Positions 1 through 64,000 of a DNA stretch of 64,000 nt are shown one piece after another (position 1 is the first letter of the stretch; each line of letters starts with the position of its first letter). Position numbers and translations under genes: made by a program. The notes below the pieces were generated by a model, which was given only the letters and a program-made list of their open reading frames with translations, made no database searches and was not told the DNA's origin. Origin of the DNA: Ostrea edulis (Eukaryota); contig NC_079168.1 of NCBI RefSeq assembly GCF_947568905.1, positions 89,776,001-89,840,000 on the forward strand, in the 5' to 3' direction.

Positions 1-122
1 AAGGACATAGGTCTCTCAATGGAGAGGAATTTTATACACTATGAGTTTGCTGGCAGGCTATGAATGGATAGCAAGTAATCAAAATTCAAAGAACGATTAG
101 CCAAAATACAAAACAAATTTAC

Positions 123-2648
123 CAGAGAAGAGTTCTCCTTGAAGGGACAATCCATTATTTTTGCTGGTCTCCAAGATATATCTTGCTGTTGTTTCCTTGT
201 TCAATATTTGAGATGCCATTGCAAGGGCAACAACTCCGCAACTACAATGTACATACTGAGTTACATACCTTTATAATATGTAATACTTACAACAACAGGG
301 AAAATTGATCAATACTGCACTAGCCAAAGTACTGTTTATTAATTTCCATATCATAAATTTCAAATAAGGTCTGATTTTAAAACATGCATTTTCATTACCA
401 TGGCCCATCCTGGAGAATTGGGTGGATAATCTTGTTCGAAGACACGAGAATTTTTGAAGACAAATTAGGTATGTCATTTTCTCTGAAAAGTAATCATACA
501 TGAGTGAACAAGAATATATAAGTATATAAATGAAAACTATATGTACAAGTATCAAAAAATTATTACATTGCCTGTTCTTAATATTTTTAAAATTGCAATA
601 GCAACATTTTATCACAACAACTTTTAATTATGCATGATTCCATTTTCTTACGTTTACTTTGAACTTGAAAAGCAAACATTGTGACCATGGTAATAATGGG
701 CACCAAAACTTAACACATATCCACACATGCACAAGTAAACATGATAAAAATATACCAAATTACATGCCATAGATATGTATAATACTAAATGTCCATTGAA
801 AGGGGAAAGGGCATTGAGAAGGAGTAAATTAGAAAGGCACAAGTAATATATATATTAGTATTAGTTTGTTTAACTATAAAGCAAAAAATAAGGACAGAAA
901 AGAACATCATTATGCATCAGAACATGGTACCAAAGCACATGTCCAAGTTATGTATCATAGTACATGTCTCAAGGCAAAGAAATATAATTGCGTTAAAAAA
1001 AGGTTTTGTGCACGCTTACTCTTGTAAGTACCAAACAGTTCTGCAGCAATACCCCCATTGCTTCAATGTCTGGCTAAAGATCTGCACCCTTCGTAAAATT
1101 CTGGCTTCAGTGTAGCTTGAAGTAGCAAACTGGTCAGCCTAATTCATCCATTATAGCCAAGTTCTTAAATATCCTTCAAGGCCAGCCTTGTGGTCCATAT
1201 GGAATATCCACGACGGAAACTGAGAGCAGACACAACTAGATGCATACTTTGTGGGATTGTTGAATGCATTGGTACATTAGAAGAATCACTAGTACATTAG
1301 ATACCCTTAATTTGGCACACAGTAAGGGATCTAGCAATGTGGATCTGAATTTAACGCGTTATGGACAAATATAAGTTTTTTCAATGCAGCCATAGGGCTA
1401 ATCTTGGCTGAGATTCGGCTTGGCTGAATATTTGGACTGACGCCTTCACCGAATCTCGGAGCAGTCCTTCAAAATTCATGTCTGGAAATCTACTTTCAGC
1501 TTTGGCCGGTTCTAGCAATTAATGTGCACTTGGGTGACACTACTGTTCGCTTCAAATAAGTGATTTACAAAGTGGCATACTTTGTGAGCAGTGGAACAAG
1601 CAACGTGAAATTTCGGAATTGAATAGTTTTTGACTGCTAAAAAGTAACAACCTCTCCACACTCAGGCTGTTGGACTTGCCCTATACACGGGTAGCATTAT
1701 CTTGTACAACTGACAATATAGCAAGATCACAACACATGCCATAAAAGGTCCTGTAAGTTTAATGAGTTTCCAGTTAGGTGGATGTCTGCTGTGTCCAAAA
1801 TTTCAGTGCCAGTTTGCGAATCACCTGATGTCCAACATACCCCCTGCAGAGTCTGCAGAATAATCCATTATTTGTTATGGGTTCTTAAAACCCATTAGTT
1901 TGACAAATCAATCTGCACTACACAAAATCGTCTTTTCAAAGACATGTGATATGCAATACAATGTACATTCACATCAGCAAACTTACACATAAATGCTATA
2001 TACTAAGTTTGGCCCTGCCCTGGAGTCAGAACCCCTACTCTGGGGATCATGAAATTTACAATTTTGGTAGAGGCCTTCCTGCTCTACATCACTATGCATT
2101 TATTTTTTCTTACACATGTGCAGTTTTAGAGAATTTTTTTTTTTTAAATTGGTCAATTTTGGGCAGTTTTTGCCCCATACCTAGGGCCCAAGGGGGGGGG
2201 GGGCAGGAATCCTGAAATTTACAGTTTATGTCTCCCTTGTCCCAAAGATGCTTCATACCAAATTTGAAAAGAATTGGAATAGTAATTATCAAGAAGAAGT
2301 TAAAAATGTTCAATTGTTAACACATGACAGCGGATGACAACCAATTGCAATAGGTCACAGTCTTCACAAAAACTCAGTGGTCCGAAGTCCGATGGGTTTG
2401 TAGACTTTTGAAAGTTACATTAGATATAATATTGGATTTAGATATTTGCATAAATTTATTGCATTGTCCAATTAAAATGAACTTCGTCAATTGCAGTTAT
2501 CTATGATTTTATGCATTTCTATAGTTTATAGAATTAATCAATCGTTTACATTTGATGTTGGTAGATAACTCTACTTCCTAATGTGCACTCGGGCTGTTTT
2601 CAAGTTCGTGAAAAATACCTGAATTAGTCTTGTTTGTTGGTGAAGAGA

Positions 2649-2697
<49 letters not shown>

Positions 2698-5600
2698 CCA
2701 TGTATGGTGTTGTTTTTCTGGTATTGACAAAAAGGACGTCTTAGGATGAATATGATAGAGGTTCAGTAAATTAATTGTACAATTATACAATACATTCCAT
2801 AATGTACATGTATGTGATAAACTTATACTTTGAAAATGGGAGGGCAGTAAATTTCACTGTGGGTCATTGAATTCAGACAGTTCACTGGTCCTACTGGCCA
2901 GCAAGTTTTAATAAATGTTTTCATGAAGACTGAAAATTCCTCAGGGCAACAACTTTTAAAATATGTGACCAAATCCCTCAAAACTAAAACTTGTTCTGCA
3001 TCACTAAAGCAACATACCCTCGGGAATCAAAGCGAAACAAAAAAAACCATCTATGGAGAAAAGTCCGAACAACTGACTGTCAACAGATGGCAAGGCAAAA
3101 GAGATCGAGCCATACCTAAATATAAAAAGAACCCATGACCATAACCACCTATATCGAAATCATGCACAATATCTACTTGAACTGATGCTTCCACTGTAGT
3201 TCTTGCTACTCATCACACAGCATGACGTGTCACATTGTTTACCGCAAGCAAATAGTCACTCCTAGTATAGTCTATATAGCTGTGAAATCACTCGGGGTAA
3301 GCTCACCCTATTTCCAATATGAAGGTTACCATTCAATAAATACCTGGCCTAAGTGAACTTTCTTTAAAAGAAGTTGCATTTTGCATCGATTCCCAGGATG
3401 ACAGACTGACTCTCCAAATATCTAAATGTGTCAAATGGTGATCGAGGAGTACTGATACTTAATAATCAGTTTAGGGTTGCTTGAGATCGCTAGGGTCAAG
3501 GTAGGTTGGCTAAAGGAGATCTAAATGATGTAGCCGTGGTCAAGTATTCAATTTTAAGACAAGTTGATGATGTAAACCAATTTCTTTCTGTATCAGTTAA
3601 ACTCTTTGTATTTTTATATATGCATTATTAGTGCATATGACATCCATTTTCCAACTGTTTTATATCTTTAGATGGAGTAGGTCAAAGCAGCATGGATTTG
3701 GACTAAGAATCAGAGCTTGATGGTGTCTGCATTTGCACCAGTAGCTGTTGATCGAGTTGAACTGATCATGTGGTTTGAGGGTTGTCAGTCTGCATGTGAC
3801 CTACTTTCTGCATCTCGAAGACTAGAACTCTGCTATTTTAAGCATTGTTCCGATGGCCTTTTGTGGCTGTGTATACATGCTTCTATCATGCAAAAATCCA
3901 CTACCAGAGTTGCACACAAAATTCTCCTTGAATTGGAGATGCCTCAACTGTTGTTAAAGCACATAACCACACAGGATGTCACTGAGATTTCTGCAAAAAC
4001 AAATTAGCAATGGATTTTTCTTTATTGTCAACAATATATACCCATCATGTGAGATTTTTCTGCCTTGCATGCAGATGTAATTGTGACATCATACAATTTC
4101 TAGATATAGTGTTACACAGGGAAGTATAATATTTTGCATTGTTTTCTTTAAATTTCAATCCAAAAGACTTTGTGAGCTTAAAAAGTTTTGAGAGAATTTC
4201 TTGGGCTTTTAGTTTACATATAACAGTATAAACCATTTTCAGGTATGTTTTTTTGGTCTGCCTATACTATACAGTTTTCACATTTGAGTTAAAATAAAAG
4301 TCTGATAATTTTAAACCATCTCAGACTTCATGAAAGAATATCTACTGAACTGTGGGGAAAATGTGAGAAAACTAATCCTCCATTACTCATGTTATTTACT
4401 TTATGTAGTTGGGATTGGGAAATTCCAACTCTACAACAAGACTTGTTGAACTCATCTTCGCTAGCCAAGGGTAACACTGCTTTTGAAGAGAGAAACACAG
4501 TGGAACATCATGCACCCTTGGCTAGCGAAGATGTGTTGAACAAAGTAAAGCCTTGTCTAAGATTTTGAACAAATCTTGTCTTCATGGTGGAATTTGGGTT
4601 GTACTGTTGAAGAATTTTATGGCTACACATATTCAAATGATCTTTATTAAATTAACACAATTGGTTTTGATTTTTACTTCGTACATTAAAAATCTCACGA
4701 CAGTCAGATGTATAGCAAGAATTTGAGCAACTCTTTGTAAAACATGTTACCATAAAGTTCAAAATATCATTATTTATATGTACAAAGTGGTTTTAGTGAT
4801 GATATGCACTATCACAAACCTGGATTGATGGTATCATAAAACAATTGACAGTACTGCATGATGGAAGAAAATAAATTACACAAACATCTTGCATGTAAAC
4901 AGAATTATTTGTAAATTGCAATAAAAAAAAATTCCTATCATTCTTGGAACTTAGGAAACATTTAAAGCAGACAAAAACATGAATCATAATTCAGGTGTGC
5001 CAACTATTTTAACTATCAAAAATATGAATTAAGTATGACTTCTAATTTACGTTGCATGGTACGTACTTATATATTATGTACTGAGAGGAAGTGGAACATA
5101 TATGTTACATATATCAAAAAACAAATTCTACTGGCTCAAGCTTCATTATGCCTGAGCATGCATTCGATTAGAGGGTGGTAGACCTGTTATATGAATTCCA
5201 AGGATGGGGAAAGATGAAATAATTCTGGTACATGCATGGTGTGAATTATTATTAATTTATAGGACATTTAACAACAGCTTACAATTACTATATTCTGGGA
5301 AAACAGGTTAATTTATATATTTCTAATTGGTTTGTCATAAAAACAATTTTTTAAAAAGTTGATGCGACAGAATCACATTTGTCTCAATTAAGTTAATTCT
5401 AGTATTGTAACATAATTAATACTCTCAGAGTTTTGATGGATCATGAATTTTGGCTGAAATTTACGTACAATATGTCATCCATGGGGTTAACCATTTATTG
5501 CATGATTTGGGTTGATCAAATAATCATCTAAGAGGATCGAACCGTCTCCCTACATCAACTCCGTCAAATTTTGATATTTATAATTAGAAGACATTTATCA

Positions 5601-5776
5601 AACATAACTTACATAATGACTTTGAGGTTTCTTCTGAGCTGTTTGTTACTGTTATCAGACGGCTCCTGTGGTACCATCAATACTGCCCCCACTATATTCT
5701 TCAGATTGCAGGCGTTATTGGGGGGAACAAGAGTTGGAGGGGGAGGAGGGGCTGGTGGTGGGCCCTCACAAGACAT
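123..5776 (-). CDS. ACTMAP: Actin maturation protease (ACTMAP/C19orf54/UPF0692)-like, 5' part; exons 5776-5613, 482-399, 241-123; the gene continues past the left edge
   Basis: The GT-AG exons join in frame: MSCEGPPPAPPPPPTLVPP...KVII|ENDIPNLSSKILVSSNKIIHPILQDGPC|CGVVALAMASQILNKETTARYILETSKNNGLSLQGELFS. This matches the family pattern of a Pro-rich N-terminus, then 'QEGPQCGLVALWMA' and 'QGEMFS'. Not called in the ORF track. Confidence 0.85.
1945..2367 (+). mobile_element. Pearl/HINE-like non-autonomous element fragment
   Basis: Highly similar to 11770-12075 (gccctggagtcagaacccctac...aaatttgaaaagaattggaat...gaagaagtt); ends with gacagcggatgacaaccaattgcaataggtcac. Confidence 0.7.
2651..2694. 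repeat. (GA)n microsatellite
   Basis: Direct run of GA dinucleotides. Confidence 0.97.
4444..4541. mobile_element. ~80-bp MITE with a 20-bp perfect TIR and an 8-bp flanking direct repeat
   Basis: catcttcgctagccaagggt (4453-4472) is the exact reverse complement of acccttggctagcgaagatg (4514-4533). tgttgaac flanks both sides (4444-4451, 4534-4541). Confidence 0.7.
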
Positions 5777-6360
5777 CGTCAGGGACTGTTTAATTCATCT
5801 TCAGTCGTGTTCACCTGCATTCAAATGTCTGAATAATCGCTGCGTAATCTGACATTAAATTGTGATCATCATAAGGGCACCAAAATGTCCAAATTCGGCT
5901 TTCCTAAAATGAAAGTAGATCCTAGGCGGAAGCATGCTAACTCGTACCCTGACTAACTAATACCCTGGTCATCTTGTACCAAGATCCATACATCTAGCTT
6001 TCGTGTGTACATAACATGTGTTGGACAACACCCAGTATAGCGTTAACTGACCCTGGCAATTAGTTCAGGTTTCAAGTAGTGCATGACAAAGGTCAAACAA
6101 TATTTGAAACTAAATTTTAATTTGGGTCCCATATATGAAAATTAATACAATTGGGTTAGGGTTAGTCTCAGAATAGCATGTAAAGTCACTGTATCTCTTA
6201 TCAGCTCCATAAGGCACGAGAAAATAAAAAAAAACATTTGATTTTGTCTGGCATATTCATGCAGTGCATGGCGTACTGCATGCATTTATAAGCACCCACT
6301 TCGATCCCTAATCAAAAGCACATTTTTTTTAATGGGACAGAGAGCAATATAAGGTATAGG

Positions 6361-6361
<1 letters not shown>

Positions 6362-6418
<57 letters not shown>
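6362..6418. repeat. (GT)n microsatellite
   Basis: Direct run of GT dinucleotides. Confidence 0.97.
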
Positions 6419-6420
<2 letters not shown>

Positions 6421-6604
6421 TCATATAATGTGCGTGCTTCTTTGACAATTATGTAAATAATTAAAGTGAATCTAATTGAAAATGGAATTAAATCATTTGG
6501 TTTTCTTGGTTATATGCCAAAGGTGAAGGTCAATGAAATTTTGAAATTCATTGTAACAAGATTTAAGTTTATTCAAATTTCCCCCCATACTTTCAATAAT
6601 GAAA

Positions 6605-6985
6605 ACTTGTGTAACAGGAAGGGAGAAAATGTAACAGACCAGACCGGGATTCGAACCTGTGCCCCAGGGATCTCCAATCAGGTGCTCTACTGAGCTATCT
6701 GGTCACTGTCAATCAAACCCGGCTAACCACTATGTTCCTCCCTTCTTAATTAAATGTCTTCACACTTGAAGACATCATGAACCCAGATTCTTTTTGCCCT
6801 TGATAGAACTTTCACCTGCAAGTCTCGGGGTGGTCAACGGCACCAAATGCAACCAGAAGGGAAAAAATGCAACGGACCAGCTAGACTGGGATTTTAACCT
6901 GGATTGTCGTGGAATCTCCAGTCAGGTGCTCTACCAACTGAACTACTGGCCACCAGCAATCGAACCCGGCTGACCGCTACACTTG
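6605..6985 (-). mobile_element. Tandem pair of tRNA-derived SINE-like units
   Basis: Two units on the minus strand, each with an A-box-like (tag(c/t)tcagt(tgg)tagagcac) and a B-box-like (ggttcgaatccc / ggttaaaatccc) segment, followed by a shared tail ctggtc(c/t)gtt(g/a)cattt...cccttc. Confidence 0.7.
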
Positions 6986-7225
6986 GTTTCCCTTGAGGTA
7001 AGTAAAGTGGAAATTCCTAACTTTCTTGTTTCTCATATCAACAGTTCTTGCAGGAATCCAATATCCAACATTGCAGCTCCCTTGTTCAATCGATGACATG
7101 CATTCTAACCGTATTGTGAAACTGTGCACTGTATTTTTAAAATAACTTAAAGGTGCATTTCTGACATCAAGCAAATTCTAAAATCTTAAGCTTCACATAC
7201 CAGCGAAATATCCACATACTAATTG

Positions 7226-7231
7226 TTTATT
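7226..7231 (-). terminator. Candidate polyadenylation signal of the JmjC/EF-hand gene
   Basis: AATAAA on the minus strand ~310 nt downstream of the stop codon. Confidence 0.4.
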
Positions 7232-7541
7232 ATACATGTACTGTCAATCACATATATATCTTTCATTTACAAGTTTTAAATGGACATCCAAACAAATATA
7301 ACTCACCACATGGAATGAACAAGGATAAAACATTAACTTCTGAATTATATATACTGATGTCCTATACATGAAATAATACTAAACACAAAATTAATGCGGT
7401 TAACTCAAATGCATCAGCAAACATAACACACATCAAATTGAAATATAATATCTCTGAATATGTTTGGAATGGGTCCATGGAATGTCACAGAAAAAAGATG
7501 GCACCATTTGGATGTAGTGTAAGAAGGCACAATGATGTTTA

Positions 7542-10500
7542 TCACAGTTCCTCATGTTGGTTTCTTACGGGTTCCTCCTCCATGATCAAATTTCCATCAT
7601 CTGCCAACTCTATTAATCTCTCTTTCACAAGGTCATCAGGAGTTTTTATGGAAGACTGTGACCTGCCATCTTCAACCTTTTCACTTTCAGAAACATCTAC
7701 AGTGATTGGGTCCGGATCCTCCCCTATATTTACACTCTCATGCTCTGCCTCCTCAAAGTTGGTGACTCCACCAGTTATATTGGAGATTATTTTAGTGAAC
7801 AGTTTTGGATAATTGTCTATAGCAGATTCTATATCCATTGTCATTAGTTCTTCCCAAGTTAACACTTTGTTACCATCTGTATCAATTAAGGAGAACACCT
7901 AAAATAATCACAACATTGTTTAATGTACATGTAAACACTAAATTAAGGAGATCAAATTGACATACAGGTTATTCAAATGCCGATAATTAATTCTCTTCTT
8001 GTTACATTGTAAAGGATGAAATACAAAAGAAATGAAAAAAACATACCTCAAACAGTAAAACTGGTATGCCATTGATTTTTCAATACATGTATTACAAATG
8101 ACTAAGAAACTGGCCTAAAATTACACTGCCGTATCTTACACGTACCTCATTCAGACTGCCCACATCCTCCTTTGTAATGGATGGGATTTCTCTCTGAATG
8201 TAATCACTGAATGAACGTTTGTAGAAACTCATAACATCCCCGAAAAGTTCCAAAAACAACATCCTGCAGAGACAGACACACTAAGATCGATCAACATGAC
8301 TGTTTAGTTATATGTTGCCCAGTAGTCCACACTTGTGGTTAATTACTTTCACATTCATTAAACATTAATATTCCATACTAATTCTCATGATAACCTAAAT
8401 TCAAAATTATCCGCTGTACTTATTTCTTGCTATAAAGACAAGGTTACTACAGCATATCCTTTAGAAATAATCCAGCCTAATGTAAAATAAACACAGCAGA
8501 TAACAAATTCAAGGCATCATACTTTTCTTAACAATCCCAGGGACAAGTCTCCAGCTTAACTTTTGGGATGAGAACATTAAAATCTATACATGTACCTGGA
8601 CTCCATTTCTGGGTCTGCTTTCTTTATAGTAGACAGAGGAACACTAGAGTTTTGGAACGGATCCACATCATCGCATTCAGAGCTGTTAAACCAGGGCAAA
8701 TGGTGGAACCAGAAATTGACTGCTAGGTTCCTCCCAGGTTTAGAATCCACAAAATGCAACCACCTGAGGAGGAAATGGTGTAGAAATTTACAGATATTCA
8801 TTAATTAAATGCATGTATCTTTGACTAATACAAAATGCACAAATATTGTGCAATTTATCAATATTATACTGGATTATAATATTGATTTGATTATTTACAC
8901 ACAATTTTACAAGATGTTTTAAATGAAGTCATTATAAGGAACTAAACTAATATTTTCTGATCAAGGTGCTCTTTATTTTGATATTTGTCCTGATTTTATG
9001 AAATTAAATGCTATATCATGACTCACTTGTACGGGATAAATAAACAGTCCCCCTTACTGATGGTTATACGACTGTATGGAACATTGTGGAGTTGTGGAAA
9101 CTTGGTCATATCCACCGACTCCACGTCTACTGTACTGTATCCACCATCCTCTTTCCACCCGTCTGCCATCACCATATCGCCATACTTCTATAAAGGATGA
9201 ATTGTTATCTATGTAATAGCAATTTCAAAAACAGACATCCAACACCACCAGAATTTATTATTAGGTCATCCATTGCTTCAAATCTAATCTAATTTACATA
9301 TATATACCAAACAACATTGGATCCAGTCTTACACTTAGCAAATAACTCTTTTCATTTGTTATTTGTGACCGTTAATGCTGATATAACGGTCTGAAACAGA
9401 TTTTTATCAGTAATGTGTTAGCAGAGCCAGTAAAATGGGTGTTTGTGACTGTTAAATCACCATTAAAGAGACATATGCATAGACACGATTTGAGCCGAAA
9501 ATTTTCAAATTTTATTTTTCCATTTTTAATGCTTAGAATTATTTCTAATGGTTAGCAAAAACTTGAATATCAATTGTCAAGGTATATGAGAGATACAGAG
9601 CTCACAATTCTTTGTAATGTAAACAGGGCTCGTGCCATGGTTTTGTTTACATAGGTTAAATATACTAGTAAAAGTTTCATTTAAAGCAGATTTTTTCAAT
9701 TCACAATTAATTCTAAATACAATTAAATAGTTTTTAGTGTTTGGCACATCTCATTTTGTTTTAAACATGCCATTTTCTATCATTTCATCTACTTGACAAT
9801 GTATATGTAAACAAAAACATGGCATGAGCCTTGTTTACATTACAAGATCTTGTCACAAAGAATACAAATATGTAATACGAGAGCCCGGGCCATCACTCAC
9901 CACTCAAAAGTTATGAGCAAGGTTCAGGTTTTAGACAGACAGGACAAAAACAGTACACCCCAAACCCCAACTTTAGTCATGGCACTGCACAAAAACTCTC
10001 AAAGTGTAGAAAAATGTGTATCAAAGTAGGAAATATTGTTTTAGATACTGTTAAAACGGCCAAACTTCTTGGTGTACAAATAGATGAATGTCTAACCTGG
10101 TCTGTACACATTGATTCTTTATGTAAGAAACTTTCACAGAAAATAGGCATTTTACGTCGTCTGCAAACTTTTATGTCAAATGCAGCATTATTGAAAATTT
10201 ATAACACTGTTATATTTCCTCATTTTAACTATTGTTGCACAGTTTGGTGCTCAGCCAAAAACAGGGTTTTTATTGACAGACTTTTTTTAAGTTACAGAAA
10301 AGGGCAGCCAGAATTATATTGAAGGTGAAAGTAACTCAGACTTCTACAGCTGATATTTTTAGTGTTCTTAAATGGATGCCTGTTCATGATTATTTTGTAT
10401 ATAGAAAACTAGTGCTTGCTTTTAAGGTTCTTAATAACATGACACCAGAATATATGAACGTTTTTAATTTTGTCAGCCAAGTTAGTTCCAGAACAACAAG

Positions 10501-13500
10501 AAGTAGCGATAGTGGCATTTTATATTTACCAAAAGTTCGAACTGAATATTATAAACGGTCTTTTAAGGTATCCTCCACAATTTTATGGAATCAGTTGCCC
10601 AAGTCTGTCAGAAGCTGTGGTTCTATTACATCTTTTAAATCAGCATATTTGCAGCATTATTTCTCAAATAAGTGATATATAGATATGATGTATATATATG
10701 TGTATATGTTTATTTTTCCCCCAGTGATATCGTGTGTGTATTTTATGTATATATTTTATATTATGTTATCTATTTTTCTATTCTCTCATTTATCTGTCTG
10801 TGAATATGTTTTATACAGGACCACAATGTAAACTAGTCATTTGTACTAATTGTGCTATCCTGTCTAAATAAAAGAATTTATTATTATTATTATTATGGTG
10901 GCACCGAAAAAATTAATCAGCACAACTTAGGAACATTTGTATTTGACATGATTTAGTGTGGTCCTGCTAATCTTGAAAAGAATTTGTTTTAATTTCCTGT
11001 TTATTCCCATATCCTACTTTGATCTCCTATTATGGCCCCACCAAACCTCTGCGGCCCCTGAATTGGACAAACTTAAATTTGCACTACCTGAAGATGCTTG
11101 CATATCAATATGACCAATCATGGCCCTGCTATTCTTGAAAAGAAGATTTCTAAAGATGTTTCTCTATATATTCCCATACAAGAGGCCCACAGGCCTTACA
11201 CGGTCACCTGAGTACTAGTGAAAAAGTATCACTACTCCCAAGGGCTATGAAATCTAGAAAAGATTTCCTGTTCTGAATATCTAAGCTAAATTCTAATGTT
11301 TAGCAACAGTATACAACAAATGTGTTCTTAAAACTTCACTGCCCTCAAAGTGCATACACTGATGAAAGACTTTGCATAATATAATAGGTGTATTAACATT
11401 AAAACATATAACTAATTTGGTTCTATCCTAAAGTCATAACCCTGGGATGTGCAATTCACCACTTTTTGTACCTCCTTTTCTGCTATTCCTAAGTATGCAT
11501 TTAGATTTTATACAGTATCAGCAAACTTACACATACATACCATACACTAAGTTTGGCCCCTCCCTGGGGTCAGAACCCTTACCCTGGGGATCATCAAATT
11601 TACAATTTTTAAAGGATTACCCTGGGGTCAGAACCCCTACTCCAGGGACAATCAAATTTACATTTTTGGTAAAGGATTACCTGCTCTTTTTAAATATCCA
11701 TTTAGTTTCAATTTAGTATCAATAAAACTAAAGAAGATGTTATTTAAGTGTTTTTACACATAAACACTATATCGTAAGATTGGATTGGCCCCGCCCTGGA
11801 GTCAGAACCCCTACCCCGGGGATCATATAATTTACAATTTTGGTAGAGGCCTTCCTGTTCTACATCACTAAGCATTTAGTTTTTCTTAAACATGTGCGGT
11901 TCTAAAGAAGAAGATTTTTGAAAAATGGTCAATTTAGGGCAGTTTTTGCCCCACCCTAAAGCCCTAGGGGTGCAGGAATCCTGAAATTTATAATTTATGT
12001 CCCCCTTGTACCAAAGATGCTTCATATCAAATTTGAAAAGAATTGGAATGATAGTCATCAAAAAGAAGTTAACAAGAGGCCCATAGGCCACATCACTCAC
12101 CCGAGATACCTTGGCCCATATTTAAAGATTTGACAGTTGCAAACTGAGGCATTAGCAGAGCTGGTAAAATGGAGTTGGCGACAGTCAAATAAGCATAAAC
12201 AGTTCCAAATTACAAATGAGAAAAGAGTTATTCCCGAATTACAGTGTTAAGTGTATTACATTTTAAACTCACCACCTACAAAGATATATCGGATTAATGA
12301 AGACTTAAAATGACTCCACTTCATACTTCCAACTATCATGTCCACAGACTTGACCAACCCAATACTATTAGATATAAGGATTGTTAGTGACTGTCAGAAA
12401 TATATTAGGCCGAGCAAGCCCATCCCCAAGCTGTCTGTGGGCTTAATCTACCCAATGTATTTCTGTAAACAGTCAGTAATTTAGTCAAGGATCATACCAC
12501 AATAGACAATTTATGATATCTACAAACCTAAATTTCAGTAGCATCTGCCACATTGTCATCAAAATTTTTGTCTCAAACCTTGTCAATGAGGAGGATGTCT
12601 TTTTTTCCATCCAACAAACAGTTGATGTTATCCAGCAGATCACGATGTAGGTGGGACTTGGTGCCACCACTACTAAACCACATAACCACTGTCTCTAAAA
12701 GATTCTGGAAGCCACCACATTGCAAACTTAGGGGCAGATTCATATCCTCTACAAAAATTTATCATAATTCAAAACGTAACATTTGTGAAGGATTGGAGAT
12801 ATTTATGGTCTATTGTCTCTTTATACAAAAAGAATTGATCACCACAAACTGCATCAAACTGGTCTATAATATCAACATTATGTTTGTGTCTATTACTATT
12901 TTACATTTTATGAAAAGGCTTGCAACAGTTTTACAAATGGAGGCAATGTTGTTTTCCAAAGATTTTTTTTAAATATACTCCTCCATGAAATATCCTTGAA
13001 TCAACAACATAATCATAAAAGAACTTCCACATTAGCTTTGCCCTCTGAACTTGTCATTCCAGGGATCATGATTTATTTTGAAACCCTCTTAATTTTCTTG
13101 TGTTAGAAGTGAACATTGCCATTATATAAAAAAGTTATACAATCAACACCGAGGGTCACATTATATGTATGGTGATGTACCATATATTGATATGTGTCAT
13201 TTTGGCAAGTTAGAAATGTGGGGATTTATTTATTTATTTATTTTTTTATTTTTTCGGCAGATGAAAAACATTTGCCAAAAATAAAGTACCAAAATTCCCA
13301 TTCATGTGTTAAAAGAAATTTTGCCAAAAAATAAATGCCAAGATTTATAATTACTATTCTATTAGCAAAAATTGTGCCAAATATTCCCATCGCCAAAATG
13401 ATACAATAGCTGACATCATCCACAAAGTAGCCACACACTTTTCATGTCAGGTGTTAGATCGAAGACTTGGTAGATATTCTGCGTCTGATAGAGGTGTAGA

Positions 13501-16236
13501 AATTTAGACATGGTCATTTGATCAACTCCACTGCCCCTATTCTCCTTTTTACCAATCTCGACTTCCACATCAGTTTGTCCAAAATTTTCCCTGAAATCAA
13601 TAAACAATTTAAAATAAGTATCATCATCATGAACTCTATGGTACTTTTGAATTCTTAATTATAACCACTAAATTTCATGTACATGTATGTAAATGAAATA
13701 CACCAATCTAATTAAAATTAGAACCCTTGATCCACTCACTTACATCAGATCAAAGGATCTAACCTTAATTAGATTGAATATTACACTATTGTAACACTGG
13801 TTTCCCATTTTTGAAGTCTATTTTTTTCAGTGATTAGTCACAGTCTTAATGGAAAACATTTTTGAATACTGGCCATTTAGGCCTCTGTTTCTGAACTGTT
13901 TACTAGATAAAGGAGACACAGTCCAGATCATATAAAAGTATATAAAGAAGAGAGTGTTCAAGAGTATTATATAGGTTTATACAAATTTATTAGTTAAAGT
14001 GTGATAGTAAACATTCTGATTAATTGGGCGTGGGCTTCGGGCCAGTGAATAATTTCGAAGACTTAATCAGAGCTCCAGATAAGGTGCGTATCAGCGTAAA
14101 TACTCATTAAATTTTACCAAATACGCATTTAAGTTGAAAATCATGCGTAAAATTATGCATTCGCGAATGTAAATACGCTATACACTCCCAAAGTAATGCG
14201 TATTTGCAATACATGTAGTATAATATAAATACGAATTATCTATTAATACGAATTAATTGAGGTTAGCCCAGGGCTTGATCATACATGAAATTTAGCTATG
14301 AAATACGTTTTCATGACAATCACAATTTTGAAAAATTGGAAGAGTTAACTCAAAACACTATTATATAGGCCTACTTGTTATACTTGCTGTTTCAACAAAG
14401 GTGAATACTTTATAGACCCATTTCATGACCATAGGGTCAGTGAAAATGTAGACAGAGCCTAATCTAAACAGATGTTATTTACCTGGAGTGGCCAGGGTCT
14501 ACCAAGGTGTTAATTGCTATATCCCATGGCACTCAAAGAAATACACAGAGACAGAACATGGTAGAAATCTACCTGTCCATGCTTTTTTATAGTTTTGATA
14601 TACACATGACCTGTCTCAGGGACCTCTGCAGAGTTTCTGTGGTCATAGTGTTTGAATAATGGTTGTATTCCTAAGGGTAGCTGACACACATTCTACACAC
14701 ACACCCTCTTTCTCTCTCTCTGTCATTGACTCAATGAACAATTTCTGTTATAAATATAGAGGTATCATAAATTGATGACATAACTTATTTCAATAAGTTA
14801 CACAAGTTTTAGAAATTATTGTGCAAATTATTAATTGATTTCTGATTGTGTAATTTATAATACATGTACAGGTATATAGAGGGGAAAAAATTACAATTAT
14901 ATTGAAATTGCATTGTTCAGGGGCCTTTTTAAAAACAATTGAATTACAAGAAAATAGCAGTTGTGGACAGGTCATTGCTATCAAAACTCAGGTATACTGG
15001 GCTTCCTCAAGATCTAAAGAATGCCTGTAGATACTGGCTGTTATTGTTACCTCTCTGGGGTAGCCCTAGACCACTGTCTGCAGATGTTACTCCACCTGAG
15101 ATCTATTGTTAAATGTTTGATTGACAGGCAGCTTACAATTCTGGGGTGTCAACTTAAAAATGGGTCTTTAATTCTTCTAGATGTTTACTTATGTTTATTA
15201 ACAAAAAATGACCAATTAAAAATCACAACCTTACAATATAGATATTTTATATATATATATATATATATATAAAAACCCTGTAATCACATGGTAATATACG
15301 ATAGCATCAAGGATTGCTAGCAATACTCAATATATAAACTTAACTTTTCTTCTATATATAGAAAAAGAAATCAATCAAAATATCGATCACACTCTACAAT
15401 CAAGAAATTTATGTTCTGGAACAGACAATTGTTTTAAAATATTTTTGCATTAAAATCACAGTTTATTTCAGAGTAATCTTTAAGATGCTTGACTGATGAC
15501 ACAATAAAGTGTACAGTCAATGAAATTTTTGCTAACTGCAAACATGATCAGCTGATTTGTTCATATGATAGTAATTAACAGCTGAATAATTATAAGTTTA
15601 CAGTGTTTTGCATGCACAATGTTCAAATTTAACTACAGGGTTTTGACATATATATATAGCTTATGAGTCAATGATGCACACTATATCGTAAAAACCCTGA
15701 CAACAATCTCTGCATTAAGTACATCTAAAACATATACAGCTGTAACGGGAAGGGAGAAAATGCAACGGACCAGACTGGGATTCAAACTGGGGCCCCCTGA
15801 ATCTCTAGTCAGGTGCTCTACCAACTGAATTATCTGGTCATTGGTGATCAAACCTGACTTCATTAGTTTTCCTTGTTCGCAAAAAATGTAATATATGTGT
15901 CAACATAATTACAGCAATATAAAATTGGTGGAAAACAACAACCCCCCACATTCCCATCATACTTCTATTGTTTGACAACCTGAGATACTGATCAGTCCAG
16001 AGACGGTAGGCTGGAATATTGTCTGTCTCCAGCACCTTCTTCATCACTAGAGGCTGTCCATTCTTTACAAATTCCTGGTGGAAAACCCATGGGGAGGGAA
16101 ATTTTCCGGTCACTGGTATGCCACCAATAGGTTTCTGGTGGCTTCCAAGGGGCTTTAAGTGTCCTGGGAGACCACTCTCACTCTCACATGATGCGACTGC
16201 AAGCAGTGCAAAAAGAAGAAAGCAGCTGTTCATCAT
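7542..16236 (-). CDS. Secretory-pathway JmjC (Cupin_8-type) 2-oxoglutarate/Fe(II) dioxygenase with EF-hand and C-terminal HEEL, 460 aa; exons 16236-15980, 13590-13439, 12748-12579, 9187-9027, 8763-8596, 8263-8146, 7898-7542
   Basis: Seven GT-AG exons sum to 1383 nt with consistent phases. The product has a signal peptide (MMNSCFLLFALLAVASC), WFSSGGTKSHLHRDLLDNINCLLDGKK (HxD, 2OG-binding N and K), GDCLFIPYKWLHFV (third His), AVNFW, an EF-hand loop DTDGNKVLTWEE, and ends NQHEEL*. Confidence 0.92.
9462..9850. mobile_element. Non-autonomous DNA transposon fragment with an internal inverted repeat
   Basis: Begins ttaaagagacat...gacacgatttg. gtaaacagggctcgtgccatggttttgtttacat (~9618-9651) pairs imperfectly with atgtaaacaaaaacatggcatgagccttgtttac (~9805-9838). 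Family not determined. Confidence 0.4.
10005..10895 (+). mobile_element. 5'-truncated CR1/L2-group LINE (3' end of ORF2, frameshifted) with 3' UTR and (TAT)n tail, in intron 3 of the JmjC gene
   Basis: ORFs 10014-10322 (AKLLGVQIDECLTWSVHID...IFPHFNYCCTVW) and 10319-10675 (LKWMPV...KRSFKVSSTILWNQLP...SFKSAY) are typical of the C-terminal part of LINE ORF2. They are followed by aataaaagaatttattattattattatta. Confidence 0.88.
10955..12130 (+). mobile_element. Stacked pearl/HINE-like elements (partial satellite core, one long copy 11176-12075, start of another at 12071)
   Basis: Family start motif acaagaggccca(c/t)aggcc...tcacc(t/c)gag occurs at ~11178 and ~12072. An internal motif ggggtcagaaccc...atttacaatttt occurs three times. 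Homologous to 1945-2367. Confidence 0.75.
15740..15860 (-). mobile_element. tRNA-derived SINE-like unit (same family as 6605-6985)
   Basis: Minus strand: gaccagataattcagttggtagagcacctgactagagattcagggggccccagtttgaatcccagtctggtccgttgcattttctcccttcccgttac. Confidence 0.75.
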
Positions 16237-16239
16237 ATC

Positions 16240-17000
16240 CTGAAAAAGAGCAGTTTTATAACACTCGGGAAAGGTATAGCTGAATAGTACTTCTTAAGAT
16301 CAATTTAAGTGGCTGAACATAAATTGAGAGCAAATGTATCAATTTTTCTATGAGTCTAAATAATCCACAGTGCATAAACTAAAGGGTTTCTCAACACGTG
16401 TACATATATATTTTCTTTTTGAACTCTTTCCAAGTCGGATTGAAAACAAAAAAAAAATCAAAACGATGCCTAAATATTACGTGAATGCTTCGGGTTATTC
16501 GACCAGCCACACAATCCCTCCCCCACGAAACTAAATAAACTTAATTTCAAATAAAATATAAAATAGTTCTAGCTTATACCTTCGATTTTGTGCCGACTTG
16601 CCCTCCAGCCAGTCGGGGCTTCGATCCAAAACAAGTGCTCCACTTCCTGTACAAAGAGCTCTATATAGGCCTAGCAAGTGACAAGCGTTGTACTATACTG
16701 TGGTCCTTGTATTTCAGTTATCGATGATTTAATTACCATAATATGTTATTTCTGTACATATGTAGCAACCTTACATTGTAAATTGCTTGACAGCTTCTCA
16801 ACGCTACACCGGCGATCAGAGATAAACATGCCGTATTGTTTACATCGAGCTTCGGGAGTTATCCATATACATCATAGAAAACTACCGAGAAGAAATATTT
16901 TCGGAAGATGCACGGAAAGTCGAAATACGAATTGCATTGTGGGGTCAACCACGTGACCTAAATATGGTGAAGCGAGAAAACTCAGAAAGTGAGAACGCCT
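16240..17000. promoter_or_regulatory. Probable bidirectional promoter region between the JmjC gene (-) and the ZNF gene (+), including a non-coding first exon of the JmjC gene ending at 16580
   Basis: An acceptor tctttttcag lies 3 nt upstream of the JmjC ATG and a minus-strand donor gaag|gtataag lies at 16580. The region is locally CpG-rich, with an ETS-like cacttcctgt (16641-16650) and an E-box cacgtgac (16950-16957). Confidence 0.5.
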
Positions 17001-18655
17001 TGAAGAATCAAAGGCAATAGAAGAGGTAGAATCATAAGTATATAGATTGATCAGAAATTGTGATTTTCATAATTCATACATCAGTAAACCCAGTTCAGAT
17101 AAATTTGATGTTGACAGGATAGTGGGCAATTGCCCAACCCTGCAAGTGCATACATATATTTGGTCTTTAAGGCTGATGGGAAATTGATGCATTGAGATGT
17201 ATGCAAATTTTGTAATGCTTTCATTCGGTAGCATATGGCATACATTGCTGGATGAATATCGATGTCGCTTTTGTACATGTATGCAGGGTGAATCTCGCAG
17301 ATGCATGCATGTCTACGAAATAAAATATACTGAGGTTTATGATGTATATAATACGCAAGCTAAATAGAATGTTCTATTGATACAAGGAGGAATATGTACT
17401 ACATCGTCATATTGGTTGACTTCCTTTGAAACTTGAATAAAAATATAAATATCAGCAATTTATTGCGAATCGATCCTTTTAAATATGATAAATCGCGTAG
17501 TTGGGTAAGCTCAATCAATCCGCAATTTCCAAGTTGCCCAATAGTTTTTTCCCTTTGTCAAACTCTTACGCACTGTAAGACACTGTAAGACACAAAACAT
17601 ACTTTTGTCCACATTGAGCAGGGGGGGGTGTCCTAATTGTATGATAAAACAGAATGTCTTCATAGTCTGATAGAATAACTTTAAAAACATATTAATCCCA
17701 TTAATTACAAGAAAAGTTCTTGTGCTGGATGTGCATATAGGTTTTTCCCTTCACAGTTCTTAATTCTTGCGATTGATGCTTGAATATATCGGTCAGATTT
17801 GGCTAATTTAGTACCTTCTCTCCCTCACATATAGTTAAATAAGTTCGTCTGTGTTCTTGTAAGAATAATCAAATCCTAAATTTTACTTTAAAATTTTAAT
17901 CAGTGTTGTGGTTTGCAGTCGGTTATAATATGTATTCGATACCATAATTTATATTACGTATGCCTAAGTAATGTGTTTACATTATGTTGTCCCGGTAGCA
18001 CGACTTTACGCGCCTTTAATTTGAAGAGTTCCACTAATGGAAATGATAAGTATTAACGGTCCCACCGTAAAACATATTATTATAATCAGTTATCCTGACC
18101 TTATTTTATGGATAAAACTATAAATTTGGGACATAATCAGTAAAATAAAAAGGGAATTGAAAAAGGCATTAAAAGAGTAATTAGTAGGTTGATGTGTGTA
18201 TTTGAAGTGAAATTGCTTGTGAGTCATGATGAAAGGGATTGTTTGAAAATTCCAGGTCACAAGAGTATATGTTGAAATTTCTTCTAGTACTCTGTAGAGT
18301 TTTAGCAGCTCTAATCTTTAATAAATTAGATCACATATATTTGTAGAGCCGGTAATATTTGATCAGAAAATGTGAAAAGATGCATACATTTATGATTCGA
18401 TTTGAGATCTACTTTTAGATAAAGTTTATTTTATGTTCGTGTCTTATCTCGTGTATAAGTTAAGTGGCAGTCGGAAAAATAGATTTTTGCGATTTATGTG
18501 CCAATCCAATATGTTTTAAGAATAGATTCTTCTTCTATATTCATTCTGTACCTGTACAACAAATAAAGGAAGTGTCTAGTTCTAATTACACTGGGTGACT
18601 GCATGTTTTTGTTCACCAGCAAAAGCATGATTAGGTATTTAAGCTCAAAATCATT

Positions 18656-18811
18656 NNNNNNNNNNNNNNNNNNNNNNNNNNNNNNNNNNNNNNNNNNNNN
18701 NNNNNNNNNNNNNNNNNNNNNNNNNNNNNNNNNNNNNNNNNNNNNNNNNNNNNNNNNNNNNNNNNNNNNNNNNNNNNNNNNNNNNNNNNNNNNNNNNNNN
18801 NNNNNNNNNNN
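18656..18811. other. Assembly gap (156 N)
   Basis: Run of N. Confidence 1.
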
Positions 18812-19867
18812 CCAATTTTGGGCCCAGAGGGCATAACAGTAAGACAGTTTATAAAGAAGGAAATTCAAAAAAGAAAGAAAGTTTACAACATTAACTACAG
18901 GTTACATAGACTGCAAACTGCATGTGGATGCAGCATGTTGGGGAAACAAGTACATACATATATGAATTGCTAATCATGTATATATACAAGTAAATGGACA
19001 GTATCAGTATTATACCAACATATGAATAATAAACTATAATGATTTTTGCAGTTTTAAAGCATCACTTCTTTTTCTGAAAGTTTGCACTAAATATTCACTC
19101 AATTTGACAATTACTGGTTTGTCTTCATTAATCCTCAACCAAGTAAATTTGTCCTTATTTGTTAGATAGATAAAATTTTTGTTGAGCTTGTATATACCAT
19201 TAAAAAACATATTTCTCTCTTCAACATAGAGAGAAATATGTTTTTTAATGGTATATACAAGCTCAACAAAATTTTTTATATATATACACATGTGTGTGGT
19301 TTTACTTTTGCCAATGAATGAGGTCTTAAAGCACAAAATGATTAAGTGGGACAAGTTATCAAATTGATATTCTAGTTACATCGTAATTACACCTGTTGAT
19401 ACACAGTACACAATTGTCTGATACTTCACATACTGACATGCTATATATTGATTTGTATCATGTATGAAATCATTGAAAATTCAATTTTACAGGTCACTGC
19501 ACAAACTTGGCTCACACGACGACCCATTCCATTTATGCCTTGAATGTAAATTGAAACCTTAGTAACTGTCACCATGGTAAGGCAACTGGATAACATATAG
19601 TTTGAACAATAGATGGTAGCTATTGGATGAATGGAGGATTGATTGAAATAGTCAAGCAAACAAATATTGAATATGTGGTTTCATTTCAATAATTTTACAA
19701 ATTACACTATGTATAAATATAACACACGAGTCTAAACATTGTACAGGTGTGATATTTTTAAAACATTCTCCGAGTACTCTTTGCCATTATCATATGATCT
19801 AATACCTGTGGAATCTTTTGGAAATTTCAAAATTTGGTATCTAGAAATATCTGTATGGAGGGAAGTT

Positions 19868-20460
19868 TGCATAATGACCCAATAGCTTAGTCACTTCCCA
19901 GATTACAAGTTCATAATGACCCAATACCATGGTCACTTCTCCGACTAAATGTTTTCTCTAGTCCAGTCATGATTTTGACCCAATACTTTAGTCACTTCCC
20001 AGACTACAATTTCATAATGACCCAATAGCTTAGTTATACTTACCCGACTACAAGTTCATAATGACCTAATACCTTAGTCACTTCCCAGATTACAATTTCA
20101 TAATGACCCAATAGCTTAGTTATACTTACCCGACTACAAGTTCATAATGACCTAATACCTTAGTCACTTCCCAGATTACAATTTCATAATGACCCAATAG
20201 CTTAGTTACTTACTCGACTACAAGTTCATAATGACCTAATACCTTAGTTAAACTTACCCGACTACAAGTTCATAATGACCCAATAGCTTAGTTATACTTA
20301 CCCGACTACAAGTTCATAATGACCTAATACCTTAGTCAATTCCCAGATTACAATTTCATAATGACCTAATACCGTGGTCACATCCCCGACTACAATTTCA
20401 TAATGACCTAATACCTTAGTCACTTCCCCGACTTCAAGTTTTCTCTAGTCCAGTCATGAT
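19868..20460. repeat. Minisatellite of 42/44-bp units (cataatgacc...ttag...actacaagtt), ~13 units, partly a 42+44 dimer
   Basis: cataatgac recurs at 20057, 20099, 20143, 20185, 20227, 20271, 20315, 20357 and 20399. ttttctctagtccagtcatgat is repeated at ~19952 and ~20439. Confidence 0.92.
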
Positions 20461-20808
20461 AATGGGATTTCATTAAGAGTGTATTTAATATTTGTTACAG
20501 TCATCCTTTAACCAGTTAGAAGAAGCTTCACTTCTCCTTGGACTGCAGACTGAAAAAATTCTACCTTCACAGACCAAAATGGTACAACTTCAAACCATGC
20601 CCCGTAGACATGTAGATACTGATTTTCAATGTTTCTTGCATAGTATATTTTTAAACAGATGCAAACAGCTTGTAGTATGTTAGACTGATTCAAATATTAC
20701 GAGTAATCTTTACCAAAATATGTTTCTTTATGCATTGTTTCACGTAAGAATCTCATAGGAAATTCTATAATTGATATTATTTATTTTTTTTTATGTTAAA
20801 TTAAAAAG

Positions 20809-23800
20809 GGAGACGATGTTGCTGATCTTAAACATGGAAAACAGGAGAATGGTACAATGTGTAGTGGGTCTATGTCTGCAGATCCTGACAGTGAAGACAA
20901 TGTAGGACTTAATTCTACCCCAAACAACACTCTGGATGAAGCGCCGGAGGACAAGCACAAACAGTTAAACACACCAGCTTTATCAGAAATCACCCACAGA
21001 AGGGCAAAAGACCAGTCAACAGATGAAGACATGATGGTGGACCCAGAGGAGCGCAATGATCACCAACCAAAATCTCAGCTGGAGAAAAAAGGTGGATGTG
21101 ATGAGAATGCCAGTGTAGTTATGGAAACTATGCAAATGCCTCAGTCAGAACAGGAGAGTGAGACCCAGATTACAGAAAGTAATTCAGTGGAGATGTGTGA
21201 AGAACCTAAAAATAGCGCTGCTGAAATCTGTGCATCAGAATTACCTGATCCATCAGACACTGATACACAGGTATCAGAGGAAGATCAGCTGTCTCACTCT
21301 CCTGACACATGCTCTCAAGAAAACTCTTTTGATAATGGGATGGATAGGTGTAAAAGTTCTCCCGGTGTCATTTCATTTGAAAACATGGACAGTACAGAGG
21401 AATCTGACCAACATGAAGCCATGAAAGGCACTGACGTATGTTTGTCTGAACAGATAGAAGTGGACGGAAATCATGATGAGTTAGAAAATCTGGAAATGTC
21501 ACAAGGTGGCAGCACTGAAAAAGTAGTATCAGAGAGCATCAGCAAGGAAAATGAAAGTTCTCCTCAGCTGCAGAGAATGAGATCTGTGGCATTTGGTGAG
21601 GAAGAAAGTCTGAATGAAAGCATTGATGAGGACAGTGATGGAAGGCTATTCATAGATACAGAGATAGAGTCAGGGGATGCAGATGATGAAGATTTGTCCA
21701 GAAGGGGGGAAAAACAGTATACTGATTCTCCACTAGCGGCAAGAAAGTTACCAGGTCAACAGATCAGAGAATCTCCACTGGCGGCTGAAAAAATACCAAG
21801 TCAACAGGTCACAGAATCTCCACTGGCGGCTGAAAAAATACCAAGTCAACAGGTCACAGAATCTCCACTGGCGGCTGAAAAAATACCAAGTCAACAGGTC
21901 ACAGAATCTCCACTGGCGGCTGAAAAAATACCAAGTCAACAGGTCACAGAATCTCCACTGGCGGCTGAAAAAATACCAAGTCAACAGATCACAGAATCTC
22001 CACTGGCGGCTGAAAAAATACCAAGTAAACTGAACAGAAAAACTCCACTGGAAGCCGAAATTTTACCAAGTCAACAGATCAGAGAGCGTCCACTGGCAGT
22101 AGAAAAAATACAAAGTTTACAGAAAGACATCCCAGGGTCAGTGTCTACAGAGCATTCCGGAATGGAGGTATTAACTACAGAAAATTCTGGCATGTTAATT
22201 TCAGACAAAGATGCGATGTTACAAAGTGTGAGTCAGAATTCAAGCAGATCTGAACCATCGAGAACAACAGGGAGCCAGATGGAGGTGAGTGAAACCAGTG
22301 ATACAGAGATAACTGATGGAGGCCCTACAATCACCACCACGCGGACTCCAATGGGAGCTGTCATCAAAGTCGAGCAGATTGATGAGGGATATAGTGATTC
22401 ACAGACAGGAGATATTCTTGATATACTTCATAAATCTAAAAGAGCATCCACTCAGGGCACTGAACAACAGAAGCGTAAACTTGATGATATGAATGATAAA
22501 GATGCTGTGCAGCCATTGTCCTTTAATGCAAAAGACATTGCAAAAAGAGTGAAAAAAGAACCAGTAGATATTTTTGAATCCCCGAAGTCAAATTGTTCTA
22601 TGAATGTTTCACCTGTAACAGGTTTTTTACCAGGCTCATCGTTCAGGCCCCGGGGACCTACAACAGGGGTCGTCAGCAATAGTTTGCTTCAACTCAGTAA
22701 ACAGGTAGACAGCATCACAACACAACAAAACCAACAGACAGCTCCATCTTTATGTGCTGTCAGTTCCGCTGCTCATCTTCAACCACCATCCCCTCTTTTG
22801 CGTCATCAGCTGAACTCAGGGATAAGATTTCCACCAAGGGTTTCTCGTATATCTATTCCTTTTGTAAGGGCACAGAGGCCAGCAATTACACAGTCTGAAC
22901 CTAGGATGAGGCCGTCCATTTCCCGAGCACTAAGCAACTCCTCAACAACTGTAAGCAATGCAGGGAGAGCAACACAGGGTCAGTCAGTCATGCTCACCCC
23001 ACAGACTAAAACAGTGCCTTCTCTGATGAACTCCACATCCACTTTCAGATACAGACTTGTTCCACATGCTGGAGGTCAGAGTTTAGTGACTGTACCCAGT
23101 GTTACCAAACCAGCAACCACTGTTTCTTCTGCAAGTAGTAGTAAGGTTCCATCCACTCCCTCGAATGAAGCCATGTCTTCATGTTCTATCAACATTGACA
23201 CAGTGGGAATGCAGACCATTACAGAACTGATTGCACGGAAAAATCCATTGCCAAACTACAAAATTACACCAGCTCCATCAGAAATAAAAGTTAATAATTC
23301 TGTGTTTACATGCTATGAGTGTGGAGATACATTTCGATTTTCCACAAGCTTGGAGACCCATCGTGGAAGATGCAGCATGAAAATAACTTACAAATGTGAG
23401 GAATGCAAAAGTATGAAAATATTTTTTAACAAATGTCAGTTTTTAAGTCATTTGAGAGGTCATTTGAACATCGAAAAAACACAGGCGGTCCCAATTCACA
23501 TCAAATCAGATTCAATCTCTATTGAGCCATTGTCTAAATCTCACCAGCAAGTGTTCTTTCAGAAGTTCTCAGTTTCCAAAAAGACAAATAACCAAAAAGC
23601 CAGTAGGAGATGTGCAGAGTGTGGAACTACCTGTAGTCAAGCAGAATTTGAAAAACATTTCCTTGGAGACAAAAAGGCAATTGGAGGTTTAGCTGGTGGA
23701 AAATGGAGATGTGTTCATTGCAAACTTTATTTTCCCTCCATTTGTGCACAGAGGGCTCATGCTAGGTTACACAAGGAGGAAGAGCTGGACAAAAAGTTCA

Positions 23801-25728
23801 CTTGTCCCGAGTGTGGGATTGACCAATCAGGACTTATGGTTGGAGACCAGCAGTTTGATAATTATGAGGAAAAGCTTAGTTTTCATGTCATTAATGTGTG
23901 CTTTCATTTGGATAAAACTGATGTCATAGTTTGTTCAAAGTGTAGTGCAGAGTTCACCAGTATGAAAGAATTCAGACATCATTACTTTAAAAAGTTAGAA
24001 CAATATTTCAAATGTAATGTTTGCCCTATGGCATTCAGGCAGCAAGAGTCATTCACAAAACACTTAAACTCACAGCACAGTGATCATGAGATTGTGAGTT
24101 TGTCTCCTGCTAAGAAAAAGATGGATGTCTTCAAAGTGATTTACAGATGCCATGTTTGTGACAGTTTGATAGATGATAGATTTGTATTGGACAATCATTT
24201 ACAACAGCATGCCACAGTTACCAAATCTGTCTACAAATGCAAGGAATGTTCAAGAACTTTTCAAAAGGGAGAAGAGATGTCAAATCATTTCAAGGCAGAG
24301 CATGCTGACAAGACAAAACTAAAGCTGTGCAAAAAATGTAACAAAACTTTTGAAACTTGGAAAGAGTTACTTAGTCACACATTAAAGGACGTCCATGCCA
24401 CCCCACCTGATAATTCCTTCCATTATTGTGGAACCTGTGGATTTTTCTATGATCCAACAGAAGCTGAGGGAGGACATATTTGTATGAGTCAGAAGACCGG
24501 GAAACTGGTTGTCAACAAGTTCCTAAGTGGATGTCGAATCTGCAATGAGCGAAAATTTTATAATGCTACTGCATTGAGGATTCATCTGCAAGCGCACCAA
24601 GATAGGGGATACCTGGTGTGTAAGTATTGCCAAAGCGGTGGATTTTCTTCTAAAGAGGAAATGAAAATTCATGAAAGCATCTGCAATGATGGAAAATCCC
24701 ATATTAAACCAAATATTTTGAGACACAAGAAAAGTGCGGCTTCCTCCTCTTCTAAAGATGTCAAGAAAATGGTAAATGATGTGAAGCCAGTGAATCCTCA
24801 GCTATCCTTCCCTTGTATGGATTGTGATGAACAATTCACCTCCAAGGCTGACCTTGGTAATCATCAGAAAGAGGCGCATAGTAATCTGTACCCGTGTCAT
24901 CTCTGTGGCTTGACATATGAATCTCAGCAGAGTTTACGCAAGCATCTTCGGGTGACCCATGAAGGTAAGACCCATGTGTATCCCTGTGTAATCTGCAGGA
25001 AGAGGGGTATAAGGAGGATCTTCACAAATGTTTTAGTTCTGGAGAAACACTTAGCTACCAAACACAGAGTTAGTAAGAATCAGATGAGTTCTAGCATTGT
25101 GAATGAGTTTGCGGCAGAAAATGAAATTTTGAATCCACCACCTAAATCAATAAAATCCCCATCAGAGTCAACAGAGTTAATTAAAGAAATAGATTCGCCA
25201 GTCAAACGTTTACATATAGAAGGAGACCAAGTCTTCAACTGTGCAAAATGTAGATTTAGATGCGAGAACAGAACGGGGTTCCTTGATCATCTGAAGGTCC
25301 ATAAGATAGACAATTCCGTTCAGTGTTTGGAATGCGGACTATGCTTTGCCATTATTCCCTCGCTTAAAAAACATCTGTTCATGGTTCATAAAGTGAAGGA
25401 CTTTGAGGAATACTGCCAGAAGGAGGGGATCCGAATAAAGGATGAAATTGTAGAGGAGGAGCTGGAGGAGACGTCCTACACAAGCCTGGCAGAGGAGTCG
25501 GACCCCGAGGACCACGATCGAGACCCATTGGAGTGCCGAGTCTGTTATCGGGTTTTTGAAGATGACAACAAGCTGCGCTCTCACATGAGAAGTCATGGAA
25601 TGGCTTTTATCAGAAACAAGAGGAGGGAGAGAGCTGTGCAGAGGTCCAGGCAGTCGGCATCAACCTCCAGTGTGAAAAGTGAAACTGCAAGTGAAAATAG
25701 CAATGCTTCATCCTCAGATGCAAAGTGA
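20809..25728 (+). CDS. ZNF532: ZNF532/ZNF592/ZNF687-family C2H2 zinc-finger protein, one ~4.9-kb coding exon (ORF-track start 20857, 1623 aa; frame open from a likely acceptor at 20808/20809)
   Basis: About 19 C-x2-C motifs. Family-diagnostic segments: CYECGDTFRFSTSLETH...CEECKSMKIFFNKCQFLSHLRGH, QCLECGLCFAIIPSLKKHLFMVH, and terminal CRVCYRVFEDDNKLRSHMRSHGMAFIR. The specific vertebrate paralogue cannot be assigned; likely a pro-orthologue of all three. Confidence 0.88.
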   Translation, partial: GDDVADLKHGKQENGTMCSGSMSADPDSEDNVGLNSTPNNTLDEAPEDKHKQLNTPALSEITHRRAKDQSTDEDMMVDPEERNDHQPKSQLEKKGGCDENASVVMETMQMPQSEQESETQITESNSVEMCEEPKNSAAEICASELPDPSDTDTQVSEEDQLSHSPDTCSQENSFDNGMDRCKSSPGVISFENMDSTEESDQHEAMKGTDVCLSEQIEVDGNHDELENLEMSQGGSTEKVVSESISKENESSPQLQRMRSVAFGEEESLNESIDEDSDGRLFIDTEIESGDADDEDLSRRGEKQYTDSPLAARKLPGQQIRESPLAAEKIPSQQVTESPLAAEKIPSQQVTESPLAAEKIPSQQVTESPLAAEKIPSQQVTESPLAAEKIPSQQITESPLAAEKIPSKLNRKTPLEAEILPSQQIRERPLAVEKIQSLQKDIPGSVSTEHSGMEVLTTENSGMLISDKDAMLQSVSQNSSRSEPSRTTGSQMEVSETSDTEITDGGPTITTTRTPMGAVIKVEQIDEGYSDSQTGDILDILHKSKRASTQGTEQQKRKLDDMNDKDAVQPLSFNAKDIAKRVKKEPVDIFESPKSNCSMNVSPVTGFLPGSSFRPRGPTTGVVSNSLLQLSKQVDSITTQQNQQTAPSLCAVSSAAHLQPPSPLLRHQLNSGIRFPPRVSRISIPFVRAQRPAITQSEPRMRPSISRALSNSSTTVSNAGRATQGQSVMLTPQTKTVPSLMNSTSTFRYRLVPHAGGQSLVTVPSVTKPATTVSSASSSKVPSTPSNEAMSSCSINIDTVGMQTITELIARKNPLPNYKITPAPSEIKVNNSVFTCYECGDTFRFSTSLETHRGRCSMKITYKCEECKSMKIFFNKCQFLSHLRGHLNIEKTQAVPIHIKSDSISIEPLSKSHQQVFFQKFSVSKKTNNQKASRRCAECGTTCSQAEFEKHFLGDKKAIGGLAGGKWRCVHCKLYFPSICAQRAHARLHKEEELDKKFTCPECGIDQSGLMVGDQQFDNYEEKLSFHVINVCFHLDKTDVIVCSKCSAEFTSMKEFRHHYFKKLEQYFKCNVCPMAFRQQESFTKHLNSQHSDHEIVSLSPAKKKMDVFKVIYRCHVCDSLIDDRFVLDNHLQQHATVTKSVYKCKECSRTFQKGEEMSNHFKAEHADKTKLKLCKKCNKTFETWKELLSHTLKDVHATPPDNSFHYCGTCGFFYDPTEAEGGHICMSQKTGKLVVNKFLSGCRICNERKFYNATALRIHLQAHQDRGYLVCKYCQSGGFSSKEEMKIHESICNDGKSHIKPNILRHKKSAASSSSKDVKKMVNDVKPVNPQLSFPCMDCDEQFTSKADLGNHQKEAHSNLYPCHLCGLTYESQQSLRKHLRVTHEGKTHVYPCVICRKRGIRRIFTNVLVLEKHLATKHRVSKNQMSSSIVNEFAAENEILNPPPKSIKSPSESTELIKEIDSPVKRLHIEGDQVFNCAKCRFRCENRTGFLDHLKVHKIDNSVQCLECGLCFAIIPSLKKHLFMVHKVKDFEEYCQKEGIRIKDEIVEEELEETSYTSLAEESDPEDHDRDPLECRVCYRVFEDDNKLRSHMRSHGMAFIRNKRRERAVQRSRQSASTSSVKSETASENSNASSSDAK
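21718..22122 (+). repeat. In-frame 45-bp (15-aa) coding tandem repeat x9, consensus VTESPLAAEKIPSQQ
   Basis: Visible in the translation; the central units are identical at DNA level (acagaatctccactggcggctgaaaaaataccaagtcaacaggtc). Confidence 0.97.
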
Positions 25729-26845
25729 ATCACCATATTGAATTCACTTACAGTTAGAGTGGTAATGGAAGAAAATGGCAGATACATTGTACATGTGTAC
25801 TGATATCTATGTAAATATATTCCATCTTCATCTTTCATGTTTTATTGATTGCTACCACTTTACACCATACATTAATTATGTCCCATCTGAAATCCAACAT
25901 GTATTGAGTTTTCCAGAATTTTATTTATATTGTTAAATGCTAAAAATATTTTGGTTCTTTAGGTTAATTTGTTTAAAGTTAACAAATGTTACATTTTTGG
26001 GTTTGTTTTGGGGGTTTTTTTTGACATTGAGATGATTTAGTAAGATTATTATCATTATATTCTCACAAATGTTTTAACTTTCATCACTCCTAGGCAGTGA
26101 TTATTTTCCTTTTTGACTGGTAATTGAAAAATATGACAAAGATTCAAATGAATCATAATATAATGAATTTCAAGTATTTGTATAACTCGTGAAGCTTACT
26201 GTAAGTAATGGATGAGAGAATTATCCAAAGCATTGTGTTCCTTAAAAATGTCATTTGACAAGTTTGGTTACGATGAAACTAAATATTTCTAGGATGGTTT
26301 GCGTATACATAGAATTTTTTAAAAGAAATCCGGATGATAGAATCCTGTTTTGAGAAAAGTCATGAAATACAGAAAAAGTAGTGGAAAACAAGCACAAAAT
26401 GGTCGTTATGTAACACTGACAAAATACAATTTGGATATTAGGTGTTTGATTGTAATGCCACAAATTAAGGAATATGGAATTTAAATCTCAAGTTGGTATT
26501 GTTGTAATCAAACTTGACATTAGTTAGCACTTAATTTTCTCCAACTCTGTAAATTAAGAATTTTTTAAGATTTAACATTATCTTGTGTAATGAGAAATTT
26601 AGTAGGAACTTGGGACTTGCATAAATTATGCCAGAAAATGGGAACCCATCCATATGTTGGTTTACTTTTCCCAATTGAAGTCCCTGCACTTCTGATGCAC
26701 ATCTATTCTTATATGTGAACATCGAATTTAGAATTGTCATATTTCTCTTTTCCATAATACAACCTTGTAATTTGATCTGTATGATATATGTTTTAATTTG
26801 TCCAGTTTGTTAAATATCATGATTTCTTTTTACATTTTGATACGC

Positions 26846-26851
26846 AATAAA
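26846..26851 (+). terminator. Candidate polyadenylation signal of the ZNF gene
   Basis: AATAAA ~1.1 kb after the stop, following an AT-rich UTR-like stretch. Confidence 0.45.
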
Positions 26852-27213
26852 TTATATTTTTCAAGTATATCTTTATCTCTAGTTTATTATTTTCTTCCAT
26901 CTCTTGGAGCTGGTCAGTAAAATGACCTCTGGAGAAATATTGTGAATTTAGCAATTGGAAGCATTAAAATCATATGAACAAATATTTTAAGGTGTTGGGA
27001 AAACCATATGCCACATTATTAAAGTTTAAGGCTGACCCAGGAGATGGAAGGTATATATAGTTTAAGAATTATTGATTCAGAAGTCGGATCTGTAATGGAT
27101 GCTCTCCATGGGCACAGGTTTAAAAAATAGCAAATGGTGAAATTAAAATACCGGGGTAGGGGCACTTAAATAGACTATTATAACAAGGGTGGGACCTTAA
27201 ATAGACAATTATA

Positions 27214-27252
<39 letters not shown>

Positions 27253-27554
27253 CTTAGATAGTCTATTATACCGGGGAGGGGGGTGGGAGACACTCTAAAG
27301 GAAAATGCTTCATAAGATTTGTTGAAAAGATCTAAAAGAATTTTACTTTATATGTATATAAAACATTGAGCCACTCTTGTAGTCCCATGTATACAAACTT
27401 GAATCTACACTACATTAGGGTGCTGGCATATTTCTTATAAAGTGTGCCCTTGAGATTTTAAAACAGTTTTCCTACGTATTGCAAGGAAAAACTTCAAACG
27501 CACAAACCTGCCCTCCGAAGATCAAGGTTTAAACATGACGCTTCATGATATTGT

Positions 27555-27695
27555 AGTATTTAATTAAAGGAGAGAGGAGAAAATCTGTGGCTGGACCGGA
27601 AATCGAACCCGGGACCCCGACATTACTAGTCAGGTGCGCTAACCACTGAGCTATCCAGGCCGATATCCACGGTCCATATAGCCCTATAATTACAC
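27555..27695 (-). mobile_element. tRNA-derived SINE head / tRNA pseudogene (AGT anticodon-like loop)
   Basis: Minus strand: gcctggatagctcagtggttagcgcacctgactagtaatgtcggggtcccgggttcgatttccggtccagcca. A and B boxes are present, but the D and anticodon stems are mismatched. Confidence 0.7.
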
Positions 27696-28039
27696 ATTAT
27701 AATTGGACTCCTTTTCTAGTCCAGTATATGGTTCTTGAGATATTTGAAATGCACCCTATCATTTGATTTTTTGATCCTTTGAAAGGAGGTGTTGTCTTCC
27801 ATTTGTTCAATTTTGGAATGCCTTTCACTTTGGTATACTTTGTGCGAAGTTTGGTTGAAATGGGTCCAGTGCATGGGTGTCAAAATTGTGAGAAGCTCAA
27901 AGACCTACAACAGATGGACAAAACTCATATCCAAGTGAAATCTTAATTAGATTTTTTAAAATGTAACAATTGAGAGCTCTGCAAGGCTAGGGTATATCCT
28001 CTTGCTAAGAGTGTTTAAAAGCTTTTTTTATGAATTAAG

Positions 28040-28770
28040 TCATGTAGTGACCTTGACCTTAGGATCCCAAAATAGGGTTTTTCCTCTCTTGATAGTAATT
28101 AAGCTATGAAATCAATGGAGCAAAAAGTGTGGCCTGTAAAGTGTCCAAAAGCTTTTTCTTCGAAGTTCCAGTGATCTTGACCTTTCGACCCCAAATCAAT
28201 GGAGTTTTTCCTCTCTTGATAGCAGAGGTAAATGTTAAGTATGAAATCAATGGTACAAAAATTGTGGCCTTTGGAGTGTCTACAAGCTTGTGTTACATGC
28301 ACATAAATGAGCCTTTTACTTATATCATACCCTCTTGCAATGCATTGCAAGGGGATAATTAATCTGTGTGTGACAGTATTGTAATATTTATGCCCAGTTT
28401 CACACCATTTCTTGCAAGTTGACTGAAATACAAAGGATTTTATTTTCAAAGATTTGGGGGCATATAGTGTTTGGTCTGTCTGCATGAAGCAAAAAATGTT
28501 AACCTTGGTCATATCTTTTACACCATGAGAGGTAAAAGCTTTCATATTGGGTATGTGTATTCCTTGTGGCAAGACCTTCCCATTGACACCAAAATCTTTG
28601 ACCTGTTAACCTTAGCTTTGACCTACTCACAGAATATTCGAGTATGATTAAGCCATATCTTTCAAATCCCAAGAGGTACTGTTTATACAACATGCATTTT
28701 TAGTGAGAGGACCTTTCCAATGATACCAGATTAGTTGACCACTGACCTACTTTTTGGAAATAAAAAAAAA
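28040..28770. mobile_element. Degenerate HINE/pearl-type element(s)
   Basis: The repeated gtgaccttgacctt/aaccttggtcatatctttt...ctttcatatt...ccttgtggcaagacctttcc motifs are shared with 29265-29745 and 31899-32268. Confidence 0.55.
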
Positions 28771-28805
28771 CTATGTCATTATAAAGTTCCACTTTGTTGT
28801 AATCA

Positions 28806-29100
28806 ATGTTTCACGTCTTGTTATCCACTGAAACAGCGCGTACCCATGATACTCATTTTTGTTATCCACTGAAACAGTGTACCCATGATACTCATTTTTG
28901 TTATCCACTGAGACAGTGTACCCATGATACTCATTTTTGTTATCCACTGAGACAGTGTACCCATGATACTCATTTTTGTTATCCACTGAGACAGTGTACC
29001 CATGATACTCATTTTTGTTATCCACTGAAACAGTGTACCCATGATACTCATTTTTGTTATCCACTGAAACAGTGTACCCATGATACTCATTTTTCACTTT
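28806..29100. repeat. 39-bp minisatellite x~7.5 (gttatccactgagacagtgtacccatgatactcattttt)
   Basis: Near-perfect tandem units; this explains three overlapping repetitive ORFs. Confidence 0.95.
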
Positions 29101-29141
29101 AACATGCATAGAATGCATTGGCAGCTGAAAAGATCCTTCAG

Positions 29142-29143
<2 letters not shown>

Positions 29144-29181
<38 letters not shown>
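29144..29181. repeat. (AT)n microsatellite
   Basis: Direct run. Confidence 0.95.
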
Positions 29182-29183
<2 letters not shown>

Positions 29184-30147
29184 TGTTCTCAAATGCACTC
29201 TATAGGTATATATTAGACATATGCAGAAAGGAAAATGAGAATTTGCATTAATTTTTATGCCCCCGGAATTGAAGATTCAGGGGCACATAATTTATGGCCT
29301 GTCTGTTTGTCTGTGGTAAAAATCTTTAACCTTGGTCATATCTTTCACAATCATAAGAGGTAGACCTTTCATATTTGGTATGTGCAGTCCTTGTGGCAAG
29401 ATGTTTTCTTAAGACACTGAAATCTTTGACCTACTCTTAGAAATTTTCAATATGAGCCATATTTCTTTCCAATTTGTAGGAGGTACTGTTTTTATATTAA
29501 ACATGCTCATTTATTGTGAAAAGACTTTCCAATGATATCAGATTTGTTGACCTTTACATGACCATTGACTTAGTTTTTGGAAATTAACCCTGGTCATATC
29601 TTTTACAACATAAGAGGTACAGGTTTCATACTTGTGGCAATACCTTTCCATTGGTACCAAATCTTCGACCTGGTGACCTTTAACCTACTTTCAGAAAATT
29701 CTAAAATAGGGCATATCTTTCAAATCTTAAAAGGTACTGTATATCTACGGTGGTATATTTAGGACACAAAATTTTTTTTTTTCAAAGATACTAGGCAAAA
29801 ATTATCTCGTGCGCACGACTTATTATCTCGTGCGCACGACATAATATCTCGTGCGCACGACTTATTATCTCGTGCGCACGACATAATATCTCGTGCGCAC
29901 GACTTATTATCTCGTGTGCACGACTTATTATCTCGTGCGCACGACATAACATCTCGTGCGCACGACATAACATCTCGTGCGCACGACATAACATCTCGTG
30001 CGCACGACTTATTATCTCGTGCGCACGACATAATATCTCGTGCGCACGACATAATATCTCGTGTGCACGACATAATATCTCGTGCACACAACTTATTATC
30101 TCGTGCGCACGACTTATTATCTCGTTCGCACGACTTATTATCTCGTA

Positions 30148-30430
30148 TTCTTATGTGTTTTTATCAGAAGGAATTGAACGACATCCAGCTTCTTTGGAAT
30201 TTGCATCCGATTCGAAGGTCAAGAAACGAGCACGTACTCCATGGACGTCCAGTTATAATGTACACGTCACCAGAAGATTACGGCACCAGGGATTATTTGT
30301 GTCTGTCTAATGATCGGTTTTTTAAATGCATGCAAAAATGAGTGTACTTTTAACCACCCTAATTTAAATACAAATGATCCGGATTTCAATAGTATTTGTC
30401 GCATTCTGATGGAAGAAAATGGCCCCCCAG
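30148..30430 (+). pseudogene. Remnant of the DDE transposase C-terminus
   Basis: W-N-x-H-x-I-R...GRP-x-x-x-Y pattern, continuing after a frameshift as ECTFNHP...DPDFNSICRILMEENG. Confidence 0.65.
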
Positions 30431-31377
30431 ACCCCCTGCCTCGGTAATATTCGAACCCAAGCTACGCCTATGCATGCAAATGCATAAGAGCACTAGCATA
30501 CTGTTATAAAGAAAGTATTAATGTTTAGTTACTGAGGACAAATTGCATGTACCAAATTAGATCGAAACTGACTGGTCTAACGGTTATGTAGGTGAAATCG
30601 AAAATATGAAATGGACAATCACAGAGAGAAAGGTACTAGCAATTAGATTGGAATAGCTCCCCTCAGTCGGACGACTTCCAGATATGCAATGATCATTGTT
30701 GGATCCAGAAGGTGGAGGTCTCTTGGGATAGGCCCAATTTCTTGAATAAAAAAAATGTCACATGTTAAAAAAGATCAACGGGTTATTAATCCAACTGTGA
30801 AAGAAGTCCTCGCGAGAAATACGAAAATCATTGATGAAAATCAGCAAAGTGTGTGTGTAGTTAAAAAAAAAAAATCAGGAGTCATTTTCGCTTTTTCGAA
30901 AGAGATGCTACAAAGTCTACATATATAAACTAAAAAATACATTGTAAACTATATGCAAAACGTGAAAACTTAAGCTATTTTCACATTTTACAGATGTATT
31001 ATAATATTCCATTATTACATGTACGCCATTCACTATGTAAACATCGCTCCCAATTGTCATCATCTTTCGAAACCGGTTTTTTTTTTTTTAAACTTCTTGG
31101 TACATCCTATCGTCATTGCTTCTACAGAACACTCATAAGATTAGCATTATTTACATAATTTTCTTGGTATTTTCCATAAATTTACGAAGAGGGGGATTAT
31201 CTTAGTTGTTATCTTACAAAGAAAAAAGCGATTAATTAAGAACTTATTGCCCAAAACGCTAGAAATTATGAATGAAAAATATTTATTTTTCTTTGTATTA
31301 TTCGTTGTCCTAACATCCCTGTCGATGTACCTACCATTAATATCTTAGCATTCACAAACATCCAATTTGATTCAGGC

Positions 31378-31610
31378 CATGTGCGGATCTAGAGGGGGTG
31401 GGGGGGGGTCGGGGGTCCGGACCCCCCCCCCCCTCCCCCTCCCCTGGAATTTGCGAAGTTATCAAATGTACATAGTAAAGTAACTAAAAAATGACCTTGG
31501 ATCCCCCTGGAAAACATGAACCCCTGTAAAGTTATTATAATTAGGAAACGCCATACATATGATGCTGAAGAAGTAGTAAAGTGCCCCCCCCCCCTTTCCC
31601 GATTTTTGCA
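31378..31610 (+). mobile_element. G/C-run-rich MITE-like fragment nested in the IS3EU-like element
   Basis: catgtgcggatctagaggggg...gggggtccggacccccc...ggatccccctggaaaac; unrelated to its flanks. Confidence 0.5.
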
Positions 31611-32627
31611 TGAATCAACAGTTAATAAGTCGTGCGCACGAGATATTATGTCGTGCGCACGAGATAATAAGTCGTGCGCACGAGATATTATGTCGTGCGC
31701 ACGAGATAATAAGTCGTGCGCACGAGATAATAAGTCGTGCGCACGAGATATTATGTCGTGCGCACGAGATATTATGTCGTGCGCACGAGATAATAAGTCG
31801 TGCGCACGAGATATTATGTCGTGCACACGAGATAATTTTTGCCTAGTATCTTTGAAAAAATAAAAATTCTGTGTCCTTAATATACCACCGTATATATCAA
31901 GCGTCTACATTTTTTGTGAGAAGACTTTTTTACCAATACCAGATTTGATGACGTGACCTTGACCACATTTTTGGAAATGTTCAAAAAACATTTACCTTGG
32001 TCATATCTTTTATAACATAAAAGGTACAGCTTTCATATCTGGCATGCGTATTCCTTGTGGCAAAACCTTTCCATTGGTTCCGAAATATTTGACCGGGGAT
32101 CTTTACATTGACCTTTGACCTACTTTTAGAAAATTCAAATACAAGCCATGTTTTAAACAGTAAGGCACTAGCTGCTTTCATATATAGCGTGTGCATTTTT
32201 TGAGAAGATCTTTCTATTAGTACCAAATTTGTTGACCCTGTGACCTTGAAATTTACCTTTTTAAGCATGGTACTTTATGTAACCAACTCAGCTTTTACTT
32301 AACATTTTCCAAACCCTGTACATTATAGATGTTATAAAAACATTGAAGATACACATGTAACATTTTAAAAATGCTTCTCTTTTCTTTTTTCTTTTTTTGT
32401 TGAAAATTTCTACCTTTAATTTGTCATTTTTCCAGTATGTTTCTACTGTTGTTCCTATGATAGATAACATATTTTACAAGAACCTGGTCATTTCTGTTTT
32501 TGAATCTCTTTTTTTTTAATTAGTATTTTTGAATATGTTAATTACTTGATATGTCATTGTTCTTGAAATTATATTAATTGAATTATTATTGTGTTTTTGT
32601 TTTGTAATATGACAGTTTATATAGGAT

Positions 32628-33071
32628 CCCTTAATTTCGAGCAGACAGTGCCGCAAGTTTGCCGCAAACTGTGTGCCAGAAGTGTGCAGCAAGAGTGTGC
32701 CGCAAGTTTGCCGCAAACTGTGTGCCAGAGGAAAAATTTGCATACGAAAAGTATACTCGCGGCAAATATGCCGCACACTGTGTGCCAGGAGTGTGCAGCA
32801 AGTGTGTGCCGCAAGTTTGCTGCAAACTGTGTGCCAGAGGAAAAATTTGCATACGAAAAGTATACTTGCGGCAAATATGCCGCACACTGTGCCAGAAGTG
32901 TGCAGCAAGTGTGTGCCGCAACTGTGCCACAAACTGTGTGCCAGAGGAAAAATTTGCATACGAAAAGTATACTTGCGGCAAATGTGCCGCAACTAGTTGC
33001 GGCAAACTTGCCGCAAATGCGCTGCAAATTTGCAGCAACTGTGTGCCAGAGGGCTTATATTTTGGTAAGGG
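32628..33071. repeat. Palindrome-rich tandem repeat (~105-109-bp units x~4), probably a non-autonomous transposon
   Basis: ccagag(g) recurs at 32725, 32834, 32941 and 33046. Short palindromes include gcggcaaatatgccgc, tgcggcaaacttgccgca and gctgcaaatttgcagc. Ends are ccctta.../...taaggg. Confidence 0.8.
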
Positions 33072-33077
33072 TACATA

Positions 33078-33357
33078 TATCATAGCCTCAGTTAGTACTG
33101 ATAATGTTACATGTATCATAGCCTCAGTTAGTACTGATAATGTTACATGTATCATAGCCTCAGTTAGTACTGATAATGTTACATGTATCATAGCCTCAGT
33201 TAGTACTGATAATGTTACATGTATCATAGCCTCAGTTAGTACTGATAATGTTACATGTATCATAGCCTCAGTTAGTACTGATAATGTTACATGTATCATA
33301 GCCTCAGTTAGTACTGATAATGTTACATGTATCATAGCCTCAGTTAGTACTGATTAT
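33078..33357. repeat. 36-bp minisatellite x8 (tatcatagcctcagttagtactgataatgttacatg)
   Basis: catagcctca occurs at 33081 and every 36 bp to 33333. Confidence 0.97.
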
Positions 33358-33394
33358 GTGGTAGTATCAGTTAAATGGCCTTCCTACTACGTGT

Positions 33395-33505
33395 AGCTCT
33401 GGCTAGTGGGTTATCCCTTTAGCTAGATTGGTAGAGCACTGCACTGTCCTGTCGGAGGTCCAGTGTTCGGTCCTCAGCAGAGGCACATACCATTCTCCGT
33501 TACAT
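33395..33505 (+). mobile_element. Degenerate tRNA-derived SINE-like unit
   Basis: tagctagattggtagagcac...gttcggtcc...cattctccgttaca. Confidence 0.5.
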
Positions 33506-33829
33506 TTCTATCATGTCTTGTGCCTTCAAAAGAACCCAATACAAGTGTGACCTTGAAAAAACAACAGGTTTTACCCTCTAATCAATGGGAATATCTTTCC
33601 CAAATTGAATGATTCTAGACCAGTCTGACTAAAGTTAGTCCCTACTTATTCACTTTGTGCTTACAAGTCGGACTGGATTCTAGACTTATTACCATGCAAG
33701 TTTGACCTTCACCTTAAAGATAAGGCTCCTTCTGTAATAGTTGGAAATGTTTACCAGGTTTTACGATTATAGCCTTTTAAATTCTGTTTTTTACTTCTGG
33801 TGCCGACAAATAGTAGCACTCGCTGTCAT

Positions 33830-36800
33830 TCCGTAATGAAAAGGTGAAGATTACAAAGTGATTAATCTCATAATGCATGAATGAGCTTGTTCCAACTGGC
33901 TACAAGATTAAGCAGGTTCCTCGGTCTGGAGGTACCCGTGGCGGGGGAGTTGGAATCATCTGCAAGTTAGGCATCGATCTATGCGTAACTGCAACCAGTA
34001 GAGACAACCATTATTCTACCTTTGAGTTGCTAGATTGCAATGTAATTATAAATAGTTACTCAATACGTATAGCTGTTGTGTATAGACCACCACCTACACA
34101 AAAAAAATGGATTAACCACTAGTGTATTCCTGGGTCAAGAATGGCCGATGTTTTTAGCAGATTTCGCTGCAACAGATAGGAGCATCATGATAACGGGAGA
34201 TTTGAACCTGCATCTTGACATTCCAACACATAGAGACACGCTGAGGTTCAATAGTATCCTGCAGTCTTGCGGCATGCAGCAACATGTGAATGAACCAACG
34301 CATGTCCGTGGTCATACACTGGATGTGATCATTACCAGAGATACTGACAAGATTGTTTCCACGGTGGAAGTGATCGATCCTGGTTTATCAGATGGTTCTG
34401 GTAATGTGTTGCGTGATCATTTCGCAGTAATCTTCAAAGCATGCGCCTCCAAGCCTGCTCCTTTGAGGAAAACAGTTACTTACAGAAAACTCAGATCCAT
34501 CAATGTGGAGTCTTTCCAGAAGGACATTGAAGTGTCAAAAGTTCTGAAGGACTCTCTAAAATTTGTGGACATTGAAGAGCTAGTTGCTACATACAACAGA
34601 GAACTTTCATTTCTTGTTGAAAAGCATGCTGCACAACGCACAAAAACAATTATAATTAGACCTACCTGCTCCTGGTACACTGAAGAACTCCATGAGGCAA
34701 AACATCTGAGGTGTAAATTGGAACGCAAATGGCAAAGGACAAGACTCACAATCGATCATGACATTTATAGAAATCAGTGTGTAATGTGAACAAATTGCTC
34801 AGACAGGTTAGACTAAATTACTACACAGAAAAACTATCATCAGGTCAGCAAGACCCAAAGACTCTATTTAAAATGACAAAGTATTTGTTGGAAGGTCCCA
34901 GTGAGGTTGTACTGCCATCTGGCAAAGCATCATGCGAGCTTGCCCAAGACTTCAGTGACTTTTTCATAAATAAAATAGAGTGTATAAGAGATAATATAAA
35001 TTCAAAGTCTCCGCCTGAAATATGTACGTACAATCTCGAGGCAGACGTAGACACGACCATGACTCTCCTGGAGGAGTTCACCTCTGTTACAGAGGAGGAG
35101 GTACAGAGAATAATCAAGCATTCACCTAATAAATCGTGTGAGCTAGACCCAATACCAACATGGCTTTTAAAATCTTGTTTGCAAGAACTTCTACCAATTC
35201 TGACAAACATTATAAACCTATCGCTTAAATTTGCAAGTGTACCAGCAGCATTCAAAAAAGCACATATAAGACCTCTTCTGAAAAAAGCAAATCTTGAACC
35301 AAATACTCTTAAGAACTATAAACCTGTGTCCAATTTGCCTTTTGTTTCAAAGGTCCTGGAAAAGGTAGTGAACTCCCATATTGAAGACCATTTGACATTA
35401 AATAACTTTCATGAAGAACACCAGTCAGCATATAGGCAGTTCCATTCCACGGAATCTGTACTACTGAAGGTACAGAATGATATACTACAATCTTTAGACC
35501 AAAATGATGTCACTATACTTGTGATGCTGGATCTTTCCGCTGCATTTGACAGTATCGAACACACTACCCTGTTGCACCGACTTGAACATCTGTTCGGAAT
35601 AACAGGCAAATCACTAGGATGGATATCATCTTACCTCAGTGACCATCACCAAACGGTCTGCATAGATGGTGCAAAGTCAAGGCCAGTGAAAATGAATTTC
35701 AGTGTGCCGCAAGGATCAGTGCTGGGTCCCAAATTCTATACAATGTACACAAAACCAATTGGTTCCATCTGTAGATATCATGGACTTGATCACCATTTTT
35801 ACGCTGATGACTCTCAGCTTTATCTGTCTTTTAAACCTAAGGACATAGCTACACAGGCAGATACATTACATCGTATTGAGGTTTGTCTATATGACATCGT
35901 GTTTTGGATGCATGGCAATATGTTGAAACTCAACACGGATAAGACTGAGGTCATTGTGTTTGCATCTGATCGAAATGCAAACCTCATTATAAACATTTCA
36001 GTGACAGTAGGTGACTCACAAATTAATCCTTCAACCTGCGTTCGAAATCTTGGTGTCATGTTTGACTCCAAGATGGATATGGAGAAACAAGTGAACTCTG
36101 TAAGCAGATCTTGTTATGCACAGCTGCAGCAAATAGGCCACATCAGAAAATATTTAACAACAGAAGCAACTAAATCTCTTGTGAACTCCCGAATTACATC
36201 AAGGTTAGATTACTGTAACACTCTCCTGGTTGGTGTTCAAAAGAAAGTCCTGAGCAAGCTCCAACATATTCAGAACACTGCCGCACGTCTCATATCCAGG
36301 ACCTCTCGTTACAACCATATCACTCCAATACTAAGAGAACTACACTGGTTACCTGTGCAGTATAGGACACAATATAAGATACTTACTTATACTTACAAAG
36401 CCTTACATGATGAGTGCCCAACTTATATCAAACAATTACTAGAGATATATAAGCCTACCCGAAATCTTAGGTCTATAAAACAATCAGTCACTTTAGTTAT
36501 TCCAAAAAGTCGAACCGTAACATACGGAGATCGGTGTTTCAGAACAATAGCTCCAAAACTGTGGAATGCCCTTCCAGAACATGTAAGGGACTGTAGAACA
36601 CTGTGTGCATTCAAGAAGTCACTGAAAACACATTTTTTCCATGAAGTTTTCCAGGACTAGTTTCTATCATTTCAGTCATTCGTGTAGGTTAGATTCTGTG
36701 AAAACTAGACTGTGTGTCTTAACTTTCGAGTACCATTTTGTGATGTTTTATTAAAAAAAAAAAAAAAAGGGGGGGGGGGGAGAATTGTATGTTTGAATGT

Positions 36801-37057
36801 ATTATACCCGAGACATTATATGGTGCGTGTGTGTATTTCATTATTATTTTAATACGCCCTGAAACTGATGTTTATTCTTATCTAGCATATTTATGGTATC
36901 TTGTGTTTTCATGTTTTATATGAGCTTTTAATGTTTTATTTATTTTCTATGTATTATGTGTATAACATTCCCTTGTAAGGTATATATGCATTGTAAAGCA
37001 CCTTTGAGCCTACATAGTGTATGAAAAGGGTGCTATATAAATATGGTATTATTATTA
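33830..37057 (+). mobile_element. L2/CR1-group LINE, 5'-truncated, near-complete ORF2 (APE endonuclease + reverse transcriptase) broken by two frameshifts
   Basis: Endonuclease motifs RGGGVG, YRPP, ITGDLN, PTHVRGHTLD, DHFAV; RT motifs PVSNLPFVSKVLEK, QSAYR, LDLSAAFD, VPQGSVLGP, YADDSQLY. The frame changes near 34100 and 34785. The 3' end has a stem-loop agcacctt...aagggtgct, then tatataaat and a (TAT)n tail. Confidence 0.93.
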
Positions 37058-37300
37058 CAACTCCTAAAAGGAAAACAAAATTAAGAGTTGGGAAAACACG
37101 GACCCCTGGATATACCACAGGTGCCTAGGAGGAGTAAGCATTCCATGTTGACCGGTCACACCCATCATGAGCCCTCTATCTTTATCAGGTAAACGAAGTA
37201 ATCCATAGTCAAAATCAGTGTGTAAAGAATGGCCTAACAATTGGTATGAAACATGTCAGACAGCATTTGTGACCCAATGACTGGTTGTATTGACAAATAC
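37058..37300. mobile_element. Fragment of an abundant bivalve interspersed repeat (possibly Penelope-derived)
   Basis: caactcctaaaaggaaaacaaaattaagagttgggaaaacacggacccctggatatacc...gaccggtcacaccc...gagccct; recognised from memory only. Confidence 0.35.
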
Positions 37301-40006
37301 AATCCATTTATTACATGCATATAAAACTTGGGGAAAAGTTGGTTTATTTATCATGTTCTATTAACAAGCTTAACTCATATCACAAAGTAGTTCAAGTTTC
37401 CTCAAGATAAAGTAAACTTTGCTTCCAAACATTGACAGTCATTTAAAGGAGTGGGGGTGGAACTAGGCCCATATCCTACATATAGTCCCTTTTATTATAT
37501 CAAAGAATGACACACATAACTCTAGTAACCATAACCATTGACTACCAAGGTGGTGAATGAAACAAAGATCAAATTCAAAATCATTTATTATGTATTCACC
37601 AAAATATCACATGTTGGGAACATCATGCAATTTCCATATAAATATATAAATAGATAAAACACGTGTATGTTGTACAGAAAAAGTCAAAATATACATTATG
37701 TAAATCAAATCAGCACATACAATACGTAAATATTTCATCAGAAACTTGAAGCATATATAGATTTAAACTTTATTGCCACTTCTCATTAAAGTTTATGCAT
37801 TTTACTCCAAAAATGGTTATTTTCACTCAAGTTGAAAATGACTTTCAAAAATATAATCTAGCTGAATATATGTTCATATGTCCACTGTTATAGCCATCTT
37901 GGTAATAATACATAAGAAAATTAGCTAAATTGTTTACAGGGATGGGGTAAATCATACTGTAAAGTAATAAATCAAATTACAATTATGTTGTCCTTTTTTC
38001 AATATTGAAAGGCAATTAATTTGAATTTTTGTGTCATTAGTGTTTCAAACAGGTTCATTATGTTTATTATACAAGAACATCATACAGTACATCAGTTACC
38101 TTTATGTTTTCATCTGAAATTCATTATGAAAATGACCATGTTTGTAGAAAATGTTTAAAAACTGTCCACAAAACAACAAATCTATATTCAAACTTTTTGC
38201 CTGGATTTACTTCATTTAAGGTATCCAATCTGTAATATCTATAGCACTAAATCTTTTGTGAAAACAAAATGCCTAATTCTTAGCGAGATAAAGATGGCAG
38301 AGAGAGAGTAGATGATGCCCAGATCTATTTAGAGTGAATTAGATTTTTTTTTGTCAGAGTTGTCTCCCCTTGTAGATTTTCATAATTTGAATGCTGACCT
38401 TTACTTTTCTTTGCATATTTTGAAGGACCATGGCTCACCATGAACTTTCTTTGGAAATTATATTCTAATTGACTTTATATATCAGAAATGTGTTTTTTCA
38501 TAGGGATTGGTGTTAATCTCTAATAACAGATATTTCTTAAATATCTTATCAATTTTCTAAATTCTTTGGGTAAATCACTGTGTATGTTAATTATTTTTCA
38601 TTTGATACAAAGCTTTGTATTCTTGAAAAAAAAAATTGGGGGGTTTAAGGATCGGATACCTTAAGAACAGCAAATAAGGCAAATAATGGTGTATAGATTT
38701 TCTTGAAAGCAGAAATGTAGGTTAATAAGTTGAACAATAAAATAAGAAATGTAGGCATAGAGAATTCTTGGTATTGCACTGGTGCATAATCACAAATACA
38801 ATTGGTTTTCAAAATGACAGTACTGCTTGTAAAATGAAATTTAGCATGTATAAAGACTCAAATGAATAATGACACACTCTTTTCATGCAAATATGTACAG
38901 TATATTTCTTTCAAAGAGCAAGCAAGGATTATCTTGCCTATCAAACACATACTTGTATGTAAAATGATTTCTACTCAATACATGCATAATATAAAGCCAC
39001 TTATATTTCTGTGACCAGGTCATGCCTTTGTGGATTTCGATAGACTGGCCGCAAGGCACTAGCATCTAAAGTGGAATGATTCAAGCTCCTGTGTGAAGGG
39101 ACGCTGAATCCTGATCGTGGAGATGCTTGAAGATGAGGATGATAAGGTTTCCTTGGAGATGAGTATGAAGGAGATTGCTGATTACCAAGCCAAGGGGAAT
39201 GAAACTACAACATCATGCAAAGGTGTGTTAGCATGGAGACATTACAGAGCCAGGAAAGTGCTTGTATAAACATTTAGCATTTCCTGAAATGAAAGCTAGT
39301 ATATGATACCTTTGAATATTGTCAAAACAGAATTCAAAAGTGGAAATCTAATATAAGAATACAAGCTGTTTCAATTTAACACATAAAAACTTTCAATAGA
39401 ATCATTCTTTTATTACAAGTTCCATTATAACTGTTTAAGGAATATGATAATTTCAAAAAAGTTATTACAAATTTCTTCTTTGCAAAATTTTATGTTACAT
39501 GTATTTTCATTCCAATATGTTAGAAAAATTAAATTCCAAAAAAAAATAAAAAATTGAATTGTTAATTTTACAAAACAATCAATTCCTTTTATTAAAGTAT
39601 TATCTGATCCTGTCCAGAAGATCATTGATTTTAGGCAAGTCTCCAATGAGAAAATATTGTTTTTAGTTTACAGCAAGGATTGTTAACCAAACGTAGACCA
39701 CACTGTTATGTAATTATTAGAACACAGTATAGTTCTCTCAGAGCAAGTTAATGAGAAACCAACACATTAAGCAGAGTCAGATTGACATACAGATCTATAC
39801 AGTGATAGGAGAGGAGCACTGCTCGGTGAATATCATATACGTCTCCTGCAAACACACCCCATAATGTGACAATGGCAGCAGAAGCATCACTGTACATAGT
39901 CCATAGCAAGATAGCATTTGAAGATTGTGTAAACCAACATTATAAGCTAATTATATAGTTATCATGATTTTCATTAAACAAAGATAGTGAAAACAGTTTA
40001 ACAGAA

Positions 40007-41210
40007 TTATACATATTCATCTCTAACCTGTGAAGTATTCAGTGAACTATTTGCACTGGTGAAGTCAGTTCTAGACGGCATTCCAGCATGACCATTGTAT
40101 GCTGAGTAATTCTGAATGGCCGTACTGGGTGATCTCCCCTGATAGTGTTGCTGGTCTGGCCCAATCCTGCTGGTAGACCGACCTCTGTCACCATATGGAG
40201 AGTGCTCATGCTGTTGTCGACCAGGGGGTCCCCGAGGGTCATAGTAGTGAGTTTGCTCCTTGTCTTCTCTAGCATATGATTGTCCTTGATTATATGAGGT
40301 ACTACCTTTACTTCCCCTCACTGGGGATTCGCCTGCGTTATACAGCTGGGGATTGTTCTCTGTGCGTCTGTGTGCTGGGTGTCCTGAACTACTGTATGAA
40401 ACATTTTCCTGGGTGGACTGTCTAGAAGTGTCACCCACTTGCTGAGGACTGAATAACCGGGTATTGGGAGAGTTTCCACTAAACACACTGGACGGCTGGT
40501 TTTTGTCTATATGAACACTGGAGGGAGTAGTCTGTTTGTAAGGTGAAGAATTATACACCATGGAAGACAAGTTACTGGAGTTTAACGGTGAGTTGACAGT
40601 GTCTAATTGACTTGTTTTGTAGCCTGTTCTCTTGTCGTACTCAGGGTTAGATGGAGCAATGGGGTACTGCTGACCCACATATGATCGGTTTTGTTTGTGA
40701 GTCATCGAGTTATCTGTCCTAAGAACTTCAGCTGTGGACGGAGGGGTGACAGAGTACATGGAGTGAGGAGGACGACTGTAGTTTGATACATGGGAATCGT
40801 TTCTACGAGGAGATTCAGGGGTCCGATGACGATGAGATGACTCTACATCAGACACATAATCTTTCTGTGATGTATTTTCAGTGTTGTGTCTCCTGGAGTA
40901 AGGTGAATTTTCCTGTCTAGAGTAAGGCGAATTTTCCTGTCTGGAGTTTGGTGTATTCCGAGATTGATTCTCATTGACTCTGTATCTCTGAGACACTTTG
41001 GAAATATCGTTCATTGGACTGTTGCTCACTTTTGTGTTAGTCATCGGAAGTTTGTAAACATTGGGATTGTTTGATTGGTAATTCCGGGATCGACTGGATA
41101 TGACATCCGACATGTATCCGCTAGTTCTGGGATTGCTTTGAGTTACATGTACATCCGAGGTGTATCCACTGGTGTTGTATCGCTGACCAGAAGATCCAGA
41201 ACGGGGTTGT
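40007..41210 (-). CDS. EPB41L4A: Terminal exon of the EPB41L4A-like gene: ~400-aa S/N/Q/R/Y-rich low-complexity tail ending ...RDEYV*
   Basis: Acceptor ccaattttag|A is in frame with ORF 40007-41113 and phase-compatible with upstream exons. Confidence 0.8.
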
Positions 41211-44200
41211 CTAAAATTGGGAGATGTTAAAGAGTATTACACACTGTACATATCACACACATTTAACTAGTCATAATCATGAACCATATTTTACCCCACA
41301 CATATAACAAATTTGTAGAGAAATTATGAATCATAATTTAACTAACGTTGGTCATATGAAGGTGACTTGCTTACATGTATACGTGTTCAACATCAAAATC
41401 AATACACAGTCGCAGTATAAGTGACCTTTCTTGCATGTGTCAAATCAAAACAAAAACGGTGGTTAAGCAATCTGCTAGAGATAGATCTCTTGATCTTTGA
41501 CTGTGATTTACACTCCATGGAGCACATAAAGCCAATGATTGACCTGTACATCAGTTGAGAAGATGACATTAAATGTGTAAGTTTTAATCAGTGTCAAAAC
41601 TTATAGATTCATGTACTTAATGACGGGCCTTGGCAGGGCAAAACTAAGTTCACAAATTCTTTCATAACAATTATTTGGATAATTATTTTGTGAAACATAA
41701 CTAATTATAAGTTTTGTAATTAATTATGAATTCACCATGTATAACAATAAACACATAAATTTCCCACCATTTTCTTTGAAATGACCAAGAAATCATGAAT
41801 TATCAAAGCCTGTTTGAATTTAGAGAATATGGGCCACATATGTTGATCATTATAAAAAAGACATATTATAGGGTTATTGAACTTATATCGGTGAATATTG
41901 GCACGAGTTGGCTGTGAAAATGTACGAGCTTGCGAGTGCATTTTGACAGCCAACGAGTGCCAATATTCACCTATATAAGTTCAATAACCCTTTTATTATA
42001 TAGCTAAAGTATTTGGTTGTTAAGTTATATTCATTTTCACCCAAACTACTCCAAAATAGACGAGAATTCATCAATATTGCCAGTGTGACATAACAGCATG
42101 CATTTCTTAACTGTTCAATATTTAACCCGTCATTAATGCATGAAGCAAACTGATTTTGTAAATTGGGACATCATAATTTATGTACAGTAAAACATAATGC
42201 TTAAGTAAATATCAAATACCGGCTCTGTCAAATTCGGAGGACCGTCGTCTGCCATTTTTGCTTGTTTACGTCGTTACGGTAACGTCAATATTGAACGCTC
42301 ATACTCGGAATGTTTCGGGCGCATACAATTTACGCAATGTAAAGTTAGCGTTCAATAAATTCTCAGGATATTGAATGCTAACATTCTCTAGATTTTACGC
42401 AGATTTTATATTAGACTATTTATTAGCTATATAATAATATAGGGTTATTGAACTTATATTGGTGAATATTGGCACGAGTTGGTTGTAAAAATGCACGAGC
42501 TTGCGAGTGCATTTTGACAGCCAACGAGTGCCAATATTCACCTATATAAGTTCAATAACCCTTTTATTATATAGCTAAAGTATTTAGTTGTTAAATTATA
42601 TCCCTTTTCACTCAAACTACTCCAAAATAGACGAGAATTCATCAATATTGGCAGTGTGCAATAACAGCATGCATTTCTTAACTGTTCAATATTTAACCCG
42701 TCATTAATACATGAAGCAAACTGATTTTGTAAATGGGGACGTCATAATTTATGTACAGTAAAACATTTTGCTTAAGTAAATATCAAATACCGGCTCTGTC
42801 AGATTCGGAGGACTGTCGTCTGCCATTTTGGCTTGTTTACGTCGTTACGGTAACGTCAATATTGAACGCTCATACTCGGAATGTTTCGGGCGCATACAAT
42901 TTACGCAATGCAAAGTTAGCGTTCAATAAATTCTCAGGATATTGAACGCTAACATTCTCTAGATTATACGCAGATTTTATATTAGACTATTTATTAGCTA
43001 TATAATAATAATCTTTATTCATTATTGCTATAAATACATCCAGTTTTAATCGATGCATGTGTTGAGTTTTTAAGGAAAATGCAAAAATTCACAACTTAGT
43101 CATATCCCTGACGAGGAATCAATTTTGGAATAGAGAAATTCAAAATGTTGGTGTCTGACTACTTTGATGTAGAAATACCTGAAGAGGCCCATGGCTCATA
43201 TCTAAAGATTTTTCCTATATATTTGTATGTAAAACTTTGATCCCTATTGTGGCCCCAACCTACTTCCATGGACCATGATTTTTACAAACTTGAATCTGCA
43301 CTATGTCAGGAAGCTTTCATGTAAACAAACATTTCAGGCCCAGTGATTTTTCAGAAGATTTTTATTGATTTTCCCTATACATTTGTATGTAAAATTTTGA
43401 CCCCCTACTTTGGCCCCATCTTACCCCTGGGAACCATGATTTTTACAAACTTGAATCTGATGTCAGGAAGCTTTCGTGCAAATGTAAACTTCTTAAACCC
43501 AATGGTTCTTGAGAAGAAAAATTTTAAATATTTTTTTCCCTATTTATTAGCTATGTAAAACTTAGATCCCCTATTGTGGCCCCATCCTAACCCCAGGGGT
43601 CATGAGTTTAACAAACTTGAATCTGCACTATGTCAGGAAGCTTTCATGTGAATTTCAGCTCTTCTGGCCCAGTGGTTCTTGAGAAGAAGATTTTTAAATG
43701 ACCCCACCCTATTTTTGCATTTATATGATTATCTCCCCTTTGAAGGGGCATGGCCCTTTATTTGAAGAAACTTGAAAGCCCTTCACCCAAGAATGCTTTT
43801 GGCCATGTTTGGTTATAATTGGCCCAGTGGTTCTGGAGAAGTCGAAAATGTAAAAAGTTTACAGACAGACGGACAACAGGCGATCAGAAAAGCTCTTAGC
43901 TCAGGTGAGCTAAAACTGAAAAAATGTTTGAAATCCTGGGCCAGAAATGACTATTGTCAATACTAGTCCTTAGTTACATAGACATCTGGTTACCAGGTAT
44001 AAGGCAATATCTGGTTTATAGCAGATTTCTTACTCCACCTTGACTTCATCTCATCAAGTATGATATCAACTAACCAGGTGTCACTCCATTTCAATTTACA
44101 AGATGACAATGTCACTGATATAATAGCACTCCAATTTCACATCAATAATTAACATGTATAGTTCAATAAACTTTATGCATAAACATATGTTTTCAGATTC

Positions 44201-47200
44201 AAGTTAGAGAGATGATTTTTAAGAAATCATATATAACGTGAAATAACAACATATTTTACCCAACCTTTTTGAAGACTGAAAGATTGGGACAGAGAGAAAT
44301 TGATAGTATTTCATCATTTCCCTCCAGCATACTGTAGTAAAATACCACATTCAGATCTACACACTCTTAGCAAAGAGTCCATCTCTTCATACAAACATTA
44401 CCTGTCCTTGACCTCTGTTTCCGTGGCAACATTAGACTCAGTCATGTGATCTATGGCTTCCAGTGTGTCATCTGACACACTTTCAGAATTGGGACCGATA
44501 GTGTCATCAGACTGATTTGTACTAGTAGTTTCTTGTTTTGTGCTGTTTGTAAAATGGTTTGGATTTTTAAAAAACACCACACGAATATTTGAGAATTATT
44601 CATACTTTCTAAAATGATAATTGAGAATTTGCATTAGTTACTGTTTGAAAATTATCCACTTAGTCTTTCACACATCATTAACATTTCCCACTTTTAGTAT
44701 AAATTTATGAAATATCATTAGATGAATCAAACTTTAAAAACAATTGAAATTTTAATGCAGGTATGTATTATCATTAAAAAAAAAGCTATAAGTACACGTA
44801 TATGCTCTATATGAAAATGTAATGATTGAATTGTATGTATATAGTAAACTACAGTACTGAATGAAATATGATGTTATTATCCTGATTATGAAGGTGAAAA
44901 GCTTATTGAATGAGACTGGCCACACAGTTATGTATGTATTAACAGTAGATGAACCTCATGAGTGTTGAATATGATGCATTTACTAGAAAGTAGCATAAAT
45001 GTGAAGCAAATATAAACTTATTTATTAAAAGTGTGCAAGCAAATAAAACAAAGTTCCGAGGTTTATGTATATTTTTTGTTAATTCTTATATTCTAAACAT
45101 TAGATGAAATTGTAGTATATATATTAAGCTATACAAATTCAACATCATTTTATGTGGAGGATGTCAGAAAAATGCAGGAAAAGTTGCACAAAATCTGATT
45201 ACTAAACTCTACCCATGCTTACCTGCCTTTCACAGTGATTTTTATTCTGACCTTTATATTACAGCCAAATTCTAAATAAACACAAGCACTATACATATAG
45301 ATGTTTATACCTCTGGACCCTGTACTGCGCTGTCCCTGCAGAAGTGTGGGGTTGACTTCGCATACTGTCAGTCCTAACAAATTAATGGAAGACATCTTAA
45401 AGAAGATTCTTAAAAATGTCATCATAACAAACTCAGTCAAGTACAGATACTGTCCAATTCAAAATGTTTTGTAAATTATATTCACGTTTTGACACCAAAT
45501 TCTAAATACACAATATAAAATGTACTTTGTATTCCAGATTTTGTCTAATGAGAAGTAGTCAGTCATAAGTAAGCATGTCCAACAACATGTAAGACAAGTT
45601 TCACTGCATTTGAAAACTGGAAGTTTAATGCCTTAAAGAAAACAGAAATTCAGTGTTAATCATTCATACCTCTGACCAAATGTCTGCTCGGGTGTACCAT
45701 TCGATCTGTTCATGTTTGCTGGATTCTAAAAAAAAATCCCCAAACACCAATGAAAGGATTATACATGACAACAGGCTTTTTTGGCTTTCATAATACTCAA
45801 AATCTTATAAACTAAATCTAATTTCAGTTCATAAAAGAGATCACATCCAATACAGTTTCACACAATTTCATAGGATTTTTTTTTCTCTTAGGAAAACATG
45901 GCATTAAAACTGATGCAATTCTTCAACTCAAATTTCAATAAAAAAATTTTTACTTTTGCAAAACATAGAACATACATCAGGGTTTGAAGCTAACTTTTTA
46001 TGTCGCCAGTCCAGCCGGACTGATGGGGTATAATTTCAACCAGTCCATAGAAAAATTCACCAGTCCAACAGAGTTTTCCAGAAATAATTAACAGATTTCA
46101 TTAATGTTATTTAAATGAAATTTAACTTAACATGCTCAGACAATATTGCAACACTTTTAACCAGTCACAGACTGACGGGCATATGTTAATTTCGAGCCCT
46201 GTACAGCTTTGGATATTAATGAGTTTATGGAAAGATTTATCCATGGTATAAATCACTTAGCCAAGGGTGACAATCCAAGGCCATTTCCCTGTTCATGTGA
46301 AGAGAGAAACACCATGGGTCATGAGTATATAACACATGGAAAGATAAATAAATGGTAACCCTATAAATAATATGGTGCATATCCAAGACTGGATTGATGT
46401 TTCTGAAAGAAAAACTGTGAGATGAATAGTCATTTCATGTCAGAATACTGAAAACGGCGGGAAAAGGATATCTTTTGATTTCATAACTCTGAATCTTGGT
46501 CATGTTTGTCAAACTGAGAATACCAACTTAGTTGCATCAGGATTCTTGCACAAAATACACTAAAATTTCACAGCAAAATTTAGCTTGACTATTAAAGCCC
46601 TACTTGTATATACTTTCATCAAAACTTATCCCTTAATACCAAGATTAATCTAACACTGAATTAATGTAAAATTATGAGCATTTAAAGGGCAAAACTAATT
46701 TGTCAGGTTTTTTTAAAAGTACAAAATACATGTAAAATGCAATATATGACATTTATTTACAGTGCATATATACTGTAGCATTTTAAATATAAAATAGATA
46801 TGAACCCAATAATAGGAATTCCTGTCAATGATATGCACAACAAGAGAATGAAGGAAAATTAATCTGAATCCTGGGAAACTTTAGGTTACAGACGGAACGA
46901 TTAACTCAATACCGTGTGATGGAGGGATATAGAAACGACACAATATAAACAAGGTAAACACAGGAATTGGCCAAATTGGATTCACACCTTCTAAACATGT
47001 TATGCCAGTTCACAAACAATTAGTCATAAATGGACTTATTAGACATGTACTAAAACCTATACATTTTAGAAATCTAAAGGGAAAAGTCTTGTACCTCAAC
47101 AACCTGGTATTTTAAAGGATGTTTTTGTTTTCAATAATATCCATATATGACCTTTGATATATATTATTTGTATGTACTGCTTAGAGTGGACAAAGTTGGC

Positions 47201-50200
47201 ATTCAGATCAAATAAATAATTTTACAGAAAAAATATTGCAGTGATAATCTAATAATACATTTTGGCTATTCTACTTTTCATCAGGTAATAATACTGGAAC
47301 ATGCAATGTGTATCTATAGTGCCACAGGTTCTGGTATTTTGGTCTCGCTAAAATTACGAAAAAATCATAAAAATGAAAGCCTCGGTCATCTATCTATCTC
47401 TCTTTAGAGAAATATTGCAGAGGCTCGCATTTTTATGATTTTGATGACCGAGGCTTGCATAGACTAAAATACTAGTTTCTGTGCTAGAACTGATGAACCT
47501 GTTCGTGTAAATACACTTTTGTGAGTGCCAGTTTTATCTTAATGGAGATCTAATGTTAAATGAGACATGACTAGGAGATATTAATGAGTCAGAAACTGTT
47601 CCCTTTACATAGGCCCAGTCACCACTCCAGACCTGATAGTATTTATCATAGCCGTGTGTTGTGTCCCAGCTACGAGAAGTGTCATAGGATGTGACTGACA
47701 TAGAGTCACCATAATAAAATAATCTCTCCAGCTGAAAAATTCATATTTCCACTCAAAGCATGAATAAAGATATCTTCAGAGTTAAAAAATACAAGACAGG
47801 CACAATATAAAATATTTTCCAGAAAATTCACACAATGTAAGATCTACATTTTAAAAAAATCTTCTTTACTTCTGAATCAAAATGGAATAATAGAAATTGT
47901 TGAAATAAAGAATGTTACCCTCAGTTTTGATGGCTCTGCATGGCGAGAAGATCTATACGTAGATCCAGATTTGTTGCTTTGTGTATCTAAATCTCTTCTA
48001 AAATAAAGAAACAACTAAGATATATAGACACACTGATCACAGGCTTGATAAAATACCACATGTACCAGGGGTATTGCTAAATACACTGGTATCACTTAGG
48101 ACTTGCCTGTTGTGATGTGTATTGGTGTCACTCATATAGTTCCGAAGTCCCAGCTCTGGGGTTCTGCGAGAGGATTCTGAGGGGGTGTAGGGGGGCGGCG
48201 GCTCCCCCGACTGAGGTAGCTGTTGTGGATCCTGGTCCCTGTAATACAGAACCAGCACACATAAAGGACCAGAGACAATTCACATTTTTTGTGTCATGCT
48301 CCACATTCTGGTAAAAAATAGAACAAACCTAATACCTATCTGACACTTGAACTGGAATAGAACAAACCTAATACCTATCTGACACTTGAACTGGAATAGA
48401 ACAAACCTAATACCTATCTGATACTTGAACTGGAATAGAACAAACCTAATACCTATCTGACACATGAACTGGAATAGAACAAACCTAACACCTATCTGAC
48501 ACTTGAACTGGAATAGAACAAACCTAACACCTATCTGACACTTGAACTGGAATAGAACAAACCTAATACCTATCTGACACTTGAACTGGAATAGAACAAA
48601 CCTAATACCTATCTGACACTTGAACTGGAATAGAACAAACCTAACACCTATCTGACACTTGAACTGGAATAGAACAAACCTAACACCTATCTGACACTTG
48701 AACTGGAATAGAACAAACCTAACACCTATCTGACACTTGAACTGGAATAGAACAAACCTAATACCTATCTGACACATGAACTGGAATAGAACAAACATAA
48801 TACCTATCTGACACATGAACTGGAATAGAACAAACCTAATACCTATCTGACACATGAACTGGAATGGAGCAACATAATTATTTATTGTTCTTCAGCTTCA
48901 GAATAAAACTGGTCATGTGTATGGAACTACTGTAATTTTCCAGATGGGTAGTAACACTATCAAGCAATTACATTGAGGAAAATAAAGATAAAAACAATGG
49001 TTTAATGTTTTATATAATAGGTCTGGAAACATCACAAACTAGTAGAGTTACATCCCTTGGATGCAAACAGCCTCGAGATATTTAATCATACTCAGACTTT
49101 TAAACTTATCTCCTGGCTAAAACTGCAACTAAACTGTGAGAAACTACTTTTTACCTAAGAAAAATCTCTTACCCAAAGCCTCTTCTCTTTGGTGACCTGT
49201 AACGTTGTCGTACATGAGGCGAGTACTTGATCTTGAAAGGTTCAGATTTAGTTCTGAAATTAAAAAAACAAATTGATATTTCTCTTACATAAGCACTTAC
49301 ATGTAGATGTTAAACAGGTAGTCATCTGATCCCAATCTGTAAATGTCCTACTTACTCCACTTTGACATAAGGAATATCTTGCAGGTCCTCTGGATTCATG
49401 CCTTCCGTATCCACCAAGTCGTACCTACAACGTCAATCCATTACGTAGCACATTTGTAATCACTTAGCATAACACTTTCCATTAGTCTGTATATTTCATT
49501 ATTCACTAATCTTCTGTTCACATAGTCATTATTAAGAAGCTTACACAATGTGTTGTTTGAGTTCCTCTGGAGGACGTTTAGACGTTCCTGGGGACTTCGT
49601 TCTCCGTCGCCGTCGTCGTTTGACTTCCCCAGCTGGAGCCGAGTGAATGGACGGAACAGAGCTACAAAATTAAAGAAAATCAATGACACAGCATCAATGA
49701 AATTCAATGTTAAGTTTACTACAACTCGACAGATTTATTATGTTGACAAAAAAAAAACCCTTAACTATTGATGCTTGCTATTTACAAGAGGATTTCAAGG
49801 ATGCTTGTGCTGCATGCTGGTAAAAGTGCAACCTCAGACAAACAAATGAACAGTGGGCGTGTCTGCCACAAATACACTCTGCCAGTGACAATTTACATGA
49901 ACTCTTATCAAACTAATTACATACAATTAAACATACCTTGAAAGCTTTACTGAACTTACCCATTCATATAACTTTCATTATTTGCGGGGAACATGCTGTA
50001 AAATAAAAATTAAACCTCTCAATGGCAATCAAATTTTGATAAGAAATAAGAAAATGTCTATGTGAGAATTTGACATGTGTGATCCTATTGGTTTTCTCTA
50101 CTGACCCCTGCATGGTCTCTTTCCAGTGGTTCTCATACCATGGCTCCACCGAACTCTTGGGGCGGCGGTTCCTCGTGGGAGACACGTCAGACTCACTTCC

Positions 50201-51172
50201 ACTGTCACCGTCCCTCCTTTAAAGTTAAAACATTTTATACTGAAGGATCTTGTCTGACTCATTAAAACATTTTATATTGAAGGATTTTGTCTGACTCATT
50301 AAAACATTTTACATTTTGCATAAAAATGTCATGCCGCATAAATGCTCAATATGAAACCCAAGCAGAAATAACAACTAGAACTATTATGATAGGACTAATA
50401 CCTCACGAATTCACACCGGTTCATATTTACAGTATTGCACATTTCAATACCATATCTGTGTGAACTTCCTGACTAGTACAGTGAACATGTATCTCATACA
50501 CATCTGTGTTAACTTCCTGACTAGTACAGTGAACTTGTATCTCATACACATCTGTGTGAACTTCCTGACTAGTACAGTGAACATGTATCTCATACACATC
50601 TGTGTGAACTTCCTGACTAGTACAGTGAACATGTATCTCATACATATCTGTGTGAACTTCCTGACTAGTACAGTGAACATGTATATCATACACATCTGTG
50701 TGAACTTCCTGACTAGTACAGTGAACATGTATCTCATACACATCTGTGTGAACTTCCTGACTAGTACAGTGAACATGTATCTCATACACATCTGTGTGAA
50801 CTTCCTGACTAGTACAGTGAACATGTATCTCATACACATCTGTGTGAACTTCCTGACTAGTACAGTGAACATGTATCTCATACACATCTGTGTGAACTTC
50901 CTGACTAGTACAGTGAACATGTATCTCATACACATCTGTGTGAACTTCCTGACTAGTACAGTGAACATGTATCTCATACATTGTAGGTGATCTGTTTCTC
51001 TTTGAATTCTGCCAATAATGCAGCAATGACAGGTTTAGGATCAGACTAAAATGCCTACAAACTGATGGACTGACAGACGGACAGACTGACAGACAGACGG
51101 ACTGACAGATGGACATGGTGATTCTAGTATACAGGAGATACTGGTTCCAGTACACTCCTGACACTTTGATTG

Positions 51173-51212
<40 letters not shown>

Positions 51213-54200
51213 TAAAAAAATTACCTCCTTCTTCTTGAAAAAGAAACATCACTTTCATTGTCTGATCCTTTGTTCTTGGGAAAGTATCTGAAAGGAAAAT
51301 GAGATGTGGAAGATGCTATGCTCCTGGCAGTGTCATATTTCTGCCACATAAAACGTTACTTTATTTGTATCATCAGTTAACTTCTATATAGAATGCTCGA
51401 AGAATTCTGTGTAATTAAACTAGATATATGTCTATAAGACACTGATGCCCCTCCCAAGTAATATTACCCAAAGTATTTCTATTGTTTCAGTGATCTGAAA
51501 CACATTGAGCAAAACCAGTTACACTACACAAAAACAGTATATCTAAACTAGAAAACTGACATGTCAGAAAGGGCCACATGATAAATCTGAAAATCAAAAT
51601 GGGTCTTCCTTTGTCTAATTCAAGTATACTTATAAAATTTGTGAATATATTTCTATGGAAACTAAAGTTATAGTGCGTCCAAAGAAAGTACTGAAGGACC
51701 AACAGACAGAGGGATGGCCAGACAGAGTTATTACTATAGGAATCCAAGCATTGCCTTTCATTTCTATGAAAATCATCTATTAAAGTAATCTAAGTTATTG
51801 CATGCCATAGAAAGTACTATCATCTTATTAATATTAAAAAATTCTAAGTCCCATAACTCTGTAAAGACAAAGCCTTTAAATCTAAAGTCTTTTCTATTCT
51901 TACAAAATGACAAGCAAATACATTAGATGACTAGCCCAGGTAGCATATGGGGAAGCCATGAGTTTATTATACTGACATGAAGTGTATGAAAATGTAACAA
52001 AAACAATACTAGATGCACTGTATGAACACTACAATACAAGTGTAACAATAGGTGTGACTGATAACAAAAATAAATTGAGTATCCGTTAACGACGTGACCG
52101 GCCAGGAAAAACCAGAAGTAGAAAACTTTCTTCTAAGAAAAAATTCTGAAAACTTGTGTTCTATACCATGTCAAAATCGCAAATGCACGCCGTCTCCAGG
52201 ATAATGCAGGGAATTTGCAATGAAATCTTAAATATGAACAATAAGAGACAAATATATGAAAATAAATATATCCCAATAAGGTTTGAACATTAATAGAAGG
52301 AAGATATGAAAATAAATTACATATTTCTAAAATTTTGTGTTTCTTTGTCAGGAGATGGGCTAGAACTGATAGCTCATGCTTAACGAGCACCCCTCAAAAA
52401 CAAACCTCATCACCATGTAACTCTGAACTCCAAAACCATTGGACAATTTATTTCCAAATCTTTAAGACAATTATTTTCCACTAATTTCCGTACCACACAA
52501 AATGTAAAATAGTGAGGGGTCTTCCTCTGCCTAATCCAAATATTATGCATAAGATTTATGAAAATCTTCCCAGGGAAACTTCAGTTATTGCATGCCATAG
52601 ACTGTGCTGACAGACAGACAAAGTGATTGCTATATGGAGGGATTGTAAAACTTCTAGTACAGTGTAGTATGCATTCTTAGATACATAGTTTATACAATGT
52701 TTGACAATAATAGGCCTTTCAGTCACTTTGTAATGGTGTGCTACCAAAATGTTTAACATGAGGATTTTAAAAAAAATTCAAAGAACTTTCAATAAATTTG
52801 AAATCACAAAACTTTTCCTAAATTGACAGCATCAAAACGTACAACTTTTCCAGGGATACAGACATTCACAGTCACCTATACAATCACCAGAGGAGGAGTG
52901 TAAACCTTCCCTCGAGTTCATCAAGGTGAAATAAAAATACTTGGATCTGTTGTTATTTCAAACAGATAACCTCATTGTCTATATGTCAGCAACTTATTCC
53001 ACTCACTTGCGTCTATGCCCACTCTCCGTATCACTGGTCTGTCCCACTCTTTTAGGAAACTTCTGTACATCACTGTGTAATGAGACTGGAGACTCACGGC
53101 CCGATGTATATAGCCCACTGTAAAATGTACTCACATAAACTCACAATAAATAGTTATATTTCACTGTGTAGTGAGACTGGAGACTCGGGCAAAAGGAGTG
53201 AAAATAAAACAGAGACAAATATTTTCCTATATACAGTACGTCACTGTGTAGAGACACTGGGGATTCAAGCCCTGATGTATAGAGCCCACTGCAAAGCGAC
53301 TCCCAATAAAAAATATCTACTGTACAGTTACTTAATATCAGAAGTCCACTCTACTCTATAACTTACAATCAAGAAAAAAATTTCAACTGGATCAGAAAAA
53401 TCTTTTAGTAAAAGAATCATTAAGAACGTTGCTGATATTGCGACAAAATGATTATAGTATCAGTCAAAATTGTTTATCAAAAATGGGATTCCAAATGCTT
53501 ATAAACAATGTTCAGAGTAAAACTACTTGTAACACATATGTACAGCGTAGTGCTCTAAATGAATCAACTTTTATCATATTTAGAAAATTCATTGAAAAAT
53601 AGTCACTTTCCTAAATTATTTTCATAAAATTATCTAACGTCCATTTATCATAACTTTTACACCATTAACAAAACAAATAACTGCAGCATCTGGTCCCAGT
53701 GTCTTATGTTTTTCCTAAACAGCCATACATATTATATGACTGTAAGAACAACACACTCAGGGTTTTCGTTCCAATCTTAAAAAGGTTTATACCCTATAAG
53801 TGGTATTTTTAGCAATGCGCATATTTAGAGACTTGTCCATAAATTATGGGTATATATATCTAGCGAGAGCTAATTTTAGCAACTTTAGAATTCCAAGAAA
53901 GATAACTATTACCTCTGATATGGAATATATATATATTGGCAATATTAAACTTTAATGATCGTAATACTGTCGCTAATAATGCCCAAATTAAATCCTCACT
54001 AAAAATTCTTCTTATACAGTATAAGGAAATGGAGTTGATGTTACAGTTTCAGTAGTCATATTTCTGTTATTGTTGGTTGAAGTTTTAAAAATCATGATTA
54101 GAATTTATGTCCAAATATTTTGTAACAAACGCTTTAGATTACATAAAAATAGGAGCAAATAAGTTCAGAATGATTTTTCCAACAAAAGACATTTTACGAT

Positions 54201-57200
54201 TAAATATACAAGCGTAAAACACACAAGTTGACTCATTTATGGCACTACATTGTATATGATTTTTTTTTAAAAGTGCACTGTTGCCGAGGTTCAATGCTTA
54301 CGTGTCCCCATCTTTTTCCCAGGGAGCACTCCTTGTGCTTCTGGGGGAGTGATTTCTTTGTAAATCTGGCAGACTTCTGTGACGAGATCTAAGCAGAAGA
54401 AATAATTCAAATATAGTAACTCTCCAGCAGATTATCTTAAAACTGTTCTGAAAATTGTAATTATCTGGCCATTTTTAATGTAATTATGATAATCGTACTT
54501 ACCCTTTGACTGGTTCAGGGGCCACCACTCTGGTGACAGCGGTATCATTGATAGCACTGTAATACGAACCTGCCTTTCCTCCTACAACAAAACTCATCAA
54601 ATTAGTATACAGGGGATTCTTTGTGCTTACATTCTCACAAATCGTGTGGAGTACTCGCGCTATTATGAATTAGTATACAGGGGATTCTTTGTGCTTACAT
54701 TCTCACAAATCGTGTGGAGTACTCGCGCTATTATGAAATCTAAGGTAATAGAACATTAGCATTCATAAATTAAAACAATGGCACAATATTCAACAATCAA
54801 TTCTGTCTAAATGCATGCGAGGTCTGACTGACCTACCTACCATTCAGTATGAAGTCTGTATGTACATGTGTTCAGATCAACTTAACATTTAGTCTGAAGT
54901 CTACATACACATGTTAATGTCTTGAACAGATCAACCAACCATTCACCCTGAAGTCTATATACATGTTTTCTGAACAACCTACTAATGTATTTAGTGTGGA
55001 CTGTACCTACACATGTTCTGACAGATCTACTACATGTGTATTTATTTTGGAGTCTACATACATGCGTTCAGATCGACTTACAAGAATCTGAAGACTACAT
55101 GTATGTGGTCAGATCCACCTACCATTTAGTCTGGAATCCGATTTGCTCCTTGTCGGCTGTCGTCTGCTTGGTATCCTAGAAACTGATGGCTGCTGTCTTA
55201 TATCATTGTTGTTCTGTCTGTCATTTCTACCACTGTAAAAATCTCTCACATGTATTTTTGAGTCATGAATTCTTGAAAAGCATATGAACAGATTTACTAT
55301 GGTGTAAATGCTATATTCTAAATGATACTTTAAAGTTAAACAACTAAACCACACAGGTCAATCCATAAAACTATGCACTGGCATGATCTCATGCATAAAT
55401 TTTTTTTTTTGGGGCATTCCACATTTTATACAAAATTTGCTGTTAAGAAATAATTAATATTAGTAAATTTTCTTTAAGCCACTCTGCATCAAAGACTTTT
55501 AAAATAAGTCATATTCCAAGTATCCAATGAATTCCATCTTAATAATGTAGTTAATTATTATCATGAATTAAAATACAAAGTATAACATCACTACAAGTGT
55601 TGATTTGATGTGCACAGGCTAAACAGAAAATCATTTGGTGTAAATTGCCAATGTCCCCAGTAACTGAAATAGACCAGCCATTGTTGATTGTCACTGATGT
55701 TTAAATGAATGTCCACCCAGTAACTGAAATAGACCAGCCATTGATGATTGTGACTGATGTTTAAATGAGTGTCCACAGATCATCCATCTTACCTCCGTCT
55801 GGATCCGTGTCGAAATTGTTTGGAAGAGAGAGCTAGGGTGTCAGCTAACTGGTTAATTCTAGATAGCAAGAAAAGGAATGTACAAAATATCACACCTATC
55901 TCTGGTACAGGTCCTCTCCTGGCCACGCGTTAGAAATCACGCAGGACAATTAGGTAGGGAGGAAGGCAGGGAATATTTGTATATTCAAGAAGTAAGATTA
56001 CAATCATAAAATAAAAATATAAATAACTTCAAACACTAATTGTCTACTAAGATATATATAAGAAAAAGCCAAACCATTTATGATAAAAAATGTTTATGAA
56101 GTACAATGATCATGATAATATATAAATATGCTGTAGTAGCATTTATACAGAATTGTAAACAGGCAGCGAGAATAAAAATACAATTCAAAAGAAAGAAAAT
56201 TGTTATTTTCAATGAAGAAGACAAAAACAGAATGAAATATGAATATATCTAATAAATACTGTAAATATCACTATTTATTTAATATGCATGTAATGATATA
56301 TTAATGATCTAGCCAAAGTCAACAAACACACGTGTGGATACCTGAAGAAGGTGTGATGCTCGACACAACACTTCCACAAGTGTTTGGTCCTTGTCTTTGT
56401 GGCCACGTCAAAAGCATACGTGTGTTCATCATTCTGTAAATATCAAAAATTACACATCTATTGATCTCCCCAATCTTCATGATAAGACTGACTTTTTATG
56501 CTCACTTTTAAGAGATGTCATACATGTAATTATCCTTATGTTTGTGTGGATACTATGGTGTATATTTACAAGAGAAAACTTTTGTGAATCATTGTTTATT
56601 GCTTAAGTCTTCTATATGCAGGAGTTTATTTGCAAGAACTAAATTTTCGTGAATGGCTAGTCTTGCAAAATGACACGTAAATAATGTTGTTGCAAATACA
56701 CTGTTATACACAGTACGTTTGTTGTATTTTACTTATAAAAAATACTTGCATTCTTGTCTTTGACTTTGATGATAAAAATTTTTCCTTTAAAAGTGACTTT
56801 CGTTATTCTTGGCCTGTAAAACAGTTGCAAATATAATCCACTAAAAACAAAGCACACAGTGCATGCATTTTGCTAATACACTGAACATCAGCAAATACCG
56901 TACATCTTTGAAATTAAATGATATTCATTAATATTCAACATCAAAAGGAATTCTACTACTCATATAAAAATCTAGAGACTTCAATATATTGCTATATCAA
57001 ACCAATTAAGTTTTCCATCAGAAACCTTGTAGTCTAACGTGAAATCTATAGCACATCTTCTCACCAGAAGTAATTTCCAACTTTTGACTTGTTTTTATAC
57101 ACAACAATTCCTGTTGGAGTAAGACCAAGGAAATATTCCATGTTCCCTTCACCCTGCAAAGAGAATCCTTTTCAGATAAATCTACCATGATTGCAACATT

Positions 57201-60138
57201 AGTATCACATCACACCGTGGTAAATAAGGGGTGCAGTGGTCATCATGTATCCTGTTGGTGGCCCTGGTGGTGCAACAGTAGGTGGGTGACCTATAGGTAA
57301 ACAATGTCGTTAAGAAAAGGAAAATCTCTGCCAAAAAATACTGGCCCTCTGGGTTCAGAGGTAGGGTGTATCACCTTACCATGTAAAACAAATCCAACTA
57401 TGGAAACCTAAAAAGGATTATGTGGCAGAGAGCAGGAAGAGGATGATAAGGTGACTGGCAGTCGCGAATTGTGAGCCGATCTCTCTACTTACCAGCACAG
57501 AGTGCAGATCCACCCCATACATGTCTAGCCATTTGACTTTGTCCAGGAATTTGTACTCTGCCTGACCAGGACTCATCCCACTAGATAACAGTAATCAGCA
57601 ATTAATTTATACATGCAATATCAGGACTGATAAAAACATTCTAAAGCTGGTTTTTAACTGCGTTCAGGTTTCGACAATCGAGTAAACTCCAAGTGTGTTT
57701 GAAGTAAGAAATTACTGTACCCAAGATGCTGATGAAATCTGGAGATTTGCTCCTCCAACTCCTGAGTTTGATTTGGGACAAAACGGAATTCTGAGACATA
57801 CCCGTCATAGCAAATTCTGGGGTTGTAATCACCGATCTCAGCTGAAATAAACAATTTTTTGAGAGGAAAGGCTTGCACATTTTTTTTTTTTTTTTTTTTT
57901 TTAACATCCAACACTTGACATATTTAAAAGACAAACCCATATACCTTGCACAGCAAAGGCAAATAACTCTGCAGCTTCATCAAAGGTTATGGGTAATCTC
58001 CCCTGAAGAATATCTCTTTTTATTTGTAGAAAGAACTGGTATCTGTACACAATAAACAACAGATGAGAAATACTTAGCAATATGTAACAAACAGTAAACA
58101 CGAATAAGGAATAAACTTAAATTTTTCCATAGATGTTTCCACTAATACATGTATTTAGAACATGGTTATTCTAATGCCCGAAAAGTGGAGTACTTTGAAA
58201 GTGATACAGTACATTTATCCACCATTTCCTAACATTCTACCACATGGGCTTCTTTTCATATTTTACCTGGTAATTTCCTCCTTTAATTTGCAAGGGTCAG
58301 GGGGATAAAATTTGACACCAAAATATAAAGTGTAAGGTTGACTGCATGCTGAAAGAGGAAACAGTCTGTATACATACATAGCATCGATAATCAAAATGCA
58401 GATGATGCATCACAAAGAAAGATTACTTATAAGAGAGAGAGAGAGTAGAAGACATTCTTTTTCATCTAATTCCCTTGGTAACTACCTGACCTTCAAGTCA
58501 TCTATGTTCTGTCAAATGATTGTCATCATAGTGAAACTCCATACAGAGAAGAGTTTTGTGAGAAATTTATATGTGTCTTTTGTTCCCCACATAATTTCCT
58601 GCACCTGTGTGGTGCCATGGCCGTAACCTTTGCTCGGAGACCACGACAGTTTTACATGAGGAACAAAAAAAAACCTCTTATGATGTGCAAGACCTTCACC
58701 GATAAGGATCTGTTGCATAAGAACAATTCATTTCAGACTGATGTGATGACATATCAATGAAAGTGACACTAAACATGCAATACTCATGCTTCAGGTTAAT
58801 GAAACATTACTCTCAGAATAAATGTTAGTTGCAATCAATACATACACTTTAACTGTGATGAAAGAGCTTTCTGTGGGTCTAGCCAATGCTAAAAAGAGAG
58901 AAAATACAAAATGCATTTGTGACACTTTATATGGTTCAGGATTTACCAGGTGCTGTAGCGAATCCTCACTCCACTCCCCATGATCCACCCTATAAAATGT
59001 TGAATCCTGATCATCCATCATTTGTGTACATAGAGAGTGAAGTCATTAATATCTGTATAGGTGTTAATGTTAATGTTAATGTTACAAAATTGTAGAAATC
59101 TAAATGTCATTTTTTTTAAAACTCAATAGATTTCCAAAAATCATGCGTACCATGGAGATCAAAATGTATGAAAGCATTGGCTTAAATATTCCCTAATCAT
59201 GATAATCACGTCTTTGAATGAAGACGTAAGAATTTCAATAATCCAATTAGTTCTTTAAATCTTACACAGTTTAACACATGTAGTGACCAAAGAAATAAGA
59301 AATTATACATCTTAAATGTAGAAATCAAAATCACATTTTCACAAAGCAATTTAATGGTATTATTTCCTTTTAAATCATCATGACTCCAGCATTCTTTCTT
59401 TGAAAAAGAATTACTCCAATAATATTTCTAAAGAGCAAGTGCCTTCTTTTGTAGATGAATGAAACTACAGTGTTGGTCTGGAATACCCAATTTCTGAGTT
59501 GCCCAATAGTTATTTCCCTTTTTGGAACTCTTACGCACAGTGAGATGCAAAACATACTTGTCGTCTACACGCGGTGGGTACAAATGATCATCGCTGCCTT
59601 CATATAAAGGCTGATTATCAGACATCATGCAACCACCCAAACTGCAGGGACACACAATATTAGTAGCTTAAGTTTATCAATATTTGATAATAAAATAGTT
59701 CAAACAAGCATAGATATAATCACCATTTTTCTTTTATTTAAATATCTATCAATGGCCTAATTCAATCAAATATTATTCTTGATATGGTCAGCTTAATGTA
59801 TACCAATGGCCGATATAAACAAAATTTACACTTTCATAACTCTTCTTGTTACCTACATCTTGTACCCATCCAAACATTCAGTAGAACACTGAGCGTACCT
59901 CCATCACAAAAGAGCTAATATTTTGGACAATACGCAACATATTGTAAAACATCAATACACACCAATTTGTAACAACTTCCTATAAGTTTGCTATGATAAA
60001 GTTTTAAGTTTTACTTCGGTGCCGCATACATACCGTTTGATCAGATTGATCCAAGAATCGCAAACCAAAGTAATCCTTCTCCACAAGGTTCAGGTGATCA
60101 AACACCTTTTCCAGCAAATTGGAGGATTTGGCACTTCC
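40007..60138 (-). CDS. EPB41L4A: Band 4.1-like protein 4A (NBL4)-like FERM protein, 5' end outside the window; exons 60138-60034, 58888-58846, 58348-58267, 58042-57945, 57841-57721, 57580-57493, 57153-57065, 56813-56750, 56433-56342, 55858-55793, 55232-55123, 54581-54503, 54388-54302, 53117-53007, 50216-50139, 49661-49545, 49424-49356, 49253-49173, 48238-48107, 47997-47919, 45725-45670, 45373-45311, 44542-44402, 41210-40007 (1084 aa visible)
   Basis: FERM motifs: [60 protein letters not shown]...[44 protein letters not shown]. 4A-type tail motifs: [15 protein letters not shown], and EELKQHI...LVDTEG...DIPYVKVET. All junctions are phase-consistent (3255 nt). The four exons from 47997 to 44402 are less certain. 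Confidence 0.88.
41866..43008. mobile_element. Head-to-tail dimer of a 571-bp element with a ~120-bp terminal hairpin and 15-bp subterminal inverted repeats
   Basis: gggttattgaacttatat starts at 41871 and 42442. Hairpin arms are ~55 bp. ttattatatagctaa / ttagctatataataa bound the body of each unit. Confidence 0.85.
43178..43915 (+). mobile_element. Pearl/HINE-like element with a ~165-bp satellite core x3 (Cg170-like) and ACRG microsatellite
   Basis: Starts agaggcccatgg. Core gatccc..ttgtggcccc..catgat..acaaacttgaatctgcactatgtcaggaagctttcatg occurs at ~43240, 43400 and 43565. Ends acagacagacggacaacaggcgatcagaaaagctc..ctcaggtgagctaaaa. Confidence 0.8.
45978..46201. mobile_element. MITE-like element with imperfect CAGGG...CCCTG TIRs
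   Basis: cagggtttgaagctaac versus gttaatttcgagccctg; no clear TSD. Confidence 0.5.
47341..47465. repeat. Short element with two interleaved inverted-repeat pairs
   Basis: aaaatcataaaaatg (47361-75) / catttttatgatttt (47428-42) and aagcctcggtcatc (47377-90) / gatgaccgaggctt (47443-56). Confidence 0.8.
48319..48866. repeat. 39-bp intronic minisatellite x14 (tagaacaaacctaatacctatctgacacttgaactggaa)
   Basis: Near-perfect tandem units starting ~80 nt upstream (in gene sense) of the exon at 48238. Confidence 0.97.
50452..50981. repeat. 48-bp intronic minisatellite x11 (atctgtgtgaacttcctgactagtacagtgaacatgtatctcatacac)
   Basis: Near-perfect tandem units; explains three repetitive ORFs. Confidence 0.97.
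50990..51210 (+). mobile_element. 3' end of a pearl/HINE element with (GACA/GACG)n microsatellite, followed by a poly-G run
   Basis: gactgacagacggacagactgacagacagacgg...ggtgattctagtatac...gcggggg. Confidence 0.6.
53240..53288 (-). CDS. EPB41L4A: Candidate alternative exon: duplicate of the 5' half of exon 53117-53007 ([16 protein letters not shown])
   Basis: Has its own acceptor tttgcag| and a GT donor, same entry phase; 9 synonymous and 1 non-synonymous differences from the main copy. Confidence 0.6.
54601..54736. repeat. Perfect 68-bp tandem duplication (intronic)
   Basis: attagtatacaggggattc...gctattatga begins at 54601 and 54669. Confidence 0.95.
55650..55777. repeat. ~60-bp tandem duplication (intronic)
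   Basis: ccagtaactgaaatagaccagccattg...ctgatgtttaaatga is repeated with a 60-bp period just downstream of the donor at 55793. Confidence 0.9.
58947..59641 (-). CDS. EPB41L4A: Candidate alternative N-terminal exons of the FERM gene (59641-59558 and 58989-58947)
   Basis: Good splice sites (ccctgcag|..|gtatgt; ttttatag|..|gtaaat). They encode [38 protein letters not shown] in frame with HWLDP at 58888. Confidence 0.55.
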
Positions 60139-63100
60139 CTGAAAAAATATCAAAATAATGTCTTGCTAATATGTGTCATCTTTACATTGTCATATTCACC
60201 CCCCAAAAATTTTTCACCCTGCCCCAATAACTACAGTACATCAATGTACTGACACTGTCAGTTTTACATGACCGTATTCACTCATAAAATACCTAGACCC
60301 TGCCTCAGTGCACACCCTGTGTCACCATACATCGGGAATCTATGCTCAACTATTAACATAACATTGTTTTAATAAACCTTAAGTTCATCTACTTGAGTTC
60401 CTCCATGAGCTCTCAGTAAAATCCTTAAGTTATCTGTAGTTATTCATCATCATCATTATCTCATGCAGTACCACAATTTTATTTTTATACACAAAAGGTC
60501 TATAAGCGTGGTCTTCATGGTCACCTAAGTATCATTCTATTGAACAAGCTTTTTCAATAAATTTCAAAGTTGAAGTAAATGGCATTAACAGAGTTACTAT
60601 GGTGACTTAAATCTTCCTCGTAGTAATTGCTTTTTCTGTTGATGAACTATAAGGATCAATCCCTGAGAAGACACATTCCATTACTATCAACTAGCTTAAC
60701 CCTATCCTTGGGCCGTAAGCCCATATCCTAATATTCTTTTCAGATAACCTTCGTCCTACTAGTTTATTTGTGGACACCATAACTATGTGAGCTGTTCACA
60801 TCTTAAATGATCAATCATTTTTCTGACCAATCTCTTGGAAAATTCATAATGGAACCCATAGCTGTTCTGCTTACAGGCGAACCACCAACAGCACCATCTA
60901 CAGCAGCTAGTTTATAAAGTGATTTAACGGGTAGAATTGAATTTGTACTTGTTGCTATATATCCTATTAAAATTCTGTGATTGTATCAATGTGAATAATT
61001 ATTTGAACTGAAGATCATAGAACACCACCAACAACAACACATGGTAGAAATCATAAATATTCATTATTATTCACTTAGACATAAGAGATGGTCGATTATC
61101 TTCACCTATGTGAAAATGTCTGTGCATCGACAGATTACACCGGTGCAAATTTGATGAATGACATAAAATTGGTACTATAGTTTAACAGTGTTGGCCATTC
61201 CAATACATCCTTCATGAATTCTTTCAATCTAACAACAAATGAAATACGATGAGACTTTTAAATAAATGGTGGTGTCTATTACAACTAATGACATCAGACA
61301 CCTTGTAGGAGTTACTGCAGTGTGAGGGACAGAGAGTCCAACCCAAATTATGACAAATTTCAAATCAATTTAAACTCCCAGTTTACAGAATTCCTTGTGG
61401 TAACTGAATGTTCTAAAAAGTCTTTAAAGCCCTTAAAAATCTCTTCAAAGCTTAACAGTACATCATATCTAAAGACTTCTATTGTTAAAATCTGTGAATA
61501 CCAAATTGCCTCTAAATGTTTGAAATTTTGAAGAAAAATTATAATTCTACACTTGAGCAATATCTATGATGTAGGTGCACAAAATTAGAGCTACGACTCA
61601 CATACTGTGAATTAATGATTTTAATCAACATGGCCATTATGCTTCATCACTCTATTGCAGCAAATTAAGCCTATGGTAAGTACACCCAAACACACAAATC
61701 CTTGACTAATGTTCCTCTATGTGTCATTTTTATCATCAGTGGGACATAAGTCATTTTTTTTCACAATGCAAGTTTACAACAGGAAGACATGTTAGTTAGT
61801 GCCGCTCACATTTATTTTATGTTCAGGTACACATTCACCAGGAAAGGGGAACAATACTGAACAGCAGACTGGATTTCAATTCTGCCAACATATTTCCTGG
61901 CAAACAGCCCTTATACTTTCTACATGTATCTCAGCAAAACATTTCATACACAAACACCCCAGTCACAATGTTTACTTTATGTAGGCATTTATAAACTTTT
62001 AGAAACAATATTCAAACTGGGCCATTCACCAAAGGTGTTCAGATATTCTAAACACATCTTTTCTGTATGGAATTTAGGGGTAGACCAACACAATACTGCA
62101 TTATATCTGTTTGTTACAATCAGCAGGGAGGCAGCTAACTTAAAGTTTCTTACAAATTTAACAGGACAAGTTATGACCACTCTGCATGATTGAACAGGAT
62201 TGCCAAGTACAACTATGAGGATACACGTCATTCAGTTTCTTTTTTTAATCATAAACAGAGCATTGGAGTTTGCTTGATTAACAAAAGTTAATTAATTCCT
62301 GAATTTGATGTAAAAAAAAAAATGATTACATTTTCAAATACCACAATACTGTGGATCGAATAGTCAGTGAAATTCATTCCAAAAGCTCAAACCCTGACAA
62401 TCTCTTATGAATTCAGAGCTCTAACTTTGGAGGGTCAACAGTCAGCATTTTACACCAATTAAGCCATTCTAAATGACTTGATAAAACTTTAGCTGTCTTG
62501 TATCGATGTTTTGTAACAGGCTCTTACTGAACCTATACTCAGCTCACAATGGTTACAATGACATCAAACTAAAAACTGATGCATGTTAGAAGTCATCTTA
62601 ACAATCTTCTATGGCACACTTTTTGAATTTAAAAAATAAATCCTACACACTTTGTAGAAAAACTCAAATTTGAGAAATCAATTGGACTAGCCGCATACTA
62701 AGGTATAATTTCCTGAAACTTAATCTTGCAAACATTTCAGATAAGTCAGATGTTTAATATTCAGCAGTAAATGAAGATTCTCCTGTATATATCATTAGAA
62801 GGGGTGTGTACATTAGACATAGTAGTTATACATGTATACACATACCAGGCTAGAGCCTGCACTAGACAACACAAAAATGACAACATAAGTGGGCCTGCTT
62901 TTACCTGTCACAGGTAGACACATACCTACAGCTGATGAGAAATCGGATAGCTGTGATAACTCTACATAAATTGCCACTTTTACACTCAACTTCCCCGATA
63001 GCATCTTGTCCATCACTAAAACTACTGTATTAAGACCCACGTATATCAATCAAAATGTCCCCTCTACAAATTGTGGAACAAATTATCACCTTTGAAAAGA

Positions 63101-64000
63101 GATATAGACTAATAAACAGAACGTTTTCACCTCAGATCTCCCCTTTCACCTAGTACATTAAATCCTACAGAAATAACACATCCCATGCATACACTGTAAC
63201 ATGAAGAGATTGTATTTTAAAGTAACCACAAAAATTTATTGTCAAATACTGTGAAGCAACCCAAAAGGGGTTTCAACTTCATATACCTTGCTGCAGATTG
63301 AACGAAATTCTTAATCCTCTGAAAGATCATATCAAACACAAAAAACCCAAAAAAACACCCAACATACCTTTCCCCTTTAAAATCTGCACATTTTCAAGTT
63401 CATTTCAAATTTATTTTAATTCATATAGTCATACATCAAAAGAAGTCATCATGGCATTTTGCAAATCCATTACATGGGATGATTCCACATAAATACACAG
63501 ATTAACTAATCAGGGGATCAAATCAGGTTTTTAAAAAAAAAAAATCAGTTTTTTTTCTTCATGATAATTAACCTTTGGTAATTAATAAATTACAAAGCAT
63601 AAAGATCAAAATAAAAACATGAAGGAATACAGTATCTTGGGACTCTAAATATTCAAAGTTTAACAAAAATTTAATCCTCATATTCTCGAGTCCTGACGGA
63701 ACATGTTACATTGGTCTGCATTTTATATAAACCGTGAGGTAACCATGTATTGTTGGGCCCCGACACAGAATGCATGCTGTTACAATGGGACTTCTTAAGA
63801 CGACTGATGTATTTGTCACTAACAATACCCACCCATCAGATGAAGATGAACAGATAGTGCACGTCCTTGTAGGAGCCCATAAAGAACCGCAAAATGTACA
63901 CCGGGAGTCATAAAACCCAGATAGAAAATATTCTGTTATTGTTAGGGTAAAATCTTGTGTCAAATTTAAAGAAACACTTATGTATATGCATTTTTTTTCC

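What the first reader, a model, noticed from the sequence alone, without database searches (positions are those of the whole stretch)
7542..16236. Predicted ER-resident, catalytically intact JmjC hydroxylase fused to an EF-hand and ending in HEEL
Seen: the reconstructed 460-aa protein has a hydrophobic signal peptide, a full Fe(II) triad (H-R-D ... W-L-H), residues in the positions of the FIH-type 2-oxoglutarate ligands (S, N, K, N), three N-glycosylation sequons (NSS x2, NIT), an EF-hand loop (D-x-D-x-N...E12), an acidic tail and a KDEL-like HEEL terminus. Established: FIH/JMJD5/JMJD7/TYW5-type JmjC enzymes are cytosolic or nuclear. Known ER 2OG enzymes (P4H, PLOD, P3H, ASPH) are not JmjC proteins, and vertebrate luminal JMJD8 is not thought to have a standard active site. 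Inference: a Ca2+-responsive luminal protein-hydroxylation system acting on secreted proteins, possibly matrix or shell proteins in a calcifying animal. I know of no biochemical characterisation of this architecture. Automated annotation would likely mislabel it KDM8/TYW5-like. This is the strongest candidate for an undescribed system in the window.
Basis: partly seen in the sequence, partly recalled or inferred. Interest (0 to 1): 0.78.

Follow-up and report, generated by a model that had tools for sequence, protein, structure and literature searches.

The report
ER-lumen JmjC hydroxylase of the HRJD family
This oyster gene encodes an apparently active iron/2-oxoglutarate hydroxylase built to reside inside the endoplasmic reticulum; it belongs to a gene family already published as 'HRJD' regeneration genes and assumed to act on chromatin, which its sequence argues against.

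Summary
A seven-exon, all GT-AG, minus-strand gene (16236..7542) encodes exactly the 460-aa protein described. Spliced transcript contigs from two oyster species confirm five of its six splice junctions, including the EF-hand/HEEL exon.

The protein has:
- a hydrophobic N-terminus;
- a Cupin_8/JmjC core with every JMJD5 Fe(II) and 2-oxoglutarate ligand;
- a canonical EF-hand loop;
- an acidic tail ending in HEEL.

These are family traits. Of 128 full-length relatives, from sponges and cnidarians to amphioxus and lamprey:
- 105 have a hydrophobic N-terminus;
- 109 end in xxE[LF] (HEEL, KDEL, HTEL, HDEL and others);
- the Fe triad is conserved in at least 127;
- four family-specific cysteines are conserved in at least 123.

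The same genome holds a separate canonical JMJD5, only 26% identical.

The family is not undescribed. It is the 'HRJD' family (Cao 2019; Nagai 2024). Those papers note JmjC plus EF-hand, planarian regeneration phenotypes, non-nuclear localisation and non-cell-autonomous effects. They assume an epigenetic role and never mention a signal peptide or the ER.

So this is a new member of a known family, with an apparently unrecognised luminal topology. The shell-matrix idea is not supported. Substrate and Ca2+ dependence remain unknown.

The parts
7542..16236 (-). Whole coding gene: 7 exons, 460-aa product (stop codon 7542-7544)
   Evidence: Model built, all introns GT-AG. Five junctions confirmed by spliced contigs. 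67-71% identity over full length to ostreid orthologues.
15980..16236 (-). Exon 1: start codon, signal-peptide-like segment (residues 1-17, 16186-16236), conserved PGHLKPLG motif (16144-16167), start of the Cupin_8 domain
   Evidence: Hydropathy. The reading frame has a stop codon 20 codons upstream of the start codon. GHLxPLG is conserved in about 100-113 of 128 relatives.
13439..13590 (-). Exon 2: contains E97 (equivalent of JMJD5 E238) and the family motif GKKENR (13536-13553)
   Evidence: E97 122/128, K100 119, K101 120, E102 123, R104 124. Junction to exon 3 confirmed.
12579..12748 (-). Exon 3: C147, W160, S168, Fe ligands H171 and D173 (12639-12647), N177, C180, 2OG-binding K186 (12600-12602)
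   Evidence: Pfam Cupin_8 E 4.3e-07, profile 127-169. Conservation counts. Alignment to JMJD5.
9027..9187 (-). Exon 4: central part of the double-stranded beta-helix, including the GDC(241)LFIPYK strand
   Evidence: Pfam Cupin_8 E 3.3e-06, profile 187-225. JMJD5 chains E 0.002. C241 128/128.
8596..8763 (-). Exon 5: distal Fe ligand H250 (8754-8756), W265, sequon N273-S-S (8679-8687), C277, second sequon N285-S-S
   Evidence: H250 128/128 and C277 123/128. A sequon lies at or next to the N273 column in 69/128.
8146..8263 (-). Exon 6: helices of the first, non-canonical half of the EF-hand pair and the entering helix of the canonical EF-hand
   Evidence: Family profile positions 296-377 match calmodulin chains at whole-sequence E about 1e-8 to 1e-6. 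Modelled as helices with pLDDT above 90 in the orthologue.
7542..7898 (-). Exon 7: EF-hand Ca2+ loop DTDGNKVLTWEEL (7845-7883), sequon NIT (7773-7781), acidic disordered tail (7557-7772), HEEL (7545-7556), stop
   Evidence: PS00018 match. Pfam EF-hand_1 E 0.0018, below the cut-off. Tail pLDDT below 50 in the orthologue model. HEEL is validated as an ER signal in PMC2140024.

Best explanation
The gene encodes a soluble resident protein of the endoplasmic reticulum lumen that is a working Fe(II)/2-oxoglutarate JmjC-only hydroxylase. It is an oyster member of the metazoan family published as HRJD.

Proposed path:
- A cleavable N-terminal signal peptide takes the protein into the ER.
- There it is probably N-glycosylated (conserved sequon at N273) and disulphide-bonded (four family-specific cysteines).
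- The C-terminal HEEL is read by the KDEL receptor, so escaped molecules are returned from the Golgi.
- The catalytic core is a JMJD5-like double-stranded beta-helix. It binds Fe(II) through H171, D173 and H250.
- It binds 2-oxoglutarate through Y126, S168, N177 and K186, packed by W160.
- It most likely hydroxylates a side chain of proteins passing through the secretory pathway. The JMJD5 arginine-binding glutamate is retained (E97) and another acidic residue is invariant next to it (E102), so a basic residue is a reasonable guess.
- A C-terminal EF-hand pair is packed on the core, followed by an acidic tail. Both bind luminal Ca2+, and their role is probably structural or regulatory.

Shown here: gene structure, expression, fold, ligand conservation and targeting motifs.

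Inferred: localisation, glycosylation, disulphides, activity, Ca2+ binding and substrate class.
For: Gene and transcript:
- Model.
- Spliced contigs in two species.
- 11 of the 13 coding differences that the tool listed between the two species are synonymous, and there is an in-frame 12-nt insertion in the tail.

Fold and cofactor site:
- Cupin_8 E about 1e-35 in full-length orthologues.
- Family profile against the PDB: JMJD5 1.3e-34, JMJD7 5e-27, TYW5 1.6e-21, FIH 8e-16.
- AlphaFold model of the 71%-identical orthologue: pLDDT 86.4, pTM 0.81.
- Foldseek to JMJD5: TM 0.81-0.84, rmsd 2.4-3.1 A.
- Residue mapping to JMJD5 uses ligand roles taken from PMC5862942.
- Conservation among 128 relatives: H171 128, D173 127, H250 128, Y126 127, W160 128, S168 128, N177 125, K186 126.

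Luminal topology:
- N-terminal hydrophobic stretch and no other hydrophobic segment.
- 105/128 relatives have a hydrophobic N-terminus, 109/128 end in xxE[LF] and 72/128 match PS00014.
- HEEL, HTEL, HDEF and KxEL bind KDEL receptor 1 like KDEL, and a human HEEL protein is in the ER (PMC2140024).
- Cysteines C147, C180, C241 and C277 are conserved in at least 123/128. Three of them are absent from the same genome's canonical JMJD5, and all four from human JMJD5.
- A sequon lies at or next to N273 in 69/128.

EF-hand:
- PS00018 match, with loop ligands kept in 99/128.
- Calmodulin hits to the family profile.

Consistent literature:
Against: - No signal-peptide predictor could be run. The N-terminus has no basic n-region, and the residue at -1 would be Cys or Ala.
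- No localisation, glycosylation, activity or Ca2+-binding data exist for any member.
- Single-sequence Pfam EF-hand scores (17-21 bits) are below the gathering cut-off of 25.
- The JMJD5 substrate residue Y243 is not kept. It aligns to E102, in a loop where the alignment is uncertain.
- As read by eye from OCR text, planarian HRJDb has HxH at the Fe site, so not every family member need be active.
- Fe(II), 2OG and ascorbate supply in the ER lumen is assumed by analogy with P4H, PLOD and ASPH.
Confidence: 0.75

Rival explanations
1. It is a secreted or post-ER (Golgi or extracellular) JmjC enzyme. HEEL would give only weak or transient retention, and the real site of action would be outside the ER.
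For: The signal-peptide-like N-terminus and the sequons fit any secretory protein. Some PS00014-type motifs retain poorly in reporter assays (PMC2140024). 19 of 128 relatives lack an xxE[LF] end.
Against: 109/128 relatives across phyla keep xxE[LF]. The commonest forms (HEEL, KDEL, HTEL, HDEL, KEEL, RDEL, HDEF) are among those shown to bind KDEL receptor 1 or to give ER localisation. An extracellular 2OG oxygenase would lack a supply of Fe(II), 2OG and ascorbate (inference).
Confidence: 0.1
2. It is a cytosolic or nuclear JmjC protein acting on histones or other intracellular proteins, which is the published working model for HRJDs. The hydrophobic N-terminus would not be a signal peptide.
For: The closest solved relative is nuclear JMJD5. 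The HRJD papers propose epigenetic regulation (PMC6390904). SignalP was not run.
Against: - The family conserves a hydrophobic N-terminus together with a KDEL-type C-terminus (92/128 have both).
- It has four invariant cysteines and a recurrent sequon.
- HRJDs expressed in fly cells are not nuclear (PMC11295675).
- The genome has its own canonical JMJD5 with the ARM_KDM8_N domain and none of these features.
Confidence: 0.07
3. It is a luminal pseudo-enzyme or Ca2+-binding scaffold, as proposed for JMJD8, with the JmjC fold used only for binding.
For: JMJD8 is a luminal JmjC protein suspected to be inactive (PMC5684140). By eye, planarian HRJDb shows HxH. No activity has been measured in the family.
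Against: All eight Fe/2OG-contacting positions defined in JMJD5 are present here and kept in at least 125/128 relatives. Conservation that strict is not expected without catalysis.
Confidence: 0.08

Closest known systems
[quoted passage not shown]
   Same: - JmjC-only core plus an EF-hand motif.
- KDM8/JMJD5 is the nearest human paralogue.
- Same taxonomic range: cnidarians, placozoans, annelids, molluscs, echinoderms, hemichordates, amphioxus, Ciona, chelicerates. Absent from jawed vertebrates, insects and nematodes.
- Read by eye from the paper's construct sequences, DjHRJDa shows HTD...ENINC...GDCLYIP..WIHQV and ends KYEL. DjHRJDb shows PVGHLRSLG and an EF loop, and ends HDEL.
   Different: The publications treat HRJDs as likely epigenetic regulators and do not mention a signal peptide, a KDEL-type end, conserved cysteines or the ER (0 occurrences in all three papers). 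Membership of the window protein could not be checked by accession, because no identifier list is held as text.
JMJD5 / KDM8 (arginyl C-3 hydroxylase)
   Same: - Best sequence and fold match: E 1.3e-34, TM 0.81-0.84.
- Same HxD...H triad.
- Same 2OG ligands Y272, S318, N327 and K336, and the packing residue W310.
- The arginine-binding E238 is conserved as E97.
   Different: - Only about 26% identity.
- No ARM_KDM8_N domain.
- Y243 is not kept.
- It adds a signal peptide, four cysteines, an EF-hand pair, an acidic tail and HEEL.
- The genome has a separate true JMJD5 orthologue at G000:C1:61295679-61296932.
JMJD8
   Same: A JmjC-only protein with a signal peptide that resides in the ER lumen (PMC5684140).
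   Different: JMJD8 has His in place of the Asp/Glu Fe ligand and is suspected to be inactive. The paper describes no EF-hand, and the term 'KDEL' does not occur in it.
ER-luminal 2OG oxygenases (collagen P4H, PLOD, P3H, ASPH)
   Same: Fe(II)/2OG protein hydroxylases working on secretory clients in the ER lumen. Several are held there by KDEL-type signals (established knowledge).
   Different: They belong to other 2OG-oxygenase families, not the Cupin_8/JmjC clade (established knowledge, not tested here).
ER residents built as catalytic domain + EF-hand + H[DE]EL (for example FKBP7 and FKBP14, HDEL)
   Same: The same modular logic: an enzyme domain, then Ca2+-binding EF-hands, then a His-type retrieval signal. 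FKBP7 and FKBP14 (HDEL) are ER-localised in PMC2140024.
   Different: The catalytic domain is unrelated (a peptidyl-prolyl isomerase). That these FKBPs carry EF-hands is from my own knowledge and was not tested here.

Membership tests
Cupin_8 / JmjC-only 2OG oxygenases (JMJD5, JMJD7, TYW5, FIH clade) | Double-stranded beta-helix fold matching Pfam PF13621 | tested here: met
   Exons 3-5 hit Cupin_8 colinearly. Orthologues score E about 1e-35. AlphaFold plus Foldseek to JMJD5 gives TM 0.81-0.84.
Cupin_8 / JmjC-only 2OG oxygenases (JMJD5, JMJD7, TYW5, FIH clade) | HxD/E...H Fe(II) triad | tested here: met
   H171, D173 and H250 are present, aligned to JMJD5 H321, D323 and H400. Conserved 128, 127 and 128 of 128.
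Cupin_8 / JmjC-only 2OG oxygenases (JMJD5, JMJD7, TYW5, FIH clade) | 2OG C5-carboxylate Lys and Tyr, and C1-carboxylate Asn | tested here: met
   K186, Y126 and N177, plus S168 and W160, align to JMJD5 K336, Y272, N327, S318 and W310.
Cupin_8 / JmjC-only 2OG oxygenases (JMJD5, JMJD7, TYW5, FIH clade) | Fe/2OG-dependent hydroxylase activity | not testable with these tools
   Needs an enzyme assay.
JMJD5/KDM8 orthologue | N-terminal ARM_KDM8_N domain, and being the one-to-one orthologue | tested here: not met
   The window protein has no such domain. A separate intronless 417-aa gene in the same genome carries Cupin_8 + ARM_KDM8_N and is 26% identical to the nearest orthologue of the window protein.
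HRJD family | JmjC domain plus EF-hand motif and no other catalytic or reader domain | tested here: met
   The definition is from PMC11295675.
HRJD family | Phyletic pattern: present in cnidarians, spiralians, ambulacrarians, amphioxus and tunicates; no jawed-vertebrate, insect or nematode member; KDM8 as nearest human paralogue | tested here: met
   Named hits, and the PDB ranking. Pattern as described in PMC6390904. A lamprey member (P0202) is an exception to 'lost in vertebrates'.
HRJD family | Sequence identity with the reference members DjHRJDa and DjHRJDb | tested here: inconclusive
   Only a by-eye reading of OCR'd construct sequences was possible. Family motifs are recognisable in both, but no alignment was computed.
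JMJD8 | His replacing the acidic Fe ligand (HxH) | tested here: not met
   The window protein has H-R-D. The JMJD8 feature is from PMC5684140.
Soluble ER-resident proteins retrieved by the KDEL receptor | C-terminal tetrapeptide matching [KRHQSA]-[DENQ]-E-L or an experimentally validated variant | tested here: met
   HEEL at residues 457-460. AHEEL binds the receptor like AKDEL, and a human HEEL protein is in the ER (PMC2140024).
Soluble ER-resident proteins retrieved by the KDEL receptor | Cleavable N-terminal signal peptide and no transmembrane segment | tested here: inconclusive
   An 11-residue hydrophobic core with small residues at A15 and C17, and no other hydrophobic stretch. 105/128 relatives are alike. 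No trained predictor was available.
Soluble ER-resident proteins retrieved by the KDEL receptor | Observed ER localisation | not testable with these tools
   Needs microscopy or fractionation.
EF-hand Ca2+-binding domain | 12-residue loop with ligands at positions 1, 3, 5 and 12, flanked by helices | tested here: met
   Exact PS00018 match. Ligands are kept in 99/128. The loop region lies between predicted helices with pLDDT above 90 in the orthologue model. The family profile hits calmodulin at 1e-8 to 1e-6. Single-sequence Pfam scores are below the cut-off.

The most novel reading that the evidence does not exclude
The whole HRJD family would be ER-luminal, Ca2+-binding, catalytically active protein hydroxylases that modify secreted or membrane proteins, not chromatin regulators. 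The published planarian regeneration defects and the non-cell-autonomous improvement of fly gut junctions would then arise from a so far unknown luminal hydroxylation. This modification system would be ancestral to animals and lost in jawed vertebrates, insects and nematodes.
Probability: 0.6. Interest if true: 0.75.

Novelty: new member of a known kind. Interest (0 to 1): 0.58.

Why it matters
Protein hydroxylation in the ER is known from collagen prolyl and lysyl hydroxylases and from ASPH. The only luminal JmjC protein studied, JMJD8, is thought to be inactive.

This family would add a catalytically intact JmjC enzyme to the lumen of most animal phyla. Its absence from the standard models (mouse, fly, worm) probably explains why it has been overlooked.

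It also gives a concrete, testable alternative to the epigenetic explanation offered for the HRJD regeneration and gut-ageing phenotypes. There is a practical warning too: a tag placed at either end of these proteins would destroy a targeting signal.

Tried and rejected
- Single exons against the PDB gave only weak hits (JMJD7 E 0.1, JMJD5 E 0.002). The family profile was needed.
- Single exons and single proteins give EF-hand Pfam scores below the cut-off.
- The spliced 460-aa protein could not be handed to Pfam, fold, word-search or look-up tools, because it has no reference and long letters must not be typed. The 71%-identical Saccostrea cucullata protein P0151 was used as proxy for folding, and exon 3 as the query for the big search.
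- The window's own protein was not found in the protein collection.
- A literature search for JmjC + signal peptide + EF-hand + hydroxylase found nothing. JmjC + KDEL + ER lumen found nothing relevant.
- The HRJD paper's identifier tables are not held, so orthology to HRJD rests on architecture, phyletic pattern and a by-eye reading of the construct sequences.
- A word search seeded with the lamprey member found another close relative but no jawed-vertebrate member. It was capped at 8000 candidates, so this is weak evidence of absence.
- JMJD8 could not be compared by sequence, so the idea that JMJD8 is a derived HRJD remains open.
- The two intron-3 ORFs at 10014-10675 gave no Pfam hit.
- The shell or matrix specialisation was rejected on the phyletic range of the family.

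Full report
**1. Gene and transcript**

The minus strand between 16236 and 7542 carries seven exons: 16236-15980, 13590-13439, 12748-12579, 9187-9027, 8763-8596, 8263-8146 and 7898-7542. All introns are GT-AG. Joined, the exons give a 1383-nt reading frame and a 460-aa product ending HEEL.

The start codon is the first ATG after an in-frame stop 20 codons upstream. It coincides with the start of the orthologues.

Contigs from public runs were laid on 7500-13499:
- A 1989-nt spliced contig from run X8 has no mismatch.
- A 1217-nt spliced contig from run X1 comes from a related species, about 2-3% diverged.
- Both skip precisely the predicted introns. Adjusted for the stated ambiguity, the junctions are 7898|8146, 8263|8596, 8763|9027, 9187|12579 and 12748|13439.

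So the gene is expressed and the EF-hand/HEEL exon is part of the mRNA. No alternative junction within the gene was listed. The exon 1-2 junction lay outside the 6-kb limit and rests on splice sites and homology.

Of the 13 coding differences between the two species that the tool listed, 11 are synonymous. The related species also has an in-frame 12-nt insertion in the acidic tail. This indicates purifying selection.

**2. What the protein contains**

- Residues 1-17 (MMNSCFLLFALLAVASC) form the only strongly hydrophobic stretch.
- Pfam Cupin_8 matches exons 3, 4 and 5 in colinear order. It matches full-length orthologues at E about 1e-35.
- DTDGNKVLTWEEL (348-360) is an exact PROSITE EF-hand loop.
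- The last 80 residues (381-460) have 23 D/E against 6 K/R.
- HEEL fits the PROSITE ER-retention pattern.
- In the reporter study of KDEL variants, AHEEL bound KDEL receptor 1 as well as AKDEL, and a human protein ending in HEEL was in the ER (PMC2140024).

**3. Relatives**

An exhaustive HMMER search with exon 3 (56 aa) found 486 proteins at E of 0.001 or better. A word search seeded with the Saccostrea echinata orthologue gave named hits from:
- oysters, scallops, mussels, abalone and cephalopods;
- Lingula, annelids and a rotifer;
- cnidarians, Trichoplax and a sponge;
- echinoderms, hemichordates, amphioxus and Ciona;
- sea spiders;
- the lamprey.

The nearest proteins to the window product are ostreid (Saccostrea 70-71%, Crassostrea virginica 67%), so the window comes from another oyster genus.

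The window's genome is 895 Mb. It holds at least four further loci of the family.

It also holds a separate canonical JMJD5. This is an intronless 417-aa gene with Cupin_8 and ARM_KDM8_N domains. It has no hydrophobic N-terminus, no EF-hand and no KDEL-type end. It is only 26% identical to the oyster orthologue P0151. The window gene is therefore not the JMJD5 orthologue.

**4. The architecture is a family trait**

Counts among 128 full-length relatives:

| Feature | Relatives with it |
|---|---|
| Hydrophobic N-terminus | 105 |
| End in xxE[LF] | 109 |
| Both of the above | 92 |
| Strict PS00014 match | 72 |
| PS00018 EF-hand loop | 67 |
| Four key Ca2+ ligands kept in the aligned loop | 99 |

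The commonest C-terminal tetrapeptides are HEEL 18, KDEL 15, HTEL 12, HDEL 12, KEEL 9, RDEL 8 and HDEF 6.

Directly after the predicted cleavage site lies a conserved motif, (P)GHLxPLG.

Four cysteines are conserved in 127, 128, 128 and 123 of 128 (C147, C180, C241, C277). None has a cysteine counterpart in human JMJD5. The oyster's own JMJD5 happens to have a cysteine at the first of these positions. The single sequence lacking C147 also lacks C277.

An N-x-S/T sequon lies at or next to N273 in 69 of 128, from cnidarians to lamprey.

Invariant extra cysteines, a recurrent sequon, a signal-like N-terminus and a KDEL-type end together are the signature of a luminal protein. None of these proves localisation.

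**5. Active site**

The family profile ranks PDB chains as follows:

| Solved protein | E-value |
|---|---|
| JMJD5 | 1.3e-34 |
| JMJD7 | 5e-27 |
| TYW5 | 1.6e-21 |
| FIH | 8e-16 |

Its C-terminal part (profile positions 296-377) matches calmodulin chains at about 1e-8 to 1e-6.

The AlphaFold model of P0151 is confident (pLDDT 86.4, pTM 0.81). This includes the EF-hand region, and only the acidic tail is disordered. Foldseek puts JMJD5 first, with TM 0.81-0.84 and rmsd 2.4-3.1 A.

The ligand roles come from the JMJD5 structure paper (PMC5862942), mapped through the profile alignment.

| Window residue | JMJD5 residue | Role | Conserved (of 128) |
|---|---|---|---|
| H171 | H321 | Fe(II) ligand | 128 |
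| D173 | D323 | Fe(II) ligand | 127 |
| H250 | H400 | Fe(II) ligand | 128 |
| N177 | N327 | 2OG C1-carboxylate | 125 |
| K186 | K336 | 2OG C5-carboxylate | 126 |
| Y126 | Y272 | 2OG C5-carboxylate | 127 |
| S168 | S318 | 2OG C5-carboxylate | 128 |
| W160 | W310 | packs the 2OG methylenes | 128 |
| E97 | E238 | salt bridge to the substrate arginine | 122 |

JMJD5 Y243 aligns with E102 of an almost invariant GKKENR motif. This lies in a loop where the alignment is less certain. The cofactor site is therefore intact, and the substrate pocket is related to JMJD5's but not identical. A basic target residue is a guess, not a result.

**6. What is already known**

The family is published. Cao et al. 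2019 (PMC6390904) defined 'HRJD' genes as JmjC-only genes whose nearest human paralogue is KDM8. They are present in the same phyla, including three copies in Crassostrea gigas. They are absent from vertebrates, insects and nematodes. RNAi of planarian HRJDa/b impairs regeneration. PMC11077316 confirms this.

Nagai et al. 2024 (PMC11295675) report the following:
- Expressed in flies, they improve gut barrier function non-cell-autonomously.
- The authors nevertheless discuss them as potential histone demethylases.

None of the three papers contains the words signal peptide, endoplasmic or KDEL.

I read the construct sequences in that paper's supplement by eye. The text is OCR with evident base drop-outs.
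- DjHRJDb starts with a hydrophobic stretch, contains PVGHLRSLG and an EF loop, and ends HDEL. Its iron motif reads H-Y-H.
- DjHRJDa starts MLQHLSILFNILVFSC, contains HTD...ENINC...GDCLYIP..WIHQV, and ends KYEL.

This ties the window's family to HRJD. It also shows that the reference members carry the same targeting signals.

JMJD8, the known luminal JmjC protein, has His in place of the acidic Fe ligand and is suspected to be inactive (PMC5684140). I could not align it here.

**7. Verdict**

The inference of a luminal, catalytically competent, EF-hand-bearing JmjC hydroxylase is well supported by sequence, fold and comparative evidence. It remains untested biochemically.

The claim that this is an undescribed system is wrong at the level of the gene family. 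It appears right at the level of topology and mechanism. The link to shell formation is not supported, given the family's presence in many non-calcifying animals.

I rate the gene as a new member of a known family. Its moderate-to-good interest comes from the contradiction between the sequence-implied compartment and the published epigenetic model.

Noticed in passing
G000:C5:90301812-90316194 (-), G000:C5:64088820-64095611 (+), G000:C3:44831724-44840315 (+), G000:C6:54001422-54005711 (-): At least four further multi-exon loci of the same luminal JmjC family lie in this genome. One is about 0.5 Mb from the window gene on the same contig. Weaker tandem matches lie at C6:59343032-59360489.
   Followed up: partly
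L001:1679-2932 (-) = G000:C1:61295679-61296932: An intronless 417-aa canonical JMJD5/KDM8 orthologue (Cupin_8 + ARM_KDM8_N) that ends FSVSFWWQ. It has no signal peptide, EF-hand or KDEL-type end, and served as an internal contrast.
   Followed up: yes
P0202 and P0199 (protein ids): The lamprey (Petromyzon marinus) has a family member ending SDEL, with all family motifs, and there is a 76%-identical relative of unknown species. So the family is not lost from all vertebrates, as the HRJD paper states. No jawed-vertebrate member was found.
   Followed up: partly
PMC11295675, supplementary file 3 (DjHRJDb construct): By-eye reading gives H-Y-H instead of H-x-D at the iron site of planarian HRJDb, the substitution that characterises JMJD8. 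This could be an OCR artefact. If real, it hints at a link between JMJD8 and this family.
   Followed up: no
window 9300-12300 (intron 3 of the gene): Contig depth is very high in all four runs, up to about 10,000 at 11700-12100, with many aberrant joints. This indicates interspersed repeats. Plus-strand ORFs at 10014-10675 look like the C-terminal part of a non-LTR retrotransposon protein but gave no Pfam hit.
   Followed up: partly
window 34076-36660 (+): Two consecutive ORFs of 237 and 627 aa. The second has a reverse-transcriptase-like FYADDSQLY motif. This is probably a fairly intact non-LTR retrotransposon.
   Followed up: no
window 20857-25728 (+): A single 1623-aa open reading frame with many C2H2 zinc-finger-like C..C...H..H units and a tandem ESPLAAEKIPSQQVT repeat. 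It is the neighbouring gene, on the opposite strand.
   Followed up: no
window 28771-33396, 48280-48855, 50427-51164: Several long tandem minisatellite arrays that stay open in several frames on both strands.
   Followed up: no
window 18656-18811: A run of 156 N (assembly gap or masked). It was left as it is.
   Followed up: no
window 7655 (acidic tail): The related species in run X1 has a 12-nt in-frame insertion here (DDKQ on the coding strand). The tail tolerates length change while the HEEL end is kept.
   Followed up: yes
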